In this document: one piece after another, positions 1-64,000 of the stretch
Layout of the letters: the number at the start of each line of letters is the position of its first letter
Numbering within the stretch: position 1 is the first letter of the stretch
DNA from: a phage
Length of the DNA: 64,000 nucleotides
Reading direction: 5' to 3' (one strand)
Sequence record: PZ496580.1
Position numbers and translations under genes: made by a program
The notes under the pieces: model-generated
The model's database searches: none
The model's input: only the letters and a program-made list of their open reading frames with translations
Told to the model about the DNA's origin: nothing

Positions 1-1827
<1,827 letters not shown>

Positions 1828-1858
1828 CGATAATGCATAAAAAGATGAGGAAATTCTA

Positions 1859-3865
1859 ATGACTCTATTATCACCGGGTTTCGAAACGAAAGAAACTACT
1901 CTCTCCACTACCATTGTGCAATCTGCGACTGGTCGCGCGGCACTGGTGGGTAAATTCCAATGGGGTCCAGCTTTCCAGATTGTTCAAGTAACTAATGAAG
2001 TTGAATTAGTTAATAAATTTGGTCAGCCGGATAATAACACCGCAGACTATTTCATGAGTGGGGCTAACTTCCTCCAGTATGGTAATGATCTGCGTGTTGT
2101 TCGTGTACTGAATAAAGAAAAAGCAAAAAACGCAACTGCACTGGCTGGTAACGTAGAGTTTGAAATCACAAACGAAGGTTCAAACTATGAAGTTGGAGAC
2201 ACTATCAAGATTAAACATAACCGTCAAGATATTGAAACGGCGGGTAAAGTAACTAAAGTTGATGGTGATGGTAAAGTTAAGGGCGTATTTATCCCAACTG
2301 GTAAAATTATCGCTCACGCTAAAGCAATCGGTGTATATCCAGAACTTGGTGGCGGTTGGACGGCAGAGTTCACTTCTTCGTCAGGTAACGGTAGTGCGGC
2401 GCTGTCAGTAACTAAAATTGTTACTGATTCCGGTCTTCTGTTAACGGATCTGGAAACTTCCCGCGCCAATATCACAAATCAAACTTTCTTGACTAAACTC
2501 AAGAAGTATGATATGCCAGCGGTAAGCGCGATCTATGCTGGTGAGATTGGCAACTCGCTGGAAGTTGAAATTCTGGCGCGTAGTGCGTTTAAGAACACTG
2601 CACCGGATCTGACCATGTATCCTTATGGTGGCGAGCGCACCGCAGCACGCAACCTGATTCCATATGCACCGCAGAATGATAATCAATATGCATTTATTGT
2701 TCGTCGCGATGGTGTTGTGGTAGAATCCTATGTACTGTCTACTCTGAAAGGGGATAAAGACGTATATGGCAATTCTATCTATATGGACGACTTCTTTGCT
2801 CGTGGTTCTAGCCAGTACATCTATGCAACCGCTCAAGGGTGGGTAGATGGTTTCAGTGGCATTATCTCTCTTGCTGGTGGTGTTTCTGCTAACGAATCCG
2901 CAACTGCTGGTGTTGGTGTTGGTGCTGATCCGTTCATTGGCGCAATGATGAAAGGATGGGATCTGTTTGCTGAACGTGAATCTATTCACGTAAACCTGTT
3001 GATTGCTGGTGCATGTGCTGGCGAAGGCGATGCGTTCTCTACCGTACAGAAACATGCTGTTTCCATCGGTGATGAGCGTCAGGATTGCTTAGTGATGGTT
3101 TCTCCGCCACGTAGCACTGTTGTTAATATTCCGGTCACTACCGCAATTGATAACCTGATTGCATGGCGAGAAGGAAAGAGCAATTATTCAGAAAACAACA
3201 TGAACATTAATACCACTTACGCGGTTATTGATGGTAACTACAAGTATCAGTATGACAAATATAACGATGTAAACCGTTGGGTTCCGTTGGCTGCTGATAT
3301 TGCCGGTTTGTGTGCTCGCACTGATGCTGTATCTCAGCCGTGGATGAGTCCGGCAGGTTATAACCGTGGTCAGATCATGAACGTGGTTAAACTGGCAATC
3401 GAGCCTCGCAAGGCGCACCGTGATCGTCTGTATCAGGCCGCAATTAACCCGGTAATCGGTGCTGGTGGTGAAGGGTTTATCCTGATGGGCGATAAAACCG
3501 CTACGACTGTTCCTAGCCCGTTTGACCGCATTAACGTTCGTCGTCTGTTTAATATGCTGAAAAAGAATATCGGCGATTCAAGCAAATACAAACTGTTTGA
3601 AAACAACGATAACTTTACTCGCGCTTCCTTCCGTATGGAGGTTTCGCAATATCTCAGCACGATTCGCTCTCTGGGTGGCATTTATGACTTCCGAGTACAA
3701 TGCGACACCACGAACAACACGCCGGATGTAATTGATCGTAACGAATTTGTTGCTAGTATGTTCATCAAACCAGCAAAATCGATCAACTATATCATGCTCA
3801 ATTTCACTGCTGTTGCAACTGGTGCTGATTTTGACGAAATTATCGGTCCAGCTAACCAGGCATAA
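1859..3865 (+). CDS. 18: Tail sheath protein (gp18)
   Basis: 668 aa; size and position match T4 gp18; N-terminal MTLLSPGFETKE sheath-like start. Confidence 0.9.
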   Translation: MTLLSPGFETKETTLSTTIVQSATGRAALVGKFQWGPAFQIVQVTNEVELVNKFGQPDNNTADYFMSGANFLQYGNDLRVVRVLNKEKAKNATALAGNVEFEITNEGSNYEVGDTIKIKHNRQDIETAGKVTKVDGDGKVKGVFIPTGKIIAHAKAIGVYPELGGGWTAEFTSSSGNGSAALSVTKIVTDSGLLLTDLETSRANITNQTFLTKLKKYDMPAVSAIYAGEIGNSLEVEILARSAFKNTAPDLTMYPYGGERTAARNLIPYAPQNDNQYAFIVRRDGVVVESYVLSTLKGDKDVYGNSIYMDDFFARGSSQYIYATAQGWVDGFSGIISLAGGVSANESATAGVGVGADPFIGAMMKGWDLFAERESIHVNLLIAGACAGEGDAFSTVQKHAVSIGDERQDCLVMVSPPRSTVVNIPVTTAIDNLIAWREGKSNYSENNMNINTTYAVIDGNYKYQYDKYNDVNRWVPLAADIAGLCARTDAVSQPWMSPAGYNRGQIMNVVKLAIEPRKAHRDRLYQAAINPVIGAGGEGFILMGDKTATTVPSPFDRINVRRLFNMLKKNIGDSSKYKLFENNDNFTRASFRMEVSQYLSTIRSLGGIYDFRVQCDTTNNTPDVIDRNEFVASMFIKPAKSINYIMLNFTAVATGADFDEIIGPANQA

Positions 3866-3899
3866 TCAGTAAATTAGCATAGATTAAAAGTTAAATCAA

Positions 3900-3924
3900 G
3901 CGGGGAGAAAATCCCCGCTCTATT
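3900..3924 (+). terminator. Hairpin GCGGGGAGAAAATCCCCGC plus T-rich tail after gene 18
   Basis: Perfect inverted repeat followed by TCTATT. Confidence 0.5.
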
Positions 3925-3938
3925 AAGGAATATCAATT

Positions 3939-4433
3939 ATGGCACTCGATTTGAATGATATTACACGCGGTTTCGAGTCTGGCGATTTTGCTCGTCCTAA
4001 CCTGTTTGAAGTTGAGATCCCTTATCTGGGGCAAAACTTTAAGCTGATGTGTAAAGCGGCAACTGTCCCTGCTGCAACCGTAGAAAAAATCGCTATAGGT
4101 TATCAAAACCGTAAAATTAACATCGCTGGCGACCGTGTATATGACGACTGGACCATCACTGTATTCAACGATGACGCGCACAAGATCCGTGATGCTATCG
4201 TTGCATGGAGCGATCAGACACATGGCACTGGATCGGCGATCACTGGCGCAACTCCTGCACAATATAAGAAACAAGCTATTGTTCGTCAACTTAACCGTAA
4301 CACCGAATCAACTAGCGAAAAAACATTGTACGGTATTTTCCCGACCAACGTTGGTGAAGTAACCCTAGATTGGGAACAAAACAACGAAGTTGAAACGTTT
4401 GAAGTTACTTTTGCTATCGATTGGGTAGAATAA
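3939..4433 (+). CDS. 19: Tail tube protein (gp19)
   Basis: 164 aa; size and synteny with T4 gp19. Confidence 0.85.
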   Translation: MALDLNDITRGFESGDFARPNLFEVEIPYLGQNFKLMCKAATVPAATVEKIAIGYQNRKINIAGDRVYDDWTITVFNDDAHKIRDAIVAWSDQTHGTGSAITGATPAQYKKQAIVRQLNRNTESTSEKTLYGIFPTNVGEVTLDWEQNNEVETFEVTFAIDWVE

Positions 4434-4445
4434 ATATATTATCAT

Positions 4446-4471
4446 GCGGGGAGAAGTTCCCCGCTTAATTT
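4446..4471 (+). terminator. Hairpin GCGGGGAGAAGTTCCCCGC after gene 19
   Basis: Inverted repeat followed by TTAATTT; near-copy of the hairpin after gene 18. Confidence 0.5.
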
Positions 4472-4491
4472 CTCCCAATTCGAGGTGAATA

Positions 4492-6057
4492 ATGTTTAGT
4501 AGATTAAAAATGCTTGCGCGTTGGGCTGATTTTGACAACGACAAATACGAAGAACAAATTAAAGATAAAGCAGAGTCTATCGCCGCACCTAAAAACAATG
4601 ATGGTGCTACGGAAGTAGAAATTAATGATAACTCCCCGGCTAGCGCATGGAACTCTCTTACCCAGCAATTTTACAGCACCGACCAGAAAATCAGTACAAC
4701 TAAGCAATTAGTTAACACATATCGCGGTTTGATGAATAACCATGAAGTCGAAAACGCTGTACAAAATATCGTTAACGATGCGATTGTATTTGAAGAAGGT
4801 CATGACGTTGTTTCATTAAATCTTGAGGCGACTGGTTTTAGTGAATCTGTAAAAGAGCGCATTCATGAAGAATTTAAAGATCTTTTAAACACTATCCAGT
4901 TTGATAAGCGCGGTCAGGATATGTTCCGTCGCTGGTATGTCGATTCGCGTATTTTCTTCCATAAGATCATCGGTAAAAATCCAAAAGATGGTATCGTAGA
5001 ATTACGCCAGCTTGATCCACGAAATCTTGAATATGTTCGCGAGATCATTACAGAAGACACGCCAGAAGGTAAAATTTATAAAGCAACGAAAGAATATTTC
5101 ATTTACACTGTAGGCAATAGCTCTTATTGCGCAGGTGGTCAAGTATTCTCTCCTAATAGTCGCGTTAAAATCCCGCGTAGTGCTATTACATACGCTCACA
5201 GCGGCTTGATGGATTGCGATGATAAATATATCATTGGTTATTTGCATCGGGCTGTTAAGCCAGCAAACCAGCTTAAATTGTTGGAAGACGCAATGGTCGT
5301 TTATCGTATCACGCGTGCACCGGAACGCCGAGTGTTCTTTATTGATACCGGAAACATGAACAACCGCAAGGCTGCACAGCACATGAACTCAGTGGCACAG
5401 TCTTTTAAAAACCGCGTTGTTTATGATGCATCGACTGGTAAACTTAAAAACCAGCAAGCAAATCTATCAATGACAGAGGACTACTGGTTACAGCGTCGAG
5501 ATGGTAAAGCAATCACCGATGTTACTACTTTACCGGGTGCCTCCGGTATGAGTGATATCGATGATATTCGCTACTTTAACCGTAAATTGTATGAAGCGTT
5601 GCGTGTACCATTGTCACGTAGCAATCTCTCCGATGCTAATATGGTGATCGGTGGTGACGGTTCAGAAATTACTCGCGATGAGTTGGAATTTTCGAAATTC
5701 ATTAGAACTCTGCAATCACAATTTTCGGAAGTATTGCGCGATCCGCTTAAATATAATCTGATTCTCAAAAATGTAATTACGGAAGACGATTGGGATCGTG
5801 AAATAAATAATATCAAGGTGGTTTTCCATCGGGACTCTTATTATACAGAAGTTAAAGACGCGGAAATTTTAGAACGTCGAATCGGTCTAATCGAACGTAT
5901 CGCCCCTTACATTGGTAAGTATTTCTCCAACCAGACAGTGATGCGTGACATTCTGAAATATACCGATGACCAGATGGACACCGAGAAGAAACAGATCGAA
6001 GAAGAAGCGAACGATCCGCGCTTTAAACAAACTCCCGATGAAATAGAGGATTTTTAA
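4492..6057 (+). CDS. 20: Portal vertex protein (gp20)
   Basis: 521 aa; size and position as T4 gp20. Confidence 0.9.
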   Translation: MFSRLKMLARWADFDNDKYEEQIKDKAESIAAPKNNDGATEVEINDNSPASAWNSLTQQFYSTDQKISTTKQLVNTYRGLMNNHEVENAVQNIVNDAIVFEEGHDVVSLNLEATGFSESVKERIHEEFKDLLNTIQFDKRGQDMFRRWYVDSRIFFHKIIGKNPKDGIVELRQLDPRNLEYVREIITEDTPEGKIYKATKEYFIYTVGNSSYCAGGQVFSPNSRVKIPRSAITYAHSGLMDCDDKYIIGYLHRAVKPANQLKLLEDAMVVYRITRAPERRVFFIDTGNMNNRKAAQHMNSVAQSFKNRVVYDASTGKLKNQQANLSMTEDYWLQRRDGKAITDVTTLPGASGMSDIDDIRYFNRKLYEALRVPLSRSNLSDANMVIGGDGSEITRDELEFSKFIRTLQSQFSEVLRDPLKYNLILKNVITEDDWDREINNIKVVFHRDSYYTEVKDAEILERRIGLIERIAPYIGKYFSNQTVMRDILKYTDDQMDTEKKQIEEEANDPRFKQTPDEIEDF

Positions 6058-6276
6058 ATGAAACAATTTATCGAAGCAATTAAAACTCGCGATCTAACGC
6101 TGATCGAAAAAGAATTTGATAAGATCATGGAGGCTAAAAAAGCCCAGATCATCGAATCCCAGCGTGTCGAAATCGCATCCAGTGTCATGATCGAAGGTGA
6201 AGAAGAAAAAGACCGCGATGATGAGGACGACGAAGATCACAAAGACGATAAAAAAGACAAAGAAGACGACGAATAA
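6058..6276 (+). CDS. 67: Prohead core protein (gp67-like), acidic C-terminus
   Basis: 72 aa; position between 20 and 68; highly acidic tail. Confidence 0.6.
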   Translation: MKQFIEAIKTRDLTLIEKEFDKIMEAKKAQIIESQRVEIASSVMIEGEEEKDRDDEDDEDHKDDKKDKEDDE

Positions 6277-6288
6277 TAGGAAGCCAAC

Positions 6289-6696
6289 ATGATTAAAGAT
6301 TTTACTCCTAAAGCTGACTTGGAAACTTTTCTGCCGGAAGCACAGGAAAAATTGGACATGTTGGCTATGTTTGAGTCAGAAGAACTATTGAAAATCGTTG
6401 AAGGTATCTCCGAAGATGAGCCAGAATTGGCTGTAGCAATGTTGTCTATTATCGACGGAATTACTGTAAACGAAGCAATGGTTAAACATGTAAACGCACG
6501 CGGGGAAGTTGCACGTAAGAAAGATCGCAAAACCCGTGAGCGTAATGCTTACATGACTACTGGCCTAAGCAAAGCTAAACGCCGTCAAATTGCCCGTCGT
6601 GCTGCAAAAACCAAACGTGCAAATCCATCTATCGAACGTCATGCGGAACGTAAACGCAAAAAAGCAATGCGCAAACGTAAGGCGTTAGGATTATAA
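6289..6696 (+). CDS. 68: Prohead core protein (gp68-like), basic C-terminus
   Basis: 135 aa; synteny; Lys/Arg-rich C-terminal tail. Confidence 0.6.
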   Translation: MIKDFTPKADLETFLPEAQEKLDMLAMFESEELLKIVEGISEDEPELAVAMLSIIDGITVNEAMVKHVNARGEVARKKDRKTRERNAYMTTGLSKAKRRQIARRAAKTKRANPSIERHAERKRKKAMRKRKALGL

Positions 6697-6707
6697 CAGG
6701 AAACAAC

Positions 6708-7403
6708 ATGGAAAAGAACGAATTACTGATCGAACAATGGGGCGTTCCTTGTGCTCGCGGTAGTTCGTCATTGCTTGAATCATTTGATGATAAGGCTACA
6801 GGAAATCTCTATATTCAAGGGATTTTCCTGCAAGCCGAAACGGTAAACCGTAATAAACGCTGGTATCCTCGCAGTGTTCTAGAAAATGCGGTTACTAAAT
6901 ACATACATGAACAAGTTGAGACACATCAAGCTCTAGGCGAACTTAATCACCCAGCAAGAGCAATGCCAGATCCATCTAATGCTTGCATCATAATTGAAAA
7001 ATTGTGGTGGGAAGGTAATAACGTGATGGGTAAAGCCCGTGTTATTGAAGGGGATAAAGGCGCAGGTGATAAACTTGCTGCACTGATTCGCGCTGGCTGG
7101 ATTCCTGGCGTTTCATCCCGTGGGTTGGGTCGTTTAAAAGACTCTGGTCGCGGATACAATATTGTACAGGAAGGTTTTGTGTTGACGGTTGGTGTTGATG
7201 TTGTATGGGGTCCGAGCGCACCAGATGCGTGGGTAACTCCGGTGGTTGAGTCAACGGATAGCGATTCTAGCGCGTCAGACGCACCAGAAAGCGATAAAAC
7301 CGAAAAAGTGACTAACACTACAGCCTCACAACAAAACATCGTAGAATCGAATAATAGCGCGTTTATGGCGCTCGCAGAAGCGTTATCTAAACGCTATAAA
7401 TAA
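6708..7403 (+). CDS. 21: Prohead core scaffold protein and protease (gp21)
   Basis: 231 aa; strong similarity to T4 gp21 (LLIEQWG..GIFLQAE.VNRNKR.YP..ALGELNHP..). Confidence 0.85.
   Translation: MEKNELLIEQWGVPCARGSSSLLESFDDKATGNLYIQGIFLQAETVNRNKRWYPRSVLENAVTKYIHEQVETHQALGELNHPARAMPDPSNACIIIEKLWWEGNNVMGKARVIEGDKGAGDKLAALIRAGWIPGVSSRGLGRLKDSGRGYNIVQEGFVLTVGVDVVWGPSAPDAWVTPVVESTDSDSSASDAPESDKTEKVTNTTASQQNIVESNNSAFMALAEALSKRYK
7395..7402 (+). promoter_or_regulatory. Late promoter TATAAATA upstream of gene 22
   Basis: Exact TATAAATA about 33 nt upstream of ATG. Confidence 0.45.
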
Positions 7404-7434
7404 TAACGTCGTTATCAACAAGAAGGTTATAACC

Positions 7435-8229
7435 ATGCTTAAAGAAATGCTGCTCGAAGAAGCAAAACAGATCACCGTAGACGTTGCTCTCGATGACCTG
7501 TTTGAATCCGTCGAACTGTCGCCGGAAGTAAAAGAAAATTTTGGTACTATCTACGCTCAAGCGGTAAAAGCTAATGCTGTTGCACTGGCAGAAAGCCACA
7601 TTGAAAAAATCGCCGCTAAAGCCGATGAACTGGTAGAATCAAAGGTCGAAGAAGCACGCACCGAGATCGAAACCAAACTGTACGAAGATGCGGATAAATT
7701 CCTGAATCACTTAGGAGCTAAATGGCTGGCAGAAAATAAAGAAGCCGTTACCCGTAATATTAAAGCGGATCTGTGCGAATCCCTGATTGGTTCTCTGAAA
7801 GATGTTTTCGTTACTCACAATGTTGTAGTACCGGAAGAATCTGTAGACGTTGTTGCTGAACTTGACGAAGCACTCAAAGAAGAAAAAGAAAAAACATCTG
7901 AACTCTTTGATGCCAAACTGCAACTTGAAAGCGAAATTCGTGGCATGAAGCGCGAACAAGCGATCAATGAAAGCACTCGTGATCTTTCCGATACTCAGAA
8001 AGAAAAAGTAACCGCGCTGATTGAAGGTCTGGAATATAGCGAAACTTTCGATAAGAAATTAACTGCAATTGTCGAAATGGTTGCTAAGAAAGAAGACAAA
8101 CCAGCGAAGATTGAAGAATCACTAAATACTGATGCCGACAAGCTGAATGTTATTGCAGAAGCTGTCGAAGAATCAGAGAAAAAGGCAACTGTAGATTCCG
8201 GCGTATCCCGCTACCTGAATTTCATCTAA
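7435..8229 (+). CDS. 22: Prohead core scaffold protein (gp22)
   Basis: 264 aa; acidic coiled-coil-like composition; synteny. Confidence 0.8.
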   Translation: MLKEMLLEEAKQITVDVALDDLFESVELSPEVKENFGTIYAQAVKANAVALAESHIEKIAAKADELVESKVEEARTEIETKLYEDADKFLNHLGAKWLAENKEAVTRNIKADLCESLIGSLKDVFVTHNVVVPEESVDVVAELDEALKEEKEKTSELFDAKLQLESEIRGMKREQAINESTRDLSDTQKEKVTALIEGLEYSETFDKKLTAIVEMVAKKEDKPAKIEESLNTDADKLNVIAEAVEESEKKATVDSGVSRYLNFI

Positions 8230-8247
8230 TGTAATTCAAATCTACTT

Positions 8248-8255
8248 TATAAATA
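8248..8255 (+). promoter_or_regulatory. Late promoter TATAAATA upstream of gene 23
   Basis: Exact TATAAATA about 34 nt upstream of ATG. Confidence 0.55.
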
Positions 8256-8288
8256 CTTTAGGTTAACAACAAACAAGGTTTAAAGAAC

Positions 8289-9875
8289 ATGAAAACTACC
8301 AAAGAACTGATGGAAAAATGGTCCCCGCTGCTGGAGAACGAAAAACTGCCGGAAATCGCAACTGCGTCTAAGCAGAAACTGGTTGCTAAAATTCTGGAAT
8401 CTCAGGAAGCGGATTTTGCTGTAGATCCGATCTATAAGGATGAAAAAGTTGTTGAAGCATTTGGCGGCTTTATCACCGAAGCAGAAGTTGCTGGCGACCA
8501 CGGTTATGATGCATCCAAAATCGCCGCAGGTCAGACTACTGGTGCAATCACCAACGTAGGTCCGGCTGTTATCGGTATGGTTCGCCGTGCTATTCCTAAC
8601 CTGATCGCATTTGATATTTGTGGCGTTCAGCCGATGAGCACCCCGACTAGCCAGATCTTTGCAATCCGTTCTGTGTACGGTGGTGATCCGCTGGCTGAAC
8701 ACGCTAAAGAAGCATTCCATCCGATGTACTCTCCGAATGCGTTCCATAGCTCTCTGGCTGCTAAAGGTGCAACCACTGGTTCCCCTACTGGTACTGCATT
8801 TGGTAAATTAACTCTGCAAACTGCTATTCCTACTGGCGATATTGTATATCACGTATTCGCAGAAACTGGTATTGCATATCTGCAAAACGTAACTGGTGAA
8901 TCTGTAACACCACAGAAAGCAGGTAGCGAATCCGAAGATGAAGTAGTAATGAAGCTGATGGAAGAAGGTAAACTGGTAGAAATCGCTTTCGGTATGGCTA
9001 CCTCTATTGCCGAAATTCAGGAAGGCTTTAACGGTTCTCGTAATAACCCGTGGGCTGAAATGTCAATGCGTATTGACAAACAGGTTGTTGAAGCGAAATC
9101 TCGCCAACTGAAAGCCCGTTATTCTATCGAAGTTGCGCAGGATCTGCGTGCTGTACACGGTATGGATGCTGACGCTGAACTGAATGCTATCCTGGCTAAC
9201 GAAGTTCTGCTGGAAATCAACCGTGAAATCGTTGACGTTATCAACTTTACCGCACAGGTTGGTAAGACTGGCATGACTCAGACCGTTGGTTCTAAAGCTG
9301 GTGTATTTGACCTGCAAGACCCGATCGATACTCGCGGTGCTCGTTGGGCTGGTGAATCCTTCAAATCTCTGATCTACCAGATCGACAAAGAAGCTGCTGA
9401 AATCGCTCGTCAGACTGGTCGCGGTGCTGGTAACTTTGTTATCGCTTCCCGTAACGTTGTAAACATTCTGGCTTCTGCTGATCAGGGTATCAGTGTTGCT
9501 ATGCAGGGTGCTGCAAAAGGTCTGAATACCGACACCACTAAAGCTGTTTTCGCTGGTGTTCTGGCTGGTAAGTACAAAGTATTCATCGACCAGTATGCTC
9601 GTCAAGACTACTTCACCGTAGGTTACAAAGGCGACAACGAAATGGATGCTGGTATCTACTATGCGCCGTATGTTGCTCTGACTCCGCTGCGTGCGACTGA
9701 TCCGCAGTCTTTCCACCCGGTTCTGGGCTTCAAGACTCGCTACGGTATCGGTATTAACCCGTTTGCAGACAGCAAAACCCAGGCACCGTCCGCTCGCATC
9801 ACCTCCGGTATGTTGAGCAAAGACAGCGTAGGTAAAAACGCATACTTCCGCCGTGTATGGGTTAAAGGTTGCTAA
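8289..9875 (+). CDS. 23: Major capsid protein (gp23)
   Basis: 528 aa; size, composition and position match T4 gp23. Confidence 0.95.
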   Translation: MKTTKELMEKWSPLLENEKLPEIATASKQKLVAKILESQEADFAVDPIYKDEKVVEAFGGFITEAEVAGDHGYDASKIAAGQTTGAITNVGPAVIGMVRRAIPNLIAFDICGVQPMSTPTSQIFAIRSVYGGDPLAEHAKEAFHPMYSPNAFHSSLAAKGATTGSPTGTAFGKLTLQTAIPTGDIVYHVFAETGIAYLQNVTGESVTPQKAGSESEDEVVMKLMEEGKLVEIAFGMATSIAEIQEGFNGSRNNPWAEMSMRIDKQVVEAKSRQLKARYSIEVAQDLRAVHGMDADAELNAILANEVLLEINREIVDVINFTAQVGKTGMTQTVGSKAGVFDLQDPIDTRGARWAGESFKSLIYQIDKEAAEIARQTGRGAGNFVIASRNVVNILASADQGISVAMQGAAKGLNTDTTKAVFAGVLAGKYKVFIDQYARQDYFTVGYKGDNEMDAGIYYAPYVALTPLRATDPQSFHPVLGFKTRYGIGINPFADSKTQAPSARITSGMLSKDSVGKNAYFRRVWVKGC

Positions 9876-9945
9876 TTAAACTCCGGTCGGGTGCAATGCC
9901 CGACTTATCATAAACCTTATGACAGTGTAAAGTGTTAATTCCAAA

Positions 9946-9977
9946 GGGAAGACTCGAAAGGGTCTTCCCTTTTTGCG
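9946..9977 (+). terminator. Rho-independent terminator after gene 23
   Basis: GGAAGACTCGAAAGGGTCTTCC hairpin followed by CTTTTTG; a second hairpin lies at about 9885-9905. Confidence 0.6.
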
Positions 9978-9990
9978 TATTATATCCCGT

Positions 9991-9998
9991 TATAAATA
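9991..9998 (+). promoter_or_regulatory. Late promoter TATAAATA upstream of the inserted fibre-like module
   Basis: Exact TATAAATA about 38 nt upstream of the ATG at 10037. Confidence 0.45.
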
Positions 9999-10036
9999 AG
10001 GTTGCAAGCCTATATTCTAAGGGGAGCGAAAATTAG

Positions 10037-10345
10037 ATGCACACACTTATAAAGACCAAAACTCCAGCCGTTTCCGCGTCGGTAAACTGCGTTCATAGTA
10101 CGCACATGACAGTACAGATGACCGTAGAAGGTGCGCGGGAAGGGCAAAAAGTCATTGCGGAAGCCTCGTTAGAAGGTTCTCTAGATGGCAAAGGTTGGTT
10201 CACTATTTCAGAATTGAAAGCTGATGGTAATGAATATGCAACTGATGGTGGAGCGTTTGAAACATTATGGTCATTTATTAGGGCAAAAGTAAAATCTGTT
10301 TCTAATGATTCTACTGTAACCGTGTATCTTGCTAAACGGGGGTAA
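10037..10345 (+). CDS. Hypothetical late protein (102 aa)
   Basis: ORF with SD GGGGAG; first gene of the module inserted between 23 and 24. Confidence 0.5.
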   Translation: MHTLIKTKTPAVSASVNCVHSTHMTVQMTVEGAREGQKVIAEASLEGSLDGKGWFTISELKADGNEYATDGGAFETLWSFIRAKVKSVSNDSTVTVYLAKRG

Positions 10346-10352
10346 TTATTAT

Positions 10353-12083
10353 ATGAAGCTAAATCCACAAGCTATCATTAATGCTGGTTCCGTGAGTGGT
10401 GGTTGTTCTGGTGGTGGTATTCAGATCGGAACTAACGTACCTAGTGGAATTAAAAATACTCACCGTTTCGAAAATGAAGAAGCTAGGGATGCATATTTTA
10501 CCGAACATTTTCCAGAATTGGAGAGACTAAAAACAATTATTGTTTGTGGCGAAAAACTCCAATTATGGACGGGTAAAACAGCACAATCTCCCTACGATAA
10601 ATCAAAATGGGTCGATATGACCTGGGTTATTCAGGGTGAACAGGGTATTCCTGGTGAGAAGGGCGAAAATGGTCGTGGTATTGCTAAAATCGAAGCGAAT
10701 TTGTCCGAGGACGATCGCAACTGGACTCTAGAAGTCACGTACTCAGACGGAACACAGGAGTCTCTTGTATTTCCAGTACCAGAAGTATTAGCTAACGTTG
10801 CGCAGCGTCTATCTGCAATTGAAGTAAAATGGACTACGACGAATCCGATTAATAATCTGGATGTAACCACATCACCCGGACGCTATCCGGTAGGTGATGC
10901 AACCTATGGCAAACCTCCAATGATGGCGAATAAGGGGTCCGCAGATGTATATGTCGTTGATGGTAGCATTCTTCAAGTGGTCCGTTCTATTGATGGTGGT
11001 GTTTACTCTCGTATCCGACACAATGGTGCATGGCGTGAGTGGAACTCTCAAAGCGGGGAAGGAAGTGGTGGCGGTGGTTTAAATGGTGATCAGGAGGCGA
11101 TGTTAACCAGTCTGGGTAAACGTCTACCTGAAATTTCACCCGAAACACTGGACCTAAACACCTTGACTAAACAAGGCCGTTTCTGTTACTTTGAGGGGTC
11201 GGCAAACCGTCCAAATGGAACACAAACACATGGTTCTGTAGATGTTCATGCATGTAAAGATCATGTATTGCAGATCGCAACAAGCATTGATGGCGTAATG
11301 TATCACCGTTCCTATACAAAGAGAACTGATCTATGGACCGAATGGTTGCAGATCAGCGATCACACTGGCGGTGCTACCATTTATGCATTCCCTCGTGTAT
11401 CAAGCGTGTTTACTACGGCACAAAACCTGATAGAAGTAACTAATCCAGGAACAGGGAACGGTTCATTTTATATTCCGTGGAAATATGTTATTCATGATAA
11501 CTATGGATGCACACCACAAATAAAAGAGCCACAAAGACAGGAAGACGCTGATCATTGGTGGGTCGCGCCTAAATCCGGTAGCTATGATATGGAATTGCTT
11601 TTTGATGTTGGATTTATTAAAACACAACAAACAATTCCACCAATTTTCGTAGTAACTGCATGGCACAGGACCAATGAAGGAAATGAGCGATTAGCCGCTC
11701 GTTATAATATCGGTTTTGACGTATCAACAAAAAACCAAAAAACCAAATCTCTAAAATTGAGATTGAATCAAATACCATCCGGTGAGATGTTCCGCTGGCA
11801 AGTTACATTTAGCGGTGGTAGTTGGTCATCAAACGATAACCCAGATGTTTCACTTGTACCATTCCGCACATTGCTGATGGTCGACGAAGTAGAACACGAC
11901 ACAGCAAAACGAGTTGGTGCATTGGCGTATAACACATGGGCTAACTTCCAAGCTAAAAAAGGTCTCGCGGCAACCGTAGGTGAGGATGAACTACAAAAAG
12001 CTCGTCTTAACGCGGTTAAATGGGGTGCTATCATCGAAAGCGTTGAAGCAACTCCACAACCAGGCCAGCAACCAGTGCAATAA
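10353..12083 (+). CDS. Fibre-like protein with collagen-like Gly-X-Y run and repeated knob-like segments
   Basis: ATG at 10353 with SD GGGGG (track ORF begins at an upstream TTG); GEQGIPGEKGENG triplets; two similar segments (SILQVVRSIDGGVYSRIRHNGAWREW and HVLQIATSIDGVMYHRSYTKRTDLWTEW). Confidence 0.55.
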   Translation: MKLNPQAIINAGSVSGGCSGGGIQIGTNVPSGIKNTHRFENEEARDAYFTEHFPELERLKTIIVCGEKLQLWTGKTAQSPYDKSKWVDMTWVIQGEQGIPGEKGENGRGIAKIEANLSEDDRNWTLEVTYSDGTQESLVFPVPEVLANVAQRLSAIEVKWTTTNPINNLDVTTSPGRYPVGDATYGKPPMMANKGSADVYVVDGSILQVVRSIDGGVYSRIRHNGAWREWNSQSGEGSGGGGLNGDQEAMLTSLGKRLPEISPETLDLNTLTKQGRFCYFEGSANRPNGTQTHGSVDVHACKDHVLQIATSIDGVMYHRSYTKRTDLWTEWLQISDHTGGATIYAFPRVSSVFTTAQNLIEVTNPGTGNGSFYIPWKYVIHDNYGCTPQIKEPQRQEDADHWWVAPKSGSYDMELLFDVGFIKTQQTIPPIFVVTAWHRTNEGNERLAARYNIGFDVSTKNQKTKSLKLRLNQIPSGEMFRWQVTFSGGSWSSNDNPDVSLVPFRTLLMVDEVEHDTAKRVGALAYNTWANFQAKKGLAATVGEDELQKARLNAVKWGAIIESVEATPQPGQQPVQ

Positions 12084-12099
12084 TTAGCGGGGGTGATTG

Positions 12100-13032
12100 A
12101 TGACCGATATTAAAGCAAAGATCAGTAAGTTGCAAAATGATTTTGTTCAAGGTGAAATTACACATTTCACTGGTAATGAGTCTAATGCTCTAATGGAAAG
12201 TGATGTTGAAAGAATTTCAAATTCAATCAACACTCAGTTAATAGATCCTGTAATTGATTTTGTTATTGCGTGTGATGACGTAATATCAGAAACAGCAAGT
12301 TCGGCACACCGAACGGCAGAAGTCGCAAAAAATACGGCTGATGTTGCGGATCGAACGGCTGGGCAATCTATGAGCAAAGCAACTGATGCACTGACTAAAG
12401 CGACTACCGCAGAATCGGAGGCAGCACGAGCACACAGCCGATTAGATGGATTGAATATTCCACAATTGCCAAACCTAGACAATCAAACATGGAATTGGCT
12501 ATCACGTTCATTTGATAGTGTCAGTATTAAGCCAGCCGTAGGTGTGACTCTTGTCGATCCTGTAAGCGGAAAACCACACATCACATGGACACCAATTAGA
12601 CAAAACTTTGAAACTGGTCGGTATTACGTGGAAGGGCGTTTTGAGGCTAGATTTAAGGTTATGCTAATGGACTGGACACAATCTTCACAAGGTGGTCATA
12701 TTCATTATCTAGGTGGTGGTCAAAGTCTGGCGTCATTTAATGGACGAGTAGAACTATCTGGTTTGTCTAACGATGTAATGAAACCAACCAACATACAGGT
12801 CAATGCATATACGGCAAAAGATACTCAAGTAATTTTTGGTGCATGTGCTGACGCTGCGATCTCAAATTCTAATGAGATTAAATTAGCGTTCATGGTTGAT
12901 ATTGGGTCGGATCGATTTGATAGATTTACAGATCCGGTTTATGTCGACCTTGTTATGACATTCCAGCGTGACGCTAGCGGTAATTTTGGTTTTGGTACGC
13001 TGTTCCCTGAATTAACCCCAAATTCTCCATAA
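12100..13032 (+). CDS. Fibre-like protein with Ala/Thr/Ser-rich N-terminal repeats
   Basis: ATG at 12100; N-terminal TAEVAKNTADVADRTAGQSMSKATDALTKATTAESEAARA resembles tail-fibre stalk repeats. Confidence 0.5.
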   Translation: MTDIKAKISKLQNDFVQGEITHFTGNESNALMESDVERISNSINTQLIDPVIDFVIACDDVISETASSAHRTAEVAKNTADVADRTAGQSMSKATDALTKATTAESEAARAHSRLDGLNIPQLPNLDNQTWNWLSRSFDSVSIKPAVGVTLVDPVSGKPHITWTPIRQNFETGRYYVEGRFEARFKVMLMDWTQSSQGGHIHYLGGGQSLASFNGRVELSGLSNDVMKPTNIQVNAYTAKDTQVIFGACADAAISNSNEIKLAFMVDIGSDRFDRFTDPVYVDLVMTFQRDASGNFGFGTLFPELTPNSP

Positions 13033-13203
13033 GGAGGAATGCATGAGTAAGAAAGAAAACAGCTATGTTATGACTCGTAAGGAATACGACGAATTGATGT
13101 TAGCATTAGCTTATGCAATTATTCGTTCTGATCATGCAATTAATCTGGTAAACAAAGTTAACCGTAGCGTTGATAATGTTTCTAGGAAGAAGTAATTTTA
13201 TTT

Positions 13204-13234
13204 GGGAATCCTTCGGGATTCCCTTTTCTTTTTG
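13204..13234 (+). terminator. Hairpin GGGAATCCTTCGGGATTCCC plus T-run after the fibre-like module
   Basis: Perfect inverted repeat followed by TTTTCTTTTTG. Confidence 0.55.
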
Positions 13235-13242
13235 TATAAATA
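13235..13242 (+). promoter_or_regulatory. Late promoter TATAAATA upstream of gene 24
   Basis: Exact TATAAATA 38 nt upstream of ATG 13280. Confidence 0.5.
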
Positions 13243-13279
13243 TGATATATCCATTAAGGCAAATACAGGATTCATAAAC

Positions 13280-14521
13280 ATGACTCATATTTTTACTGAA
13301 CTGTTGCGGGAATCTACTTCCTCAGTAGCTAACCAGACAGCGCGACCGCAACTATTATCATTAACTCGCGCGGTAAACAACCTGATTTTCTCTGATCTGG
13401 TAGCAATCCAGCCAACGGATCAACCAGTGTCTGCATTGTACGGCCTACGCTATCTTAACCGTGATGGTCAGATGACTTTCCGGTCCGCTGCAACCTATGG
13501 TGGCGCGGCTGGCGATCGCACAGAGATCGAAGAGTTTTCAAAAGAAAAATCTTATGACGAAGGCGCATTATTCAAATCAGGCGATGTTGTATACGAAGTT
13601 GTGACCGCTGGTACAGTCGGTGAAGATGCCGCAACTCCAGAAGCTGCGATCTTTAAAGGCGTAATGACGAATAAAATTCGTTTCTATAGCGATTGTGCAT
13701 CGGTAGAATACTTTGAAGATAAAAACACAGAAATTGCGTCTACCTCTATGCAGTTTGACAAGTGGCAAGTTAATGTAGGTTCTCGTAAACTGAAAACCTC
13801 GTTCACCACTGAATTAATGCAGGATCTTGAAGCAAGCCAAATCAACTCGGAAAACTCTGTAATTGATCTTCTGGCTACTGTCGCTTCCGAAGAGATCAAC
13901 AAAGATATTATACAGAAGTTGATCACTGTATCATCTCGCTATAAAATTAAAGGAATCACCCCTGATGGCGTACTTTCTCTAGTTAGCGTTCAGGATGCAC
14001 CGAAACAAGCTCGAGAACTTTACCGCTACGCGTGCGAAATGAGCAATCAAATGTTGCGTACTTCCTCCTTTGCTGGTACATACGTTTTGGCGTCTTCTCG
14101 CGTGGTTGGCCTCCTGCAATCTACCGGATGGATGGAAGAAACCGACAACGCTCTAAGCGAAGGTCGTCTACGTTGCGGTCTGGAAGTGTACGCAGACACG
14201 ACAACACCTTTCGATTATATGCTCGTTGGTTGTAAGCACATGATCGGTGATATGGAGAGTGTAGGTTCTCTGTTCTACTCCCCATATACAGAAGCCGACG
14301 GCGCTGGCGCGTATAAGAGCGTAATTGACCCTAATAGCTTCCAGCATCATGTAGCTATTATGAATCGTTATTCACTCTCTGTCAACCCATACACATCAAA
14401 AGTTGATCAGGAAGCACACCAGATCATCAAGGGTGACGATTGGGGTAAAATGGCTGGACGTTCAGAAATGTCCTACATTTTAGGAATCGAACTGCCACCG
14501 CTTGAGATTGACAACGCTTAA
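13280..14521 (+). CDS. 24: Capsid vertex protein (gp24)
   Basis: 413 aa from ATG 13280 (SD AGGA); similarity to T4 gp24 (ELLRES..RP.L..LTRA...L..SD.VA.QPT.QPV). Confidence 0.85.
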   Translation: MTHIFTELLRESTSSVANQTARPQLLSLTRAVNNLIFSDLVAIQPTDQPVSALYGLRYLNRDGQMTFRSAATYGGAAGDRTEIEEFSKEKSYDEGALFKSGDVVYEVVTAGTVGEDAATPEAAIFKGVMTNKIRFYSDCASVEYFEDKNTEIASTSMQFDKWQVNVGSRKLKTSFTTELMQDLEASQINSENSVIDLLATVASEEINKDIIQKLITVSSRYKIKGITPDGVLSLVSVQDAPKQARELYRYACEMSNQMLRTSSFAGTYVLASSRVVGLLQSTGWMEETDNALSEGRLRCGLEVYADTTTPFDYMLVGCKHMIGDMESVGSLFYSPYTEADGAGAYKSVIDPNSFQHHVAIMNRYSLSVNPYTSKVDQEAHQIIKGDDWGKMAGRSEMSYILGIELPPLEIDNA

Positions 14522-15109
14522 CTAAATATCTAACCAAGACAAGTCAGATCCGCCCAAGATTTTTTCGACGGCGGATCTATTTTCTTGATGATATAAGTTA
14601 AAACATGGTATCCCATGTCTACGGGCAACATAAACAGCAATTCGAGTCCCGCCAGAAACAATCCCATTAACTTCTTTCGCCCAGAATAACACACAATCTA
14701 CAGGATCATCAAGTGTCTCACCTAAGACTTGAGCAACATTTCTAGAAAACAGATTTTGCATGTATAACGGTATAGAACGAGGATTATCATAAACGTGTTC
14801 TAATTCATCCATCGCCAGATCTTTTTGTTCTAAGGTTTGCCATGCAATCACATCATGACCGTTATGCTTGTGGTCATAAAACTTCCAATTTGGAATGAAA
14901 ATTTTTCTATAATCTGGATCGTAATACTTCATGAAAGCATTGTCCATACCGTAAGCCCCTCCAGAATGCGCTACAACGCGATTTTCTGACAATACCCTCC
15001 CAATGGTACTAGCCATTATCAAAATGTCGCTAGGAGCTTTTCTAGAGCCGATTAAAGCACATCTACGAAGTGGTTTTACTCCAAATAGATCTTGTAACTG
15101 GTCAAACAT
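14522..15109 (-). CDS. DprA/Smf-like (SLOG-fold) Rossmann protein
   Basis: 195 aa; IGSRKAP...HSGGAYGMD and VSGGTRIAVYVA motifs resemble the DprA/LOG nucleotide-binding core; SD GGAGG. Confidence 0.45.
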   Translation of the reverse strand: MFDQLQDLFGVKPLRRCALIGSRKAPSDILIMASTIGRVLSENRVVAHSGGAYGMDNAFMKYYDPDYRKIFIPNWKFYDHKHNGHDVIAWQTLEQKDLAMDELEHVYDNPRSIPLYMQNLFSRNVAQVLGETLDDPVDCVLFWAKEVNGIVSGGTRIAVYVARRHGIPCFNLYHQENRSAVEKILGGSDLSWLDI

Positions 15110-15261
15110 AATATTTCCTCCATAGAAAGCAATATCATACTACAAGTTAATAACAAATACAAGTATCCGCGTAGCGGAAGCGAGCACAGCGAGCAATAAA
15201 ACACTTCCAGTAATTGATTAATAAATGTTCGAAACAAATTTTTATTATTCTATAAGATAAG

Positions 15262-15287
15262 TCTTCGTTTTGATCATAATTTAATCA
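15262..15287. repeat. 26 bp direct repeat copy 1 (TCTTCGTTTTGATCATAATTTAATCA) in a 410 bp non-coding region
   Basis: Identical 26-mer recurs at 15411-15436; both are followed by CACATGTAAA(A)CT. Confidence 0.6.
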
Positions 15288-15410
15288 CACATGTAAAACT
15301 ACACAAAAAGGATATCGCTTCGCGAACTCCTACGGAGTATAACATTTGTGTTACATTATGTGGTGATTAATAATTAATCAAAGATACATTTTCTATGTTC
15401 TAAAGATCTT

Positions 15411-15436
15411 TCTTCGTTTTGATCATAATTTAATCA
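15411..15436. repeat. 26 bp direct repeat copy 2
   Basis: Identical to 15262-15287. Confidence 0.6.
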
Positions 15437-15489
15437 AACAGTATTAATATTGTCCACATGTAAACTAAAATTATGTCAATAATAGATAC

Positions 15490-15513
15490 AAAAAAGCCGC
15501 CCAGAAGGACGGC
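15490..15513 (-). terminator. Rho-independent terminator after ORF 15523-15960
   Basis: Minus-strand hairpin GCCGTCCTTCTGGGCGGC followed by TTTTTT. Confidence 0.55.
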
Positions 15514-15522
15514 TAATGTTAA

Positions 15523-15960
15523 TTATTTGTTGATAACGATCTGATTTCGGCGAATGGTAACATTACTCTTAGAGATGATCAGATCATCCGGCACTACGTT
15601 AGTTTTGTATGGCTGGAAGCGAACAAGCATCTGATTGCGTTTAGACCCTTCCTTAATCTTGATTTCCATCTGGATATTGTTGCCTACGTGAGCAACCGCA
15701 ATTTCACCTTTATTCTCATAGACCCACTTGCTGGTAACGTCGCCAGCAAAAGCCTTAATAACTTGCAATGCTTCGTCGTATGCGGTAGAGCTGTGAACTT
15801 TCAGAAGGCCAGCCGTAGCAAGACGGGAGCAGGTGATCGCCGGAGATTGCCAAACATCAACATTAATTTGCTCAATCAGAGTAACACCGCCCTGATCAAC
15901 TGCTTTGAATGCTTCGAACATTGCTTTTTTCATTGCTACGTGATTTTTACGGAATTTCAT
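15523..15960 (-). CDS. Hypothetical protein (145 aa)
   Basis: ORF with SD GAGGTG; no recognised motif. Confidence 0.5.
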   Translation of the reverse strand: MKFRKNHVAMKKAMFEAFKAVDQGGVTLIEQINVDVWQSPAITCSRLATAGLLKVHSSTAYDEALQVIKAFAGDVTSKWVYENKGEIAVAHVGNNIQMEIKIKEGSKRNQMLVRFQPYKTNVVPDDLIISKSNVTIRRNQIVINK

Positions 15961-16006
15961 AATTAGTCACCTCTATTGATTAGTTATTCAGAATATTAAT
16001 TACAAA

Positions 16007-16282
16007 TTAGGACATTGCCCGTTTGAATGCGTCCATTATAACAGTGTTATTTGGCTTGTCAACACGTTTTTGAACTTTATTTTTAAATTTTTTGTTGATG
16101 TGGTGTTTACGATAAACAACCTTTTCACGGTTGGCGTAAGCCTCTCGTGCATCTTTTACCATCAACCATGCCTTAGCCGCATCTTGTCCGCTGATCCCGC
16201 CAATCTTTTTAGCAATATCAACAAAATTAAGACCGTGGTCTTCACGTAGCATGTAAACCATTAACGCTGTTTTCTTGTCCAT
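16007..16282 (-). CDS. Hypothetical basic protein (91 aa)
   Basis: ATG overlaps stop of the upstream ORF (TGATG coupling); Lys/Arg-rich C-terminus. Confidence 0.4.
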   Translation of the reverse strand: MDKKTALMVYMLREDHGLNFVDIAKKIGGISGQDAAKAWLMVKDAREAYANREKVVYRKHHINKKFKNKVQKRVDKPNNTVIMDAFKRAMS

Positions 16283-16479
16283 CACTTCGCCCCATTGACG
16301 ATTAACAGGATAGTGATCAGTACCGGAAACTGGATCATGACAGTACCAAAAAACCGGATAAACGCATTTTCTGACTTCCACACATGACATGCGACTAGCT
16401 GATAGACCATTGTTGCAACCAAAGCCAGAAAATACATCTCGATTGGTGCTTCTTTGATCAATCGTACAATCTCATTCAT
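16282..16479 (-). CDS. Small membrane protein (65 aa)
   Basis: Two hydrophobic segments; SD GAGGTG. Confidence 0.4.
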   Translation of the reverse strand: MNEIVRLIKEAPIEMYFLALVATMVYQLVACHVWKSENAFIRFFGTVMIQFPVLITILLIVNGAK

Positions 16480-16624
16480 ACTTCACCTCATACATTCATA
16501 AACACAACAACGAATAGGACAGTAACAGTTATTAAAGCCATTTTCAACCCCATATTCATAATATTTTCCTCATAGGGTAACGCCCTGTTGATGTTTGCCA
16601 TTATAAGCCACTAAATCACACTGT

Positions 16625-16653
16625 CAAGCACTAAAAACAAAAAAGCCACCCCG
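16625..16653 (-). terminator. Rho-independent terminator after the short Hoc paralog
   Basis: Hairpin GCCATCCTTCGGGGTGGC plus T-run on minus strand. Confidence 0.55.
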
Positions 16654-16674
16654 AAGGATGGCTGATAAATTTCA

Positions 16675-17901
16675 TTAAGCAGGAGGCGTTTCACGAATCC
16701 GTAGGACACGCTCTAATGTCTCGCGATCCAGCTTGTGGAACTCTTTGGACTGATACATGAAACCATTGCGAGATTCCATGCAAGTGCAATCACTATATTT
16801 TTCTTCCGCTGCCGCGATTGTCTCCAGATCTTTGGCGTACTTGCTGGTTGAATAAACTTCTCGGTGACGCCACTCTAAACCAGCCTCATTGAATTTAACA
16901 ATCTCGTCAAATACCCACCATCCAATATAGATGAATGAAGTTTTGCGCCACGGGATCGGGTGCACGTAACGGAACATTTTATGAAGAGATTCAACAACTT
17001 CCATTGAACACTTTCTGCTTGTACGTGCTGCAAGTTCTACTGTTGCGTCTTCGATCTGTTGATATAGTTTAGCAACACACCAGAATTTGGCTGTATCATC
17101 GTAAGTAGCACGCTCTTTGAACAGATGACCGTCTGGCATGATAGAAAATCCTTCCAGTGCTTCGCCGACCTCACTACCGATCAGAGTCGGTGACGGTTGC
17201 CCTTCGCGCTGCAAATACCAGTTATGTTTGATCGTCAATTTAGGCATACCGCTAGAATCGCCTACAATGTCCTCTGACACAACATAATTAAGTAAGATCT
17301 CCTTACCTAGTGCTACGGTCTTTGATTCCACCACATCCTGATCTACGCTCATTGTAGCCAGCATGATTTTAGTGGATGCGCTATCGGCTGAATCTTCCGA
17401 TTCGCCCCATACTTTGACAGTATACACGCCGTTGTTATCTGCTGTAAATTCTTGGATCGTGATATCCTGTGTCGTGTCTATAACTTCTTCGCCCTTACTC
17501 CAACTATAATGTAGTTCATAATTGTCTGTTGGAGTCTTCCCGCCAGAAAATTTTACTGTTGCATGTAATTCTACGTCTGTTTGTGTTGGTACGTAGAATT
17601 GCGGCGGTTCGGTGATCTTAACGATTAATTCAGCTTCTTCCATACGGAAAACGTCAGATTCTACCGATTCCCCGCTATCGGTATCTTGCACAGTGACTTT
17701 ATAGTTACCCGCATTTTCACTTGTTGCACCTGCTACAGTTAGCGTAGCGGTGTTATTTTCGTGTGGTTTGTTGTCTTTTGTCCATGTATAGGTCAAATTG
17801 CTGGGTAATGGTTCGTCACCTGCTACCGTCGCTGTTAATGTGAAACCATCTCCAGCAAGAAAACATCTTTTGTCAGATTTAATTGATACTGTGAAAGCCA
17901 T
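16675..17901 (-). CDS. hoc: Hoc-like outer capsid protein (3 Ig-like domains)
   Basis: N-terminus MAFTVSIKSDK resembles T4 Hoc MTFTVDITPK; C-terminal YVHPIPWRKTSFIYIGWWVFDEI...ESRNGF matches the T4 Hoc capsid-binding domain; start placed at second ATG with SD. Confidence 0.8.
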   Translation of the reverse strand: MAFTVSIKSDKRCFLAGDGFTLTATVAGDEPLPSNLTYTWTKDNKPHENNTATLTVAGATSENAGNYKVTVQDTDSGESVESDVFRMEEAELIVKITEPPQFYVPTQTDVELHATVKFSGGKTPTDNYELHYSWSKGEEVIDTTQDITIQEFTADNNGVYTVKVWGESEDSADSASTKIMLATMSVDQDVVESKTVALGKEILLNYVVSEDIVGDSSGMPKLTIKHNWYLQREGQPSPTLIGSEVGEALEGFSIMPDGHLFKERATYDDTAKFWCVAKLYQQIEDATVELAARTSRKCSMEVVESLHKMFRYVHPIPWRKTSFIYIGWWVFDEIVKFNEAGLEWRHREVYSTSKYAKDLETIAAAEEKYSDCTCMESRNGFMYQSKEFHKLDRETLERVLRIRETPPA

Positions 17902-17916
17902 ATAAAGCCACTCCAT

Positions 17917-17940
17917 AGAAAAGCCGCCCCGAAGGACGGC
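17917..17940 (-). terminator. Hairpin terminator after the large Hoc paralog
   Basis: GCCGTCCTTCGGGGCGGC hairpin with short T-run on minus strand. Confidence 0.4.
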
Positions 17941-17950
17941 ATTTAATTAA

Positions 17951-20491
17951 TTAAAATAGTTGAGTACCATCAACCAGATAACCATTACGAGATTCCAATA
18001 CATGAGTATTAGAATAGTGATGCAACGAGGCTGCAATAGTCTCGATCTCGTCCGGGTATTTGGTATGTTCAAAGTCTTCTAACCAGTTAAGCCCTTCTCG
18101 GTTGCAACGATCAATTTCATCAAGTACCCAATAGCCTTGATACTGGAACGAAGTACGACGCCACGGAATCGGGTGTACATAGCGTTTTAATTTCGCGGTA
18201 GTAAACACTACACGAACTTTTTCACTATGTTTAACATGTCCTTCGTCGTCAGTAATTTCTGCATAATAGGTTGCTTGATGTGTCTCCTTGCTAATTTGTT
18301 CTTTAGGAATAGTATACACCTTACTATTAGCACCCTCAATAACAGTATCTTTACCGCCCTGAATTTTATGCCACTTCCATTGAACTTCTTTTTCATCATC
18401 AACGTGTTCGGCATGAGCTTCTAAGGTAATATCCTGTTTCTGTCCTTCTTTAGCAACCACATCCACCGGATGTTTCAGAATATTGATATTTGAATGATGA
18501 GTCATTGTCACTAATGCAGGATTAGATTCAATGGTATTCTCACCAGCCGTAATTACCGCTGTGTAGCTGCCTACGTCAGACGGTTTTGCGTGTTCAATAA
18601 TCAATACATCTGAATTTGCACCAGGAATAATCTCACCGTCTTTTTTCCATTGATATGATGGTTTAATACCAATAGATGTTTGTGCGGCAGCGTGTAACAT
18701 AATTTTTTCATTATATTTCACATGCGCATCTTGTGGGTGAGTTGTGACTGCTAGGTCATTTGGAACAACCGTCACATCGTCGGAGATCAATACCCTAACC
18801 GCCTCTGACATTTTAGAAACTCGATGTTCACCGAATCCAGCCGATACACGGCATGTATAAACGCCAGTAGATGTTAATTGTGCATGGTCTTCGCCGTATA
18901 CGTTTCGTTGTTCAATTCCTGCTGGGAAAAGATCCTCACCATCTTTAAACCAACGGTAGCGAACTGGTAAAGCATCGTTAGACGTTGCTTTGATCGTCAG
19001 CGCCCATTGTCCACCTGAACGAACTTTAACGGCTTTAGGTTGTACAGTGATTTCAAGATTAGCCTTTGAGTTGTCTACCGTCACCTGAACTTCGTTAGAT
19101 TCCTTAGAAATACGATGATTCTGTATACCCATAGAAACCTTACATTTATAACGTCCTTCGTCAGATTTGGCGATTGAAGAGAAATGTAATGTTTTAGCAG
19201 TTTTACCCGGTAATAGTTCATCGTCTTTATACCACTGATAATCAAGTTTATAATGCTCGTAGGTAGTTTCTGCCTCACAAATTAAAGTTTGTGAAGAACT
19301 AACGCGAACGTTATTGATTGCTTGTGGTTGTTTCGTGATTCTAATTTCAGGTGCAGCACCAACTAAAAGATCGGCCTCGTCCGAGTCTGCGACTTGATTG
19401 TCGCCATAAGTGACTTTAGCCTTATATTTCGCCTGATTTAATTCTTGCGTAGCAGGTGTAATATGAAGATCTTTATTTGTTGCGCCAACAATTGGTTTAA
19501 ATTCCGGTTCCCCATTTTTCTTGATGTACCATTGAACTTTTACCGGTTCGTAGTTGGTTGCAAAATCAACACTGAACAAACCTAAAGCACCAGCACCAAC
19601 ATTTATTGTGAGTGGTTGTTTAGTGAAGCGGAAAAACGCTCGTCCTTGTATTGTAACATGACAATCTTTCGAATAGACCGTAGTTTCTGCTTGACGAACT
19701 TCAAGACGCCAAACACCCTCGTCTTTTTTGGTTACATGTGGTATGATCAGTGCGGTCCCGTCTTGTTCCAGCACCATCCTGTCATTATGAATCCACACGT
19801 AAGACAATGGTCGCGTTTTATCGTCTGTCGTGACAGACACTTCAAGATCCAATCGCGTGTCCTCTGCCACTGTAACCGCTGATGGGTAATGTTCCTGAAT
19901 ATGAACTTTAGGAGCATCTTTATTTTGTTCCACTACTACCGGACTGATCCAATAGTGAGAACGTGCATCATCGGTAACAAATACCTTACAAGTATAGTTA
20001 CCAAAATCCTCATAACCAACTCGATCTACATGGACGTTTTTTTCTCTAACTTTATTAGGATCTAACTGAATGTGGTTTTTATACCAAATAGTATCAAATT
20101 GCTTGTTATCTTCGATGAACGGAGTAACAAAAATATCCAATTCTTCGCCTAAACGCTTATAAATGTAGGTCGGAGATTGATCCTGTGGTGCAAGGAAGGT
20201 GCGACGTTCAACAAGAATAGGCTTAATATCAACCGATTCAAGCGGATTATCTTTCAGCTTAACTTTCGCTGTATACGTGCCGAATTGATCTTGAGTCATT
20301 TCAGCAATATACAGAGATTGATCTGGTTCTGCAACCTGATCTGATGGTACGCTTTGACCGTTTAGCTTCCATTCTACGATATAGTCTTTAAAATCTGCGG
20401 TACTTACTACGAGCTTAAGAACAAGTTCATGTCCTACAGACGCGTAGACCGGACCCATAGTTTGATGTAAAATGTTGATTTTATCAGACAT
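17951..20491 (-). CDS. Giant Hoc-like protein with expanded Ig-like array (about 846 aa)
   Basis: Repeated Ig-like segments (recurring W-x-K/R-D/N-G and Y-x-C-x-V patterns) and C-terminal Hoc capsid-binding domain YVHPIPWRRTSFQYQGYWVLDEI...ESRNGY; start at ATG 20491 with SD AGAGGA. Confidence 0.75.
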   Translation of the reverse strand: MSDKINILHQTMGPVYASVGHELVLKLVVSTADFKDYIVEWKLNGQSVPSDQVAEPDQSLYIAEMTQDQFGTYTAKVKLKDNPLESVDIKPILVERRTFLAPQDQSPTYIYKRLGEELDIFVTPFIEDNKQFDTIWYKNHIQLDPNKVREKNVHVDRVGYEDFGNYTCKVFVTDDARSHYWISPVVVEQNKDAPKVHIQEHYPSAVTVAEDTRLDLEVSVTTDDKTRPLSYVWIHNDRMVLEQDGTALIIPHVTKKDEGVWRLEVRQAETTVYSKDCHVTIQGRAFFRFTKQPLTINVGAGALGLFSVDFATNYEPVKVQWYIKKNGEPEFKPIVGATNKDLHITPATQELNQAKYKAKVTYGDNQVADSDEADLLVGAAPEIRITKQPQAINNVRVSSSQTLICEAETTYEHYKLDYQWYKDDELLPGKTAKTLHFSSIAKSDEGRYKCKVSMGIQNHRISKESNEVQVTVDNSKANLEITVQPKAVKVRSGGQWALTIKATSNDALPVRYRWFKDGEDLFPAGIEQRNVYGEDHAQLTSTGVYTCRVSAGFGEHRVSKMSEAVRVLISDDVTVVPNDLAVTTHPQDAHVKYNEKIMLHAAAQTSIGIKPSYQWKKDGEIIPGANSDVLIIEHAKPSDVGSYTAVITAGENTIESNPALVTMTHHSNINILKHPVDVVAKEGQKQDITLEAHAEHVDDEKEVQWKWHKIQGGKDTVIEGANSKVYTIPKEQISKETHQATYYAEITDDEGHVKHSEKVRVVFTTAKLKRYVHPIPWRRTSFQYQGYWVLDEIDRCNREGLNWLEDFEHTKYPDEIETIAASLHHYSNTHVLESRNGYLVDGTQLF

Positions 20492-20568
20492 GTAATATCC
20501 TCTTTTTAATTGCATAACGGAACTACAATTAAAAACATAACAAATATTTCACAACTTTTACGCTCTTA

Positions 20569-21294
20569 TTATTTAAGAGTGTGGAATTGGCTGTGTTTAG
20601 TCTCTCGCACCTTGACAGACCCATCACGTTTGATATAATAGATCAGTGACTTGAGGGTGTCGTGTACATACGCGTGAGGGAAACGCTCTGGATACTTCTT
20701 CCAATCTGGAGTATTAACGATCCAGTCGAAAATCCACCACGGGCAGGAGTAGTAACCACGACCGCCACCGATCAAGCAAATGGTCGGACGGAAGCCAGTA
20801 AGATCGCAAAATGAATCAGTGTCATGTGCTGGGGAACGATGCTCTGCTTCGTCGGAGAAAATGTTTGCTACCGGAGATTCCACTTTAACTTCCGGTGCTT
20901 CTTCAACATCTGACTTAACTTCTTCGACCACTGGTTCAACTGCTGGAGATTCTTCTTTTGTTTCTTCAATGACGATCTCAGGTTCTTTCATTGCTTCAAC
21001 CAGAGACGGATCAACTTCGTCGAATACCACTTTATCATCTGCGGTGTCTGCTGCCAGAATAAGATCGTTAATACTGGTTCCTTCTTCTTGGGTTTCTTCT
21101 TCCATTTCGGAAGCCAGTTTAGTTAATTCGGTTTCTACGAACTCGATCATGTTCTCTAGCGATAGCGTCTTTTTGACCTTGATATCAAATTGTTTTGCAT
21201 AGTCAGCTAATTCTGTTTTAGCTGTTTTCTGTGCTTCTTTGTCGTCGGACGCCGCAATAGCGCGGAGTTCTTCGAAATATTCTTTATCAAACAT
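20569..21294 (-). CDS. Acidic protein, Inh-like by position only
   Basis: 241 aa; very acidic middle; lies between hoc and uvsW where T4 has inh; assignment by synteny only. Confidence 0.35.
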   Translation of the reverse strand: MFDKEYFEELRAIAASDDKEAQKTAKTELADYAKQFDIKVKKTLSLENMIEFVETELTKLASEMEEETQEEGTSINDLILAADTADDKVVFDEVDPSLVEAMKEPEIVIEETKEESPAVEPVVEEVKSDVEEAPEVKVESPVANIFSDEAEHRSPAHDTDSFCDLTGFRPTICLIGGGRGYYSCPWWIFDWIVNTPDWKKYPERFPHAYVHDTLKSLIYYIKRDGSVKVRETKHSQFHTLK

Positions 21295-21320
21295 GTTATT
21301 CTCCTGATTGGGGGTGTTTG

Positions 21321-21328
21321 TATAAATA
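21321..21328 (+). promoter_or_regulatory. Late promoter TATAAATA upstream of uvsW
   Basis: Exact TATAAATA 37 nt upstream of ATG 21365. Confidence 0.45.
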
Positions 21329-21364
21329 TTTGTATACTGTATTTATTGAGTGAGGCTATTCGCT

Positions 21365-22867
21365 ATGCAAGATATTAAAATTCACTTTCTGAACTACTCC
21401 CATGTTCAAATTGAATGTAGCGATTCAATTTTATTAGAAATGCGAGATTATTTTAGTTTTGAAGTCGAGGGAGCAAGATTTCAAAAACGATTTAAGTACG
21501 GCGGTTGGGATGGGCGTATTCGTCTTTTAGATTACAATGGAAAGCTGCCAATCGGCCTAACTAAAACCGTGGGAATTTTCGCTAAAAATATGGGCTATAG
21601 CGTATGGGTAGACCCTCGCTTATTCGAGAAAGAACAGGTTACAGAAGAAGAGATCACAAAATGGTGTAACGACTTAGAATTATATTCCGGTGCTAACAGG
21701 ATCACCCCGCATTGGTATCAATCAAAGGCTGTCTTTGAAGGTATTCATCATAAACGCCGTATGTTAGTTTTGCCTACGTCCGCTGGTAAATCTGCGATTG
21801 CTTGTATGTTGTCTCGCTGGTACTTAGAGAACTACGAAGGGAAAGTGCTGATCATCGTTCCTACCACGTCGCTAGTGCTGCAAATGCGTGATGATTTTGT
21901 TGATTATCGCCAGTTTCCTTATGAAGCAATTCATACTATCATGAGCGGTACTAGTAAACACGTAGGTGATCGCCTGATCGTTGTTAGTACGTGGCAGTCT
22001 GCATGTAAACAACCTCGTGAGTGGTTCCAACAATTCGGGATGGTTATTGTTGACGAATGTCACAAGGCCACTGCTAAAAACCTGCTAAACATCGTTACTG
22101 ATATGGAACATTGCCAATTTAAGATCGGTATGACTGGTTCCCCTCGTGACGGGAAAGCTAACATGATGCAGTATGTCGGGCTGTTCGGTGATATTTCTAA
22201 GATCGTGAGTATTGACCGCCTGATGGAAGAAGGCCAAGTTACGAAACTGAAAATTAACTGTCTTTTCCTTCGTTATACCGATGAGGAATGTAGCGCGGTT
22301 AAGGGGAGAGAATATGCGGAAGAGATCAAGTATATTACATCTAACCCACGACGAAATAAGTTTGCTTGCAATTTGGCGCTAAAACTCGCTAAGAAGGGCG
22401 AAAACGTATTCCTGATGTTCCGCAACACTAAGCACGGAAAACTTATGTATGATGCGTTACAGAAGGTACACGACAAGGTTTATTATATTGACGGTGGAGT
22501 TAAGACAGAAGAACGTGATGAATTTAAGAAAATGGCGGAGGGTGACACCGGGATCATCTGTGTTGCGTCTTATGGTGTGTTCTCTACTGGTGTTTCAATT
22601 AAGAATTTGCACCATGTTATTTTCGGTCATCCAGTGAAGGAATCAACTATCGTTCGTCAGAGTATCGGTCGTGCATTGCGTAAACATGGTTCTAAAGACA
22701 TTGCAACGGTCTGGGATCTTATCGATCATTTGGCGGTTAAGACAAAGAGCAAGAATGCTAAGAAACAGTTTAGCCACCTTAATTATGCTCTTAAACATGC
22801 GCTTGAAAGAATAAAAATTTACAACACCGATCGATTCGAATATGTCACGAAAACAATCGAGATTTAA
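21365..22867 (+). CDS. uvsW: UvsW helicase
   Basis: MQDIKIHF start matches T4 UvsW MDIKVHF; helicase motifs PTSAGKS, DECH, GSLRDGKAN conserved. Confidence 0.9.
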   Translation: MQDIKIHFLNYSHVQIECSDSILLEMRDYFSFEVEGARFQKRFKYGGWDGRIRLLDYNGKLPIGLTKTVGIFAKNMGYSVWVDPRLFEKEQVTEEEITKWCNDLELYSGANRITPHWYQSKAVFEGIHHKRRMLVLPTSAGKSAIACMLSRWYLENYEGKVLIIVPTTSLVLQMRDDFVDYRQFPYEAIHTIMSGTSKHVGDRLIVVSTWQSACKQPREWFQQFGMVIVDECHKATAKNLLNIVTDMEHCQFKIGMTGSPRDGKANMMQYVGLFGDISKIVSIDRLMEEGQVTKLKINCLFLRYTDEECSAVKGREYAEEIKYITSNPRRNKFACNLALKLAKKGENVFLMFRNTKHGKLMYDALQKVHDKVYYIDGGVKTEERDEFKKMAEGDTGIICVASYGVFSTGVSIKNLHHVIFGHPVKESTIVRQSIGRALRKHGSKDIATVWDLIDHLAVKTKSKNAKKQFSHLNYALKHALERIKIYNTDRFEYVTKTIEI

Positions 22868-22873
22868 TAAATA

Positions 22874-22896
22874 GGGGCTTTAATGCCCCTTTATTC
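22874..22896 (+). terminator. Hairpin GGGGCTTTAATGCCCC plus TTTATT after uvsW
   Basis: Inverted repeat followed by T-rich tract. Confidence 0.45.
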
Positions 22897-22910
22897 TACG
22901 GAGATTAAAA

Positions 22911-23147
22911 ATGATTAGCTTTAAACGTTTTTTGGTTGAGGCCGCTATTGACGGTTTCATGAGTAAGATTTATTCTTGTAATACTATCGAGGGATTAAAT
23001 GAACTTGAGGCATATTATGAGAAGCGCAAGAAAGAAACAGAATTGAAACCTGCTGATGACATTTCGATCCGTGATGCCATCGCTGGACGCCGTAAGCAAT
23101 TGGAAGCGGACAACGAGCCAGAAGAGGAGCCGGAAGAGGATTTTTAA
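22911..23147 (+). CDS. uvsW.1: UvsW.1-like small protein
   Basis: 78 aa ORF directly after uvsW as in T4; acidic C-terminus. Confidence 0.55.
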   Translation: MISFKRFLVEAAIDGFMSKIYSCNTIEGLNELEAYYEKRKKETELKPADDISIRDAIAGRRKQLEADNEPEEEPEEDF

Positions 23148-23152
23148 GATAT

Positions 23153-23177
23153 AAAAAAGCCCCATCAATGATGGGGC
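23153..23177 (-). terminator. Terminator closing the uvsY transcription unit
   Basis: Minus-strand hairpin GCCCCATCATTGATGGGGC followed by TTTTTT. Confidence 0.5.
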
Positions 23178-23211
23178 AAAATAAACCAATTAAAATCGGT
23201 TATCAACAAAT

Positions 23212-23388
23212 TACATTAACAGCATTGTTTGCTCTACGAGTTGTTCTTGTTCTTCGCCGTTCGCATCTTCACTAATCGAACGTTCTGTTACTAGCTGTAA
23301 GCAGTAGCCAGTGTGAACAACGCCGTTTTCTGTCTGGACGGCTAACGCATCCTCGACAGGTTGTTTACAACAAATACAGATTTTCATA
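23212..23388 (-). CDS. Small Cys-rich ORF downstream of uvsY (58 aa)
   Basis: MKICICCKQP...; below the track length cutoff; position of T4 uvsY.-1. Confidence 0.3.
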
Positions 23389-23407
23389 AAATTCCTCCTG
23401 CATGTAT

Positions 23408-23815
23408 TTAGCGACCAGATTCCAGCATACGCAATTCTATAGCATTCTTGATCGCAAATCCACGAGATTTAACGATATCAAGTGCGCGACCAGCGAAATC
23501 CATTACCATCTGGTAATATGCAATTTTCGTATCAAGTGGTAAGATCTCGTCGTCTGCTGCCATGACAACTTTCAATTCTGATTTCTCATACTCGGCGCGA
23601 CACCAGTCATCACTACGGTTAGTGTAAAAGTCAAGACGATTTTTCATAGCCTTTTTCTTTTTAGCCTCAAGAGCAATCGTCTCTCTTTTCGCCTCGCTGT
23701 AAATCCTTAACCACTTTGAGTATACTACCGGATTATTCAGCGCCTCCCATTGCAACTTAGTAGCATCGATCTTCATGTCAGCTTCTAATTGTTCTTTCAA
23801 ATCGTTTAGGTCCAT
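23408..23815 (-). CDS. uvsY: UvsY recombination mediator
   Basis: 135 aa; similarity to T4 UvsY incl. C-terminal KSRGFAIK. Confidence 0.9.
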   Translation of the reverse strand: MDLNDLKEQLEADMKIDATKLQWEALNNPVVYSKWLRIYSEAKRETIALEAKKKKAMKNRLDFYTNRSDDWCRAEYEKSELKVVMAADDEILPLDTKIAYYQMVMDFAGRALDIVKSRGFAIKNAIELRMLESGR

Positions 23816-23862
23816 AATATCCCCTTATTCACACTAAGACCTATATCATATCACACACAAAA

Positions 23863-24249
23863 TCACTTTGCAAGTCTTATGCGTAGTTGTTCAAGATCAT
23901 CCGGGTTATCTATTACTGAAAAGTAGATTGATACTATGATTGAATTATCGTCGTACTGCGGAGTTACTTCTACTGTCAGGTTTCGGACCCGTGGTTCATA
24001 GTTTCGGATCGCCTCATTGATGTTTTTTGATAAGGTATCCACCGTTAGTGGGTTCATGTTCTCAAACAGTGATTTATTGAGATCGCATCCAAACAGTGGA
24101 TCAAATGGACGAGATCCCTTGCGAGTAGTCACGATCAGTAGAATAGAATCCTTAACCGCTTTAATCCCTATGTTCTTTTTAACGTCGTTATTCCACGATC
24201 TGGATATATTGAGATCCAAATCAGTATACATCTGATTAATAGTTGCCAT
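23863..24249 (-). CDS. 25: Baseplate wedge subunit (gp25)
   Basis: TTRKGSRPFDP.FGCDL...SVIDNPDD matches T4 gp25; start at MATINQ. Confidence 0.85.
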   Translation of the reverse strand: MATINQMYTDLDLNISRSWNNDVKKNIGIKAVKDSILLIVTTRKGSRPFDPLFGCDLNKSLFENMNPLTVDTLSKNINEAIRNYEPRVRNLTVEVTPQYDDNSIIVSIYFSVIDNPDDLEQLRIRLAK

Positions 24250-24257
24250 GTTATACC

Positions 24258-24887
24258 TCAAAGAATTTTAAGGAAACTGGATAGACCTGATAATGAATAT
24301 ACACCAGATTCCCCGCATTCGCACTTGATCGGTACTGCCAGCGTGATTTGATTTCTTGTTAGCTCGTCGATCACTTCTTCCACTTTATCAGTGGTAAGCA
24401 TATCCAGAACGCGGTCAAAGTCCTGTGCGTTCAGGTCGTCTATATTGAATTGCTGATCGCCGATCACGATATATTCGATACATGCAATTACCATCTGCAT
24501 AATATCAACATCTTCTGTAAACTTAGGTTGACGAAACTTGATTTTTATTTGTCCTAAGTCTAGAATATACGGTTCGACTTCTGGTATCTGTGTGCGTGAA
24601 ACATCAAGAGAATATACTTTCTCTTTATTGCATACACCACATACCCAAGTAGCATCAATTTTCATCTTATTGAGGCTGTGACACCATAAGAGAAGAAAAA
24701 TATATTCTGCTTCGCATTTCTCTAGCTCTAATGCATTGATCCCCGTACATTCATGTATGATCTCTATAACAACCTCTGACAGCTTGCCAGTCTCTTTTGC
24801 TGCTACCAGTTTTTGAAATTCGCCGAAGGTGAAAGCACGGGCGTGTATCAACTTTTCGCCTAATTGGATCTTGAAAAAGTATTGCAT
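24258..24887 (-). CDS. 26: Baseplate hub subunit (gp26)
   Basis: 209 aa; synteny between 25 and 51; opposite orientation to 51-27-28 as in T4. Confidence 0.65.
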   Translation of the reverse strand: MQYFFKIQLGEKLIHARAFTFGEFQKLVAAKETGKLSEVVIEIIHECTGINALELEKCEAEYIFLLLWCHSLNKMKIDATWVCGVCNKEKVYSLDVSRTQIPEVEPYILDLGQIKIKFRQPKFTEDVDIMQMVIACIEYIVIGDQQFNIDDLNAQDFDRVLDMLTTDKVEEVIDELTRNQITLAVPIKCECGESGVYSLSGLSSFLKIL

Positions 24888-24929
24888 AATAAAACACCCT
24901 TTATAAACACATAGAATTATTTAGTATTT

Positions 24930-24937
24930 TATAAATA
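24930..24937 (+). promoter_or_regulatory. Late promoter TATAAATA upstream of gene 51
   Basis: Exact TATAAATA 21 nt upstream of ATG 24958. Confidence 0.45.
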
Positions 24938-24957
24938 CCCGAAAGGGGGATTATACC

Positions 24958-25728
24958 ATGAATATTATCCGAATAAAACTGCCGGAAGGTGTGCAGAGAT
25001 TTAAACCATTCACGGTAAAAGATTATAGAGATTTCCTTCTGGTGTCAACTGAAATTAAGATGAATCCAGAAGAAGAACAAACGATTCTGGATGAGCTATT
25101 AGAAGAAATATATCCAGAAGTAGATCCGGCATTTCGTGAATATATTTTCCTGAATGTCTTTACTAGTTCAATTGGTAAAACTAAGATACCGCTTTGCTTT
25201 ACTTGCCCGACTTGCAACAAAGAAAGAAAAATGTTGCTTAACTTACAGGTTGAAGCACTAAAACCAATCGTTCTAGAGGCCGCAGGGCTTAAAATAACTT
25301 TCCGGTATGTTAAACCATCAACCGACTATGCAAAAACGTTTCTTGATGCGATAGAGCGTGTATCTGATGGTATTAATGATTATCTATGGACTGAATTACC
25401 GGAAGAAGTTAGAGAACAGGTTATCGATTCAATCTCATTTGCTGAATTTGAAGAAGTTGTTAAGCAGATGCACACAATCAAGATCGAACAAAAGATATCT
25501 TGTTGTGAAAGTCATGACCTGAAATACATAGGTCTTCTTCCATTATTCAAATTGTTGTTGAATCCAGATGAGTTATTCATCTTTTATCGAATAAACCATT
25601 TATTGGCAAAATCAAATTATTCTATCAGTGATCTTATGGACATGTTACCAGTCGAGAGAAACATTGCACTGACACTGGTCGAGAAAGACGTAAAAGAGGC
25701 AAATAATGCAAAGAACGGGGTTTCCTAA
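24958..25728 (+). CDS. 51: Baseplate hub assembly catalyst (gp51)
   Basis: 256 aa; synteny. Confidence 0.65.
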   Translation: MNIIRIKLPEGVQRFKPFTVKDYRDFLLVSTEIKMNPEEEQTILDELLEEIYPEVDPAFREYIFLNVFTSSIGKTKIPLCFTCPTCNKERKMLLNLQVEALKPIVLEAAGLKITFRYVKPSTDYAKTFLDAIERVSDGINDYLWTELPEEVREQVIDSISFAEFEEVVKQMHTIKIEQKISCCESHDLKYIGLLPLFKLLLNPDELFIFYRINHLLAKSNYSISDLMDMLPVERNIALTLVEKDVKEANNAKNGVS

Positions 25729-26815
25729 TGTCTCAATAAAACTTTATCAGGATTATGAGGCATTTCTAAATCATCGCTTTATAGAATTGGGTGCTACCTT
25801 TGTTACAATGACTCTGCGTGATTCGATTCGTGGGGTGAACGAAGGATTGTTGCAATTCTATGATAATAAGGCGATGCATACAAAATTAAACGGGAGAGAG
25901 ATCATTCAGATTTCGCTATCCACTGCTAATACAGATGAAGTGTTTAACCGAATCTATGGGATCTCTCATAGTAATGTAACAATTGACCAAAAATCCGACA
26001 ACATTTTAACATTCCAGTTAAAGAGCTATCACGAAACACTAAACCTTAAATTTTCTCGCTCATTGACAAATAACGCTGTTAATAACGTAACTAGCATGAT
26101 TGATGCCATCTATAAGGAAGTTCCTTTATGGAAACCTACTATAAAGGGTGATAACGTTGTTATTCCTCGTTGTCCGTGGGTTAGTACCATAAATGACTAT
26201 ATGGATTATGTGAGGGCATACGGGCAAAGCGTAGAAACCGAGTCTTTCGTGTATTGCTGGGAAGATTTTGATGGTATAACGATCGCTGGACACGATACAA
26301 TATTAAAAAATGAGCCAATACCAGCTATAATCTGTGAGCCTCGACTCATGGGGCAATTTATTGATATGTCGCCTAATCTGATGGTTTTTAATTTCGAGTG
26401 GCAGACTAAGAGCAATGCTAAAGTTAAAAATTCATTTAGCAATGTGACATACACAACTATTGATTTTGTTACTAAGCAGTATAATAAAATTGTTGTTGGT
26501 AATGGGGATAATATTGCACACTTTGCTCATGGTGGCGCTTATGGCGATTTAACTTATAAGAATGCGTTTTTGGAAGGTTCTAAACTTGCCACAATAGAAC
26601 AATATGATTCATATGCTACCGCCGTGTGTCACGGTAATTTTTCGTTGCGCCCTGGTATGGTTATTCGATTCTTTGATGAGAAGCAACAAGCACGCAATGA
26701 TTTTATTGTTGACGAAGTGGTGCATGAAATTAGCCGAGAGCAATCATTAACTCACCTGTATATGATCGGTAACAGCGAAGAATTACAGGAAGTCAAATTT
26801 GAAGGTAAGATATAA
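25706..26815 (+). CDS. 27: Baseplate hub subunit (gp27)
   Basis: MQRTGFPNVSIKLY... matches T4 gp27 N-terminus (MLQRPGYPNLSVKLF). Confidence 0.85.
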   Translation: MQRTGFPNVSIKLYQDYEAFLNHRFIELGATFVTMTLRDSIRGVNEGLLQFYDNKAMHTKLNGREIIQISLSTANTDEVFNRIYGISHSNVTIDQKSDNILTFQLKSYHETLNLKFSRSLTNNAVNNVTSMIDAIYKEVPLWKPTIKGDNVVIPRCPWVSTINDYMDYVRAYGQSVETESFVYCWEDFDGITIAGHDTILKNEPIPAIICEPRLMGQFIDMSPNLMVFNFEWQTKSNAKVKNSFSNVTYTTIDFVTKQYNKIVVGNGDNIAHFAHGGAYGDLTYKNAFLEGSKLATIEQYDSYATAVCHGNFSLRPGMVIRFFDEKQQARNDFIVDEVVHEISREQSLTHLYMIGNSEELQEVKFEGKI

Positions 26816-27333
26816 TGACAGAAACTAAACCTATGTTAAAATTTGTTGTTCCTGTAAAAAAATTAGAGATAAACGGGAAATATATCAAGATCCCAAAAAT
26901 GGGGATTAAGCAACATCGATTATTAAAAGATGTTCGTAGCTGTGATGAAACATTAAAGATTCTTCTTGATTCAATCTGTCCTGGGTTAAACGCTGCCGAG
27001 TCTGAATTAGTTATGCTTAACCTTTGTGCGTTTAATGGTAAGTGTCTGGAAGAAAAAGATGGTCTTAAGCTGTCTGATGTGTATATTTGTACAGAGACGG
27101 AATTTACTTTAAATGGTAAAGTCTTTAAATTTAAAAATCCAATGTATACTTCTGACCCCATTATCGATGACGCTGATTTCTTGAGTCATCATTATCACGA
27201 TCCTAGTGTAGACTTCCATGATTTCCCAGCTTTTATTATGGATTGGGCTACAGGATTAAGAAAAACTATTGCACTGGATACACCGGAAGGTACTATCTAT
27301 GGTGGAATTAACATATTGGATCGCCTATCATGA
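26815..27333 (+). CDS. 28: Baseplate hub distal subunit (gp28)
   Basis: 172 aa; TAATG coupling to gp27; synteny. Confidence 0.65.
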   Translation: MTETKPMLKFVVPVKKLEINGKYIKIPKMGIKQHRLLKDVRSCDETLKILLDSICPGLNAAESELVMLNLCAFNGKCLEEKDGLKLSDVYICTETEFTLNGKVFKFKNPMYTSDPIIDDADFLSHHYHDPSVDFHDFPAFIMDWATGLRKTIALDTPEGTIYGGINILDRLS

Positions 27334-29063
27334 ATGACGCATTAACATCATTTCGCGGGATGCGCAAGGAAGCGGAAGAAAACCCGATTGATAAACTTAA
27401 CAAATTAGATAAACTTGATTCTATTGATAATTTGCAAGCCGCTACCGAATTGGTGGCGGAGACAGTAGAACAAAAATCTAATGAAGTTGTTGGTGCGGTA
27501 GAGGATAACACCGCAGCCAATGAATTGACGGCAGAGAATACCCAATCTACCGCTGGCAATACCCAAAAAACTTATGAAGAATTGCAAAAACTCAATAATT
27601 TCTCTTCTCAGATGAATGAGAAATTACGTGGTTTTGGTGTTATGATGGAACGTAGATTTGGTGTTGTCAGTAAAATGGCTAGCGGTATTGGTGCGATTGA
27701 AGAAGCACTGAAAAAACCGGAACAACCGCAAACAATGCCATCACCTCAGCCAGTTTTGCCTACTGTACCGGAACAGCCTAATAATGACAACTATCAAGGT
27801 CTTCCAAAGAAAAAACCAGATGTTGAGGAACGGAAGAAAAAGAACGCCGCAGATAAGCGCAATGCGGATTCTATGGAAAATCTTCTTAAAGTTGTTCGTG
27901 GAGGATTTAAAGAAACCATAGGTATCTCTAATAAGGTCTTAGGGATGTTATTTAAGATCACCTTGACCGCTATGGCAGAAGCCGCAAAATGGGGCGCTAT
28001 TTTGATGGGTATTGTTTTTGCCATTGATACCCTTATGATTCATTTCAGATATTGGAGTGATTTATTCGAAACAAAATTTGATGAATTTATGGATAAAGCC
28101 GGAGAATGGGCTGGACCAATTAGTGATATTCTAACAACTATTCGTCAAGTTCGAGATTATTGGTCTAAAGGTGAATATGGAGAATTAATTAAATCTCTTG
28201 TTATGGGTATTGGTGATGCATTCTATAAAACCTTTATCCAACTTGATCGAATTATCACTACTGGTATTGCTAAAATTCTTCGCATGATCCCTGGTATGGG
28301 TGATTATGCCGATAAGTTAGAATATGGTGCTTTAAAATCTGCTGTCGCTCAAGGCTATACGCCAAATGAAAGAGAACTCGAATTAATGGATAAGGTCGAG
28401 TCTGAACACGAAGAAGACAAATACGGGGAGCGTACTGGTTGGACCGGAAAAGCCCGTGATATTGGTGAGGCTATCGGTGACTCCATTAAAGATAAAGTTA
28501 ACGAGGGTCTTGTTAGTCTGGGCTGGAGAGATCAAAAGGATGTTGACGCAGAGAAGCGACAAGAAGAATTAAAGCGCGGAGAATATGAGTCTGTTTCTGC
28601 TGAACAACGATCTGCTAGTCGTAAACTTAGAATTAAAAGTGAGGGCGCGATCAACAATATTAATGAAGTTATGGAGAATTTGAGCGGTGACTATGACAAA
28701 GAAAGAATTGGAGAGTTGAAAAAGGATATTGATGTTTACCGTGAGAAAGTTCAAGATCCTACATTAGTTGAAAGTGATCGTTCTCAGTTAGAGCGTCTTA
28801 TTGAAAAATTTGATGAGATGTATGCTGATAAAACTAAGGGTGTGGTTCCAACTAAACCTGTTCCTGCAACTGAAACGGAAACAGCAAGACAAGCGGAACG
28901 TACTGAACAAATGCAGAAACAAGCTGCAATCCAGCAACAAACGACAAATCAGACCTCAAACGTAAATAATACACAGATTGTAACAAACAATAGAACTATT
29001 AAACAGGGTGCACCAACAACTAGAATTGATGCCCCTGGTACAATTAATATGGGGAACTTTTAA
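27330..29063 (+). CDS. 29: Baseplate hub / tail length determinator (gp29)
   Basis: 577 aa; synteny and size. Confidence 0.75.
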   Translation: MNDALTSFRGMRKEAEENPIDKLNKLDKLDSIDNLQAATELVAETVEQKSNEVVGAVEDNTAANELTAENTQSTAGNTQKTYEELQKLNNFSSQMNEKLRGFGVMMERRFGVVSKMASGIGAIEEALKKPEQPQTMPSPQPVLPTVPEQPNNDNYQGLPKKKPDVEERKKKNAADKRNADSMENLLKVVRGGFKETIGISNKVLGMLFKITLTAMAEAAKWGAILMGIVFAIDTLMIHFRYWSDLFETKFDEFMDKAGEWAGPISDILTTIRQVRDYWSKGEYGELIKSLVMGIGDAFYKTFIQLDRIITTGIAKILRMIPGMGDYADKLEYGALKSAVAQGYTPNERELELMDKVESEHEEDKYGERTGWTGKARDIGEAIGDSIKDKVNEGLVSLGWRDQKDVDAEKRQEELKRGEYESVSAEQRSASRKLRIKSEGAINNINEVMENLSGDYDKERIGELKKDIDVYREKVQDPTLVESDRSQLERLIEKFDEMYADKTKGVVPTKPVPATETETARQAERTEQMQKQAAIQQQTTNQTSNVNNTQIVTNNRTIKQGAPTTRIDAPGTINMGNF

Positions 29064-30121
29064 TGAAAATTAGTGTTATCAATGATGCCGTTGATAGCTT
29101 TAAAGCGGGGGTTAAAACCTCCGCTGGTTTTACCTCAAAAAATAAAGGGAAAACATTAACCGCTCAATTCCCCGCTGAACGTGCTAGCGGTAATGATGCT
29201 AGCGGTTATTATATCAACGACTTATATAATAATGGTCTGTTATTCACTGCATACGATTACACATCTCGTACTACTGGATCGCTGCGTGATTTCAGGAAAA
29301 AGAAAAATGTTGCTGGCGGTTTTGGTGGTAGCGTTAATATCGCTGGTTTTGATTTAAATTTGGGAGGGAGAAATGCTGCATTTGACCGCGAGGCAATTGC
29401 TAATATTCTTCTTCCTCGTAGTCAATCTGACGTTGACGCTGCTAGCCATAAGTTTAATGATGTTGGTGAATCTGTTATTTCTCGCGGCGGTGGTACTTTA
29501 GGCGGTGCTCTTTCTAATATGGCATCTACTGCCGTTTTTGGTGGTATCGAAAGTATTACTGGTGGATACCTTGCCGATCACGGTGAACAGATTTATAATA
29601 CTGCAAGAAGCATGTATGCTGGTGCTGACGCACGAACTAAAAACTACGTATGGCATCTAACCCCACGTAGTATTGAAGACCTTCGTAATATTCTGATCAT
29701 ATACGAAACGTTTTTAGAGTTGTCTTATGGTTCTAGTGGTATTTCCAGCACCGCAAAAGAATTAAAAGCGGAAGTTGATGCGTGGTATAAAAATACACTA
29801 TTGAGCAAATCCACTCCAGCCGAGGCAAAGAGAAATGATACGCTGTTTGAAGGGATCACCGATTTTCTATCCAACGTAATTACTGTATCTAACCCGACAA
29901 TATGGATGATCTCTAACTTCGGTAAGCGTACATCATTTGAAGGGCGTAGCGATGCATTTGGTCCCGCTCAGATCTCAAGTGTACGTCTGGACAAGTCGCC
30001 TGATGGTAAGTTTAATGGCCTTGCTATTTCTCCTAACTTGCCTAGTACCTTTGTTCTGGAAGTATCATTTAGAGAGATCTTGACACTTTCCCGTGGTACT
30101 ATATTTGGGAGTGCGGCATAA
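29063..30121 (+). CDS. 48: Baseplate tail tube cap (gp48)
   Basis: 352 aa; synteny and size. Confidence 0.75.
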   Translation: MKISVINDAVDSFKAGVKTSAGFTSKNKGKTLTAQFPAERASGNDASGYYINDLYNNGLLFTAYDYTSRTTGSLRDFRKKKNVAGGFGGSVNIAGFDLNLGGRNAAFDREAIANILLPRSQSDVDAASHKFNDVGESVISRGGGTLGGALSNMASTAVFGGIESITGGYLADHGEQIYNTARSMYAGADARTKNYVWHLTPRSIEDLRNILIIYETFLELSYGSSGISSTAKELKAEVDAWYKNTLLSKSTPAEAKRNDTLFEGITDFLSNVITVSNPTIWMISNFGKRTSFEGRSDAFGPAQISSVRLDKSPDGKFNGLAISPNLPSTFVLEVSFREILTLSRGTIFGSAA

Positions 30122-31053
30122 TGTTTGATTTAAATGATTTTAACGAACAAGCCGCTAACCTTGACTTTCAGCGATCTAACTTATTCAGCGTGGCATTTGC
30201 CACCACTCCAAGTAATAAGACACAAGCGATCCTAGAAAGTATGGGTGGTGCGGTATATGATATTATACCAAATGCATTAAATGACTATTTCGGGATTACT
30301 CGCGGTGATTATACGGACGCATTAACAAATCTTGCTGTACAGGGCGTTAGGCGTGCTGTTGATTCATCCGGCGTCAAAAAGTATCTTTTAGGTGCAATGT
30401 CATCCCGCGTAGTTCAATCTCTTCTGGGGCAATTTGATGTTGGTACATATGCGCTTGATTGGTTCAATATGGCATATAAGACAAGCGGTCTTCTGGTGTA
30501 TGCTGTTAAGGTTCCAGAAAACAGATTGAGTTATGAAATGGACCGTAACCACAATGCGCCAAACATTCGAATTACCGGACGTGATTTTGATCCGCTTGTA
30601 TTGAGCTTTAGAATGGACTCTAGCGCATCAAACTATAGAGCAATGCAGGATTGGGTTAACTCAGTAGAAGACCCCGTTACAGGGCTTCGTGCGCTTCCTG
30701 TTGACGTTGAAGCAGATATTCAGGTTAACTTACATAACCGAATGGGAGTTCCTCACACGATCATGATGTTTAACGGTTGTGTTCCTGTTGGTGTGAGTGC
30801 ACCGGAATTAACCTATGAAAATAACAACGAAATCACAACATTCGATGTTACTTTTGCATATCGTTCTATGCAAACTGGTGCTGTGGGAGAGCAAGCCGCG
30901 CGAGAATGGATTGAGGATAAGGCAATAAACGCAATAACAAACACTTTCGGCAATAATTTACTTGATAGTGGGTTATCTGCTGCTGGTAATGCTTTATCGC
31001 GTCTAAATGGCGTTGGTGGGCGTGTGGTGAATACTGTCACTAACTGGTTCTGA
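30121..31053 (+). CDS. 54: Baseplate tail tube initiator (gp54)
   Basis: 310 aa; synteny and size. Confidence 0.75.
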   Translation: MFDLNDFNEQAANLDFQRSNLFSVAFATTPSNKTQAILESMGGAVYDIIPNALNDYFGITRGDYTDALTNLAVQGVRRAVDSSGVKKYLLGAMSSRVVQSLLGQFDVGTYALDWFNMAYKTSGLLVYAVKVPENRLSYEMDRNHNAPNIRITGRDFDPLVLSFRMDSSASNYRAMQDWVNSVEDPVTGLRALPVDVEADIQVNLHNRMGVPHTIMMFNGCVPVGVSAPELTYENNNEITTFDVTFAYRSMQTGAVGEQAAREWIEDKAINAITNTFGNNLLDSGLSAAGNALSRLNGVGGRVVNTVTNWF

Positions 31054-31060
31054 TAAGCGA

Positions 31061-31092
31061 AAGGCGGGGATTATCCCCCGCCTTTTTATTTT
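31061..31092 (+). terminator. Terminator after gene 54
   Basis: GGCGGGGATTATCCCCCGCC hairpin followed by TTTTTATTTT. Confidence 0.6.
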
Positions 31093-31571
31093 GCTAAATC
31101 ATTGCAATATTTTAGTGCCTTAGTTTGAAATTCTGCGCTGTTAAGTTCTTCATAACGGTCATAATCACCGTTTAATGCTGCCTTTCTTGCTTCTTGCTCT
31201 ATCTGCATGTCAGACATGATAATACAGCGATCCCGTGCTTTCATCTTCTCAAGTTGTATAGACTCTTCTTTCTGCTTGCGCAATTCTTCTTGACGCTTCT
31301 TTTCTTCTTGTGCTTTCTCTTCCCGCGCTTCTTTGATTGCATCCTTGAACATCTGCGTTTGTGGTGCTAAACCAACTTTAACGCGATCCACGTCTCGACG
31401 TTCCATTTTAGAAATAAAGCATGATTCGATCTGATCATCGCTTGCATATGCTGCTTTACATTCACGAAGCAAGAAAACCGGATCTGATTTAGCATTCATC
31501 ATAGCTTCCATGTTAGCACAACCAGTAAGCATGAATGCAGCCGCAAGACCAATCAGTTTAATCATTTTCAT
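31086..31571 (-). CDS. Putative lipoprotein (161 aa)
   Basis: Signal peptide with lipobox LTGC; charged coiled-coil region. Confidence 0.55.
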   Translation of the reverse strand: MKMIKLIGLAAAFMLTGCANMEAMMNAKSDPVFLLRECKAAYASDDQIESCFISKMERRDVDRVKVGLAPQTQMFKDAIKEAREEKAQEEKKRQEELRKQKEESIQLEKMKARDRCIIMSDMQIEQEARKAALNGDYDRYEELNSAEFQTKALKYCNDLAK

Positions 31572-32392
31572 TTAGTCACCTCACCGAAAATTGTAAATTG
31601 TCTACGATTCTCATCGCCGAAGGATTCTACTACGTCGTTTACCTTGATGCAAGTCCCGCGCGGTAAAATTACTTCACATTCGCAAGGATTCCATGCAATA
31701 GACCCAACAACAAAACCTTTATGATCTTTTACGTCAATTACCCATGATACATTACAAGAATGTTGCATCTTTCCGGTCATTGATTCATATCGATTCTCAC
31801 AATAAAGGCTAGTGCTGTTTGAAAGCCATCCTCCAAAGATGATCGGTGTCATGCTGGTCGACACAAAGTTTTTAAAGGTAAACTCCTTATCTTCAATGAT
31901 ACGCTCTATTGTCTGAATGTCAAGATGTTGACCACGATAAAGAGTACCGTTTAACTTTTCGGTTTTATCCATGACGCAATCCATCAAATCAACAATTTCT
32001 GATATCTCGTCGGTCATGTCTTCTTCCCCTAAGAGAGCACCATTTACCCATTCGTATTGTTCAGACACATAATCACAGATTGCATTATATTCTGCTGGGG
32101 TTATGTTGTTATGTTTGTAATGTTTGAATACATTATCTCCAAAGTCTTCGGAGTGTACTTCATACATCACATTAATGATTTTCTTGACAAATCCATAATC
32201 TTGCGTCTCACGCTCAAGGAAGCGAATAACCTTCACGTAATCATCAAAGTTAATCTGATCGCTGATCATCTCAGTGATCATGTAACCATTAATCCCCTCA
32301 ATGCCATATGTTTCGATGTAATTATCCATACGTTCCATCATTGATTCGCGTGATTCTTCTGAAAGACGAAAATCCTGTAATTGTTTGAACAT
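31568..32392 (-). CDS. Alt-like ADP-ribosyltransferase paralog (274 aa)
   Basis: R-S-E triad: LYRG, FVSTS, CECEVILPRG. Confidence 0.7.
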   Translation of the reverse strand: MFKQLQDFRLSEESRESMMERMDNYIETYGIEGINGYMITEMISDQINFDDYVKVIRFLERETQDYGFVKKIINVMYEVHSEDFGDNVFKHYKHNNITPAEYNAICDYVSEQYEWVNGALLGEEDMTDEISEIVDLMDCVMDKTEKLNGTLYRGQHLDIQTIERIIEDKEFTFKNFVSTSMTPIIFGGWLSNSTSLYCENRYESMTGKMQHSCNVSWVIDVKDHKGFVVGSIAWNPCECEVILPRGTCIKVNDVVESFGDENRRQFTIFGEVTK

Positions 32393-32410
32393 TTTAAACC
32401 TCCCATATAA

Positions 32411-32446
32411 CAGAAAACGGGGCTAGTATAAAACTAGTCCCCGTTT
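32411..32446 (-). terminator. Terminator after alt
   Basis: Minus-strand hairpin ACGGGGACTAGTTTTATACTAGCCCCGT followed by TTTTCTG. Confidence 0.5.
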
Positions 32447-32470
32447 GAGTCAACCATTATTTCTTAAAAA

Positions 32471-34522
32471 TTACATTTTAAATTTATCTGGCATTGCGTC
32501 TACAGATACCAGATCAGCGATAAGCTGACGTAGAGTTGCCTTATCTGCTTTCTTACGTTCGGTTTTAGCTTCGGTAATGAAGCTGGAGAAAGAAAGGTCA
32601 GAAGCAGGTTTAACAACACCTTCACGGATGAATGCATCACCGTCCGCGATCATCTCGCCAGATTCTTGTAATGCTGCCAGTTCATTTTTGTTCATAATAT
32701 GTGCCTCAATGTAATAAGTTTCTTGTGAATCCGTTGATGCCGTAGCACGAGTTACCGTATCAAAGGATAACACAACACCGCGAGGAAGTAAAATCTCGCA
32801 TTCTTTGTAAGCAAATGCCTTGTTACCTACTGGCAATACAGGGATGTTTTCCGCGCCAGCGATAGAGAAAGCAACATTAGCGCCACCTTCACCGCGAGAT
32901 CCCGCCATAGAATCAACACCAGCAACGGCACTAGCCACGTTTGCATTCCACCCACCAAAAATATTAGGTGCAAGGGAAGTGCTCACATAGTTTTTAAAGT
33001 AAAACGCTTTTTGCTTACGTGCAGTTTCCCACATTTGAGACCGGAAGTCCATACCACGATACAGAATAGTACCAGGATCAAGTTTAACGCCATAGTTAGA
33101 GAAGGCATTATCCAGTGCATCACACATCTTGACCAATTCTTCTGGGTCTGCGATGCCATCAAACTCTTCCAGCTTACGATCGGTTAGGAAGTTGTTCATA
33201 TTGATGTATGCTGCATCGGCATATTCGCTCAACACAAAACCTTCCGCGCCAGGCAGGTCAAGATCAATATCTGCCATCATTTCACCCATGTTGCTAGCAA
33301 TTGCTTCAAACATACCGGAAGCAACATTACGCAGGGCATCGGTTTTAATCTGCGTGATGTGACTACGAAGCATTTCAGCTTTTACATCTGCTGGCATAGA
33401 CTGGTCTACTCGATCCATTGCTAAGGCAGTGATCTTGTTTTCGAATACTTCCTCGTTCATGATTTCTTTTAAGCGTTTGATTGATGCTGCGATAACTTCC
33501 GCAGACAACGGATCATATTGATCCTGAACTTTTACCAGTTCGCTTACTGCGTATTTTGCATCGGCCTCGCTTTCAAAAATAGTACGCATGAAACCATAGC
33601 GAGTGATAATATCACTTGTCCAATCATTCAGAGAACGCGCGGTTGAACGTTCTAAGGCTTGACGGTCAATCAGAGTATTAAACTGTTTCTTAGGTTCGGC
33701 TTCGGTGATATCTTCTTCCGGTTTAAGATTAATTTTTTCTGGATGATTCACATAGTCGCTGTTATAGGTCGCTTGAGTTTTCAGCATTTCTTCTTTAGTC
33801 AAACGAGATTTAGCCGCTACGCGTTGTTCTGCTTCCGCGTTTCGTTCTTCTTCTGACACAAGACTAGCCGCATACGCTTCATCTTTAGTCAGAGATTCGC
33901 CAGTAGCCTTAGATACCCAGCGATCACCTAAATCACTTTCTACTTTAGTGAACAAGGATTCATCAAGTTTAATCCCTTTAATCTTATCAATCGCCATCCC
34001 GCGACGTTTGACAACAACTAAAGCGATCTTTTTGCTGGTCATTACTTCCTGCTGGAATACTTCAAACTTCGGTGTACGACGCACCAAACGCTCTATAACG
34101 CGCTTAACCAGTTCGGTCTTACCTTTCATGCGGGATACGTTAAAACGGAACATAACAGCGTCTAATTGCGCTTTACGGGCTGTTTCCATAACCACATCAA
34201 AAGCACTTGCCATAACTGCAATCGGGTTATCGCCTAGACCATTTTTAAGCTGTACAATACGACCGCTTTTGTTCATTTCGCACAGTACAACATGTGCGGT
34301 CTTGTCACCCATACGAATGATTTTAGGTGTTTTGTTGGTGAAGTTACAAAGACGGACAATCACATCTTTATCGCGTGTCTGTACTGCAAAAAGCTGTTTA
34401 GGATTCTGCTTAGGCTTTAAGCACTGTACCGGGGCAATACTGCCAAAGTTTTCTTCCTCTTCTGTCAACAGCCATTTCTCGAAAGATTCAATCATTAGAT
34501 CGTCGATTTCTAAGTTAAACAT
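32471..34522 (-). CDS. alt: Alt ADP-ribosyltransferase
   Basis: 683 aa (T4 Alt 682); R-S-E triad ILYRG, YVSTS, ECEILLPRG. Confidence 0.85.
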   Translation of the reverse strand: MFNLEIDDLMIESFEKWLLTEEEENFGSIAPVQCLKPKQNPKQLFAVQTRDKDVIVRLCNFTNKTPKIIRMGDKTAHVVLCEMNKSGRIVQLKNGLGDNPIAVMASAFDVVMETARKAQLDAVMFRFNVSRMKGKTELVKRVIERLVRRTPKFEVFQQEVMTSKKIALVVVKRRGMAIDKIKGIKLDESLFTKVESDLGDRWVSKATGESLTKDEAYAASLVSEEERNAEAEQRVAAKSRLTKEEMLKTQATYNSDYVNHPEKINLKPEEDITEAEPKKQFNTLIDRQALERSTARSLNDWTSDIITRYGFMRTIFESEADAKYAVSELVKVQDQYDPLSAEVIAASIKRLKEIMNEEVFENKITALAMDRVDQSMPADVKAEMLRSHITQIKTDALRNVASGMFEAIASNMGEMMADIDLDLPGAEGFVLSEYADAAYINMNNFLTDRKLEEFDGIADPEELVKMCDALDNAFSNYGVKLDPGTILYRGMDFRSQMWETARKQKAFYFKNYVSTSLAPNIFGGWNANVASAVAGVDSMAGSRGEGGANVAFSIAGAENIPVLPVGNKAFAYKECEILLPRGVVLSFDTVTRATASTDSQETYYIEAHIMNKNELAALQESGEMIADGDAFIREGVVKPASDLSFSSFITEAKTERKKADKATLRQLIADLVSVDAMPDKFKM

Positions 34523-34561
34523 TTTATATCCTCTAGTTGATAACCTATAAACCTATATTTA

Positions 34562-34587
34562 TGAAAAAGGGGCTTAACGCCCCTTTT
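34562..34587 (-). terminator. Terminator GGGGCGTTAAGCCCC plus T-run
   Basis: Same hairpin recurs at 39020-39040. Confidence 0.5.
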
Positions 34588-34588
34588 A

Positions 34589-34801
34589 TTATAATGCACC
34601 ATCAAGCAATTGCTCTAAGGTGTATCCTGAATAGTCTTTTTCAATCAGGATATATTTTCCTACTCGTTTAATCCAACCGCGCATTTCAACGTATTCTGCG
34701 TAGTTGATGGTACGAGTTGTTCCATCTTCCAGTAATGCAGTACCGATTTCGTTGATGCGGTCATAAGTTACGTCGGTAATGATGATTTCGATGTTAGCCA
34801 T
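34589..34801 (-). CDS. Hypothetical protein (70 aa, MANIE start)
   Basis: ATG 9 nt after SD AAGGAG of promoter cassette 34838-34866; shares first five codons with ORF 36856-37107. Confidence 0.45.
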   Translation of the reverse strand: MANIEIIITDVTYDRINEIGTALLEDGTTRTINYAEYVEMRGWIKRVGKYILIEKDYSGYTLEQLLDGAL

Positions 34802-34837
34802 TTGATACTCCTTAGTAGTTCGTTTCGGTATGTGTGC

Positions 34838-34866
34838 ATTATAGGGGATCACCGATCCCCTGTCAA
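34838..34866 (-). promoter_or_regulatory. Early promoter cassette (PeSL-type): TTGACA-N17-TATAAT with palindromic spacer
   Basis: Minus strand reads TTGACAGGGGATCGGTGATCCCCTATAAT; spacer is a perfect inverted repeat. Confidence 0.7.
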
Positions 34867-34874
34867 CAACTTTT

Positions 34875-35393
34875 TTAGTTATTTTTTAATTGCTCATCTT
34901 GCAATAGGGCAATCACATGCTGGCGATGTTCTTCCGATTGAGGCACACCGAAAAAGTTTGTTTTGTAGAAATACTCTAATCGGTCTTCTCGTGTGCTCTC
35001 TTCCATCATGATCGCTGGTAGACCAAGATTGCGGAAACGTCGCTTTTCTGCTGGCGTAAAATCGCTGTAATACAGCATAGAATCATCATTACCAGCAATG
35101 CTAAACTCATCCTTCATGAAGGAGAATATTGCGTTTAAACGCTGTTTACCGTCCACGATTTCGATCTCATAGCGAGAGCCATCATCAATCTTAGCCATTG
35201 CGATAGCGCCTACCGGAAAATCATTAATCAGGTTTTCGATAAACATACGTTTGTTTTCTGTGTCCCATACCAAAGGACGCTGATAATCTGGGTTCATGTT
35301 GATATAGCCATCTTCTAACCATGCTTCGTAAACAGAGATGACAAAGTTTTTAGTATTGGTATAGTAACGGCGTTTAGGCGTTAAACGGTTCAT
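34875..35393 (-). CDS. DUF262 / ParB-like nuclease-domain protein
   Basis: DYQRPLVW...FPVGAI...IVDGKQRL matches the DUF262 (GmrSD N-terminal) signature. Confidence 0.6.
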   Translation of the reverse strand: MNRLTPKRRYYTNTKNFVISVYEAWLEDGYINMNPDYQRPLVWDTENKRMFIENLINDFPVGAIAMAKIDDGSRYEIEIVDGKQRLNAIFSFMKDEFSIAGNDDSMLYYSDFTPAEKRRFRNLGLPAIMMEESTREDRLEYFYKTNFFGVPQSEEHRQHVIALLQDEQLKNN

Positions 35394-35569
35394 AATGTGC
35401 TTACCTTTTCAATATATGCGTCCGCATACTGGCGAATGCTCATTTCTTCTCGTACTGCTGCTACAAATTCTTTCATGGATTCAAACCATTTGTAGGTGTC
35501 GCGATACATGACCAACTCTTCCCAAGTAAGATCGCAAATCTCTTTACCGTGTAGTTGTGGTGTTATCAT
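35390..35569 (-). CDS. Small ORF (59 aa), translationally coupled
   Basis: ATGA overlap with the downstream DUF262 gene; below track length cutoff. Confidence 0.3.
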   Translation of the reverse strand: MITPQLHGKEICDLTWEELVMYRDTYKWFESMKEFVAAVREEMSIRQYADAYIEKVSTL

Positions 35570-35901
35570 AATATAGTTCTCCTGAATGGATCATCACGTA
35601 AATCAATATCTTTTAAGAACTCATCCCATGAATGGCGGATATTGTTCTTAATTCTCCAGATAAGCGCAGGGATTGAACGCTCACCCATCTGGAAGTAAGG
35701 ATCATATGATCCGTATGCCCAATATGCTACTACAATTCCACAATCAGCGCAATAGTATTCTATCTCGCTTGCTGGCGACCAAAGTCCATCAATATGATCG
35801 GTGATCTTGCTTTCAATGTTATGACTATGGCAATTAGGGCAACGTATGCAATGACCTTGTTTATCGTAATTTGACGTTAGAGAATACTTAAACAATCTCA
35901 T
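35566..35901 (-). CDS. Zinc-ribbon protein (111 aa)
   Basis: CIRCPNCH ... CADCG four-Cys arrangement; TAATG coupling to the upstream MTase-like gene. Confidence 0.5.
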   Translation of the reverse strand: MRLFKYSLTSNYDKQGHCIRCPNCHSHNIESKITDHIDGLWSPASEIEYYCADCGIVVAYWAYGSYDPYFQMGERSIPALIWRIKNNIRHSWDEFLKDIDLRDDPFRRTIL

Positions 35902-36617
35902 TATAGATCCTTATTGGCTTCAAATACTGCCTTTGCGAATCCTCGCGGGGTAAGTGACCTGATAGTCTTTGTTCTGGTTCCTTTCCCGCCTAGCTTAGAA
36001 TGCTGTTTGCTGTACCCTTTATTAATCGGCAACGGTTTCTTTTCTGGCATTATAAAGCCTTGTCCGGTCCACAAGCAAGTCTTTTTCGGGTACATATCAC
36101 GGGAGGCAATATACTCAGGAAACGTAGGATGTATATCATCTTCCGGCAAATAACCGCCATATTCCCACGGATGGAACATGTAATCAGGCTTACGCCACAT
36201 GCTAGAGATAACGCTTACAGGATTCTCTATCATGTAGGGAACTCCTAGCCATTCACCCAAATAAGCGGTTATTTTAGCTGCCCTTACATCATGAATTTGA
36301 ATTAATGGTCCTTGCTCTCGTTTCTTTCGTTCAAAGTGTGCAGCGCCACTAACAGCTAAATTGGTGCATGGTGGGAATGCAAATATAATATCCGGTTTCC
36401 CCCATTCAAGGTCCATTGCTCTTTCCAGCCAGTTCAAATCAATCCATGTGTTTACATAGGTAATGTTTGGATGTTCAAATCGGGTATTATATTTTTTGTA
36501 TGTACCGTGGTCGCCATCGTCAGCATTAAAGCAGATCACCTTATGACCTGCTTTAGCCCATTCTAGCCCCATTATCCCCGATCCGTCAAAGTTGCAGAAT
36601 ATTAATTTTTGTTTCAT
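35901..36617 (-). CDS. Minimal C5-cytosine methyltransferase-like protein (238 aa)
   Basis: Motif I-like FDGSGIMG, motif IV DIIFAFPPC, motif VI ENP, motif IX-like RSLTPRG; no room for a target-recognition domain. Confidence 0.55.
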   Translation of the reverse strand: MKQKLIFCNFDGSGIMGLEWAKAGHKVICFNADDGDHGTYKKYNTRFEHPNITYVNTWIDLNWLERAMDLEWGKPDIIFAFPPCTNLAVSGAAHFERKKREQGPLIQIHDVRAAKITAYLGEWLGVPYMIENPVSVISSMWRKPDYMFHPWEYGGYLPEDDIHPTFPEYIASRDMYPKKTCLWTGQGFIMPEKKPLPINKGYSKQHSKLGGKGTRTKTIRSLTPRGFAKAVFEANKDL

Positions 36618-36859
36618 ATACGCCCCTTTAACCCAACACAGATTTTAGAAGGTTCTTTACCGTGCCACATTAAGTAAAGTCCGTTAGTGCGGCCTTGTTT
36701 TGTATATGATTCTTTTCTAATCTTCTTATAGTGTCGTGCTTCCTCAACCGATTGTTTAGAATACCAATCATAAAGGAAGATGAACAAAGGCCAACCATTA
36801 GCGGCCTTAATGCAGTTATTAAGAAATTCCTTATTGCGTTTAATTAATTTTCTTTTCAC
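36614..36859 (-). CDS. Hypothetical basic protein (81 aa)
   Basis: Probable GTG start overlapping upstream stop; hydrophobic core segment. Confidence 0.35.
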   Translation of the reverse strand: MKRKLIKRNKEFLNNCIKAANGWPLFIFLYDWYSKQSVEEARHYKKIRKESYTKQGRTNGLYLMWHGKEPSKICVGLKGRI

Positions 36860-37107
36860 GCTGCCCCCGTTGGTTTGATAGTAACAGAATCTAAAAGACC
36901 TTTGTTAGCCAGTTCGCGGCAAGTTTTCAGATCCGCAACTTCCCAGCCAGCCGCAATCAGGTTATCAATCAGGCTGTTAGCAACTTCTTCGCTCATGAAA
37001 GAGCACTGTTTGCCGATGGTGTAGCGTACACGCTGTAATTTCAGTTTACGGAAGCCTTTAACGTTCAGGTCTTTAGCGATTTTCTTTGCGGTTTCGATGT
37101 TAGCCAT
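36856..37107 (-). CDS. Hypothetical protein (83 aa, MANIE start)
   Basis: First gene behind promoter cassette 37148-37176. Confidence 0.5.
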   Translation of the reverse strand: MANIETAKKIAKDLNVKGFRKLKLQRVRYTIGKQCSFMSEEVANSLIDNLIAAGWEVADLKTCRELANKGLLDSVTIKPTGAA

Positions 37108-37147
37108 TGTTTGATTCTCCTAAGTAGTATCTCGTCTTGATGTGTGT

Positions 37148-37176
37148 ATTATAGGGGATGGTGTCTCCCCTGTCAA
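37148..37176 (-). promoter_or_regulatory. Early promoter cassette (PeSL-type)
   Basis: TTGACA-GGGGAGACACCATCCCC-TATAAT on minus strand. Confidence 0.7.
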
Positions 37177-37190
37177 CACTTTTTATAAAA

Positions 37191-37358
37191 TTATTTGTTA
37201 ATTTCCGGTGCGTTGCTCGGATAGTAACCTTCTTTAACTCCGAGGTATTTCGCAACCATCCCTACAATCTTCTGTGCTACTACAATGTCAAATTTCAGAT
37301 AATCTTCGCCGTGGGTTTCAATGATATATGCTTCACATGCTGCTTTAGTCTCGAACAT
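37191..37358 (-). CDS. Small protein (55 aa), paralog of 40945-41112
   Basis: MFETKAACEAYIIETHGEDYLKFDIVVAQKIVGMVAKYLGVKEGYYPSNAPEINK; about 85 percent identical to the copy at 40945-41112. Confidence 0.45.
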   Translation of the reverse strand: MFETKAACEAYIIETHGEDYLKFDIVVAQKIVGMVAKYLGVKEGYYPSNAPEINK

Positions 37359-37391
37359 TTTGATTCTCCTATTTCGTTTCGGTATGTGTGT

Positions 37392-37421
37392 ATTATAGGG
37401 GATCTCCCGATCCCCGTCAAC
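37392..37421 (-). promoter_or_regulatory. Early promoter cassette (PeSL-type)
   Basis: GTTGAC-GGGGATCGGGAGATCCCC-TATAAT. Confidence 0.65.
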
Positions 37422-37434
37422 AACTTTTTTAAAA

Positions 37435-37716
37435 TTATTCGTGATTAGTTTCGATATTGTACATTTTGCACCAGTTCAGCCAATCGCCCAGATCTTGATA
37501 GTTGATGCTTTTATCTGCTGCCATAGTTTTTGTCTTGATACCCATATGTGCGTTATGAGTAAGCATTTTTACAGTGAACTCGATTTTATCGCCTTTAGCT
37601 TTAACATCAACCAGTTTGGTCCACTGGCTACCAGCGCCGCGAATGTTCATACCAACGATGTTTCCGATGTATGCTTCTTTGTTTTTCAGGATTTCGGTTG
37701 CTTTGATGAATTTCAT
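37435..37716 (-). CDS. Hypothetical protein (93 aa)
   Basis: ORF behind promoter cassette 37750-37778. Confidence 0.5.
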   Translation of the reverse strand: MKFIKATEILKNKEAYIGNIVGMNIRGAGSQWTKLVDVKAKGDKIEFTVKMLTHNAHMGIKTKTMAADKSINYQDLGDWLNWCKMYNIETNHE

Positions 37717-37749
37717 TTTTGATTCTCCAGTTCGTTTCGGTATGTGTGT

Positions 37750-37778
37750 ATTATGCTATGTTCTTACTTTGGTGTCAA
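37750..37778 (-). promoter_or_regulatory. Early promoter cassette (variant, -10 CATAAT)
   Basis: TTGACA-N17-CATAAT plus conserved UTR ACCGAAACGAACTGGAGAATCAAAA. Confidence 0.6.
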
Positions 37779-37786
37779 CAACTTTT

Positions 37787-38056
37787 TTAGATATTTTCAG
37801 AAATAAATTTTAAAACTTGACGTAAATGTTTCTCATCTTTGATAGTCGCCGGAAGTTCTTCTTTTACTTCCTGTGCAAGATAGATATTTCCGTTCCAAGT
37901 GAAAGATCCGTCTTCGTTTACGCGATAGCTGAACATCCACTCGCAATCATTTTCGATTTCATATACACACAGAAGGGTGTAATCATTAAAGCTGTTGATT
38001 TCAAGGTCGAGGCCGTGACGTTTTGCAAAGTTGGTAGTGGTTTTAGTCAATGCCAT
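37787..38056 (-). CDS. Hypothetical protein (89 aa)
   Basis: ORF behind promoter cassette 38097-38125. Confidence 0.5.
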   Translation of the reverse strand: MALTKTTTNFAKRHGLDLEINSFNDYTLLCVYEIENDCEWMFSYRVNEDGSFTWNGNIYLAQEVKEELPATIKDEKHLRQVLKFISENI

Positions 38057-38096
38057 TGTTTGATTCTCCTAAGTGGTATCTCGTTTCGATAGGTGT

Positions 38097-38125
38097 ATTA
38101 TGATATAGGCGTGATCTGGTGTCAA
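38097..38125 (-). promoter_or_regulatory. Early promoter cassette (variant)
   Basis: TTGACA-N17-CATAAT. Confidence 0.6.
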
Positions 38126-38145
38126 CAACTTTTTTAAAATTTAGG

Positions 38146-38172
38146 CAATAAAAAGCCGACACTAAGGTCGGC
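38146..38172 (-). terminator. Terminator GCCGACCTTAGTGTCGGC plus TTTTTATT
   Basis: Hairpin plus T-run; duplicated at 38653-38679. Confidence 0.6.
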
Positions 38173-38177
38173 ACATT

Positions 38178-38432
38178 TTAAAAATTCTTGCTATATATGC
38201 AAGCCTCATAATCTAGAGGATGACCGCCAATCCTACCAGGCTTAATATTCCAACCGCATCGATATTTGCTGACCATGCTAACCGTTTCGGTTCTTAGAGC
38301 ATTTCTTTGCAAATCATACCCCCTAAATTCTTGTCTATAAGGACAGTCCGCTTTGCAAGTTGGCGGTTCTACGTCATTTAGCGGGTCAGAAGCAGTTGGC
38401 TTTATTATCAATTCTTTGTTTGCAATAATCAT
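38178..38432 (-). CDS. Hypothetical protein (about 84 aa), overlapping the preceding ORF
   Basis: Start placed at internal ATG (MIIANKEL); overlaps the 3' end of ORF 38386-38565 in another frame; start uncertain. Confidence 0.3.
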   Translation of the reverse strand: MIIANKELIIKPTASDPLNDVEPPTCKADCPYRQEFRGYDLQRNALRTETVSMVSKYRCGWNIKPGRIGGHPLDYEACIYSKNF

Positions 38433-38565
38433 AAGCACATCCCATTGAAGGCAATTTAACATCTTCGCAATAAGTGTTGAATCCGTCAAATACAATCACT
38501 TCGTATTTGACTCCATCGGCGATAGCTTTTACTTTATACCATCCATGCTTGTATAAAATCTTCAT
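38386..38565 (-). CDS. Hypothetical Cys-containing protein (59 aa)
   Basis: ATG at 38565 after promoter cassette 38599-38627. Confidence 0.4.
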   Translation of the reverse strand: MKILYKHGWYKVKAIADGVKYEVIVFDGFNTYCEDVKLPSMGCAYDYCKQRIDNKANCF

Positions 38566-38598
38566 CTTTATTTCCCTCAATCTCGTTTCGATGGGTGT

Positions 38599-38627
38599 AT
38601 TATGCTATAGGCGTGATCTGGTGTCAA
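38599..38627 (-). promoter_or_regulatory. Early promoter cassette (variant)
   Basis: TTGACA-N17-CATAAT. Confidence 0.6.
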
Positions 38628-38652
38628 TGCCTTTTTTTTTAAAAATTTTATG

Positions 38653-38679
38653 CAATAAAAAGCCGACACTAAGGTCGGC
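38653..38679 (-). terminator. Terminator GCCGACCTTAGTGTCGGC plus T-run
   Basis: Copy of 38146-38172. Confidence 0.6.
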
Positions 38680-38687
38680 TAATAAAA

Positions 38688-38997
38688 TCATTTAGACAAA
38701 TAATCATTCTGTGCAATCCGGTCGGCGTATGCTGGTGTTATGTCAATCGCCAGCACTTTAACGCGTGCTTTCTTGCGACCTGAGTTTTCTCGTAACCAGT
38801 GCTCATGACCGTGAACATTTTTATACTTTGATGCTGTTTCGAAAGTACGGATCGGACCTGGGTAATCAGCGTAAAGGATCTCTAGGTCTTCGGTGATGTA
38901 AAAATATACATCATAATTACTGTTCTCTAGTTTAAGCAGAGAGTTGCGTAATTGTGGTAAATTCTCGCGGGTAAATTCAACTACAAGATTTTTCATA
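38688..38997 (-). CDS. Small protein, HxHW family member A (102 aa)
   Basis: C-terminal GHEHW...VKVLAIDI signature shared with four or five other ORFs; start at MKNLVV. Confidence 0.5.
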
Positions 38998-39019
38998 GTG
39001 ATATCCTCATTCAGATAGA

Positions 39020-39040
39020 TTAAAAGGGGCTTAACGCCCC
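39020..39040 (-). terminator. Terminator GGGGCGTTAAGCCCC plus T-run
   Basis: Same hairpin as 34562-34587. Confidence 0.5.
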
Positions 39041-39045
39041 ATATA

Positions 39046-39333
39046 TTAAAACAGTCCTTCCTGTACACCGTAGTAGAGTTCATCGCTGATAATTTCATTA
39101 ATGCGACGGTGTGCATATTCCTGATTTGCGAAGTTGTCAGCAAGTTCTACTTTAGTTTCGCCGTCATGAGTCCATTTAGTGATAACTTTACCATCTGCAA
39201 ATTTGAAGTTGAACTCTTTAGCTACTGCATCGCGTACCAGACGTGCAAACTTGTTGTTACGGATTGCATTATCGGTCTCGTGTGCAGCGTGAGCAAATTT
39301 GTTAACTTTCAGCGTGATAGTGATGTATGCCAT
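39046..39333 (-). CDS. Hypothetical protein (95 aa)
   Basis: ORF behind promoter cassette 39374-39402. Confidence 0.5.
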   Translation of the reverse strand: MAYITITLKVNKFAHAAHETDNAIRNNKFARLVRDAVAKEFNFKFADGKVITKWTHDGETKVELADNFANQEYAHRRINEIISDELYYGVQEGLF

Positions 39334-39373
39334 TGTTTGATTCTCCTAAGTGGTATCTCGTTTCGATGGGTGT

Positions 39374-39402
39374 ATTATGCTATACACCCGATCTTATGTC
39401 AA
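39374..39402 (-). promoter_or_regulatory. Early promoter cassette (variant)
   Basis: TTGACA-N17-CATAAT. Confidence 0.6.
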
Positions 39403-39407
39403 CACTT

Positions 39408-39686
39408 TTATAAAATAATTTTTTGATATTTTTCTATGATGTTTGAGTAGGTCACATCAACCGCTAGCACCGTTGCTTCGAATCCACCGTCTAGCCAATG
39501 GCTATGGTCATGATCGTGAAAGAAACCAAGACCAGTACGAAGACCTTCTTTATATTCGGCGCGTACATTCAGTTTGTCGTCGATAAACAGATAAAACCAT
39601 GAATTTTTACTAGGATTGATGATACAACCTTTCAGATTAGGGAGAATATCACGACTAAGAATAAACTTATCACCTACTTTGAACAT
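39408..39686 (-). CDS. Small protein, HxHW family member B (92 aa)
   Basis: FYLFIDDK ... HDHDHSHW ... TVLAVDV; SD GAGGA. Confidence 0.5.
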   Translation of the reverse strand: MFKVGDKFILSRDILPNLKGCIINPSKNSWFYLFIDDKLNVRAEYKEGLRTGLGFFHDHDHSHWLDGGFEATVLAVDVTYSNIIEKYQKIIL

Positions 39687-39709
39687 AATATTGTCCTCAC
39701 TTATAAAGT

Positions 39710-40009
39710 TTAACTGTTGTTTTTCTCGTAATGCTGCATACGTGCTTGATCTGCTTCCGCTGGTGATAGATTCCATGCGATCACTACAACTTCTGACGCA
39801 TCATGATCATTATCACTTACCCAATGATTATGATTCATACAATTGTTTGCTATCGCGTGAGCAAATGATCTCATTACAGGAGACGTATAATCATAGTAAC
39901 GGATTTTCAGATTTTCATCAACGTACAAATAGATCGTATAAGGTTTATATTCAGTAACCAGTAACAGACAGTTACGCAATTCTGGGAAAATCTTTTTAGT
40001 TAATTTCAT
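39710..40009 (-). CDS. Small protein, HxHW family member C (99 aa)
   Basis: YLYVDENL ... NHNHW ... VVVIAWNL. Confidence 0.5.
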   Translation of the reverse strand: MKLTKKIFPELRNCLLLVTEYKPYTIYLYVDENLKIRYYDYTSPVMRSFAHAIANNCMNHNHWVSDNDHDASEVVVIAWNLSPAEADQARMQHYEKNNS

Positions 40010-40211
40010 ATTCTAGTTCTCCGTAATACACGGTAATCCATTTTTCTTCATACTTTGTATCTTTCCAGCACACAATCCCGTTTACTGCGCAATCTTTGGA
40101 ATTGACGAATGATTCATATTGTTCTGCATCTTCCATCATTGCATGAGCGGTCTTTTCATCGAATATATCGCAGATCGCTTTATATGCTCGATAATCTTTA
40201 AATTTGCTCAT
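39996..40211 (-). CDS. Small protein, MSKFKDY family copy 1 (71 aa)
   Basis: MSKFKDYRAYKAICDIFDEKTAHAMMEDAEQ; tandem paralog of 40214-40423. Confidence 0.45.
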   Translation of the reverse strand: MSKFKDYRAYKAICDIFDEKTAHAMMEDAEQYESFVNSKDCAVNGIVCWKDTKYEEKWITVYYGELEYEIN

Positions 40212-40213
40212 AA

Positions 40214-40423
40214 TTAACACCATTCAAGAGTTTTTGAAAACACGTCTATCCATTGTTGAGTGTAGCATGTTTCTTTCCATGATACAATACGAGTAGAATA
40301 ATGGTTTTTGTTTCCAGAAAAGGACGGGCATTTTGATGCATCTTCCATCATCTTTTCGGCGAACTCTGGTTCGTATACCCGCAGGATCTGTTGATATGCT
40401 TTATAATCTTTAAATTTGCTCAT
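40214..40423 (-). CDS. Small protein, MSKFKDY family copy 2 (69 aa)
   Basis: MSKFKDYKAYQQILRVYEPEFAEKMMEDASK. Confidence 0.45.
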   Translation of the reverse strand: MSKFKDYKAYQQILRVYEPEFAEKMMEDASKCPSFSGNKNHYSTRIVSWKETCYTQQWIDVFSKTLEWC

Positions 40424-40688
40424 AATTGTTAACTACCTTATCAGCTTCTTTTATTGTTTTTACATCAACTGCGATAATCCGTAAAGGTTCGTCGAAGGTC
40501 CACCAATGATCGTGAATATCAGCTTGTGATTTATCACCAAAGGAATCACGAATATCATTTTTACATTTATAGCTAATATGGCCTTCATAGTCAACATAAA
40601 GGTAATTATCGAAAATCGGCGTTTTTAAGATCATACCGAAAAATCTTTCTTTGTGTGTCTTATCCAGCGTTGCAGTAATTCGCATCAT
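40410..40688 (-). CDS. Small protein, HxHW family member D (92 aa)
   Basis: YLYVDYEG ... DIHDHWW ... RIIAVDV. Confidence 0.5.
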   Translation of the reverse strand: MMRITATLDKTHKERFFGMILKTPIFDNYLYVDYEGHISYKCKNDIRDSFGDKSQADIHDHWWTFDEPLRIIAVDVKTIKEADKVVNNYEQI

Positions 40689-40700
40689 AATATATTCCTC

Positions 40701-40880
40701 TTAGAAAGGGATGGTCATTTCTTGAGCTTGTACATTCTCATTAGGATTAAACTTCATCCAGCCGATATTGTCTACCAGCATATGCACATTTTTATCATAT
40801 CCTACGTGGGTAGTCAATACTGTATGTGCTTTACCTTCAATTATGAGTTCCATGTACTTCTGAACTTCGATAGCTTTCAT
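40701..40880 (-). CDS. Small ORF (59 aa)
   Basis: MKAIEVQKYMELIIEGKAH...; ATG after promoter cassette 40913-40941; below track cutoff. Confidence 0.35.
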   Translation of the reverse strand: MKAIEVQKYMELIIEGKAHTVLTTHVGYDKNVHMLVDNIGWMKFNPNENVQAQEMTIPF

Positions 40881-40912
40881 TTTGATTCTCCGTTTGTTGT
40901 CTTGATGGGAGT

Positions 40913-40941
40913 ATCTTACTACTCCCTTTAATCATTGTCAA
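40913..40941 (-). promoter_or_regulatory. Early promoter cassette (variant, stem-loop overlapping -10 TAAGAT)
   Basis: TTGACA-N17-TAAGAT with GGGAGTAGTAAGATACTCCC palindrome. Confidence 0.5.
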
Positions 40942-40944
40942 CTA

Positions 40945-41112
40945 TTATTTGTTAATTTCTGGTGCGTTGCTCGGATAGTAACCTTCTTTAACACCCAGAT
41001 ATTTTGCAACCATTCCGGTGATCTTCTGTGCTACTACGATATCGAATTTCAGGTAGTCTTCACCGTGGTTTGCTACAATGTATGCTTCGCATTCTGCTTT
41101 AGTCTGGAACAT
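40945..41112 (-). CDS. Small protein (55 aa), paralog of 37191-37358
   Basis: MFQTKAECEAYIVANHGEDYLKFDIVVAQKITGMVAKYLGVKEGYYPSNAPEINK. Confidence 0.45.
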   Translation of the reverse strand: MFQTKAECEAYIVANHGEDYLKFDIVVAQKITGMVAKYLGVKEGYYPSNAPEINK

Positions 41113-41147
41113 TTTTTGATTCTCCTATATCTCGTTGGTATGTGTGC

Positions 41148-41176
41148 ATTATAGGGGATCACCGATCCCCTGTCAA
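41148..41176 (-). promoter_or_regulatory. Early promoter cassette (PeSL-type)
   Basis: Core is a reverse-complement copy of 34838-34866 (spacer GGGGATCGGTGATCCCC). Confidence 0.7.
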
Positions 41177-41181
41177 CAACT

Positions 41182-41475
41182 TTATAATGCTTTATATGCG
41201 TATTTCATAAATTTGTCTGCCACTTCATTGGCATGTTCAGCTTCTACGCCTGATTCGAGAACAATAGCTAGGTCGGTTTCGTCATTCCCGCCGTACCAAT
41301 GATTTGATGTTCGATTTTTTTCAATTGGAAATTGGTCACTTTTATCTGTGCGACAAAATACATCTAAATGCTCGTCGATGTAAAAGATCCAATCTTCATA
41401 AAGAATAACGGTATTAGCCAGATTTTTATTGCCTTCAACGAAAGGTTCGGCTACAAACAAATTAGTATGTTCCAT
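41182..41475 (-). CDS. Small protein, divergent HxHW-family member F (97 aa)
   Basis: ILYEDWIFYIDEHLD ... NHWYGG ... LAIVLE; start at MEHTNL with SD GAGGAA. Confidence 0.4.
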   Translation of the reverse strand: MEHTNLFVAEPFVEGNKNLANTVILYEDWIFYIDEHLDVFCRTDKSDQFPIEKNRTSNHWYGGNDETDLAIVLESGVEAEHANEVADKFMKYAYKAL

Positions 41476-41491
41476 AACAATTTCCTCAAAA

Positions 41492-41683
41492 TTATACAAC
41501 TTCGTAAACTTCCCAATGTTCAGCGCCAGCACGCTTAACGAAAAGGTTTTCTTTGATGTTATTCATAAACGTATGAATGGATTTAATGCGGTTGGAAGGT
41601 TTCCAGTCTTCGTTAGCATTGCGGCGATACATTATAACATTACCAGATCGCTTATATTCAGCAACCATTTTAAGACCACACAT
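41492..41683 (-). CDS. Hypothetical basic protein (63 aa)
   Basis: ORF with SD GAGGAT. Confidence 0.4.
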   Translation of the reverse strand: MCGLKMVAEYKRSGNVIMYRRNANEDWKPSNRIKSIHTFMNNIKENLFVKRAGAEHWEVYEVV

Positions 41684-41740
41684 AATATTATCCTCAATTT
41701 GTGGGAGAGTATTACCCCTCCCGATGTTTGTTATATTACA

Positions 41741-42061
41741 TTACACAAAATGGCGTGTCAATGCTTCTTTTGCTGTTCCGCTAAGACTTTCGATCTCGCC
41801 TGGCATAACATCAACTGCCAGAACTTCTACAACATCCTCGGACCCTAACCAGTGAGTATGACCTTTGTAGAACTTGATGACCAGACTACCTTCCTCGTCC
41901 CATTTAACGCTATCGCTAGCCCACCACACATCACCGTCGATAAAGTTGATGTAAAGCACACTACGCCACATTGAATTAATTACTTTCAATACTGCGCCTT
42001 TCATCTCTTCCACGGTATGGTCTTCCATTTTGAAGACCTCACCTACCTGAACTTTTGCCAT
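41741..42061 (-). CDS. Small protein, HxHW family member E (106 aa)
   Basis: VLYINFIDGD ... KGHTHW ... VEVLAVDV. Confidence 0.5.
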   Translation of the reverse strand: MAKVQVGEVFKMEDHTVEEMKGAVLKVINSMWRSVLYINFIDGDVWWASDSVKWDEEGSLVIKFYKGHTHWLGSEDVVEVLAVDVMPGEIESLSGTAKEALTRHFV

Positions 42062-42081
42062 TTAGTTTTACCTCTCGTTAA

Positions 42082-42261
42082 TTACATTACGATCACGCCA
42101 GCCGTTGAAAGTTGATGTTTCAACTGAGCATTTTCTGCTACCGTCAAATCAATGATTTCTTGTGACGCTGCAATCATATAGCCATTGGTGATATTGTTTT
42201 GCATCAGTTCAATGGTTTCTTCGTTGTAGCGGATTTTAGCGATGATTTCGTTGAAGTTCAT
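42082..42261 (-). CDS. Hypothetical protein (59 aa)
   Basis: ATG behind promoter cassette 42296-42324. Confidence 0.4.
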   Translation of the reverse strand: MNFNEIIAKIRYNEETIELMQNNITNGYMIAASQEIIDLTVAENAQLKHQLSTAGVIVM

Positions 42262-42295
42262 AATTGATTCTCCTAGTTCGTTTCGGTATGTGTGT

Positions 42296-42324
42296 AGTAT
42301 AGGGGATCGGTGATCCCCTGTCAA
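42296..42324 (-). promoter_or_regulatory. Early promoter cassette (PeSL-type)
   Basis: TTGACA-GGGGATCACCGATCCCC-TATACT. Confidence 0.65.
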
Positions 42325-42337
42325 CAACTTTTTTGAA

Positions 42338-42814
42338 TTATTTTTCTTGATGCTCGCGCTCGTACTTTTCGAAATAAAATTCTACTGGCTGGTCGTGGAT
42401 TGAAAGCAAGCCAAAGCGTTTAGCCGCTCGTAATCCCATATTGCGCTGAATGTACTTCTGGAAGTTCTCGCGTATACACTTACGCCAGTATTCTAAGCCC
42501 ATACAGCTTTTATAAAGATTGCATTGCACACATGCCGGATTCATGTTATCAAGTATATCATGCTCCGGTTTATGCATTCCTACAACCTTATACTTCCACG
42601 ATCCATCATCGTTACGGGAAATGCGCCCATTTTCATCATAGACTACTTTTGAGCGTCGTAATACTGGTTTGATATGATCCGCGTGCCAGCGTTCTCCTAG
42701 TACCTCTCCGCAATAGGCACAACGTCCACCGTATTTCATTTTCAGGATCTGGCGTTGCTCTTTCTTTGACAATTTTTTAGGTTTAGGGGCTTTCGCCCCT
42801 TCATTATCACACAT
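42338..42814 (-). CDS. HNH endonuclease
   Basis: CAYCG...HADHIKP...NMNPACVQCN HNH motif; overlaps the ligase 3' end by 8 nt. Confidence 0.7.
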   Translation of the reverse strand: MCDNEGAKAPKPKKLSKKEQRQILKMKYGGRCAYCGEVLGERWHADHIKPVLRRSKVVYDENGRISRNDDGSWKYKVVGMHKPEHDILDNMNPACVQCNLYKSCMGLEYWRKCIRENFQKYIQRNMGLRAAKRFGLLSIHDQPVEFYFEKYEREHQEK

Positions 42815-44309
42815 CGAATACCTCTTTTACTGTATTTGCAGTGGTCTTGTCGTAGCGAATACGTTTGATGATCGGGAGAAATAAAGAGAACTCCGGTTCA
42901 TCTTCTTTACGTGATTTGCTGCGGATATACCCGTTGCATGTCATCTCAATGACTTTTCCGATCAGGTTATGACGGTCAGCCCATAACATTTCTCGGTCAA
43001 GTTCATTTCGACGATCGAACGGAATTACACGTTCAATACCATCATCACCTTTTTCGGTTGTGGTGTCGGTCAATCCCGATCCGGTGTTAGTCATCATTCG
43101 TCCGCACGCACTACGGACAGTAAAACCGCCTACCTTATTAGGATCTTTACTATGCGGATATACATCAACAATTTCCGCGTCGAAGTCAATCACTTCTTTA
43201 AATTTAACCTGATCTTTACTGCGACGATCTTCAAATACACCATGTAAATTTTTAAGGATAATACCTTCTAAGCCCATGTTTACATAGCGATGATATACTT
43301 CGCGAGCTTCATCTATATTGTTAACTACAGTGTTTTCGATTATCTGAACACGAGGATCGTTAAGTTCTTCAACAATCTGTTTTAGTTCTTCGAATCGATC
43401 TTTATATTGCTTCGTTGCTTTCTCGTTTCCGTAATACACATCACGGTCGATAACATCCCAGACAGTGTAAACAATACATTGGGCTTCTTCTTTTGGAATA
43501 GTTCCTTTCAGTGATTTGTTGAGGATGCCATTTCCGGTCTGACGATCTGCAACAACGGATTCTTTCACTGCTTCCGCTACTGGCGTTAATGGCATTTCCT
43601 CTTCTTCAAATATCCATGACAGAGTACCGTCATAAACGCTCTCAACGAAGTTCTGCGCTGGTGTTTGCGAAAGGGTAGGCATATATACCAATTCGCCATC
43701 TAGAACAATTCCACGTCCTCGTAGACGCTCTAAAACCGCAAACAAATCATCAAGCCCCTGATAGGTATTACCTGAACGGGTATAGATTGCTAATGTTTCC
43801 CCGTCAATATCAGCCATACCACGAGCGCCATCGCTTTTAAGTTGTGCATATGCAGGATATTTGATATTAGCAATGGCCTTATCAGAATATGACGATGCAA
43901 GGTGGCACGGTTGCTGGGGGATCAGTTTCTTCCATACCTTGTTTGCAGTGGTAGCGGAACAACCGCATTCCAGGTCACGATTCAGGACCATCATTGCAAC
44001 TTTAGCATCATCTTCTGACAAGCAAGTCAGAGTATCGGTAACTAGCTGTAATGCTGCATTGCCAGTTACTTGACGTGTGGCAAGTTTATTTTTAAAGACT
44101 TGTAATGCACCGGATAAAGACAATACAGACGAATATCGCGATGGTTTATCGTATTTCTTTACGCCAAACGTAACCTGTTTGCAATATGCCAGATAAAAGC
44201 ATTCTTTCAGAGTGTCATTGCTTGCTGATTCTTTCAGGATCTTTTCTTTCAGCGATGTTTTGTCTGTTGCTGCAAGCTGATTAATGATATTAAGAATTGA
44301 CATTTTCAC
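42807..44309 (-). CDS. 30: ATP-dependent DNA ligase (gp30)
   Basis: 500 aa; adenylation motif AQLKSDGAR and overall similarity to T4 ligase. Confidence 0.9.
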   Translation of the reverse strand: MKMSILNIINQLAATDKTSLKEKILKESASNDTLKECFYLAYCKQVTFGVKKYDKPSRYSSVLSLSGALQVFKNKLATRQVTGNAALQLVTDTLTCLSEDDAKVAMMVLNRDLECGCSATTANKVWKKLIPQQPCHLASSYSDKAIANIKYPAYAQLKSDGARGMADIDGETLAIYTRSGNTYQGLDDLFAVLERLRGRGIVLDGELVYMPTLSQTPAQNFVESVYDGTLSWIFEEEEMPLTPVAEAVKESVVADRQTGNGILNKSLKGTIPKEEAQCIVYTVWDVIDRDVYYGNEKATKQYKDRFEELKQIVEELNDPRVQIIENTVVNNIDEAREVYHRYVNMGLEGIILKNLHGVFEDRRSKDQVKFKEVIDFDAEIVDVYPHSKDPNKVGGFTVRSACGRMMTNTGSGLTDTTTEKGDDGIERVIPFDRRNELDREMLWADRHNLIGKVIEMTCNGYIRSKSRKEDEPEFSLFLPIIKRIRYDKTTANTVKEVFDV

Positions 44310-44769
44310 CTCGTTTTGTTAAACGTTCACGAATATCATTGAGGATACTACAAAATTCTGATTCGGTCAATATGGTCTTTAACGGATCAGTTCCACCTAT
44401 GCTATGACGTAATTTCTTATTTCCGGTAGCGAGTAACGCTTTACAAAATTCCGGGTTATTCCTTGCCATCGTAACAAATGCCAGATGTACCAGTCTGTAA
44501 TAATGCTCACTCATTCGATGAATCGGGCGACCCTGAAAATATAACATGTGATTCTCTATCTTTTCAGTCCTTCCGGTTCTTTTTGCTTTGCCACCGTACA
44601 TCAAAAAGATTTCTCTTTGTCTCTGAGGGTTCTTAAATCTTAGCCCCTGTAAAAATCCTTCTGTGCTGTTAATATCGCAACCAAATAGACGGAATGGTCT
44701 TTTATTGAAATTACTCAATTCACCAGATGGATAAGGTCCACCCGCATAGATATCAATTTCAGAAGTCAT
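44290..44769 (-). CDS. NADAR / YbiA-like domain protein
   Basis: GELSNF ... EFCKALLATGNKKLRH resemble E. coli YbiA (GDFSNF ... ELRALLLAT) landmarks. Confidence 0.55.
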   Translation of the reverse strand: MTSEIDIYAGGPYPSGELSNFNKRPFRLFGCDINSTEGFLQGLRFKNPQRQREIFLMYGGKAKRTGRTEKIENHMLYFQGRPIHRMSEHYYRLVHLAFVTMARNNPEFCKALLATGNKKLRHSIGGTDPLKTILTESEFCSILNDIRERLTKRGENVNS

Positions 44770-45006
44770 TGAAACTAATCTCGCTAATCAGAGAGAACGG
44801 ATCATAATCGTCATGAGGAATATCGATAGTAATCGAATGAGGATTTACCCATACACCAAACTGGTCTTCTTCGGTGAATACTTCGGTATGGATTTCGTGG
44901 ATGTTTACATTCATAGTTTTCATAATAAAAATTCCTTAATAATCAATAACTTACAAAATCATATAGCCAAAATATAGGCGGGATTATTACCCGCCGTTTA
45001 AAATCA

Positions 45007-45330
45007 TTAACCGTAAACTACCACAATATTCTGTTTGTGCGTTACAGTCCATTTCAGGTCGATCTCTTCTTCCTTCTTAACGCCGTTAATAACGTCTGGA
45101 TGAGGAACTTTATTCATCTTTCCATGTGGCAGTAGAACAGTTTTACCCAGCAATTCTTTATCTACCGTTTCACCAATATCAATAATCTTACCTACCAGCG
45201 GAATCTCGCCCATAGTGCGCTTTTGCTCAATAATGATCCCCATAGAGCTTTTTACTTCGGTCCCTGCGCTTTCTGCTTTAGCTTCGATAATTACATAATC
45301 ACCAAGTGCTTTAGGAGTTTTAACGGTCAT
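45007..45330 (-). CDS. 31: Co-chaperonin (gp31, GroES-like)
   Basis: 107 aa; GDYVII ... KVPHP match T4 gp31 landmarks; synteny. Confidence 0.75.
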   Translation of the reverse strand: MTVKTPKALGDYVIIEAKAESAGTEVKSSMGIIIEQKRTMGEIPLVGKIIDIGETVDKELLGKTVLLPHGKMNKVPHPDVINGVKKEEEIDLKWTVTHKQNIVVVYG

Positions 45331-45371
45331 AATTTTATTACCTCTTCAAATCAATACAGTTTAATGATGAA

Positions 45372-45686
45372 TTATTTATAAATTTCGACGATCTGCGCTG
45401 GCGTCAATCCGTCTACATGAATCAGGCTATCAAGACCAAAACTACGAAAACCTTCAACTGCAATTTCATATACTGGCAAAGATGTTTCTGATTCTTTACG
45501 CGGTTTTTCAACATTCGGAACTAACCATTTTTCGTATGTTTCGAAAGGCATCAGTGCCGGATCTCGCGTGGCGATCATCTCGCGGACAGTACCATCTTTC
45601 TTAGTAAACTGCAAAGAGTGAGTACCGACCGAAAACATTTTCTTTAGTGCTTCACGAAGTGCGATATTATCAATTTGTTCAGTCAT
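45372..45686 (-). CDS. Hypothetical protein (104 aa)
   Basis: ORF between cd and 31; start at MTEQID. Confidence 0.45.
   Translation of the reverse strand: MTEQIDNIALREALKKMFSVGTHSLQFTKKDGTVREMIATRDPALMPFETYEKWLVPNVEKPRKESETSLPVYEIAVEGFRSFGLDSLIHVDGLTPAQIVEIYK
45373..45380 (-). promoter_or_regulatory. Possible late promoter (TATAAATA on minus strand) upstream of gene 31
   Basis: Plus-strand TATTTATA about 43 nt upstream of the gp31 ATG. Confidence 0.3.
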
Positions 45687-46185
45687 TATCAATACCCTTC
45701 AAATCAGTCAATAATGCTTTTGGAATACGCGTGATCGTAATATCTGCATTATTCAGAATATCAGCCCAATCACGCCCACCATTTCGATCATATGTGTCGC
45801 AATAGTATAGATGTTTAATTCCACTGTTTGCAATTGCTTTAGCGCAATCTGGACACGGTGAAGCAGTACACCACATACTAGCGCCTTCAATCGATACACC
45901 GCTACGGGCAGCAAACAAAATAGCATTTAATTCAGCATGGATCTCGTTTTTCTGTGACCATGCACTATGTTCTGGTCGTTTTTCTGGGATCATTTTGCCG
46001 TCATCATCCAGCCAACCGCTTTTATGTGCATGACAGCTACAATTTACTTGCCCTGCTGGAGTGCCGTTAAATCCAGTAGAAATGATTCGCCCGTCTTTTT
46101 CAATTAGTGCGCCTACCTTCCACGAAACGCATTTAGAGTTCTTTGCGATTAGATAGGCGATCTGCATGTAAGTTTGTGACAACAT
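45679..46185 (-). CDS. cd: dCMP deaminase
   Basis: HAELNAI and CTASPCPDCAKAI zinc-binding motifs. Confidence 0.85.
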   Translation of the reverse strand: MLSQTYMQIAYLIAKNSKCVSWKVGALIEKDGRIISTGFNGTPAGQVNCSCHAHKSGWLDDDGKMIPEKRPEHSAWSQKNEIHAELNAILFAARSGVSIEGASMWCTASPCPDCAKAIANSGIKHLYYCDTYDRNGGRDWADILNNADITITRIPKALLTDLKGIDND

Positions 46186-46206
46186 AATATAATCCTCACA
46201 TATTAA

Positions 46207-46410
46207 TTAACCGTATACGCGAAAGTATTCTACCGATCCGTCGCTATACTGTTTTACATTGAATGTATTCACACCATGATCATTGCTCATAATGACATAT
46301 ACACTGCGACGCTCATCACCAAACGGGTTAACTGGTGCGGGTTCAATTTCAACATTAAAACCACGTTTAGCAAGTGCTTCGCCTAATTGCTTGAGTTTAT
46401 CGGTAAACAT
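46207..46410 (-). CDS. Hypothetical protein (67 aa)
   Basis: ORF between pseT and cd. Confidence 0.4.
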   Translation of the reverse strand: MFTDKLKQLGEALAKRGFNVEIEPAPVNPFGDERRSVYVIMSNDHGVNTFNVKQYSDGSVEYFRVYG

Positions 46411-47288
46411 TAAAAGTCTCCGTAGTTAACCTGAAAACATTCTACACCAATTGAGCGGTACATGTCAACCACTTGATCACGGTCATCTACTGCCAAAACA
46501 ACATGATAACGCGGTGCAATTTCAGAGAAGAAAATCTCTTTCTTTACTTCATGATCAGGACGACGATCATTAGTTTCACGCTGGAAGTGATCGCTAGGTT
46601 CAATACCCTGTTCACGCAGCCATTGCAGAGTATCTTCTTCGCAAACATCCTCACGCCCTGAGCATGTAATGATACGATAACCATTATCACGATACAGTTT
46701 AAGCATTTCGATCACTTGCGGACGCGGTTTATCTTCTTTGACCTTTGTCCAGTCAAACGGATGACGACCGCCCTTATCCGCTAATGTACCATCAATATCA
46801 AAGATCACTGCCTTTGGCAGCATGGTATTAGGTTTGTATACTTCTTGACCCATATATTCCTGCATCAGATAAAATTGGTTACGCAAATGAGATAGCGGAA
46901 TTGCTTTCTCTCCGCGATAGAAATTACGTTTCTTTAGTGTCTCAAACGGTTCATTGAACACTTGTTCAGTATACACCGCGTTAAATTCTTTTGCAAGTTC
47001 TTTGTAGAATACACGATGTTTTTCTTTCAGGTTGGTATCAGAGATAATGATACTCAATCCGCGTGATAGAGTCTCACGAGCAATCATTCTCTGAATAGAC
47101 TCTACCAGCTTTTCTTTTTCCTTAGTATACTTGTATTTCAAAAGTGAGTCAACACCAAACAACATAAGACGAAGATCATCACGATTCACATTACGATAAT
47201 TACTAAACCGTTTACATGTTTCCATAGCCCATGTAGTTTTACCGGACCCAGAACAACCAACGGTTAAAATCACTTCACATTTCGGCAT
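46410..47288 (-). CDS. pseT: Polynucleotide kinase / 3'-phosphatase (PseT)
   Basis: Kinase P-loop GCSGSGKTTW and phosphatase motif FDIDGTL; C-terminal GVECFQVNYGDF matches T4 Pnk; start at MPKCEV. Confidence 0.9.
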   Translation of the reverse strand: MPKCEVILTVGCSGSGKTTWAMETCKRFSNYRNVNRDDLRLMLFGVDSLLKYKYTKEKEKLVESIQRMIARETLSRGLSIIISDTNLKEKHRVFYKELAKEFNAVYTEQVFNEPFETLKKRNFYRGEKAIPLSHLRNQFYLMQEYMGQEVYKPNTMLPKAVIFDIDGTLADKGGRHPFDWTKVKEDKPRPQVIEMLKLYRDNGYRIITCSGREDVCEEDTLQWLREQGIEPSDHFQRETNDRRPDHEVKKEIFFSEIAPRYHVVLAVDDRDQVVDMYRSIGVECFQVNYGDF

Positions 47289-47740
47289 TATTTCTCCTTC
47301 GGTTTGCACCTTTCCTCATTAAGTTCTTTGCGATAATAACACATGATCATCTTACTTTCAAGTGTATATCTCTTAATATCCGCAAGCCAGACTCTGAATT
47401 TTTGGGAGTCCTCCCACGACATAGAAACTCTAGGTTTACCGTCTATTGTATCCACTTTCAGGTCAATGTCAACTTTTTCTATTGGTGCTGGTAGTGGTGG
47501 ATGTAATTTCGGTTCCTGTGAATAATGGTCCATTGTACACGAAGAAAGAGCAAATACAATAGGTACAGCGAAGACATGGATTATGGCGGTCTGAAAATTC
47601 TTATGTGCTTTCTTAAACATCCAGTGTATCACGAAAATTGAAAACACCATCAGGATAATAATGCTTGCACCTATCCCCAGATAATCAACCAGATTAAAAT
47701 TGCTTATCTGCTCTTGCGTAGGCAATATTTCTATGCTCAT
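47288..47740 (-). CDS. Membrane protein (150 aa)
   Basis: Two hydrophobic helices; TAATG coupling to pseT. Confidence 0.45.
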   Translation of the reverse strand: MSIEILPTQEQISNFNLVDYLGIGASIIILMVFSIFVIHWMFKKAHKNFQTAIIHVFAVPIVFALSSCTMDHYSQEPKLHPPLPAPIEKVDIDLKVDTIDGKPRVSMSWEDSQKFRVWLADIKRYTLESKMIMCYYRKELNEERCKPKEK

Positions 47741-48060
47741 TTAGTCGCCTCCTTTAATTCTTCGGTAAACTCCTTAAATGAATCATTAAGCTGTTTCTCT
47801 ACCAACTTGGGTTTTTGTGCTACTACATAGCCTCGTGTAGCGTCTTTCATTGCTTTGTTTTGTTCTTCTGCAAACTTAGTTCTTATTCCGTACATCTCCT
47901 TTTGCAGCGAGTCTACAATCTTCATCTTCTCATCTGTCTTTTTCTTATATTCTGTAAATTCCTGATTCAGTCGATCTACCTCCTTTTTATTTTCCCACCA
48001 CATATTGCCACCTACCCCCAGCAACACAGATATGATAACAATGTATATCAGCTTTGACAT
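47737..48060 (-). CDS. Membrane-anchored coiled-coil protein (about 107 aa)
   Basis: N-terminal TM segment; start at MSKLIY with SD GGGGGT. Confidence 0.4.
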   Translation of the reverse strand: MSKLIYIVIISVLLGVGGNMWWENKKEVDRLNQEFTEYKKKTDEKMKIVDSLQKEMYGIRTKFAEEQNKAMKDATRGYVVAQKPKLVEKQLNDSFKEFTEELKEATK

Positions 48061-48073
48061 ATTACCCCCAACG

Positions 48074-48098
48074 ACAAAAGGCGGGGAACTAGCCCCGC
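48074..48098 (-). terminator. Terminator after rnlA
   Basis: Minus-strand hairpin GCGGGGCTAGTTCCCCGC followed by CTTTTGT. Confidence 0.5.
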
Positions 48099-48104
48099 TT
48101 ATTA

Positions 48105-49274
48105 TTACCAATCAATCTTATCAGCCGGAATCAGTTTCTTATAATTCCGTAGATAGTAAGTTTTCATTGAAGCCAGAATACGGTCATAATCAAGACCATC
48201 AAATGCAATCATCAGACACATGAAAATATATGCTTGTGCATCACCATGTTTACGTGATTCGATAGTCGCATTGGATGCATATGTCTTTCTGTCTTCTCCC
48301 GCGTGCGCGTTATAAAATTCTGTTGCTGTCGTAAAGGCATTGCGAAGAATGGACCTGAATGCTTCCTCGAATAGCTCGATTCGTTCCAGTGCTTCCGGTT
48401 CGCCTTCATATGCAGCACGCAAATCATCGGTTTCACTTTCTACGACATAGTAGATCAGGTTATTAGGAAACATCGATGTGTTTTTAATGTTATGCACACC
48501 AATATACCATTCACTCTTCACCTTGAACATTTGACCGTCTTTAGTGCGTGCAACAATTCCTTCGATACCTTCTGCGGTCCGAACTTCATCAAGAATATTG
48601 CTAAACCGCGCTGAATCAACCTGTAACGCGTTTACCAGATGAGGACGTAGGATTGCATCGGCGAATAGCATTTGATGCGGTACATACTCTCCTGTGACGT
48701 TATGGCGTACATTCAGAAGTGTTAGCGACGGTTCAGAATATTCTACAACAATTCGGTTGCTGGGTGCTGTATATTCAAAGTTGAAAGTATAATCAGATCC
48801 AATATCGGCGATCTTAGCGCGTAGATCCGCATACTTCTCGGAATACAGAAGACCGTTTGCTCTCTCTGCCTGGCTTGAGTACAAGGCCGCTTTAGACTTC
48901 AACTGAACATAGCCGTTATCAATGTATGTGCTTACTAGACTACCGTCCATTTTGTCCATGACCATTTCCACATCTTCCGGCTTAAAGCGAGCGCGATCAT
49001 TCTCACCTAAATTAAAAAACTTCTCCATAGGACGAGATGCAATGCGGACAGGTCGGTCTTTATCATCGATTTCAAACATGATCCCTCGACACTCTAACGC
49101 GTCTGGTTTATTCCACATTTCCGGTTTGCTCAAGTACAGATAACTAAAAATGCGCATACGGGTTTGCATCGCCGTAATTTCATCTTTGTAATAGAACGTA
49201 TCAGATCCGTTACATAGTGCCATCAGATTTTTGAACAATGCTAAAACTTTTTTGTTGTTTTCTTTTGTTGACAT
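48105..49274 (-). CDS. rnlA: RNA ligase 1 (RnlA, gene 63)
   Basis: PDALECRGIMFE ... VRIASRPMEKFFNL matches T4 Rnl1. Confidence 0.85.
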   Translation of the reverse strand: MSTKENNKKVLALFKNLMALCNGSDTFYYKDEITAMQTRMRIFSYLYLSKPEMWNKPDALECRGIMFEIDDKDRPVRIASRPMEKFFNLGENDRARFKPEDVEMVMDKMDGSLVSTYIDNGYVQLKSKAALYSSQAERANGLLYSEKYADLRAKIADIGSDYTFNFEYTAPSNRIVVEYSEPSLTLLNVRHNVTGEYVPHQMLFADAILRPHLVNALQVDSARFSNILDEVRTAEGIEGIVARTKDGQMFKVKSEWYIGVHNIKNTSMFPNNLIYYVVESETDDLRAAYEGEPEALERIELFEEAFRSILRNAFTTATEFYNAHAGEDRKTYASNATIESRKHGDAQAYIFMCLMIAFDGLDYDRILASMKTYYLRNYKKLIPADKIDW

Positions 49275-49671
49275 AATTTGTGTTCCATTCTGGTTTAAAT
49301 TTGGTGATCAAAACAGGTTCTTCGATATCGGCAGTGCTTATAATATCCTTACCCGTTGGATTCTCGATGTACAACTCAAAGCACTGGCGGTAATAGAATG
49401 TTACTGTCTTACCTTCCTCTAGCGCCTTATGAATATTCTTACTCTTGCGAGTATCCGCCGTTGGTGTTTGTCTGTTAATGCTAGTCCGGTAATAATTGAT
49501 CCGCTTTCTGAGATTAACAGTCTGACCAATGTATACCAGTTCATCATCAACCGCAATAGCGTAAAGAACATTTAAACGGTTCTTCTGAGGCGGTAGAATC
49601 ACATCACCATCTTTACACTCTAAACATGAATATTTAACGAATCCATAGTTTTCTATTAGCTCATTAATCAT
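49210..49671 (-). CDS. denA: GIY-YIG endonuclease (DenA / endonuclease II-like)
   Basis: VLYAIAVDDELVYIGQT ... RKRINYYRT GIY-YIG motif; position between nrdB and rnlA as T4 denA. Confidence 0.7.
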   Translation of the reverse strand: MINELIENYGFVKYSCLECKDGDVILPPQKNRLNVLYAIAVDDELVYIGQTVNLRKRINYYRTSINRQTPTADTRKSKNIHKALEEGKTVTFYYRQCFELYIENPTGKDIISTADIEEPVLITKFKPEWNTNYVNKRKQQKSFSIVQKSDGTM

Positions 49672-49689
49672 TATCCTTTCCTCACGTCA

Positions 49690-49718
49690 CAACAAAGGCG
49701 GGATTTCTCCCGCCCGCC
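49690..49718 (-). terminator. Terminator after ORF 49722-50120
   Basis: Hairpin GGCGGGCGGGAGAAATCCCGCC followed by TTTGTTGT. Confidence 0.5.
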
Positions 49719-49721
49719 TTA

Positions 49722-50120
49722 TTAACTTTCCAGAATATCTCGAGCTTCGTTACGCTCCTTGATGATTTTCAGGACAAATTCCAGTTTTTCTTTGTTCAGT
49801 GTTCCGTTTTCCATTGCTTCTTTGACGGTAAACACTCCGCCACCTTGCCCGTATACAGTGACAGTGATTTCACCTAACATCGTGGTATGAAAACCGCCAA
49901 TTTTCGGTGATTCGAAAGAAACAATTACCTCGCGGACAGTATTACCGTCGTTGATTTCTGAGAGGGTAATGTCGTTTTTGTAGGCGGTTGCTTTAACCAT
50001 ACGGATCAGCATAGTCTGATCTGGGGAGATGGTCATTTTGTCCATTGCATGTTGCAATGCAGCGTAACCGAAAACTTTAACGAAGTCCAGAACGTCTTTG
50101 CGAGTTTGAAATTTAATCAT
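49722..50120 (-). CDS. Hypothetical protein (132 aa)
   Basis: ORF behind promoter cassette 50162-50190. Confidence 0.5.
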   Translation of the reverse strand: MIKFQTRKDVLDFVKVFGYAALQHAMDKMTISPDQTMLIRMVKATAYKNDITLSEINDGNTVREVIVSFESPKIGGFHTTMLGEITVTVYGQGGGVFTVKEAMENGTLNKEKLEFVLKIIKERNEARDILES

Positions 50121-50161
50121 CTTGATACTCCTTAGTAAGTGTGTTTCGTTTCGATGGGGGT

Positions 50162-50190
50162 ATATTACTACCCCCGTTTCATGCTGTCAA
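50162..50190 (-). promoter_or_regulatory. Early promoter cassette (variant, -10 TAATAT)
   Basis: TTGACA-N17-TAATAT with GGGGGTAGTAATATACCCCC palindrome. Confidence 0.55.
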
Positions 50191-50409
50191 CTACTTTTTA
50201 ATGACAAGTTCGAATTTTGCTACCTTACGTCCTCGTTTATTGAAAGCAACCCACGGACGGTTTTCAATGTAGAACAATTCTTCACCAATAATGAATACTG
50301 GCTGATTGTAAAGGCGACCCATCAGGTCACGCTGGCGAATGGTAGTAGATTCGTATACTTCGCCTACTACAAAGTGTTTGCTGATAGAGTCGGTGCAGAT
50401 AAATTTCAT
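50191..50409 (-). CDS. Hypothetical protein (72 aa)
   Basis: ORF behind promoter cassette 50443-50471. Confidence 0.45.
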   Translation of the reverse strand: MKFICTDSISKHFVVGEVYESTTIRQRDLMGRLYNQPVFIIGEELFYIENRPWVAFNKRGRKVAKFELVIKK

Positions 50410-50442
50410 TTTGATTCTCCTTTGTTTCGTTTCGATGGGAGT

Positions 50443-50471
50443 ATCTTACTACCCCCGTTATTCAGTGTCAA
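50443..50471 (-). promoter_or_regulatory. Early promoter cassette (variant, -10 TAAGAT)
   Basis: TTGACA-N17-TAAGAT with palindrome across the -10. Confidence 0.5.
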
Positions 50472-50478
50472 CTACTTT

Positions 50479-50697
50479 TTACTTGTTGTATTCATTCCAC
50501 CATTGGGTTAACTTATCAATTATTTTTGTGTTTCTATCCAACTTATCCCACCGTTTTCGAGGGTTTATCAACCGGAATAGGTAAGGTGTACTTGTTAAGT
50601 GAACTCGGTCAATATAGTGATTGATGTACTGCTTTTCGATTCTAAGTTTCATCTTTTTACGATGAAAATATGCAATGACTTGTTCTTCTGTTTCCAT
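50479..50697 (-). CDS. Hypothetical basic protein (72 aa)
   Basis: ORF behind promoter cassette 50722-50750. Confidence 0.45.
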   Translation of the reverse strand: METEEQVIAYFHRKKMKLRIEKQYINHYIDRVHLTSTPYLFRLINPRKRWDKLDRNTKIIDKLTQWWNEYNK

Positions 50698-50721
50698 ATG
50701 TTCCTCCGTTTCGATGTGCGT

Positions 50722-50750
50722 ATTATGCTATGGCAAGATCCGATTGTCAA
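50722..50750 (-). promoter_or_regulatory. Early promoter cassette (variant, -10 CATAAT)
   Basis: TTGACA-N17-CATAAT. Confidence 0.55.
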
Positions 50751-50761
50751 CACCCAATAAC

Positions 50762-50786
50762 AAAAAAGTCGCCACTATGGGCGACT
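50762..50786 (-). terminator. Terminator after the HAD-like gene
   Basis: Hairpin GTCGCCCATAGTGGCGAC followed by TTTTTTG. Confidence 0.55.
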
Positions 50787-50797
50787 TTGAACAAACA

Positions 50798-51274
50798 TTA
50801 ATCATGACCGTGATTTGCAATATCCGCTCGCGTCTTATCTTTGTGATTTCCTACGTCAAAGACACGATAACCATTTTCACGCAAAACTTTAATCACTTCT
50901 GGGTTATCCTCAAAGACTCCCACCACTTCATCTTTATCAAAGGATTTAATTACCTCTAATTTGATGTGATAGTCTTTACGAGAATCGGTACGGCCTCTCA
51001 TAAAGATTTTATCAAAACACACCCCGTTAGAAATTAACCAATCAATTGTTTCCATGTAAGCATGTGAACTTCGTCCGGTGAGGATGTAAATCAAATGCCC
51101 GTTGTCGGAAAGAGCATTAATAACACGAATTACATCGTAAATGGGGGAATCTCCCCCACATGCCTTGTTATATTCGATCCATGACTCGACTTTATCAAGA
51201 TTTTCGGTTGGCATCTTTGCTAGTCGATGTGTTGGATCTGTGATCGTAAAATCTAAATCGACAAAATATATCAT
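50798..51274 (-). CDS. HAD-superfamily phosphatase-like protein
   Basis: DLDFT (DxDxT motif I), ILTGR (motif II), FEDNP (motif IV); ATGA coupling to nrdB. Confidence 0.55.
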   Translation of the reverse strand: MIYFVDLDFTITDPTHRLAKMPTENLDKVESWIEYNKACGGDSPIYDVIRVINALSDNGHLIYILTGRSSHAYMETIDWLISNGVCFDKIFMRGRTDSRKDYHIKLEVIKSFDKDEVVGVFEDNPEVIKVLRENGYRVFDVGNHKDKTRADIANHGHD

Positions 51275-52431
51275 AGATATTTCCCGAATCGGTTGTAGTC
51301 ATCGTCTGTTAAATCGGTATTAACCTGAGATACCAGATACATGATCTCTACTTCTTGCGCCGCGTTTTGAACTTCGTCAGAGTTTAACCACTTACGCATC
51401 CACGGTAAAGGATGACGACGAACACTAAACGGGCTTTTCAGTCCGGCAGCACGCATACGGGAATCTGCCAAATATTCTACATAGGTTTTCAGAATTTCCG
51501 GTGATAGGTTAGGAATTGCCCCCATTGCGAATAGGTGGTCTACCCATTCTTTTTCTTGCTCGACAACATCCAGAAAGATTTTCGTTGCTTCGTCTTCAAG
51601 TTCTTCCGCAATCTGTTTCCACTCATCACCATCAGCCCCCGTTTGCCATTGACGAATAATGTATTGTGTGCCTTTTAAGTGAAGTTGTTCATCACGCGCA
51701 ATAAATTTCATGATCTTCGCGTTACCTTCCAGTAAACCACGTTCGGCAAAGCTGAAAGTACATGCAAAGGACACATAAAAACGGATTGCTTCCAGTGCAT
51801 TAACGCAGTGTGCACACAGATAAATCGAAGCCATCAGATCTCGTTTTGTATCTTCAAAAAATCTTCTTGCATCATCTAATGCTGTCTGGTCGTCTCGTTC
51901 TTCCCAATAGCGGAGATCTTCTTTTGCATTCTCATACTTACGAATCCAATAGAGAACATCATCATAATATTGCCCGATAGATTCCGCTCGCTTCATGATA
52001 GCAGGGTTATCGATGATCTGGTCAAACTCACTAGCCGGATCAATGAAACAGTTACGCATGATGTGTGTATAGCTTCGGCTATGAATCGTTTCGCTGAATG
52101 TCCATGTTTGCAACCATGTATCAAGAGTTGGATCAGATACAATTGGACCAAATGCTGCGGACGGTGCGCGACCTTGAATAGAATCAAGTAATGTCTGATA
52201 CTTCAAGTTTTCTGTAAAGAAACGTTTTTCAACATCGCCCATATTCAGATATTGAATGCGGTCGGTTGCAAGTGAAATCTCTTCTGGACGCCAGAAAAAT
52301 GACAATTGCTTTTCGATCAGTTCTTCAAATACTTGATGACGCTGAATATCATAGCGAGCGATACCCAACCCACTACCCAGAAACATCGGTTCGTTCATAA
52401 TATCAACATGTTCGCGGTTAAATACGCTCAT
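51271..52431 (-). CDS. nrdB: Ribonucleotide reductase beta subunit (NrdB)
   Basis: 386 aa; similarity to class Ia R2; uninterrupted. Confidence 0.9.
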   Translation of the reverse strand: MSVFNREHVDIMNEPMFLGSGLGIARYDIQRHQVFEELIEKQLSFFWRPEEISLATDRIQYLNMGDVEKRFFTENLKYQTLLDSIQGRAPSAAFGPIVSDPTLDTWLQTWTFSETIHSRSYTHIMRNCFIDPASEFDQIIDNPAIMKRAESIGQYYDDVLYWIRKYENAKEDLRYWEERDDQTALDDARRFFEDTKRDLMASIYLCAHCVNALEAIRFYVSFACTFSFAERGLLEGNAKIMKFIARDEQLHLKGTQYIIRQWQTGADGDEWKQIAEELEDEATKIFLDVVEQEKEWVDHLFAMGAIPNLSPEILKTYVEYLADSRMRAAGLKSPFSVRRHPLPWMRKWLNSDEVQNAAQEVEIMYLVSQVNTDLTDDDYNRFGKYL

Positions 52432-52446
52432 TAATTCACCTCACTA

Positions 52447-52614
52447 TCACTTTTTAACACAAAAGAACTTAGTATTTCTGTTTATTTCGTTATCCTGTTG
52501 CAATTCCTGCACGGCTTCAAAACAACTTTGATGTGATGAAAACTCCACGCTGGTAACAGTTCCTTTATTATATGATCCTACGCTAACGGAAAGCAATAAC
52601 CATATTGTAGCCAT
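52447..52614 (-). CDS. Small hydrophobic-N-terminus protein (55 aa), tandem paralog
   Basis: MATIWLLLSVSVGSYNKG...; TAATG coupling. Confidence 0.4.
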   Translation of the reverse strand: MATIWLLLSVSVGSYNKGTVTSVEFSSHQSCFEAVQELQQDNEINRNTKFFCVKK

Positions 52615-52787
52615 TAGTTCACCTTCTGCTTTTCAATGCAATACAGATTCATAAAGCGTTTATTGTCTTCGCGGATAATCTCGCGAGCTTTAACGCAATC
52701 CTGCTTTGTTGCAAATTCAATGCTTGACATATTTCCGTAATTATACATTGAATTGCTTATTGCAATCAATAACCATACAGTAGCCAT
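52614..52787 (-). CDS. Small hydrophobic-N-terminus protein (57 aa), tandem paralog
   Basis: MATVWLLIAISNSMYNYG...; TAATG coupling. Confidence 0.4.
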   Translation of the reverse strand: MATVWLLIAISNSMYNYGNMSSIEFATKQDCVKAREIIREDNKRFMNLYCIEKQKVN

Positions 52788-52954
52788 TATCCGACAACCT
52801 CAAAACATTTATCATCAGGAAGAATAGCCCATTCTACGCCGTATTCATCCTCAACGTAGTAGCAAGTCCCATCATGTCGAGCATCATATACATCACCGAC
52901 AACAAAGCTATCAGCTAGTTCAAAATCTACAGCAACACATTTTAATTTGGTCAT
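52787..52954 (-). CDS. Hypothetical protein (55 aa)
   Basis: MTKLKCVAVDF...; SD GAGGAT; first gene behind promoter cassette 52986-53015. Confidence 0.4.
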   Translation of the reverse strand: MTKLKCVAVDFELADSFVVGDVYDARHDGTCYYVEDEYGVEWAILPDDKCFEVVG

Positions 52955-52985
52955 AATAAAATCCTCACTTGTTTTTGATGGTTGA

Positions 52986-53015
52986 ATTATAGCGGGGATT
53001 TCTCCCCGCGTCAAC
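52986..53015 (-). promoter_or_regulatory. Early promoter cassette between nrdA and nrdB
   Basis: GTTGAC-GCGGGGAGAAATCCCCGC-TATAAT. Confidence 0.6.
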
Positions 53016-53022
53016 ACTTATT

Positions 53023-55266
53023 TTACAGTTTACAAGATGAACATTCACTAGAGTCTTCCGTACCATCAGCACCATCACGCACGTTAGCGTAATACAGTGT
53101 CTTGAGGCCGTAATATTGAGCAAACAACATATCATCTAATACATCAGCAATATCGACTTTACCAGTCTTATAAGTGCTTGGATCATAGGATGTGTTGGAA
53201 CTAATCGCCTGATCTACAAACTTCTGCATGATCGCTGCCAGTGTCAGATAAGGCTTGTTACCTTTCTTGATCAGTGTCCAAAGCAGGTCAATAACATCAG
53301 CATTATTCTCTACGTTCGGAATAACCTGATTAAATTGCCCTTCTTTCGATCCTTTAACCGATACAATCCCGCGAGGCGGTTCAATACCGTTTGTGCTGTT
53401 AGATACCTGAGAAGACGACTCACAAGGCATCAGAGCCGAAAGCGTACTGTTACGAATGCCATATTTTTTCAGGTCTTCGCGCAGTTCCTCCCAATCCATC
53501 TCATACACCGGATCAACCAGTTCATCTACTGTCTTTTTGTACCAGTCGATAGGAAGTTCACCGCGACCATAACGTGTTTCGTGCATCAGTTCGCAAGCAC
53601 CCTTCTCTTTAGCCAGTTGCACACTAGCCTTAATCAGAGCATATTGCAAGCGTTCAAACGTTTTATGCGTAAACTCGTTAGCGTCTTCATATGTGAAGAA
53701 ATTATCCGCGAGATACGATGCAAAGTTAGTCACACCAACACCCAGAGATCGACGTTTTTTGGCTGTCAGAGCTTGTTCTACAGGATAATCCTGGTAATCT
53801 AACAAGTTGTCAAGTGCACGCACCATAACCATAGCAATGCGTTCTACTTCTTCCATATTTTCGATATCGAAATTACCTAAAACATATGCTGCCAAAGTAC
53901 ATAGGCTGATCTCTGAATCATCACGACCCATCGGTTTAGTAGGCAGTGCAATTTCACAACACAGGTTAGATTGTTTAATCGGTGCTACATTACGAATAAA
54001 CGCCCCGTGATTGTTCATGTTGTCTGTGAACGCTGGATAGATTCGACCAGTGTTAAAACGTTCAATTGCCACCGCTAAAAACAGGTCTTCGGCTTTAACA
54101 CGAGTTTTACGAACACTCGGATCTTTTTCCAGTTTTTCGTAAAGCTGGCGGAAACCTTCCTCATCTCGGAAGTACAGATCCCACAACAAGCCACCTGCAA
54201 CATCTGGACTAAACAGAGTAATGTAATCCCGTTTAAGGAATCGCTCTACCATCAGGTTATTAATCTGTACGCCGTAATCAAGATGGCGAATGCGGTTATC
54301 TTCTACCCCTTTGTTGTTCTTCAACACAATAAGACTTTCAAACTCTAAATGCCACATTGGGTAATAGAGAGTCGCCGCCCCGCCACGAATACCGCCTTGT
54401 GAGCATGACTTAACGGCAGTCTGAAAATGTTTCCAGAATGGGATAACGCCAGTATGACGAACTTCACCATGCCCGATCTTAGATCCTTCCGCGCGAATCA
54501 TGCCAGCGTTGATACCGATGCCAGCACGCTTACTAATATACTTGATGATTGCATTTGCTGTTTCGTTGATGCCCTGCAATGAGTCATCAGATTCGATCAC
54601 CACACACGAACTAAATTGGCGTGTTGGAGTACGCACACCAGCCATAATCGGAGTAGGAAGAGAAATTTGCTTATTAGCAACAGCATTATAAAAATCAATC
54701 ACATGTTCAAGTCGATTTTCTGTCTCTTCTTGATGTAAACACATACCGATCAGCATATACGCAAATTGCGGTGTTTCGATGATTTTCTTAGTGCTGCGAT
54801 CCTGAACAAGATATTTCTCTTTTAATTGCATCGCACCAGCATAGGTCATTTTAAAATCAAGTTTATGATCGATGAATTTCTCCAGATATTCCACTTCTTC
54901 ACGGGAATACTTTTGCAGAATTTCACGATCATATTTTCCGGTTGCAATATTACGCTCAATGTGGCTATAAAAATCAATAGGTTGGAATTGACCGTATACT
55001 GATTTACGAAGCGCGAACATTGCAAGGTTACTTGCTACATATTGATAATCTGGTGTTTCTACAGTAATGTTATCTGCTGCGACCTTAATCAATACTTTCT
55101 GGATATCATTGGTAGACATACCTTCTGTCAGAAGTGGTTCAACCATATCAAACAATTCATATGGATCAACGTTATGACCTTCGGCTGCCGCTTCCAGAAT
55201 TTTCATTACTTTTTCTTTTTCAAACGGAACAGTCAGACCGGAAGACTTAACAACATTTTTAATCAT
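53023..55266 (-). CDS. nrdA: Ribonucleotide reductase alpha subunit (NrdA)
   Basis: 747 aa; C-terminal CSSCKL; class Ia R1 similarity. Confidence 0.95.
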   Translation of the reverse strand: MIKNVVKSSGLTVPFEKEKVMKILEAAAEGHNVDPYELFDMVEPLLTEGMSTNDIQKVLIKVAADNITVETPDYQYVASNLAMFALRKSVYGQFQPIDFYSHIERNIATGKYDREILQKYSREEVEYLEKFIDHKLDFKMTYAGAMQLKEKYLVQDRSTKKIIETPQFAYMLIGMCLHQEETENRLEHVIDFYNAVANKQISLPTPIMAGVRTPTRQFSSCVVIESDDSLQGINETANAIIKYISKRAGIGINAGMIRAEGSKIGHGEVRHTGVIPFWKHFQTAVKSCSQGGIRGGAATLYYPMWHLEFESLIVLKNNKGVEDNRIRHLDYGVQINNLMVERFLKRDYITLFSPDVAGGLLWDLYFRDEEGFRQLYEKLEKDPSVRKTRVKAEDLFLAVAIERFNTGRIYPAFTDNMNNHGAFIRNVAPIKQSNLCCEIALPTKPMGRDDSEISLCTLAAYVLGNFDIENMEEVERIAMVMVRALDNLLDYQDYPVEQALTAKKRRSLGVGVTNFASYLADNFFTYEDANEFTHKTFERLQYALIKASVQLAKEKGACELMHETRYGRGELPIDWYKKTVDELVDPVYEMDWEELREDLKKYGIRNSTLSALMPCESSSQVSNSTNGIEPPRGIVSVKGSKEGQFNQVIPNVENNADVIDLLWTLIKKGNKPYLTLAAIMQKFVDQAISSNTSYDPSTYKTGKVDIADVLDDMLFAQYYGLKTLYYANVRDGADGTEDSSECSSCKL

Positions 55267-55334
55267 ATTACCTCACTTCATATTTTAGCAGGAACAAGTT
55301 TATCCTCCATAACGGGGGCTTTCGCCCCCTTTGT

Positions 55335-56567
55335 TTATACTGCCATTTGAGCGGTGATTGCTGGATGGCTTTGATAGTTGTGAATTTTAAAGTCTTTCGG
55401 AGTCTTTGTCAATACCTCATCTAAAGATTTAAATTCCGGCAACTCGATTGTTGGTTTATCAAACGGAACACGGCTTAACTGTTCCATAACTTGATCAAAA
55501 TGGTTTTTGTAAATGTGAGTATCTCCACCAGAGAAAATCAGTTCTCCTACCTCAAGATCACACATTTTCGCTATGATGTGAGTTAACAGCGCATAGCTGG
55601 CAACATTAAAGGGCAAGCCCAAAAAGCTGTCTACGCTTCGCTGAAACCACATACAAGACAGTTTACCTTCATTGACATAGAATTGTACGAACGGATGACA
55701 TACACCCAATACAGCATTATGTGTTCCTTGTACGTTCCATGAGTCAATGATGATACGTCGATCCGTTGGATTGTTTTTAATTTGTTCAATCACGTTTTGT
55801 AACTGGTCTTCCCAAATCTTCGGGCGATAGACATATTCTTCATCGTCTTTAGTGCTCGATGTGTCTACGTCCATACTAGCAAAGATCGTGGTATCTGGCG
55901 CTAAAATATCCCCGCCCAGATAATCACTATCAAGCAGATAACCGAAATAACCATCATCTACCCATTCCTGGAATCCCCACAAGCAATATGCATCATTAAC
56001 AAAATTAGATTGAGTCTTCCAGTGGTCTGCTACTAAGAATAGATTATATTCAGAATCAAACTCTTCATAACGCATACCACGCCAGATAGCACATAAACGG
56101 TCTTCTGTTTCATTGGTTGGCGTAAAGTCTTCTACCCACGGGTGCTTAAATGTATGTGTATATTTGCTCTTAACGCGCTTAATTTTGATTTCACCGTGTG
56201 GATGAATCGGTTTGCGTCGCCACGCCATACCATACATATTGCCGACATTATAACCATTGAATCGCAAAGGATTCTTTTCTTTCATATCAAGACAGTTGCC
56301 GCGCCAAATGTCGAAGGCTTCTTCGTCAAACTGACCGCGTGTAATTTCCTGTAAGCGACGGCGGTCAAGTGATCCCTCCATAAACCATAGCAACTCGCCA
56401 ATTACAGAGGCTGTAGCCATCTTTTTAGTGGTCAGTAATGGGAAACCCTTGTTTAAATCGATTCGCATCTCTGCGCCGAATTTAGAGAGCGTACCTACCC
56501 CCGTGCGGTCTTCACGAGGCCAGCCATTATCAAGAACATCACGCAACAGTTTCAAATATTCTTTCAT
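55335..56567 (-). CDS. td: Thymidylate synthase with large small-domain insertion
   Basis: Catalytic VLGVCHPFVQFYV, dUMP-specific FLGLPFNVASY, C-terminal PAITAQMAV; about 135 extra residues between YGMAWRR and DQLQNVIEQ; ORF continuous. Confidence 0.85.
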   Translation of the reverse strand: MKEYLKLLRDVLDNGWPREDRTGVGTLSKFGAEMRIDLNKGFPLLTTKKMATASVIGELLWFMEGSLDRRRLQEITRGQFDEEAFDIWRGNCLDMKEKNPLRFNGYNVGNMYGMAWRRKPIHPHGEIKIKRVKSKYTHTFKHPWVEDFTPTNETEDRLCAIWRGMRYEEFDSEYNLFLVADHWKTQSNFVNDAYCLWGFQEWVDDGYFGYLLDSDYLGGDILAPDTTIFASMDVDTSSTKDDEEYVYRPKIWEDQLQNVIEQIKNNPTDRRIIIDSWNVQGTHNAVLGVCHPFVQFYVNEGKLSCMWFQRSVDSFLGLPFNVASYALLTHIIAKMCDLEVGELIFSGGDTHIYKNHFDQVMEQLSRVPFDKPTIELPEFKSLDEVLTKTPKDFKIHNYQSHPAITAQMAV

Positions 56568-56808
56568 CCCACATCACCTTTTTCTTGTTGATTGCTTTCT
56601 TACGCAGTTTTGCTACTGTCTCGTCAATATTGATAAAGACAACGCCCGGATCGAATACAGTAACAGGTCTTGAAATATCGCTATTTTCCTGTACTGGAAG
56701 CCATGATGCTTTAGCTTCATCATAGAGATATTGTAAACCGTAATAATCTACGGCTACTGCGTAGTTTTCACTGGTAGCTGACCATAATTGAATAATGGTT
56801 ATTTTCAT
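56539..56808 (-). CDS. Hypothetical protein (89 aa)
   Basis: ORF between frd and td; start at MKITII. Confidence 0.4.
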   Translation of the reverse strand: MKITIIQLWSATSENYAVAVDYYGLQYLYDEAKASWLPVQENSDISRPVTVFDPGVVFINIDETVAKLRKKAINKKKVMWDERIFETVA

Positions 56809-56901
56809 TATTGTTCCCGTCCACAATGTAAACACCGACTACCAGCAAACATCAAAGATTCACCACAATGTTTGCACTCATAATCTGTCAGAATTTTCAT
56901 G

Positions 56902-57471
56902 TTACGCCTTCTTACGTTCCAAAATTTGCTCACTGATCAGGTAATCATCAAGGAAGTAATTATGTTCTTCTTTTGTTGCAAAGTCAAAATATAATTCCTG
57001 AATCATTTCCTTAGAGATACCAACATCATATTCGAACGGATCGTTGATTCCTGAACGTTGAACATACGTTAACACAATACGGTCCGCAAAGTCAACCGCT
57101 TTTTCAATCAGGGAAGGTCCGCCGATAACACTTACCAAACCTTGCGTTTTCTCTAGGGCTTTTAACAGATCCTTCAATTCAATTCCAGTGTACACATCTG
57201 GTTGGTCGCCGTTTTTTGTTTTCGGTTCTGGCTTGCTGGTATCGGTACTAACAACCACATTCAAACGTCCCCAAAGTGCTTTAGGCAGACTTTCAAAGGT
57301 ATTACGTCCCATTACTACCGCAGCAAAATCAACCTCGCCAATAGTGCGAATTTTAAAGTTTTCCATATCCTTTTTGATTGGACGACCCCACGGTAAACCG
57401 CCTTTAAAACCAAACGCCCAATTTTCATCTGACATTTTAGTGTCACCAATCGCAAATACACATTGAATCAT
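56902..57471 (-). CDS. frd: Dihydrofolate reductase
   Basis: FGFKGGLPWGRP ... VIGGPSL motifs; similarity to T4 Frd. Confidence 0.85.
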   Translation of the reverse strand: MIQCVFAIGDTKMSDENWAFGFKGGLPWGRPIKKDMENFKIRTIGEVDFAAVVMGRNTFESLPKALWGRLNVVVSTDTSKPEPKTKNGDQPDVYTGIELKDLLKALEKTQGLVSVIGGPSLIEKAVDFADRIVLTYVQRSGINDPFEYDVGISKEMIQELYFDFATKEEHNYFLDDYLISEQILERKKA

Positions 57472-57485
57472 AATATAATCTCCTA

Positions 57486-57815
57486 TTAAATCAGTTTAAA
57501 GAAGTTTTCGTTTACATTTTCTTCGGTGATTGCTGTCTTAAATTCTTGACCGTTATCCGGTGTGATGAAATAACGGTCAGAATAATCACGAAAACGTTTT
57601 AAGTGAGATACTCCAACATTAACACCATTTTCCCAGAAACGAAAGGTAATCATTTTTGGTTCATATCGATAGTCGCTGGTTAACACAGTACCATCACCGC
57701 GACGGGCTTCATAAACCGTAATACACTCACGATTAGCGGCTTTAAGGCATTCTTCAATAGTGCCGCACGAGATAATACTTACTGTTTCATCTACGATTTG
57801 TTCTACTGTCCACAT
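57486..57815 (-). CDS. Hypothetical protein (109 aa)
   Basis: ORF behind promoter cassette 57847-57874. Confidence 0.45.
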   Translation of the reverse strand: MWTVEQIVDETVSIISCGTIEECLKAANRECITVYEARRGDGTVLTSDYRYEPKMITFRFWENGVNVGVSHLKRFRDYSDRYFITPDNGQEFKTAITEENVNENFFKLI

Positions 57816-57846
57816 AATATAATCCTCTCTTTGTTTCGATGTTTGT

Positions 57847-57874
57847 ATTATACATCATCTGTATTCGGTGTCAA
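57847..57874 (-). promoter_or_regulatory. Early promoter cassette (variant)
   Basis: TTGACA-N16-TATAAT. Confidence 0.5.
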
Positions 57875-58200
57875 CCTTTTTGTTCCATGAAAAGCGGTGC
57901 TGTTTCTTCTTTCAGTTTGATAACTAGCGCGGAAACTTCATCAAGAAAATCTTTTTCCATATGAGCAAGCATTGATTTAGAATCTTTGATGACTTTCAAA
58001 GAATATTCACTTAGATTTCCTTTTCCTAACAATAATGCGGGATACACACTATGTGGGATCTCGATTTCGTGATATTCGCTCATAGTATAATATTTGTGAA
58101 TTTTTAAATCTATATTTCTTCGTTGTACGTCTACATCAGCAATGACATACAGAAGTTCGATTTTATCACTTTTCTGGGAAAGGGTAGCATTCAAAAACAT
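57871..58200 (-). CDS. Hypothetical protein (109 aa)
   Basis: ORF behind promoter cassette 58230-58258. Confidence 0.45.
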   Translation of the reverse strand: MFLNATLSQKSDKIELLYVIADVDVQRRNIDLKIHKYYTMSEYHEIEIPHSVYPALLLGKGNLSEYSLKVIKDSKSMLAHMEKDFLDEVSALVIKLKEETAPLFMEQKG

Positions 58201-58229
58201 TGTTAATCCTCCGTTGTTTCGATGCTTGT

Positions 58230-58258
58230 ATTATACAACCTCATCTCAGCATGTCAAT
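58230..58258 (-). promoter_or_regulatory. Early promoter cassette (variant)
   Basis: TTGACA-N17-TATAAT. Confidence 0.55.
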
Positions 58259-58281
58259 ATCTTTTTCATAAAATTTTAGGC

Positions 58282-58309
58282 AATAAAAAAGCCTCCCCGA
58301 AGGGAGGCT
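58282..58309 (-). terminator. Terminator after gene 32
   Basis: Hairpin GCCTCCCTTCGGGGAGGC followed by TTTTTTATT. Confidence 0.6.
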
Positions 58310-58319
58310 GTAAAATTCA

Positions 58320-59288
58320 TTACATCGCTAACAGAGAGTCCAGGTCATCCAGATCAGAAGCGGAGGAAGTACCGCCACCCAGATCCAGTGATGCCATCAG
58401 GTCATCAGCGGAAGAATCTGACGCCGTGCTAGCTGCGTTAATACCAACTACAGTGCTAGCTGCGGTAATACCAGAATCGAATGCATTTAAAGCAGCGTCA
58501 AAATCGTCAAGCTGGCTGTTAATCGCTGCCGCAGCACTGGAAGCCGCAGCACCAGCTACCATAGAAACACCCATAGTTTTCTTAAATTTGGTTTCCAGTT
58601 CGTCAAACGGTTTAAACTGGCTAGGCGCTACAATCTCGCCCAGATCAACCATGTTTTCCATCAGATATTTCTGATATGCTTCGTCTTCAATTTTCGGAAG
58701 CTGTGATTGCTGCATGAAACGAGAATCATCATAGTTCTGGTGTTTATCAACTTTCTTAGCTTTCAGGAGGAAGTTAGAACCGGAGAACACACAAGTTACA
58801 TCTACCGGAACTTCGCCCATGTCGGTATTCACGTTCACCATTGCAACGATCTTATCATAAATTTTCTGACCGAAGCGGAATTTGAATACCTTACCTTCAT
58901 TTTCTGGTGCTTGAGGATCTTTCAGTACCAGAATATTTGCGTAGTAAGACGCTTTACGCTTAATCAGTTGCCATTCGGTTTTATCGGTATTGTACAGGTC
59001 TTTTTCGTTAATATATTTGCACACAGGGCAAGAATCAAAATCACCGTGGGTGCTGGAGCAGTTTTCCCAATACCATTTACCATTAACTTTGAAGGAATGG
59101 TTTACCAGTTTCACAATCGGCAGACCGTCTTCTGTCTTAGACGGCAGGAAGCGAATCAGGGCTTCACCGTTACCCGCTGCATCAGTCTTAATCTTCCACT
59201 CTTTCGGATCTTCTTTGGAGAAACCGTTGCCACCTTTCAGTGCGGCCAGTTGAGCTTGCAGTTTGGAAGAATCTTGGCGTTTAAACAT
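58320..59288 (-). CDS. 32: Single-stranded DNA-binding protein (gp32)
   Basis: IRFLPSK ... [14 protein letters not shown] zinc motif; acidic Ser/Ala/Asp-rich C-terminus; start at MFKRQD. Confidence 0.9.
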
Positions 59289-59348
59289 ATTCACTATTCC
59301 TTCTTTTGATTAATTTACTAGACTATTATACAGATTTAAATTTACTTG

Positions 59349-60029
59349 TCAACTATTTGTTTCGGCTTTTAATTGAGATATTTCTTTACACTCTTTAACT
59401 ACTTTAACAAATAATGCTCTTGCTTTTGCGGCGTCAATAACAAGTAGTTTCTTGTACGCCTTCATTTTAACACTATAAGTTTGCCAAATCAAGTCTTTGG
59501 CTACCTTGTCGTGTTCGTCGATTATATTTAGAAAGCTATCTAACAACATAAACGACTCAAACGATATAATCCGATTTTGCAGTAGTTTAAAGATACCGCT
59601 AGTTTCGGTTGCGGGATTGTATGTAATTAGCTCTTTAAGAGTAACCCCGCGTTTCTCGGAGAAGTATACCAGACTTTTAATGTCATCGTCAAATCTTGTT
59701 GCTGCATCGGTTATCTTTCCTATGTATTCCATATAAAAGCCGTATGCGTCAACATCAGTGATTTCACCTACCCATGCATCGGTATTAGCTACCAGATTGC
59801 TTAGGAATAGGAAGTATAATTCTCTTAGATTGTACTTTTCCGCTAATTTCGCGAAATAATACTTATCTCTGCGTTTATTGAATGCGGCATCAGACAACCG
59901 CATCCTCCAATTGTATTTTACGCAATCATAACGCCCGTTCATATGAGCTTTCATCATGCAATATAACATATACACAGATTTAGCATTAATTCGCATATCT
60001 GGATCTGGAGGAAGACGGTTTCTGATCAT
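59349..60029 (-). CDS. 59: Helicase loader (gp59)
   Basis: GKSVY.LY.M.K.HMNG.YD..KYNW.MR.SDAA..KRRDKY.F.KL.EKY matches T4 gp59. Confidence 0.85.
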   Translation of the reverse strand: MIRNRLPPDPDMRINAKSVYMLYCMMKAHMNGRYDCVKYNWRMRLSDAAFNKRRDKYYFAKLAEKYNLRELYFLFLSNLVANTDAWVGEITDVDAYGFYMEYIGKITDAATRFDDDIKSLVYFSEKRGVTLKELITYNPATETSGIFKLLQNRIISFESFMLLDSFLNIIDEHDKVAKDLIWQTYSVKMKAYKKLLVIDAAKARALFVKVVKECKEISQLKAETNS

Positions 60030-60038
60030 ACATACCCC

Positions 60039-60293
60039 TTAAATATCGAGAGTGTTGGTCGGTTCGTCGATCACTCCCTTCCTGAGCGTTCTATTTACTA
60101 TACATTCTTGTGTGATCTTGTCAATAATGGACACCGGAATATACTTCTGATAGTGACCATATTCGATAGAGTTTTCCTCTACAAACTGCGTTGTCGCTTC
60201 AAGATAAGTCAATCCCTCTTCAACAACCAGTTTTTCGATTGCAAGACCGTTTGCTGTTTTGTTCGCGGCTTTTACCGCATGTTCATTAAGCAT
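60039..60293 (-). CDS. 33: Late transcription accessory protein (gp33)
   Basis: YLEATT.F.EENSI and C-terminal TNTLD match T4 gp33; start at second ATG. Confidence 0.65.
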   Translation of the reverse strand: MLNEHAVKAANKTANGLAIEKLVVEEGLTYLEATTQFVEENSIEYGHYQKYIPVSIIDKITQECIVNRTLRKGVIDEPTNTLDI

Positions 60294-60561
60294 TGAACAC
60301 CCGATCATAGAGTTCTACTGCCTCGTCGCGTTCTGCTTCGAAAGTTTCGCGCTGTTGTTGGTGATACAGTTTAAACAGAATGCCCCACATTTTACCGTCT
60401 ACGCCTAATTCTTCTTTAGCACGCTGCTTGATCTCTTTGATCTTATCGCCATATGCTTCTTGAATGGTTTTCTGATCGCTGGCTTCTTTAATCAGTTGTG
60501 CCAGGGTATTTCCGTGCACTGCTTCGTCAAATACTACTTTTTCTTTTTTCTGTTCAGTCAT
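60286..60561 (-). CDS. dsbA: dsDNA-binding protein (DsbA-like)
   Basis: 91 aa; position between 33 and rnh as in T4. Confidence 0.55.
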   Translation of the reverse strand: MTEQKKEKVVFDEAVHGNTLAQLIKEASDQKTIQEAYGDKIKEIKQRAKEELGVDGKMWGILFKLYHQQQRETFEAERDEAVELYDRVFNA

Positions 60562-60565
60562 AATA

Positions 60566-61165
60566 TTAACCCTCTTTAGTCATTAATTGAAAACCACGTT
60601 CAGCTTTTGAGATTTCGCTAGGACTTAAATCGTCACCCACATATTCTAGCATCATTTCTCGGATAATGTCAAGTGCTTTTTCATCACCTGATTTTAACTC
60701 GAACTCAAGTTCATAGTGAGCAACATCACCAATTGATTCACCAAATTTGCCATAGTAGAACGTGTCTTTGCACATTTCAACTATACCACATCCCATATCT
60801 AGAGTCAATGCCTTGCGATATGTCAATACTTGCAATCGAGGAATGACATGGTCTGAGTTTACGCCTAGACTATCAACATAATGATCAAAATCATCCCATT
60901 TTGAAAATGTCATCTCCTCTCGGTTGAATAGCCCAGATTCAGCACTTCCTACTTTGACCATGACCAATGATCTGTTAAAGTCAAGTCGTGCATAAATTCC
61001 TTTTTGACGTAACGCATGATCTTCGGTATCATAATAAAATTCGTGTTTTAATATGTTATCTCGGTCTACGAGATTGTACCCGTCATACATTGCTACCCAC
61101 AAATCACAGATGGTTTCGACGCCAATTTGTGAGTGTGCATAGTATTTTAATTCAAGTTCTTTCAT
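60566..61165 (-). CDS. CYTH-like (triphosphate tunnel metalloenzyme-like) protein
   Basis: N-terminal ELELKY (ExExK), central FYYDTED ... LRQKGIYARL, C-terminal HYELEFEL acidic beta-strand motifs; absent at this position in T4. Confidence 0.5.
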   Translation of the reverse strand: MKELELKYYAHSQIGVETICDLWVAMYDGYNLVDRDNILKHEFYYDTEDHALRQKGIYARLDFNRSLVMVKVGSAESGLFNREEMTFSKWDDFDHYVDSLGVNSDHVIPRLQVLTYRKALTLDMGCGIVEMCKDTFYYGKFGESIGDVAHYELEFELKSGDEKALDIIREMMLEYVGDDLSPSEISKAERGFQLMTKEG

Positions 61166-61175
61166 ATGTCAACCC

Positions 61176-62123
61176 TTAGAACTCACCAATTTTCTGCAAC
61201 ATTTTAACTAACGCATTTGTTACAAAATAGTTATAAATTTTACCGCGTGGTGCTGGTTTAGATTTTTCCCATGCTAACAAAATTTCATATTCGATGTTAT
61301 CGGGAATAAATTCAAAATCAATAAGTTCGCGGTTTTCGTCAAAACGTCGTGCTTCTTCCTCTGTCATCAAAGACTTTGGATCTTCGGCATCGAAAATTTG
61401 CTCTAACCATTTGGTTGCAATTGGTTTAGCTCGTTCCCCTTCCAGTCGTGAGATAATGAAATCACTACGGCACTTGATAGAAGCTACACCGTCTTTTGCG
61501 TCACCCTTAACACATTTTACCATAAGGTCTTTGTAAGGGCTACCATATTTGCATTTCTTCCATGCTTTCTGTACTGGCGCCCACTGTTTCACGTTTTTGT
61601 ATTTGTGCAACTGTGTGTAGTCACCATCGCCGGAGTTGATCAGCACCTGACGACCTTCTACAGAAAACTTTTTAGTTAGCACAGCGATTATATCATCCGC
61701 TTCAACTTTGTCAACCTTAATAACGTGATAAGGCATGTTCTCTTTAAACTCTTCGGTGATCTTATTGATCGCAGCAAAGATCATCTCCCAATCACGCGGA
61801 TCTGCGTCTCGTTTTTCCTTACGGTTGCGTTTATAGTAAGGTGCGATATCACGTCGCCAGTAACCTTTGCTTGAATCAAAAGCAAGTACAGTAATCGGGT
61901 ATTGCTCTTTGAATTTTGTCATATTATAACGCATGGTGTCAAGAATAAGATGACGGATCATGCCTTCACTAATAGGATCTTCCGGTTTAAAGGTATGAGA
62001 GATAGTAGCAATCATAAGTTGAGACATATCAATCAAATGCACACCTTCCGGTAGTTTATCTTCTGGATCATCAAAAAAATCATTAAGTGTAGCGGTAGTT
62101 TTTGTAAACGGGTTATACGTCAT
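61176..62123 (-). CDS. rnh: RNase H (5'-3' exonuclease)
   Basis: SGDGDYTQLHKY.NVKQW.P ... KGDKKD.VASIK.RSDF ... PPRGKIY.YFV match T4 RNase H. Confidence 0.9.
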   Translation of the reverse strand: MTYNPFTKTTATLNDFFDDPEDKLPEGVHLIDMSQLMIATISHTFKPEDPISEGMIRHLILDTMRYNMTKFKEQYPITVLAFDSSKGYWRRDIAPYYKRNRKEKRDADPRDWEMIFAAINKITEEFKENMPYHVIKVDKVEADDIIAVLTKKFSVEGRQVLINSGDGDYTQLHKYKNVKQWAPVQKAWKKCKYGSPYKDLMVKCVKGDAKDGVASIKCRSDFIISRLEGERAKPIATKWLEQIFDAEDPKSLMTEEEARRFDENRELIDFEFIPDNIEYEILLAWEKSKPAPRGKIYNYFVTNALVKMLQKIGEF

Positions 62124-62125
62124 AA

Positions 62126-62311
62126 TTAAGTTCTCTCCACTCTCACAACAACATATTCGCCAAACGAGTTAGATACTTCACGATCATACCCGTATTTCTC
62201 CATAACTCGCAGAATTGCATTGTTTAATTCGGCACGGAAATAATTGTAATCCTTATCTGGGATTCTGTCAACTATCCATTTTGCACCGTCTGACAAATCA
62301 ACTTTAACCAT
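62126..62311 (-). CDS. Hypothetical protein (61 aa)
   Basis: Small ORF immediately upstream of rnh. Confidence 0.4.
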   Translation of the reverse strand: MVKVDLSDGAKWIVDRIPDKDYNYFRAELNNAILRVMEKYGYDREVSNSFGEYVVVRVERT

Positions 62312-62349
62312 AATATATCATCCTCTTTTGTTTCTATCAAGCCTTATTT

Positions 62350-62357
62350 TATAAATA
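62350..62357 (+). promoter_or_regulatory. Late promoter TATAAATA upstream of gene 34
   Basis: Exact TATAAATA 29 nt upstream of ATG 62386; SD AAGGAGA. Confidence 0.5.
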
Positions 62358-62385
62358 TGAACATACTATAAAAGGAGACCCAATA

Positions 62386-64000
62386 ATGGCAGATTTTTCT
62401 CAACATTTCAAGGCCACATTTGGCTTTGACGCTGGTAATGAAAAGGTCGTCAATGTAGCATTGGCTGATAAGAATGTCAACACCGATGCGGTCAACGTTG
62501 AATTTTTCAATTACCATAATGGTATTACTCAGTATGACACAACTCGCGGTTATGATCAATACGGAACTACAATCTATCAAAACCGCCCGTATTATGCAAA
62601 AGAAGATATCACAAAGCCAGCAGGTGATTTTGACCCGACTAAATGGCAAGCACTGCGCACGGACCCACGTTGGGATTATATTGCAGCAACTTCCGGTGAT
62701 ACTCCTTTAAAGTCTGGTGATTATATCGCAGCAGATGGTCAATTTGCAAACTTGACTTTCTCTATGCCAAATAAACCAGCAGAGGGAGACACTATAACAG
62801 TAAAAGATATCGGTGGCAAGTGTGGTGTTAACGAATTATCGTTCTTGAGTTCAGGACATGAGTTTTACCATAACGGTAATGTGTATAACCGCAAATGGTA
62901 TTGCACTACCCCGTATGCAATGAACTATTTCATCTTTGTTCGTAATCGTTGGCATGTTTATCAGACGGGAACAGAGCCACGCGGTGTGTACGCACAACCA
63001 GCGATTGATGCTATTCAAATGCAGAATGGTGATCAGGTATTTCGTCGTAGTTCGTTGGGTAATATTACCTTAGTGCTTCCTAAGTTTGCCAACAATGGCG
63101 ACATGATCCAAACTACAGATCTTGACGGGTTAACCGCAACCAACCACGTTACGGTTAAAGTTCATGAGCACGCAGAAGAACAATCAATTGGCACGTTCGG
63201 TCTAAAAGAGATTATCGGTAAGCGTAGCGGTCATGGTGTATTCATCTTTGACAAGCCGGAAAACTTATGGCGTGTGTGGGATGGTGATCAGTCTGTTCGT
63301 CTTAAACCGATCATCGATGACACTCGCTTGCAACCTAATAGCTATGTTGCTGTATTTGGTGATCATGATGTTACTCTGACGCTGCCGACCAATGTCGAGC
63401 CGGGTGATCGTATTCAAGTTTCTATGCAGTATATGCACGGAAACCAGAATTGCCGTATTATCACCGCCGCAGAGGATACAAAAATCCTTATGCAGAAAAA
63501 TATGGTTCAGTTTCCTAAGCGTAGCGAGTACCCATTCAACGGGACCGAGACATGGAAGGAAGTGTCTGAATTGTCGTTCAATGCGGCTAGTGATTATGTA
63601 CCTTATCTGGAGTTCTCTTATTCAGAAGGTGATGATGGTAAGAAACATTGGCTGGTAGCACACTCTCATCCGATCGTCGAACGAGTAGACCCTACTCGTA
63701 AAGAGCGTGTTGGTGTAATTGCACTGGCTACCCAGACTGAAACGAATAAAAACCATGAAGAGAATCCTAGCGACGAAGTTGCAGTAACACCAAAAATGCT
63801 GGCTAATAAAACCGCCAACGAAACTCGACGCGGTATTGCTCGTATTGCTACTCAGGCGGAAACGCATCAAGATACTGGTTCCAGCTTCCTGGATGATGTT
63901 ATCGTTACACCTAAAAAGTTAAATGACTGTGTTGCTACCGAAGCCCGTCGTGGTGTGATGGAAATTGCAACCCAGCACGAAACCAATGAAGGTTTAGATG
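62386..64000 (+). CDS. 34: Long tail fibre proximal subunit (gp34), 3' end outside window
   Basis: KVVNVALADKNV, FPKRSEYP, ERVDPTRKERVGVIALATQ, ETRRGIARIATQ, TPKKLND match T4 gp34; no stop before window end. Confidence 0.85.
   Translation, partial: MADFSQHFKATFGFDAGNEKVVNVALADKNVNTDAVNVEFFNYHNGITQYDTTRGYDQYGTTIYQNRPYYAKEDITKPAGDFDPTKWQALRTDPRWDYIAATSGDTPLKSGDYIAADGQFANLTFSMPNKPAEGDTITVKDIGGKCGVNELSFLSSGHEFYHNGNVYNRKWYCTTPYAMNYFIFVRNRWHVYQTGTEPRGVYAQPAIDAIQMQNGDQVFRRSSLGNITLVLPKFANNGDMIQTTDLDGLTATNHVTVKVHEHAEEQSIGTFGLKEIIGKRSGHGVFIFDKPENLWRVWDGDQSVRLKPIIDDTRLQPNSYVAVFGDHDVTLTLPTNVEPGDRIQVSMQYMHGNQNCRIITAAEDTKILMQKNMVQFPKRSEYPFNGTETWKEVSELSFNAASDYVPYLEFSYSEGDDGKKHWLVAHSHPIVERVDPTRKERVGVIALATQTETNKNHEENPSDEVAVTPKMLANKTANETRRGIARIATQAETHQDTGSSFLDDVIVTPKKLNDCVATEARRGVMEIATQHETNEGLD

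Follow-up and report, generated by a model that had tools for sequence, protein, structure and literature searches.

The hyperplastic region HPR3 of phages RB49 and phi1 is where promoter-early stem-loops (PeSLs) were defined, as sigma-70 consensus promoters with a GGGG...CCCC hairpin (Arbiol, Comeau, Kutateladze, Adamia and Krisch, 2010, Genome Biol Evol 2:140; PMC2839356). When PeSLs recombine with one another, gene cassettes are excised as mini-circles; those sequenced from the HPR3 cluster carry ORF191-194 and ORF192-193, and their junction positions vary (PMC2839356). In a lacZ assay, PeSL206/205 of RB49/phi1 yielded ~13,000 Miller units, and ORFs 192, 195, 196, 196.1 and 211 were listed as specific to RB49 (PMC2839356). 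A later study extended the description of PeSLs to the phages T4/PST and KVP40/nt-1 (Comeau et al., 2014; PMC4122927). In the main text of the 2010 paper, 'paralog' does not occur and 'duplicat' occurs only for duplicate cultures (PMC2839356).

Identity of the phage and the locus

The window analysed here is a stretch of 64,000 nucleotides of phage DNA (PZ496580.1). The source phage is a Krischvirus, i.e. an RB49-like T4-type coliphage. Nucleotide identity of the region to RB49, SAP, TB34 and other Krischvirus genomes is 94-95%; in the structural region the nearest relative reaches 97%, and the phage is identical to no deposited genome. The segment at 37191-41112, for which the original prediction had reported duplications, is the core of HPR3 (RB49 ORF190-ORF209). 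HPR3 lies between alt and the DNA ligase gene and holds ~20 small early genes, each of them on the minus strand. The RB49 gene order from ORF185 to ORF212, between alt and gp30, is reproduced in the window. The combination of cassettes is new: ORF186, ORF192, ORF210 and ORF211 are missing, one additional ORF is located at about 35390-35569, the ORF192 state is of the phi1 type and the ORF195/196 state is of the RB49 type.

Anatomy and inventory of PeSLs

Nearly every gene or short operon in the HPR3 segment is preceded by a PeSL, which comprises an AT-rich tract, a consensus sigma-70 promoter, a G/C-rich hairpin and a conserved 5' UTR with a Shine-Dalgarno (SD) sequence (Table 1). The hairpin takes one of three positions: in the 17-nt spacer, across the -10 box, or upstream, where it forms a separate terminator. 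Folding energies are -12 to -18 kcal/mol, with z-scores of -2.5 to -4.4. The elements described earlier as palindromic-spacer promoters and as a 95-bp UTR-promoter-terminator cassette belong to different subclasses of PeSLs. Ten aligned elements have AAAAAAGTTGTTGACA...TATAATACACACATACCGAAACGA...AGGAGAATCAA in common. The window has 11 copies of the strict promoter pattern GTTGACR-N17-YATAMT, where 0.07 would be expected by chance; they all lie on the minus strand, mostly (8 of 11) within 34.8-42.3 kb. Similarity among PeSLs amounts to 79-91% identity over 72-98 nt and reaches into the spacer, UTR and AT tract; PeSL199/198, for example, matches cassette copy A at 87% identity over 89 nt, a stretch that takes in the UTR and the ATGGCA start.

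Table 1. Features of HPR3 in the window and indels among relatives.
Feature	Coordinates	Strand	Remarks
PeSL, alt-proximal edge of hyperplastic region	34838..34866	-	spacer identical to PeSL206/205; breakpoint of ORF186 indel and MIZ4 deletion
PeSL191/190	37108..37190	-	TTGACA-GGGGAGACACCATCCCC-TATAAT (37176-37148); downstream boundary of 55-aa copy 1
55-aa ORF copy 1	37191..37358	-	ortholog of RB49/phi1 ORF191; phrog_8009
PeSL193/191	37359..37434	-	AT-rich tract; TTGACG-GGGATCGGGAGATCCCC-TATAAT (37420-37392); spacer hairpin, -14.9 kcal/mol, z -3.3; UTR AGGAGAATCAAA ahead of copy 1 (ORF191) ATG
PeSL194/193	37717..37786	-	TTGACA-17 nt-CATAAT (37778-37750); without strong hairpin
Cassette copy A (PeSL195/194)	38075..38172	-	terminator hairpin 38172-38155 and T-run; UTR start
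PeSL195/194 promoter	38125-38097	-	TTGACA-17 nt-CATAAT
Two-gene module ORF195 (38178-38432) and ORF196 (38386-38565)	38178..38565	-	bracketed by cassette copies A and B
Cassette copy B (PeSL197/196)	38581..38679	-	terminator hairpin 38680-38661 and T-run; UTR start
PeSL197/196 promoter	38627-38599	-	TTGACA-17 nt-CATAAT
HxHW paralog ORF197, 102 aa	38688..38996	-	
PeSL199/198	39334..39407	-	TTGACA-17 nt-CATAAT (39402-39374); hairpin GGGTGTAT...ATACACCC over -10 box
HxHW paralog ORF199, 92 aa	39408..39686	-	
HxHW paralog ORF200, 99 aa	39710..40009	-	
MSKFKDY paralog 1, ORF201, 71 aa	39996..40211	-	phrog_8471
MSKFKDY paralog 2, ORF202, 69 aa	40214..40423	-	phrog_8471; 2 nt upstream of paralog 1
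HxHW paralog ORF203, 92 aa	40410..40688	-	E = 3.8e-5, 3-seed HMM
PeSL205/204	40881..40944	-	TTGACA-17 nt-TAAGAT (40941-40913); hairpin GGGAGTA...TACTCCC overlapping -10 box, -11.9 kcal/mol, z -3.7; downstream boundary of 55-aa copy 2
55-aa ORF copy 2	40945..41112	-	ortholog of RB49/phi1 ORF205; phrog_8009
PeSL206/205	41113..41181	-	TTGACA-GGGGATCGGTGATCCCC-TATAAT (41176-41148); spacer hairpin, -18 kcal/mol; SD ahead of copy 2 (ORF205)
ORF206, 97 aa	41182..41475	-	most divergent HxHW candidate; seed HMM E = 0.08
HxHW paralog ORF208, 106 aa	41741..42061	-	E = 2.1e-6, 3-seed HMM
PeSL, ligase-proximal edge	42296..42324	-	TTGACA-GGGGATCACCGATCCCC-TATACT; spacer is reverse complement of spacer at 41176-41148; breakpoint of ORF210(/211) indel and phiS deletion
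HNH endonuclease gene	42338-42814		edge of region
Indel 1			ORF186
Indel 2	about 35393-35566		extra window ORF
Indel 3			ORF192
Indel 4			ORF191 lost in Brandy
Indel 5	34877-37359		lost in MIZ4
Indel 6	38172-38580		lost in phi1, ECD7, phiS
Indel 7	37427-40944		lost in Cognac and FL04
Indel 8	41183-42277		lost in phiS
Indel 9			ORF210(/211), not in window

Duplicated genes and cassettes

The two 55-aa ORFs, predicted to be about 85% identical and to lie behind palindromic-spacer promoters, align without gaps at 49 of 55 amino acids and 143 of 168 nt, and each follows a sigma-70 promoter that is perfect or nearly so and has a palindromic spacer of 17 nt, as had been proposed. A comparison of copy number among relatives found that most of the 66 phage records with a match, RB49, phi1 and JSE among them, have both copies. 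An assembly artefact, with a repeat collapsed or expanded in a single assembly, has nothing in its favour and a negligible probability. The copies differ at 25 of 168 nt and therefore cannot be one locus assembled twice, both occupy the same positions in most of these 66 independently sequenced records, and the other two pairs described below, the cassettes and the MSKFKDY genes, also recur in RB49, SAP, MIZ4 and others. The 15% divergence of the copies and their recurrence in dozens of independently sequenced genomes exclude such an artefact.

Within one genome, the 55-aa paralogs are separated by 21-26 differences in 168 nt, compared with 1-8 between orthologs. Because both copies are widespread and paralogs have diverged more than orthologs, the duplication predates the sampled diversity of the genus, and the earlier description of the duplications as recent does not hold. 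Third codon positions account for 18 of the 25 differences, and the differing codons comprise 16 synonymous versus 6 non-synonymous changes; this excess indicates that both copies are under purifying selection. Diagnostic sites in Brandy, SAP, Cognac and phiS reveal mosaic tracts, which point to exchange between the paralogs. ORF191/ORF205 are an old duplicate of one cassette, bounded by PeSLs on both sides, with both copies retained under purifying selection.

The pair of ~98-bp cassettes, reported as about 90% identical, agrees at 88 of 103 positions in a gapped global alignment; in the terminator part of 43 nt, identity is 91% with no gaps. The cassette is ordered as hairpin GCCGACCTTAGTGTCGGC, T-run, TTGACA-17 nt-CATAAT and the first ~20 nt of the 5' UTR. 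The ORF195/196 module enclosed by the pair is present in RB49, SAP, Brandy, MIZ4 and the window and absent from phi1, ECD7 and phiS, where one hybrid cassette takes its place. In phi1/ECD7, the 5' side of this hybrid is of the 197/196 type and the 3' side of the 195/194 type.

The MSKFKDY genes are indeed tandem paralogs, with 30 of 71 amino acids in common (42% identity) and a global BLOSUM62 score of 138 against -19 +/- 11 (maximum 23) for 1000 shuffles, and nearly every one of 57 records has the duplication at two sites. Their grouping with the cassettes is not upheld, given the 42% identity and a 2-nt gap that holds no promoter or hairpin. The pair is an old, ordinary tandem duplication within one transcription unit, separate from the cassettes.

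A further paralog family, the HxHW family, was overlooked in the original prediction and has five firm members and one marginal one. The latter, ORF206, was picked up in only one of three jackhmmer runs and is probably a sixth paralog. Four of the six HxHW paralogs, like the MSKFKDY pair, have no individual PeSL flanks, so cassettes do not account for all of the paralogy in the region.

Recombination at PeSLs

Recombination between PeSLs very probably (probability about 0.88) adds, removes and duplicates small early genes at this locus. For the phage in the window itself, the basis is comparative data and literature: repeat anatomy, orthology to the published locus, breakpoints in relatives, and the age and selection of paralogs come from this analysis, and promoter strength, terminator activity and mini-circles from published work. 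PeSLs offer 70-100 bp of mutual similarity in direct orientation, so that the general homologous recombination of the phage could cross over between any two. Intervening genes may then be excised, re-inserted at another PeSL or swapped between co-infecting phages, each cassette bringing its own promoter and terminator. The 55-aa duplication itself may have arisen by PeSL-mediated re-insertion or unequal exchange; the first duplication could go back to a mini-circle that was re-inserted, to unequal crossover in concatemers, or to a second copy acquired from another phage.

Breakpoints were mapped in nine relatives out of ~60 available, and every breakpoint of the nine different indels lies on a PeSL or repeat (Table 1). 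The ORF191/ORF205 cassettes now act as a 240-bp direct repeat, which can delete the intervening 3.5 kb. In Cognac, the single 55-aa cassette joins a 205-type PeSL to a 191-type coding sequence by a crossover between the -10 box and the ATG, and in FL04 the crossover lies further upstream, in the AT-rich/-35 tract. Since the crossover points differ, these 3.5-kb deletions represent two independent events. Of the predicted recent cassette-mediated shuffling of small early genes, the shuffling is borne out by the published PeSL mechanism and the breakpoints in nine relatives, and 'recent' has to be dropped.

Similarity among PeSLs need not all reflect exchange, because a strong promoter and ribosome-binding site are themselves selected for, which explains part of it. 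It is very unlikely, however, that independent selection for a strong sigma-70 promoter, terminator and ribosome-binding site accounts for all of the likeness, with no role for recombination and with duplicates from unrelated illegitimate events. The best-conserved PeSL columns are indeed the -35 box, -10 box and SD, and promoter-like sites at a relaxed threshold (32 versus 27 +/- 5 expected) show no overall enrichment; but the similarity extends far beyond the hexamers, both ends of all nine mapped indels lie in PeSLs or repeats, genomes with a single cassette carry hybrids with the predicted left and right halves, and mini-circle junctions have been sequenced experimentally at this locus (PMC2839356).

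Crossover by a dedicated, integron-like site-specific factor that recognizes the GGGG...CCCC hairpin, in place of general homologous recombination, is also very unlikely. In a speculation by Arbiol et al., a DNA-binding protein might target the conserved stem-loop (PMC2839356), mirror-image forms occur among the spacer hairpins, and an HNH endonuclease gene is found at the edge of the region. However, the crossover point changes from event to event, as in Cognac and FL04 and in the published mini-circles (PMC2839356), the phi1-type ORF195/196 deletion used cassettes without any GGGG...CCCC spacer hairpin, and the region encodes no integrase or recombinase.

Comparison with known systems

The repeats are the PeSLs already described in 2010 at this RB49-type locus, and recombination between them makes the finding an ordinary one, already explained. 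The window resembles RB49/phi1 HPR3 in locus, gene order and nucleotide identity (94-95%); the PeSLs of both have the AT tract, sigma-70 consensus, GGGG...CCCC hairpin (in the -35/-10 spacer or over the -10 box), SD and ATG; and the indels of ORF192, ORF195/196 and ORF210/211 are in common. The present analysis contributes, as small additions, the ORF191/205 pair, the finding that this pair served as a deletion substrate in Cognac and FL04, and an HxHW family of several members.

Like PeSL cassettes, the morons of lambdoid phages (Hendrix et al., 2000) are single accessory genes with their own promoter and terminator between resident genes. Arbiol et al. drew this comparison themselves (PMC2839356). 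In contrast, the regulatory sequences flanking morons are not conserved repeats, and no role in mobility is ascribed to them, whereas PeSL flanks are a repeated family with crossovers inside. Integron gene cassettes are likewise small and promoter-associated, with circular intermediates and ORFan arrays, but the PeSL region is without an integrase and attC/attI sites, and its varying crossover positions, unlike those of integrons, fit general homologous recombination.

Phage identity and locus

The 36800-42400 segment matches 59 phage records, Krischvirus without exception, at 94-95% identity to SAP, TB34, Sf20 and RB49, and the structural region (1-24000) reaches at most 97% identity to any record, with Brandy the closest; the window is therefore assigned to Krischvirus. 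In RB49 the equivalent stretch comprises alt, which encodes the RNA polymerase ADP-ribosylase, ORF185-ORF212 and the DNA ligase gene 30, in this order and on a single strand. Between alt and ligase the window holds about 20 ORFs of 55-172 aa, on the minus strand throughout. By position, alt to gp30, this is the hyperplastic region HPR3 of RB49. Collinear alignment to RB49 and phi1 (94-96% identity) covers the same intergenic regions, which establishes orthology to the published promoter-early stem-loops (PeSLs, named by their flanking ORFs in RB49 numbering).

The gene for the Alt ADP-ribosyltransferase has a paralog in the ORF downstream (37% identity across 109 aa), which the MIZ4 and FL04 annotations call an ADP-ribosyltransferase. 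At the hyperplastic-region edge, an HNH endonuclease-like ORF, equivalent to RB49 ORF212, adjoins the ligase gene, with a PeSL (42296-42324) directly downstream of this ORF.

Features of the region in window coordinates, and variable segments among nine relatives
Feature	Coordinates	Strand	Distribution	Breakpoint
ADP-ribosyltransferase ORF	31568-32392	minus
alt	32471-34522	minus
ORF186			absent in window; present in RB49, Brandy, SAP, phi1, FL04	PeSL 34801-34877
Segment	34877-37359		missing in MIZ4	two PeSLs
59-aa ORF (MITPQLHGKEICDL...)	~35390-35569	minus	window and FL04 only; missing in 8 of 9 relatives
ORF191 (55 aa)	37191-37358	minus	missing in Brandy	37198-37359
Segment	37427-40944		missing in Cognac, FL04	two 55-aa cassettes
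ORF192			RB49 only	37435-37439
PeSL195/194	38075-38172	minus
Segment (ORF195/196)	38172-38580		missing in phi1, ECD7, phiS	98-bp cassette pair
PeSL197/196	38581-38679	minus
ORF197 (HxHW)	38688-38996	minus
ORF199 (HxHW)	39408-39686	minus
ORF200 (HxHW)	39710-40009	minus
ORF201 (MSKFKDY)	39996-40211	minus
ORF202 (MSKFKDY)	40214-40423	minus
ORF203 (HxHW)	40410-40688	minus
ORF205 (55 aa)	40945-41112	minus
ORF206 (HxHW, weaker)	41182-41475	minus
Segment	41183-42277		missing in phiS	two PeSLs
ORF208 (HxHW)	41741-42061	minus
ORF210 (and ORF211 in RB49, Cognac)			absent in window	PeSL 42277-42351
HNH endonuclease-like ORF	42338-42814	minus
DNA ligase	42807-44309	minus

Promoter-early stem-loops in the window

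Ten intergenic elements between 34.8 and 42.3 kb can be aligned over about 90 nt. Their consensus comprises an AT-rich tract, AAAAAAGTTGTTGACA, a 17-nt spacer, TATAAT or CATAAT, ACACACATACCGAAACGA and the Shine-Dalgarno sequence AGGAGAATCAA(A), which precedes each ATG. The 25 nt upstream of the -35 box are 72-88% A+T in the ten elements, the upstream gene ends with its stop codon inside this tract, and the element-bearing gaps measure 64-122 nt. In nine elements, all on the minus strand, the sigma-70 -35 and -10 boxes match at 11-12 of 12 positions with 17-nt spacing. For the strict pattern GTTGACR-N17-YATAMT, 0.07 sites are expected in the window and 11 are present, every one on the minus strand and eight of them within 34.8-42.3 kb. 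Chance is ruled out for both the repeats and the promoter pattern.

A GGGG...CCCC hairpin occupies the spacer of five elements, two others fold across the -10 box (39374-39402 and 40913-40941), and in the 98-bp cassette pair a terminator hairpin stands apart, upstream of the promoter (38155-38172 and 38661-38680); one element, PeSL194/193, is without a strong hairpin. Predicted folding energies range from -10 to -18 kcal/mol; relative to shuffles, the z-scores are -2.5 to -4.4. The repeats under study show each sequence-level feature that defines PeSLs and are members of that system.

As originally predicted, the cassette is present in two copies, PeSL195/194 and PeSL197/196, identical at 88 of 103 gapped positions and at 91% in the terminator part, ungapped. 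Each copy comprises an intrinsic-terminator-like hairpin (GCCGACCTTAGTGTCGGC and a T-run), TTGACA-17 nt-CATAAT and the start of the 5' UTR. The predicted duplication of a 55-aa ORF behind palindromic-spacer promoters likewise holds: ORF191 and ORF205 align without gaps, with 49/55 aa and 143/168 nt identical, and their products belong to phrog_8009 (annotated as unknown function). The sigma-70 promoter ahead of each gene is near-perfect and has a GGGG...CCCC palindrome as its 17-nt spacer. The second gene is preceded by PeSL206/205, which differs from its phi1 version in the hairpin loop and one -10 position.

Spacer hairpins also occur in mirror forms, GGGGATCGGTGATCCCC (34838-34867 and 41148-41177) and its exact reverse complement GGGGATCACCGATCCCC (42296-42325). 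At the orthologous PeSL206/205, the loop reads GGT in the window and Cognac and ACC in phi1 (about 3160-3225 of the fetched sequence, L007). Such forms could arise by loop inversion on the palindrome or by the swap of a whole PeSL. Two more PeSL-like promoters lie outside HPR3 on the minus strand (52986-53015 and 50722-50751), one with a CGGGGAGAAATCCCCG spacer hairpin.

Indels and hybrid junctions among relatives

RB49, Brandy, MIZ4, phiS, ECD7, SAP, phi1, Cognac and FL04 were each aligned to positions 32001-45000 of the window. Nine distinct indels were found, and among these nine relatives the breakpoints all fall on PeSLs or on the duplicated repeats (Table). The 59-aa ORF is a further variable cassette of the hyperplastic region. 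At every indel the alignments on the two sides have about one repeat length of the relative's sequence in common, the signature that homologous exchange between repeats leaves. Hybrid junction cassettes were detected in phi1, ECD7, Cognac and FL04.

Excision or insertion of the ORF195/196 module via the 98-bp repeat predicts a hybrid cassette, as seen in phi1 and ECD7. Both have one cassette between ORF197 and ORF194, of the 197/196 type on its 5' side (the ORF197 end, ATTAGCCGACC...) and of the 195/194 type on its 3' side (GAGATACCACTTAGGAGAATCAAACAATGGCA). Only one 55-aa gene is present in Cognac and in FL04, between ORF206 upstream and ORF190 downstream. At the Cognac junction the PeSL is 205-type as far as the Shine-Dalgarno sequence and is followed by a 191-type coding sequence. 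In FL04 the 205 side covers no more than the AT-rich tract ahead of the -35 box, and 191-type sequence has begun by the spacer. Because the crossover points differ, these are two independent deletions, each of about 3.5 kb and 12 genes.

Age of the 55-aa duplication and exchange between the copies

The 55-aa gene was detected by tblastn in 66 phage records, in two places in most, including RB49, phi1 and JSE; Cognac and FL04 have the 191-type copy only, and MIZ4, MIZ5, UPWr_E1, Brandy and JK32 the 205-type copy only. Orthologous copies, extracted from relatives by a Hamming-distance scan, differ from the copies in the window by 1-8 nt, and paralogs by 21-26 nt. The gene was therefore duplicated before the sampled Krischvirus diversity arose, which contradicts the original view of the event as recent. 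Eighteen of the 25 nucleotide differences within the pair are at third codon positions, and 16 differing codons are synonymous and six nonsynonymous. Purifying selection therefore acts on both copies.

Mosaics were found at the 25 diagnostic sites. The sole copy in Brandy (L002, 7406-7573; here and below, coordinates are internal to each fetched sequence) is 205-type with a six-site run of 191-type, although Brandy is without ORF191, and 191-type copies with 205-type 3' ends occur in SAP (L006, 3892-4059), Cognac (L008, 6501-6668) and phiS (L004, 3837-4004). These tracts point to gene conversion or between-phage exchange, evidently still ongoing, between the 55-aa paralogs or between the same genes in co-infecting phages. 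Uneven divergence of the pair was also considered as a sign of gene conversion within the window (4/25 differences in the last 60 nt, binomial P = 0.03; third positions, P = 0.17) and rejected as too weak. The mosaic patterns of the relatives are the better evidence.

Beside its terminase gene, the unrelated 47.6-kb siphovirus vB_EcoS_swi2 encodes a 51-aa protein homologous to the 55-aa protein at 72% identity (L010, 2501-2656). Inspection upstream of this homolog revealed a weak TTGAAG-17 nt-TAGAAT site and no PeSL. The 55-aa gene has evidently moved between unrelated phages. Four Salmonella phage records were also matched by the 55-aa protein, as tblastn matches alone.

The MSKFKDY pair and the HxHW family

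The tandem MSKFKDY paralogs, ORF201 and ORF202, were correctly recognized in the original prediction. The two genes are 2 nt apart, their products share 30/71 aa (alignment score 138 vs -19 +/- 11 for shuffles) and belong to phrog_8471, and almost all of 57 records have the gene in two places. No PeSL lies between the two genes. The pair is an old tandem duplication within one transcription unit, as opposed to a cassette event. Cassette-mediated shuffling of small early genes, the explanation originally offered for all these repeats, thus fails for the MSKFKDY pair, while as a mechanism it is supported by the nine indels and hybrid junctions and was published for this locus in 2010.

At the 5' ends of the MSKFKDY genes (40175-40225 vs 40387-40437), 31 of the first 36 nt and the AATT ahead of the ATG are identical, compared with 53% in the remainder; an obvious Shine-Dalgarno sequence is absent at both. 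This similarity may reflect a translational-coupling constraint or local gene conversion.

Six further ORFs, overlooked in the original prediction, are of similar length (92-106 aa), and in all of them an invariant H-x-H-W precedes a V-L-A-V-D-V-like strand. Searched against 425 window ORFs, a three-member HMM recovered ORF208 (E = 2e-6), ORF203 (E = 4e-5) and, marginally, ORF206 (E = 0.08), and one of three jackhmmer runs recruited all six; the family has five firm members and one marginal member. Within this region, all-against-all BLASTP of the window ORFs detected no paralogs beyond the 55-aa pair and ORF197/200, and the other HxHW members required the HMM. PHROGs places the HxHW ORFs in five families with weak cross-hits between them, annotated only as 'unknown function', and a Pfam scan of nine paralog-family proteins gave none above threshold. 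A search of 5.8 billion proteins yielded 88 relatives for the HxHW family, five for the 55-aa protein and three for the MSKFKDY protein; wherever an organism name or long contig is given, they look Krischvirus-like. The HxHW family appears confined to Krischvirus.

The AlphaFold2 model of ORF197, built from 47 sequences, is reasonably confident (pLDDT 80.4, pTM 0.77) and consists of a small beta-sheet and a C-terminal helix. Foldseek against BFVD returned Krischvirus paralogs only, and the PDB held no convincing fold match. Because the Pfam, PHROGs, protein and structure searches were uninformative, no function is assigned to the paralogs. An early, non-essential role in host interaction is the likeliest for the HxHW genes, judged solely by their position behind early promoters.

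Comparison with known systems

PeSLs were defined in RB49 and phi1, with about 50 motifs per genome, concentrated in hyperplastic regions, and five subclasses distinguished by stem-loop position (Arbiol et al., 2010, PMC2839356). In these two phages, PeSL206/205 has a promoter activity of about 13,000 Miller units, the stem-loop (SLS) of PeSL211/210 acts as a terminator/attenuator, and mini-circles carrying ORF191-194, ORF192-193 and ORF210 were identified by inverse PCR and sequencing (Arbiol et al., 2010, PMC2839356). ORFs 192, 195, 196, 196.1 and 211 form an RB49-specific cluster (Arbiol et al., 2010, PMC2839356). These activities and mini-circles were shown for the RB49/phi1 orthologs of the window elements.

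Re-insertion of mini-circles was only hypothesised (Arbiol et al., 2010, PMC2839356). ORF191/ORF205 could be the footprint of such an event, in which a PeSL-plus-ORF mini-circle re-inserted at a second PeSL (duplicative cassette movement). The 12-gene, 3.5-kb block between the copies would then be a facultative excisable module, repeatedly lost (Cognac, FL04) and exchanging sequence by gene conversion, and the two small paralog pairs would join the HxHW family in a diversifying early host-takeover/anti-defence set maintained by the same mechanism. We consider this reading tentative, with a probability of roughly one in four.

The significance of these results is limited and goes little beyond confirmation of the 2010 mechanism. 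They add comparative support from later-sequenced phages, two independent natural deletions between the 55-aa cassettes and the three-family content of HPR3. In the 2010 main text (PMC2839356), 'paralog' appears nowhere and 'duplicat' refers to duplicate cultures only, so there are small additions in the mosaic tracts, the HxHW family and the finding that ORF191/205 serves as a substrate for deletion. By protein search, the three paralog families of HPR3, of unknown function, appear confined to Krischvirus. These families are possible targets for the study of early host-takeover/anti-defence genes in these therapeutic coliphages.

An integron-like site-specific system would have a dedicated integrase or recombinase and a fixed crossover site. 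Here, no recombinase was found among the ORFs of the region, the nine Pfam-scanned paralog proteins or the annotations of relatives, and crossover positions vary between events. Both the variable crossover points and the use of cassettes lacking a GGGG...CCCC spacer hairpin favor general homologous recombination over a site-specific enzyme. The region represents textbook PeSL-mediated modular shuffling in T4-type phages, an already known system and not a new kind.

Follow-up and report, generated by a model that had tools for sequence, protein, structure and literature searches.

The closest described counterparts of the genes analyzed here are the PeSL-flanked ORFans of phages RB49 and phi1 (Arbiol et al. 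2010, PMC2839356; Comeau et al. 2014, PMC4122927), which come from the same genus and lie in the same gp30-alt region. In RB49 and phi1, promoter and terminator activities of PeSL cassettes have been shown experimentally (Arbiol et al. 2010, PMC2839356). That study deals with the cassettes and with gene shuffling, and the proteins themselves are not its subject; a term search of its text returned none of the six ORF numbers relevant here and no use of "paralog". Apart from the two PeSL papers, literature searches on these ORFs, on Krischvirus anti-defence and on paralogue families turned up nothing of relevance, and no paper in the library searched refers to the ORFs.

The window analyzed in this study, the whole 64,000-nucleotide stretch of record PZ496580.1, is a Krischvirus genome (RB49/ECD7-like) of a T4-like coliphage. 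Its variable (hyperplastic) region between the DNA ligase gene (gp30) and alt contains six ORFs on the minus strand, named A to F, each corresponding to an RB49 ORF (Table 1). They encode proteins of 92-106 aa (n=6), and each has its own ATG with a GAGG/GGAG Shine-Dalgarno sequence 6-9 nt upstream. All six had been located in the original prediction, with the end of A placed one base too far, at 38997. Similar to the PeSL-associated ORFans of hyperplastic regions, they are found in this region, appear from the sequence to follow sigma-70 promoters with a stem-loop, and have no homologues outside the group.

Table 1. Positions of the six paralogues, their motifs, neighbouring ORFs and candidate regulatory elements in the window.
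Feature	Coordinates	Strand	Description
A	38688..38996	minus	102 aa; RB49 ORF197c type; phrog_9345
A motifs	HEHW 38796-38807; VLAIDI 38739-38756	minus	HEHW at residues 64-67
B	39408..39686	minus	92 aa; RB49 ORF199c type; phrog_17255; structure-modelled member
B motifs	HSHW 39495-39506; VLAVDV 39453-39470	minus	HSHW at residues 61-64, within HDHDHSHW
C	39710..40009	minus	99 aa; RB49 ORF200c type; phrog_9345
C motifs	HNHW 39821-39832; VIAWNL 39767-39784	minus	HNHW at residues 60-63
D	40410..40688	minus	92 aa; RB49 ORF203c type; phrog_15972
D motifs	HDHW 40503-40514; IIAVDV 40461-40478	minus	HDHW at residues 59-62
E	41741..42061	minus	106 aa; RB49 ORF208c type; phrog_16486
E motifs	HTHW 41849-41860; VLAVDV 41807-41824	minus	HTHW at residues 68-71
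F	41182..41475	minus	97 aa; RB49 ORF206c type; phrog_15965
F motifs	SNHW 41296-41307; VLESGV strand 41245-41262	minus	SNHW at residues 57-60
Candidate early promoter PeSL	42296..42324	minus	TTGACA-GGGGATCaccGATCCCC-TATACT; stem-loop between hexamers
59-aa ORF	42082-42261	minus	First gene after the 42296..42324 candidate promoter, followed by E
Weaker sigma-70-like site	41733..41761	minus	10/12; within E at its 3' end; precedes the 63-aa ORF and F
63-aa ORF	41492-41683	minus	Between the 41733..41761 site and F
Sigma-70-like candidate promoter cassette	40913..40941	minus	10/12; unit of 59-aa ORF, D, two 70-aa ORFs, C and B
59-aa ORF	40701-40880	minus	Heads the unit with D, two 70-aa ORFs, C and B
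Two paralogous ~70-aa ORFs	39996..40423 (40214-40423, 39996-40223)	minus	phrog_8471
Sigma-70-like candidate promoter cassette	39374..39402	minus	11/12; precedes the 95-aa ORF and A
95-aa ORF	39046-39333	minus	Precedes A
Terminator-like hairpin	39026..39040	minus	Between the 95-aa ORF and A
Terminator-like hairpin	38661..38680	minus	Directly 3' of A, at the array end

Sequence comparison shows that A to F are one paralogous family, of which F is a true but more divergent member. In profile-profile comparison (hhalign), the A/C profile matched B at 8e-9, E at 2e-7 and F at 1.5e-7, the last bearing out the proposal that F is a more divergent member, and D matched all non-D members at 1e-12 (probability 97.8%). 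The family HMM recovered the six members from the window ORFs at E 1e-23 to 4e-30; this HMM was built from an alignment including these six, and the informative part is that no other ORF scored better than E 0.84. The pattern H.HW occurs five times in the 28,011 residues of the window ORFs, where 0.19 occurrences are expected, and all five lie inside family ORFs, so the sharing of the motif exceeds chance. Each window protein matched one PHROGs family (E 1e-48 to 1e-72), all annotated as "unknown function". Profile-profile and model comparisons indicate that the five PHROGs concerned (9345, 17255, 15972, 16486 and 15965), which the database lists separately, and a sixth group of the JSE EpJSE_00215 type are one superfamily, and six anonymous "hypothetical proteins" thereby become members of one defined superfamily. 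Consistent with the original prediction, scans of Pfam, PHROGs and NCBIfam gave no named family. Homology to T4 (Tequatrovirus) proteins, which the prediction had named as a possible refutation, was rejected: the best E of the family HMM was 0.17 and no H.HW was present among 380 T4 ORFs (positions 1-80,000 and 119,000-168,903), and no family member matched the T4 families of Pfam above noise.

The predicted signature of an H-x-H-W motif followed by a VLAVDV-like strand was confirmed by the alignment, in which H-x-H-W is in register across A to E, the SNHW of F occupies the matching position, and a Y(L/F)YID-like strand upstream is likewise in register. The strand after the motif is present at a spacing of 8-13 residues, not at a fixed 12. 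Three elements are constant family-wide: a Tyr in strand 3, strand 5 with its hydrophobic character (VLAVDV), and the His-Trp pair of H-x-H-W. Of the motif residues, the second His and the Trp are invariant; a seventh subfamily has GNGHL at this site. The first His is found in at least 90% of the members; it is replaced by Ser in F of the window genome, whose orthologues elsewhere mostly carry THNHW, and deleted in P0089 and P0102. Acidic residues usually follow the motif, the candidate carboxylate columns are variable (D, N, T or G), and the family alignment contains no conserved Cys or additional His. Within each subfamily, the strands and the motif are unchanged, and substitutions cluster in the N-terminus, in the loop before H-x-H-W, in the residues just after the motif and at the start of the last helix.

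AlphaFold2 models of B (pLDDT 89.2, pTM 0.83) and F (pLDDT 85.5, pTM 0.81) show five strands and a C-terminal helix in the same order, with H-x-H-W connecting strands 4 and 5; in F, the region around the motif forms a loop modelled with lower confidence. One compact predicted fold, perhaps loosely SH3/KOW-like, is common to all members. It is also retained in a subfamily, G, which lacks the Trp and the first His. From secondary structure only, we infer the placement of the His relative to the variable loops. A Foldseek search of BFVD with the model recovered models of Krischvirus family members at a TM of about 0.7. The family matched no solved structure; a PDB profile search gave one match, 1yb3 (E 0.19), with one profile and none with a broader profile. 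Small SH3-like/KOW beta-barrels (Spt5 KOW, eL14, mS34 and Sm) share with the family models five short strands and a connection before the last strand, and the structural matches to them are weak, with one source label naming Spt5 KOW.

Near-consensus TTGACA/TATAAT sites with stem-loops recur throughout the region and match the PeSL type (PMC2839356), and the late-promoter sequence TATAAATA was not found in 36.5-44.5 kb. The family genes are thus probably expressed early, in line with the original prediction, as judged from the sigma-70-type early promoter cassettes that precede them. Because A lies behind the 39026-39040 hairpin and lacks a dedicated promoter match, its expression would require read-through. 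The ends of the two ~70-aa ORFs overlap D and C, and stop and start codons overlap along D, this pair and C. These overlaps and two natural fusions are hints of oligomers or complexes. P0090 is a two-domain protein with B-like halves, each retaining HNHW, and a 266-aa metagenomic protein joins two 70-aa domains to a C-type domain; each fusion comes from a single metagenomic contig and could be an assembly or frameshift artefact.

The family was shown to be a genus-restricted, tandemly dispersed set of small, soluble, neutral-to-acidic proteins. When the six window proteins were concatenated and used as the query, it was found in 59/59 Krischvirus records, but the best match linked no more than 2 to 6 of the six segments. 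A tblastn search of 50,697 phage records with P0093, P0098 and the six joined proteins found nothing outside Krischvirus. An exhaustive HMM search of 1.84 billion representatives returned only 20 clusters, word-indexed homology searches gave 88 and 29 matches for two family queries and five for the JSE 88-aa protein, and the F-type profile matched only two contigs in IMG/VR. The subfamilies, ~20-25% identical to one another, are kept genus-wide and also in remoter metagenomic relatives, where the genes stand in the same order, the contigs of distant relatives being mostly 1-2 kb with little gene context. The family varies in copy number and includes pseudogenes, with frameshifted copies in JSE, kvi and one viral metagenome contig. 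The dN/dS of intact orthologues is about 0-0.4, versus 0.01-0.07 for the ligase, and is well below 1 in all six. The family genes are real genes under purifying selection.

Several explanations of the conserved motif were weighed. Calcineurin-like metallophosphoesterases contain five ordered motifs (DxH, GDxxDRG, GNHE, H and GHxH) in a domain of ~200 aa or more, and alpha-carbonic anhydrases have an HFHW motif. These enzymes and JAMM proteases are alike to the family in the local H-x-H(-W) string but differ in folds, sizes and companion motifs, and neither profile nor fold searches matched the family to them. A derivation from a known metalloenzyme, either a calcineurin-like phosphoesterase (GHxH) or a JAMM/MPN metalloprotease (HxH), of which the family would be a fragment or a pared-down form, was suggested by GHEHW and GHTHW, which resemble the last phosphoesterase motif, and by a sub-threshold match of B to the MPN-like Pfam family PROCT (E 0.0025; 18.2 bits against a cut-off of 23.6). 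This reading is effectively refuted. The calcineurin-like resemblance raised in the original prediction failed on the short length of the proteins, on a GHxH-like string confined to A and E, on the absence of a beta-alpha-beta-alpha-beta sandwich, and on the lack of a Metallophos match in Pfam, whether 6 or 32 members were scanned and with E allowed to reach 5. For JAMM/MPN, including PROCT, neither the E...HxHx7Sx2D motif nor the MPN fold was found. Size, missing motifs and fold likewise led us to reject assigning the His motif to HIT proteins or carbonic anhydrases. It is possible, though rather unlikely, that these are small metalloproteins in which Zn, Ni or Fe is coordinated by H-x-H together with conserved carboxylates (the YID Asp, the VLAVD Asp or the acidic loop that follows the Trp), with the site in one chain or formed by two H-x-H at a dimer interface and the metal structural, minimally catalytic or sequestered. 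The frequency of both His residues, the HDHDHSHW run of B, the acidic residues after the motif and the HNHW kept in both halves of P0090 would fit such a site. However, the loss of the first His in F, P0089 and P0102, with F orthologues still under purifying selection, the GNGHL subfamily, the variable carboxylates, the lack of other conserved ligands and the lack of a matched metal-site fold all argue against it, and the metal binding suggested in the original prediction loses force, as no motif residue other than the second His and the Trp is invariant.

A somewhat less probable alternative is that a conserved fold carries unrelated functions with no common site, each paralogue having a different role or hardly any, and H-x-H-W being purely structural (a helix cap and a buried Trp). 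The few invariant residues do include core-type positions (Tyr, Trp and the hydrophobic strand), and the fold of subfamily G and the less confident motif loop in the F model agree with this, but a His invariant over seven such divergent subfamilies would be unusual for a solvent-exposed structural loop position, and variable positions flank it. It is very unlikely that the proteins are RNA-binding barrels of the KOW/Sm type acting on host translation or transcription; the calculated charge of the proteins (pI 4.5-7.9) argues against nucleic-acid binding. We also consider it improbable that these are immune-signal sponges like Tad2, Tad1 or Acb2, ~90-aa oligomers that sequester nucleotide second messengers, with His and Trp stacking on the ligand. 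Membership of the Tad2 (DUF2829) anti-Thoeris sponges was rejected on sequence profile and fold, and Tad2/DUF2829, AcrIIA7 and type VI immunity proteins have no significant structural or sequence similarity to the family. To our knowledge, none of these three is present as a six-copy array in one genome. Slightly less plausible still are functionless passengers of PeSL-mediated shuffling that persist by recombinational copying between promoter cassettes, as the PeSL-rich hyperplastic location (PMC2839356), the variable copy number and the pseudogenes might suggest; the low dN/dS in all six genes and the retention of each divergent subfamily, in unchanged gene order, across the genus and beyond speak against them.

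The explanation that we favor, tentatively and at somewhat less than an even chance, is a diversified panel of binders on one scaffold for host takeover or counter-defence. The stable fold would serve as the scaffold, diversified by duplication, and each paralogue would contact a different host (or phage) partner through its variable N-terminus and variable pre-motif loop. A common contact, possibly via a metal ion or small ligand, would come from the invariant His, which in most cases has another His two positions before it. Members may also dimerize or form complexes with the small proteins co-translated next to them. The proposed role is non-essential and falls early in infection. We counted in favor of the binder panel the shared register and fold, the fixed strands with a variable surface, the selection on the genes, the varying copy number, the early-type promoters, the oligomer hints and the protein charge. 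Against it we counted an omega of at most 0.4, with no arms-race signal at the whole-gene level, the possible artefactual origin of the fusions and the position of A behind a hairpin. A bolder form is doubtful: a new fold with six or seven specificities against several host defence or housekeeping targets, a His-based metal or ligand contact, and homo- or hetero-oligomers with neighbours. If true, it would represent a paralogous multi-target counter-defence array.

In T4-like phages, large early-gene blocks without assigned roles are a recurrent source of host-takeover and anti-defence functions. For the family described here, a confident structural model is now available, its few invariant residues are listed, its subfamilies are clearly delimited, pseudogenes and fusions are known as natural variants, and its distribution spans the genus, all of which makes it directly testable. 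Should it not be a panel of inhibitors, it would be another lineage-specific accessory gene family, an ordinary outcome; if it is a diversified inhibitor panel, it would reveal an unusual breadth of counter-defence gained through paralogue expansion inside one phage genome.

The six small ORFs A–F form a real, genus-restricted and uncharacterised protein family without a convincing structural or sequence relative. They represent a new paralogous family among the accessory ORFans that lie in T4-type hyperplastic regions and are flanked by PeSLs (early promoters with a stem-loop between the hexamers). On the minus strand, all six originally predicted ORFs could be located; each begins with ATG and has a GAGG/GGAG ribosome-binding site. 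The sole coordinate correction is the start of A at 38996. In a MAFFT alignment, the Y(L/F)YID strand, the H-x-H-W motif and the VLAVDV-like strand occupy the same columns, which confirms that the signature is positionally conserved; the last strand is in register, following the motif after 8–13 residues rather than the proposed 12 or so. BLASTP identified A and C as clearly paralogous (6e-13) and gave weak matches for the remaining pairs. Profile–profile comparison connected A/C with B (8e-9), E (2e-7) and F (1.5e-7); D was weakly matched by A/C alone (7e-4), and a broader D profile matched all non-D members at 1e-12 (97.8% probability). A family HMM matched exactly A–F in the window (1e-23 to 4e-30), although these values are little informative because A–F were part of the training alignment, the informative part being the gap to the next match (E 0.84). 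Alignment, profile–profile matches and HMM thus bear out a family of six, including the divergent F; the original interpretation is supported in part. Among window ORFs of at least 40 aa, H.HW occurs five times against 0.19 expected, exclusively within this family. F carries SNHW in the window and THNHW in the majority of its orthologues. The Ser that replaces the first motif His (41296–41307) is shared with F of RB49 and ECD7, in a gene that is otherwise intact and conserved.

Consistent with the original prediction, no named domain could be assigned. Pfam (32 members searched) gave nothing over threshold, a PROCT/MPN match scoring 18.2 bits under the 23.6-bit cut-off; NCBIfam gave no match, the best PDB sequence match had an E of 0.19, and PHROGs spread A–F over five families, all of unknown function. 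No known T4 small-protein family was recognised as homologous, as the best match of the family HMM to 380 T4 ORFs from early and accessory regions had an E of 0.17 and none of these ORFs contains H.HW. A calcineurin-like metallophosphoesterase reading of the His motif was not upheld, the defining features of these enzymes being missing. A JAMM reading of H-x-H was rejected for absence of its defining features.

The AlphaFold2 model of B, built from a family alignment of 36 sequences, has a pLDDT of 89.2 and a pTM of 0.83. It comprises strand 7–9, helix 12–18, strands 21–25, 31–35 and 41–45, short helices 53–56 and 62–67, strand 70–75 and helix 83–91; the HW of the motif opens the second short helix, and VLAVD forms strand 70–75. 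The F model (pLDDT 85.5, pTM 0.81) reproduces the five strands and the C-terminal helix of B, with a lower-confidence loop at the motif region. Foldseek identified no PDB match under E 0.7, and significant BFVD matches (E ≤0.001) were to Krischvirus proteins only, weaker ones at E 0.02–0.14 being to a handful of actinophage proteins and an 88-aa JSE protein (E 0.024). The modelled fold may loosely resemble SH3/KOW; one source label agrees with an SH3/KOW-like fold, which falls short of demonstrated membership.

Around A–F, a 5-kb stretch shares 92–95% identity with 59 phage records, each of them Krischvirus or Krischvirus-like, including RB49, Phi1, JSE, ECD7 and JK32. Annotation under this match reads "hypothetical protein" in all 59 except for an HNH endonuclease and DNA ligase gp30. 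In ECD7, RB49 and a metagenomic genome, gp30.3/gp30 lies on one side of the array region and alt on the other; the array region corresponds to the hyperplastic region of RB49/phi1 (PMC2839356). The 158-aa HNH ORF, so labelled in ECD7 and JK32 and probably a homing endonuclease, shares 8 nt with the 3′ end of the DNA ligase gene (42807–44309).

In a tblastn search of a phage collection, the family was found solely in the 59 Krischvirus records, the best match per record joining 2 to 6 of the 6 query segments. Among 5.8 billion proteins, a word-indexed search retrieved 88, all within the six subfamilies, on contigs of which the longest are ~150–176 kb. Exhaustive HMMER of 1.84 billion representatives yielded only 20 clusters at E ≤1e-3 (all 68–203 aa) and contributed more distant relatives for each subfamily. 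JSE has frameshifted copies of A and F, kvi one of A, and an IMG/VR contig one of B. On a metagenomic contig of 2.1 kb, an E-like gene, the gene of P0090 (a fusion of two domains), and D- and C-like genes stand side by side in this order, and therefore the array is older than the cultured genus. P0090 (L002 823–1434), known from this assembly only, is an apparently natural 203-aa tandem of two family domains, both nearest to the B type and both retaining HNHW. A recognisable relative (L004 39–326) of the 81-aa ORF MKRKLIKRNKEFL..., which adjoins the DNA methyltransferase in the window, shares a short metagenomic contig with an F-like gene, suggesting that distant relatives have more of the array region in common.

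A seventh subfamily, absent from the window, is typified by the 88-aa JSE protein EpJSE_00215 (L011 3854–4120), directly upstream of E in that phage. It is linked to A–F by hhalign (3e-7, 93% probability) and model similarity (TM 0.61), and has GNGHL at the H-x-H-W position, so that of the motif the second His alone is retained. A Salmonella prophage ends with the gene of a 97-aa relative (L015/L016 10001–10294), beside chromosomal genes.

Near-consensus TTGACA-17-TATAAT sites punctuate the region on the coding strand within 60–90-nt repeats, some of which (the first type) contain a GGGGATC...GATCCCC stem between the −35 and −10 hexamers. These repeats match the PeSL cassettes of RB49/phi1, for which promoter and terminator activities have been measured (PMC2839356). 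Because of these PeSL-like sites and the absence of a T4-type late promoter box from the array region, A–F are likely expressed early; early expression of A would hinge on read-through past the hairpin ahead of it. A 55-aa ORF occurs twice (85% identity over 172 nt), each copy directly behind a 12/12 consensus promoter cassette, which looks like a duplicated promoter-plus-gene module. Two terminator-like 43-nt elements (91% identical; A/T-rich stretch, GC hairpin, then T run) follow A and the next gene block.

Features of the array region and its surroundings in the window
Feature	Position (nt)	Strand	Remarks
A	38688–38996	-	RB49 197c
B	39408–39686	-	RB49 199c
C	39710–40009	-	RB49 200c
D	40410–40688	-	RB49 203c
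F	41182–41475	-	RB49 206c
E	41741–42061	-	RB49 ORF208c
Repeat family 1	34816–34887, 37126–37197, 37370–37441, 37728–37799, 41126–41197, 42274–42345	-	intergenic; near-consensus sigma-70 promoter each
Repeat family 2	38077–38135, 38579–38637, 39354–39412, 40893–40951, 50142–50200, 50423–50481	-	intergenic; near-consensus sigma-70 promoter each
Putative unit 1	promoter 42324–42296		59-aa ORF, E
Putative unit 2	weaker site 41761–41733		63-aa ORF, F
Putative unit 3	promoter 40941–40913		59-aa ORF, D, two 70-aa ORFs, C, B
Putative unit 4	promoter 39402–39374		95-aa ORF, hairpin 39040–39026, A
~70-aa ORFs	40214–40423, 39996–40223	-	MSKFKDY..., phrog_8471
95-aa ORF	39046–39333	-	phrog_7474
55-aa ORFs	37191–37358, 40945–41112	-	phrog_8009
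81-aa ORF	36614–36859	-	
158-aa HNH ORF	42338–42814	-	
43-nt elements	38130–38172, 38637–38679		

For intact orthologues of all of A–F, comparison of the window with six related genomes gives pairwise dN/dS values of about 0–0.4, against 0.01–0.07 for the ligase and 0.03–0.12 for the methyltransferase; selection on A–F is thus purifying yet more relaxed. Constraint is far stronger on the 95-aa ORF upstream of A than on neighbouring genes (dN ≤0.004 against all five matching related genomes, dS 0.09–0.24). Within subfamilies, strands and motif are fixed, and substitutions concentrate in the N-terminus, the pre-motif loop, the post-motif residues and the start of the last helix. Over the window's six subfamilies, invariance is limited to the second His and the Trp; at least 90% of members have the first His and the strand-3 Tyr, and candidate carboxylate ligand columns vary (D, N, T or G).

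The neutral to acidic isoelectric points of A–F (pI 4.5–7.9) argue against nucleic-acid binding. Two paralogous ~70-aa ORFs lie between D and C, and stop and start codons overlap from D through these ORFs to C. On one metagenomic contig, an in-frame fusion of two 70-aa domains with a C-type domain gives a 266-aa protein (L005 300–1100), and on another a 70-aa-type ORF immediately precedes a C/A-like gene (L003 95–331). Together with the P0090 tandem, these arrangements hint that family members may form oligomers or complexes. The best reading is that variants of one stable scaffold make up a diversified panel of binders, with host or phage targets, in which the invariant His would provide a contact common to all paralogues, perhaps involving a metal or ligand, and which may serve early host takeover or counter-defence in a non-essential role. 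Of this picture, the family with its fold, distribution and selection is shown, whereas binding, metal and oligomers are inferred. Nothing found so far points to an unusual mechanism, but the family is well defined and can be tested.

What the first reader, a model, noticed from the sequence alone, without database searches (positions are those of the whole stretch)
44290..44769. NADAR/YbiA-like domain gene overlapping the DNA ligase start, in a genome carrying two Alt ADP-ribosyltransferases
The 159 aa protein carries YbiA/NADAR-like landmarks (GELSNF, EFCKALLATG). NADAR enzymes are reported to remove ADP-ribose from guanine bases modified by DarT-type toxins. Its stop overlaps the ligase start by about 20 nt, so the two are probably co-translated. 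The pairing suggests a DNA-repair or anti-toxin role, and the phage also writes ADP-ribose marks via Alt.
Basis: partly seen in the sequence, partly recalled or inferred. Interest (0 to 1): 0.6.

Follow-up and report, generated by a model that had tools for sequence, protein, structure and literature searches.

The report
Phage NADAR (AdfN) anti-DarT gene

Summary

- The overlap with ligase is 14 nt (ATG start with a GAGG ribosome-binding site), not about 20.
- Such overlaps occur at about a third of gene junctions here.
- Ligase lies within 4 kb in only 12 of 82 related loci.
- In T4, genes 30.2 and 30.1 separate 30.3 from ligase.

The ligase pairing and the Alt genes therefore reflect conserved T4-type gene order, not evidence of function. 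Verdict: a correct call on a known family. This allele is untested, and interest is low.

The parts
44290..44769 (-). Gene 30.3 / adfN-type CDS, 159 aa: a phage-clade NADAR domain consisting of the core fold only
44659..44661 (-). Codon GAA for E37, the catalytic glutamate (equivalent to T4 E36, P. nicotianae NADAR E43, E. coli C7 DarG1 E88, YbiA E48)
   Evidence: Invariant in 80/80 family members and 82/82 loci. Aligned to T4 E36 and to YbiA E48. Its role is described in PMC11543638 and PMC11825919.
44638..44640 (-). Codon AGA for R44, at the position of the ADP-ribose phosphate-binding lysine (T4 K43, Pn K50, C7 K95). This is a natural Lys-to-Arg variant.
   Evidence: The E-x6-K spacing is kept. 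K in 77/80 family members and R in 3/80. R in 7/82 viral loci. The C7 K95R mutant is active in vitro but does not rescue DarT1 toxicity.
44404..44406 (-). Codon CAT for H122, the histidine after the last strand that marks phage (gp30.3-type) NADARs. It replaces Glu of the YbiA family and Asp of DarG1.
   Evidence: Invariant in 80/80 members and present in 81/82 loci. It lies just after strand 119-121 of the model. The clade feature is stated in PMC11125620 and PMC11543638.
44314..44364 (-). C-terminal helix (residues 136-152). The equivalent helix is missing in the inactive RB69 allele.
   Evidence: Helix 136-152 in the AF2 model. The T4 truncation data are in PMC11825919.
44290..44303 (-). 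14-nt overlap (ATGTCAATTCTTAA) between the end of 30.3 and the start of gene 30, read in different frames
   Evidence: Sequence. RB49 annotation. Conserved in the 68%-identical relative L084.
44309..44312 (-). GAGG ribosome-binding site of gene 30, lying inside the 30.3 coding sequence 5 nt upstream of the ATG
   Evidence: Sequence. Annotated as RBS in AJ550428. Purine-rich equivalent (GGGG) in L084.
42807..44303 (-). Gene 30, ATP-dependent DNA ligase (498 aa from the ATG)
   Evidence: PF01068 E=4e-22. RB49 gene 30 annotation. 41% identical to T4 ligase.
44759..44923 (-). Gene 31.-1 (54 aa, function unknown). Its stop overlaps the 30.3 start by 11 nt.
   Evidence: ORF. phrog_15277 E=6e-42. RB49 annotation. 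Not similar to T4 30.4.
44977..44995 (-). Terminator-like GC hairpin plus T-run between gene 31 and 31.-1. It is the likely upstream boundary of the 31.-1/30.3/30 translation-coupled block.
   Evidence: Pattern scan. Sequence. 'terminator' is annotated in related records. This is a consensus match only.

Best explanation
The gene encodes the Krischvirus orthologue of T4 gp30.3 (AdfN), a minimal, core-only member of the NADAR superfamily.

Proposed mechanism: on infection of a host carrying DarTG1, or another guanine-directed DNA ADP-ribosyltransferase, the host toxin attaches ADP-ribose to the N2 amino group of guanines in phage DNA and blocks replication. The phage enzyme binds the ADP-ribose through its conserved pocket. 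In that pocket E37 and H122 flank the distal ribose and R44 holds the pyrophosphate. The enzyme hydrolyses the ribose-guanine bond, releasing ADP-ribose and restoring an undamaged base, so replication proceeds.

The gene is expressed from a tightly packed, translationally overlapping block: 31.-1, 30.3, 30, then an HNH gene.

What is shown here: the real gene, family membership, the fold, the active-site residues, purifying selection and the synteny with T4.

What is shown by others, for the T4 protein only: hydrolysis of guanine-ADP-ribose on DNA, and its necessity and sufficiency against DarTG1 during T-even infection.

What is inferred for this allele: the same substrate and the same phenotype.
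For: - PF08010 Phage_30_3 at 132 bits against a cut-off of 36.
- 44 of 80 family members also hit Pfam NADAR at E<=0.01, best 1e-6.
- The AF2 model has pLDDT 93.9 and pTM 0.89.
- 38% identity over the full length to T4 gp30.3, E=6e-30.
- The gene sits in the same place in the conserved 31...30.3...30 order.
- E37 and H122 are invariant, the C-terminal helix is present, and a basic residue is kept at position 44.
- dN/dS is 0.02-0.13.
- The gene is intact in about 60 Krischvirus records.
- Experimental work on T4 AdfN: PMC11825919, PMC11125620, the HIDEN-SEQ preprint 10.1101/2025.11.20.689424 and PMC12945103.
Against: - No experiment exists on any Krischvirus allele or on Krischvirus sensitivity to DarTG1. 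Searches of the held library found none.
- Identity to the tested T4 protein is only 38%.
- The lysine mutated in T4 (K43A gave partial loss) is Arg here. In E. coli C7 DarG1 the K95R change kept in vitro hydrolysis but abolished rescue from DarT1 in cells, so efficiency or specificity may differ.
- T4 AdfN needs an unidentified T-even factor for full activity. Whether this phage supplies it is unknown.
Confidence: 0.78

Rival explanations
1. It is an active NADAR hydrolase whose physiological substrate is not DarT1-modified phage DNA. Candidates are guanine-ADP-ribose on RNA, marks left by other toxins (YarT-like or pierisin/ScARP-like ARTs), or a small-molecule N-glycoside as for YbiA in riboflavin metabolism.
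For: All NADAR families hydrolyse G-ADPr on model DNA and RNA in vitro but differ strongly in vivo. The Lys-to-Arg change at position 44 could shift specificity. The authors of the T4 work themselves suggest that other ADP-ribosylating defences may be targets.
Against: The phage-clade His is shared with T4 AdfN, whose in vivo target is DarT1-modified phage DNA. T4 NADAR did not remove cytidine-ADPr. YbiA-family members have Glu, not His, at the marker position.
Confidence: 0.12
2. It is a functional partner of DNA ligase in a repair pathway. The overlap would enforce co-expression because de-ADP-ribosylation and nick sealing act in sequence.
For: The 14-nt overlap with an internal RBS is conserved down to 68% protein identity. 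A downstream same-strand ligase occurs in several T4-like lineages, and one unrelated contig (L079) has direct adjacency. T4 AdfN needs an unknown phage factor.
Against: NADAR hydrolysis regenerates intact guanine without strand breakage (established chemistry), so no ligation step is required. Seventy of 82 related loci have no T4-type ligase within 4 kb. T4 has 30.2 and 30.1 between the two genes. Overlaps occur at 21 of 60 junctions in this genome region.
Confidence: 0.05
3. It is an eraser for the phage's own ADP-ribose marks, that is, a counterpart of Alt and the Alt-like ART.
For: Two ART-domain genes lie 8-12 kb downstream on the same strand.
Against: Alt modifies proteins (established knowledge of T4 Alt). 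NADARs tested so far act on base-linked ADP-ribose, not on protein or thymidine marks. The same gene order exists in T4, where the AdfN phenotype is fully explained by DarTG1.
Confidence: 0.03
4. It is a weakened allele, or one that acts without catalysis. The R44 substitution would impair function in cells, leaving the protein as a binder or decoy, or as a gene in decay.
For: C7 DarG1 K95R fails in vivo. Another phage NADAR is said to act without catalysis.
Against: There is strong purifying selection (dN/dS 0.02-0.13). E37 and H122 are retained. Arg recurs in several T4-like lineages at 40-49% identity, so it is a stable state rather than a recent lesion. K95R remains catalytically active in vitro.
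Confidence: 0.04

Closest known systems
T4 gp30.3 = AdfN (anti-DarT factor NADAR), Pfam PF08010 Phage_30_3, PHROG 652
   Same: Same Pfam and PHROG family. 38% identity over the full length. Same core-only NADAR fold. The same catalytic Glu and clade-specific His. The same C-terminal helix. The same position in the 31...30.3...30 gene order of T4-like phages.
   Different: Arg instead of the Lys mutated in T4 (K43). Seven extra C-terminal residues, partly encoded by the overlap with ligase. It directly overlaps gene 30, because 30.2 and 30.1 are absent. The host phage has a different genus and is outside Tevenvirinae in current taxonomy (Straboviridae; Krischvirus). The allele has not been tested experimentally.
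DarG1, the NADAR antitoxin of the DarTG1 toxin-antitoxin system (E. coli C7, Geobacter lovleyi; PDB 8bat)
   Different: There is no N-terminal extension. His replaces the catalytic Asp. It is an orphan, with no adjacent DarT. The T4 orthologue cannot replace DarG1 in uninfected cells.
E. coli YbiA (PDB 2b3w) and P. nicotianae NADAR (PDB 8bau), the YbiA family and stand-alone NADARs (Pfam PF08719)
   Different: The Pfam NADAR score is below threshold for this protein (13.4 against 35.1 bits). The marker Glu is His. YbiA has a riboflavin-intermediate N-glycosidase role, and those families also remove cytidine-ADPr, which the T4 phage NADAR does not.
AdfN(Bas32) and AdfN(Bas60), NADARs of T5-like and Vequintavirinae phages
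   Same: They are phage-encoded orphan NADARs that counter DarTG1.
   Different: They belong to other NADAR clades, were acquired independently, and work without a phage cofactor. The window protein belongs to the T4-type clade.

Membership tests
NADAR superfamily (YbiA fold) | YbiA/NADAR three-dimensional fold | tested here: met
NADAR superfamily (YbiA fold) | Sequence match to the Pfam NADAR profile PF08719 above the gathering score | tested here: not met
   13.4 bits, E=0.09, against a cut-off of 35.1. However, 44 of 80 members of its own family hit PF08719 at E<=0.01, and a family profile weakly finds YbiA (E=0.12). The protein is captured by the sister model PF08010 instead.
NADAR superfamily (YbiA fold) | Conserved catalytic Glu at the start of the first core helix (Pn E43 / C7 E88) | tested here: met
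   E37, invariant in 80/80 and 82/82 sequences. It aligns to T4 E36 and YbiA E48.
NADAR superfamily (YbiA fold) | Conserved Lys seven residues after the Glu, coordinating the ADP-ribose phosphates (Pn K50 / C7 K95) | tested here: not met
   The residue is Arg (R44). A basic character and the spacing are kept. Arg occurs in 3/80 and 7/82 relatives. K95R in C7 DarG1 is active in vitro.
Phage NADAR clade (gp30.3 / AdfN-T4 type, PF08010) | PF08010 match above the gathering score | tested here: met
   132.1 bits against 36, covering profile positions 2-138 of 138. phrog_652 E=4e-45.
Phage NADAR clade (gp30.3 / AdfN-T4 type, PF08010) | His in place of the Glu/Asp at the last strand | tested here: met
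   H122 in LRHSIGG, directly after strand 119-121. The clade feature is stated.
Phage NADAR clade (gp30.3 / AdfN-T4 type, PF08010) | Core domain only, with no N-terminal extension, and an intact C-terminal helix needed for full activity | tested here: met
   159 aa. Helix 136-152 is present. Full-length alignment to the 152-aa T4 protein. The requirement is shown.
Phage NADAR clade (gp30.3 / AdfN-T4 type, PF08010) | Orthologous position upstream of DNA ligase gene 30 and downstream of gene 31 in T4-like genomes | tested here: met
   Window order pseT-cd-31.1-31-31.-1-30.3-30 against T4 31-rIII-30.9...30.3-30.2-30.1-30-alt.
Phage NADAR clade (gp30.3 / AdfN-T4 type, PF08010) | Hydrolysis of guanine-linked ADP-ribose on DNA | not testable with these tools
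   Shown only for the T4 protein.
Phage NADAR clade (gp30.3 / AdfN-T4 type, PF08010) | Confers resistance to DarTG1 during infection | not testable with these tools
   Shown for T4 and T2 alleles. No paper in the held library tests a Krischvirus.

The most novel reading that the evidence does not exclude
The Arg44 sub-lineage of phage NADARs comprises Krischvirus plus a few T4-like phages at 40-49% identity, all with ligase nearby. It may represent a functionally shifted AdfN. One possibility is a different target spectrum, meaning another guanine-directed or RNA-directed ADP-ribosyltransferase defence. Another is a different dependence on the unidentified phage cofactor, with the hard-wired translational coupling to gene 30 reflecting a real stoichiometric or physical link to the replication/repair machinery that localises the enzyme on phage DNA.
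Probability: 0.07. Interest if true: 0.5.

Novelty: already known. Interest (0 to 1): 0.15.

Why it matters
It matters little as a discovery. The gp30.3 family was placed in the NADAR superfamily bioinformatically years ago, and its T4 member was shown in 2024-2025 to be an anti-DarTG1 DNA ADP-ribosylglycohydrolase.

The useful outcomes are practical:
- The gene in RB49-like phages, still labelled 'hypothetical protein' in nearly all records, can be annotated as an AdfN-type NADAR.
- A naturally occurring Lys-to-Arg variant of a residue used in mutagenesis studies is identified. It offers a ready-made test of how that position affects in-cell activity.
- The ligase overlap and the Alt neighbours are shown to be inherited gene order, not functional clues.

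Tried and rejected
- Direct sequence search of the protein against PDB chains gave only spurious hits (DltA E=7e-4 and others). A family profile found YbiA only weakly (E=0.12). Fold comparison was needed.
- NCBIfam gave only a far sub-threshold hit to a NADAR anti-phage model (13 against 240 bits).
- I tested whether the upstream 54-aa ORF (31.-1) corresponds to T4 30.4, as a conserved partner or cofactor candidate. There was no similarity.
- I tested whether linkage to ligase is general. It is not: 12 of 82 loci. One caveat is that only T4-type ATP-dependent ligases at E<=1e-5 within 4 kb were counted, so NAD-dependent or very divergent ligases would be missed.
- I looked for published tests of RB49 or Krischvirus against DarTG and found none. 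The supplementary tables of the AdfN paper are not held.
- The promoter scan was not informative: 21 sites found against 16.5 expected.
The spatial clustering of E37, R44 and H122 therefore rests on alignment and secondary-structure position, not on measured distances.

Full report
**What is there**

The surrounding 2.6 kb is 97-98% identical at the DNA level to about 60 RB49-like phages of genus Krischvirus, family Straboviridae. In RB49 the ORF is annotated as gene 30.3, 'conserved hypothetical protein', and is 99% identical.

The local gene order on the minus strand is pseT, cd.2, cd, 31.1, 31, a terminator-like hairpin, 31.-1, 30.3, 30 (DNA ligase), then an HNH endonuclease gene.

**It is a real gene under selection**

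- It matches Pfam PF08010 (Phage_30_3) at 132 bits against a cut-off of 36, E=1.5e-38, over the whole profile.
- It matches phrog_652 at E=4e-45.
- tblastn finds it in 1510 phage records, nearly all at full length.
- A profile search finds more than 4,000 relatives in metagenomes.
- Against RB49 and two IMG/VR Krischvirus contigs, dN/dS is 0.02-0.04. Against a 68%-identical metagenomic relative it is 0.13.

**Family and fold**

The Pfam NADAR model itself is sub-threshold for this protein (13.4 bits, E=0.09). Even so, 44 of 80 members of its family hit that model at E<=0.01, the best at 1e-6. A profile of the family aligns its SNF...E-x6-K block to E. coli YbiA.

**What the family is known to do**

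- T4 gp30.3 was placed among 'phage NADARs' in earlier bioinformatic and structural work.
- It was shown to hydrolyse guanine-linked ADP-ribose on DNA in vitro (PMC11125620).
- It was then shown genetically to be the factor that makes T-even phages resistant to the DarTG1 toxin-antitoxin defence, and was renamed AdfN (PMC11825919).
- A transposon study confirmed that 30.3/adfN is dispensable on K-12 but required in the presence of DarTG1.
- The T4 enzyme does not act on thymidine-ADPr (DarT2) or on cytidine-ADPr.

The window protein is 38% identical to T4 AdfN over its full length, E=6e-30, and lies at the orthologous place in the genome.

**Active site**

- The catalytic Glu (T4 E36, Pn E43, C7 E88) is E37. 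It is invariant in 80/80 family members and 82/82 viral loci.
- The residue that distinguishes NADAR families is Glu in YbiA, Asp in DarG1 and His in phage NADARs. Here it is H122, invariant in the family and placed just after the last strand of the model.
- The C-terminal helix, whose loss inactivates the RB69 allele, is present at residues 136-152.
- The one departure is the phosphate-binding Lys (T4 K43, Pn K50, C7 K95). With the E-x6 spacing kept, it is Arg (R44).

Arg at this position is a minority state. It occurs in 3 of 80 aligned relatives. It also occurs in 7 of 82 viral loci: three are Krischvirus sequences (RB49 and two IMG/VR contigs) and four are T4-like contigs of 160-168 kb at 40-49% identity. 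In E. coli C7 DarG1 the engineered K95R retains hydrolysis in vitro but no longer rescues cells from DarT1. In T4, K43A gives partial loss. The substitution is conservative, recurs across diverged lineages and sits in a gene under strong purifying selection. I therefore read it as a tolerated or compensated variant rather than a defect, but it is the one point where this allele could behave differently.

**The overlap with ligase**

The minus-strand sequence reads ACGAGGTGAAAATGTCAATTCTTAA. A GAGG at 44309-44312 lies 5 nt upstream of an ATG at 44303, and the 30.3 stop is at 44290-44292. Both RB49 records annotate this ATG and the RBS. In a 68%-identical relative the ATG, a purine-rich RBS and the 14-nt overlap ATGTCAATnCTTAA are conserved, while the in-frame GTG is not. 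The overlap is therefore 14 nt, in a different reading frame. Translational coupling is plausible but not shown.

The overlap is not special to this pair:
- 31.-1 overlaps 30.3 by 11 nt, and gene 30 overlaps the HNH gene by 8 nt.
- In the 28.6-kb RB49 stretch, 21 of 60 adjacent CDS junctions overlap.
- In T4, 30.3, 30.2, 30.1 and 30 form a chain of 1-4-nt overlaps, with two genes between 30.3 and the ligase.

Across 82 loci encoding family members, only 12 have a T4-type ligase within 4 kb. Chemically, NADAR hydrolysis restores an intact guanine and leaves nothing to ligate. The adjacency is best explained as T4-type gene order from which 30.2 and 30.1 are missing.

**The Alt genes**

Two ART-domain genes are present: alt (683 aa) at 32471..34522 and an Alt C-terminal-like gene (274 aa) at 31568..32392. 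T4 also has alt just downstream of gene 30. Alt is a protein-modifying enzyme packaged in the head (RB49 annotation; established T4 biology). No NADAR tested acts on anything other than base-linked ADP-ribose. I find no support for a writer-eraser relation.

**Mechanism proposed**

The host toxin DarT1, or a similar guanine-directed ART, is activated on infection and ADP-ribosylates guanine N2 in phage DNA, which blocks replication. The phage enzyme binds the ADP-ribose, with R44 on the pyrophosphate and E37 and H122 around the distal ribose. It cleaves the ribose-base bond, which frees the DNA. Gene, family, fold, residues, selection and synteny are shown here. Activity and phenotype are shown for T4 by others. 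Transfer to this allele is inference, which I put at roughly 0.78.

Open points:
- The effect of R44.
- Whether the unidentified phage factor that T4 AdfN needs for full activity exists in Krischvirus.
- Whether RB49-like phages, which fall outside Tevenvirinae in current taxonomy, are actually resistant to DarTG1. No paper in the held library addresses this.

**Verdict**

The supporting arguments from the ligase overlap and the Alt genes are not evidence. The family and its function are already published. This is an untested orthologue with one noteworthy active-site variant. Interest is low (0.15).

Noticed in passing
window 44638-44640 (-), residue R44 of gp30.3: The phosphate-binding lysine of NADARs (T4 K43, C7 DarG1 K95) is naturally Arg in Krischvirus and in four other T4-like contigs (L005, L006, L046, L055; 40-49% identity). 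All seven Arg-bearing loci are among the 12 of 82 that have ligase within 4 kb. This is probably shared ancestry, but it was not resolved.
   Followed up: partly
window 34875-35393 (-): A 172-aa ORF (RB49ORF187c, 'hypothetical') matches the N-terminal DUF262 domain of GmrSD restriction endonucleases (PF03235, E=4e-20). It has no recognisable C-terminal nuclease domain, which is an odd thing for a phage to carry.
   Followed up: no
window 42338-42814 (-): An HNH endonuclease gene (158 aa, PF01844 E=2e-5) starts 8 nt before the ligase stop. T4 has a different small ORF at this place and then alt, so this looks like an inserted, possibly mobile, endonuclease.
   Followed up: no
window 44977-44995 (-): A GC-rich hairpin (GGCGGG-7nt-CCCGCC) followed by a T-run lies directly after gene 31. 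It is annotated as 'terminator' in some related records. It implies that 31.-1/30.3/30 need read-through or their own promoter, and none was identified.
   Followed up: partly
window 34600-42300 (-): About 27 small ORFs without any family match lie between alt and the HNH/ligase genes (RB49ORF185c-211c). This is a typical hyperplastic region of T4-like genomes and a likely reservoir of other anti-defence genes.
   Followed up: no
L084 4101-4409 (relative of window 45372-45692, gene 31.1): The gene 31.1 homologue in the 68%-identical relative carries a WYL_2 domain hit (PF10902). WYL domains are ligand-sensing regulators often linked to defence systems.
   Followed up: no
L079 4001-5796: An unrelated 29-kb viral contig has a gp30.3-type NADAR (42% identity) followed after 3 nt by a divergent ATP-dependent ligase (31% identity). 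This may be a second, independent NADAR-ligase adjacency.
   Followed up: no
window 44596-44598 (-), residue 58: The window protein has Tyr58 where RB49 and the other Krischvirus sequences examined have His. It is the only amino-acid difference from RB49.
   Followed up: no
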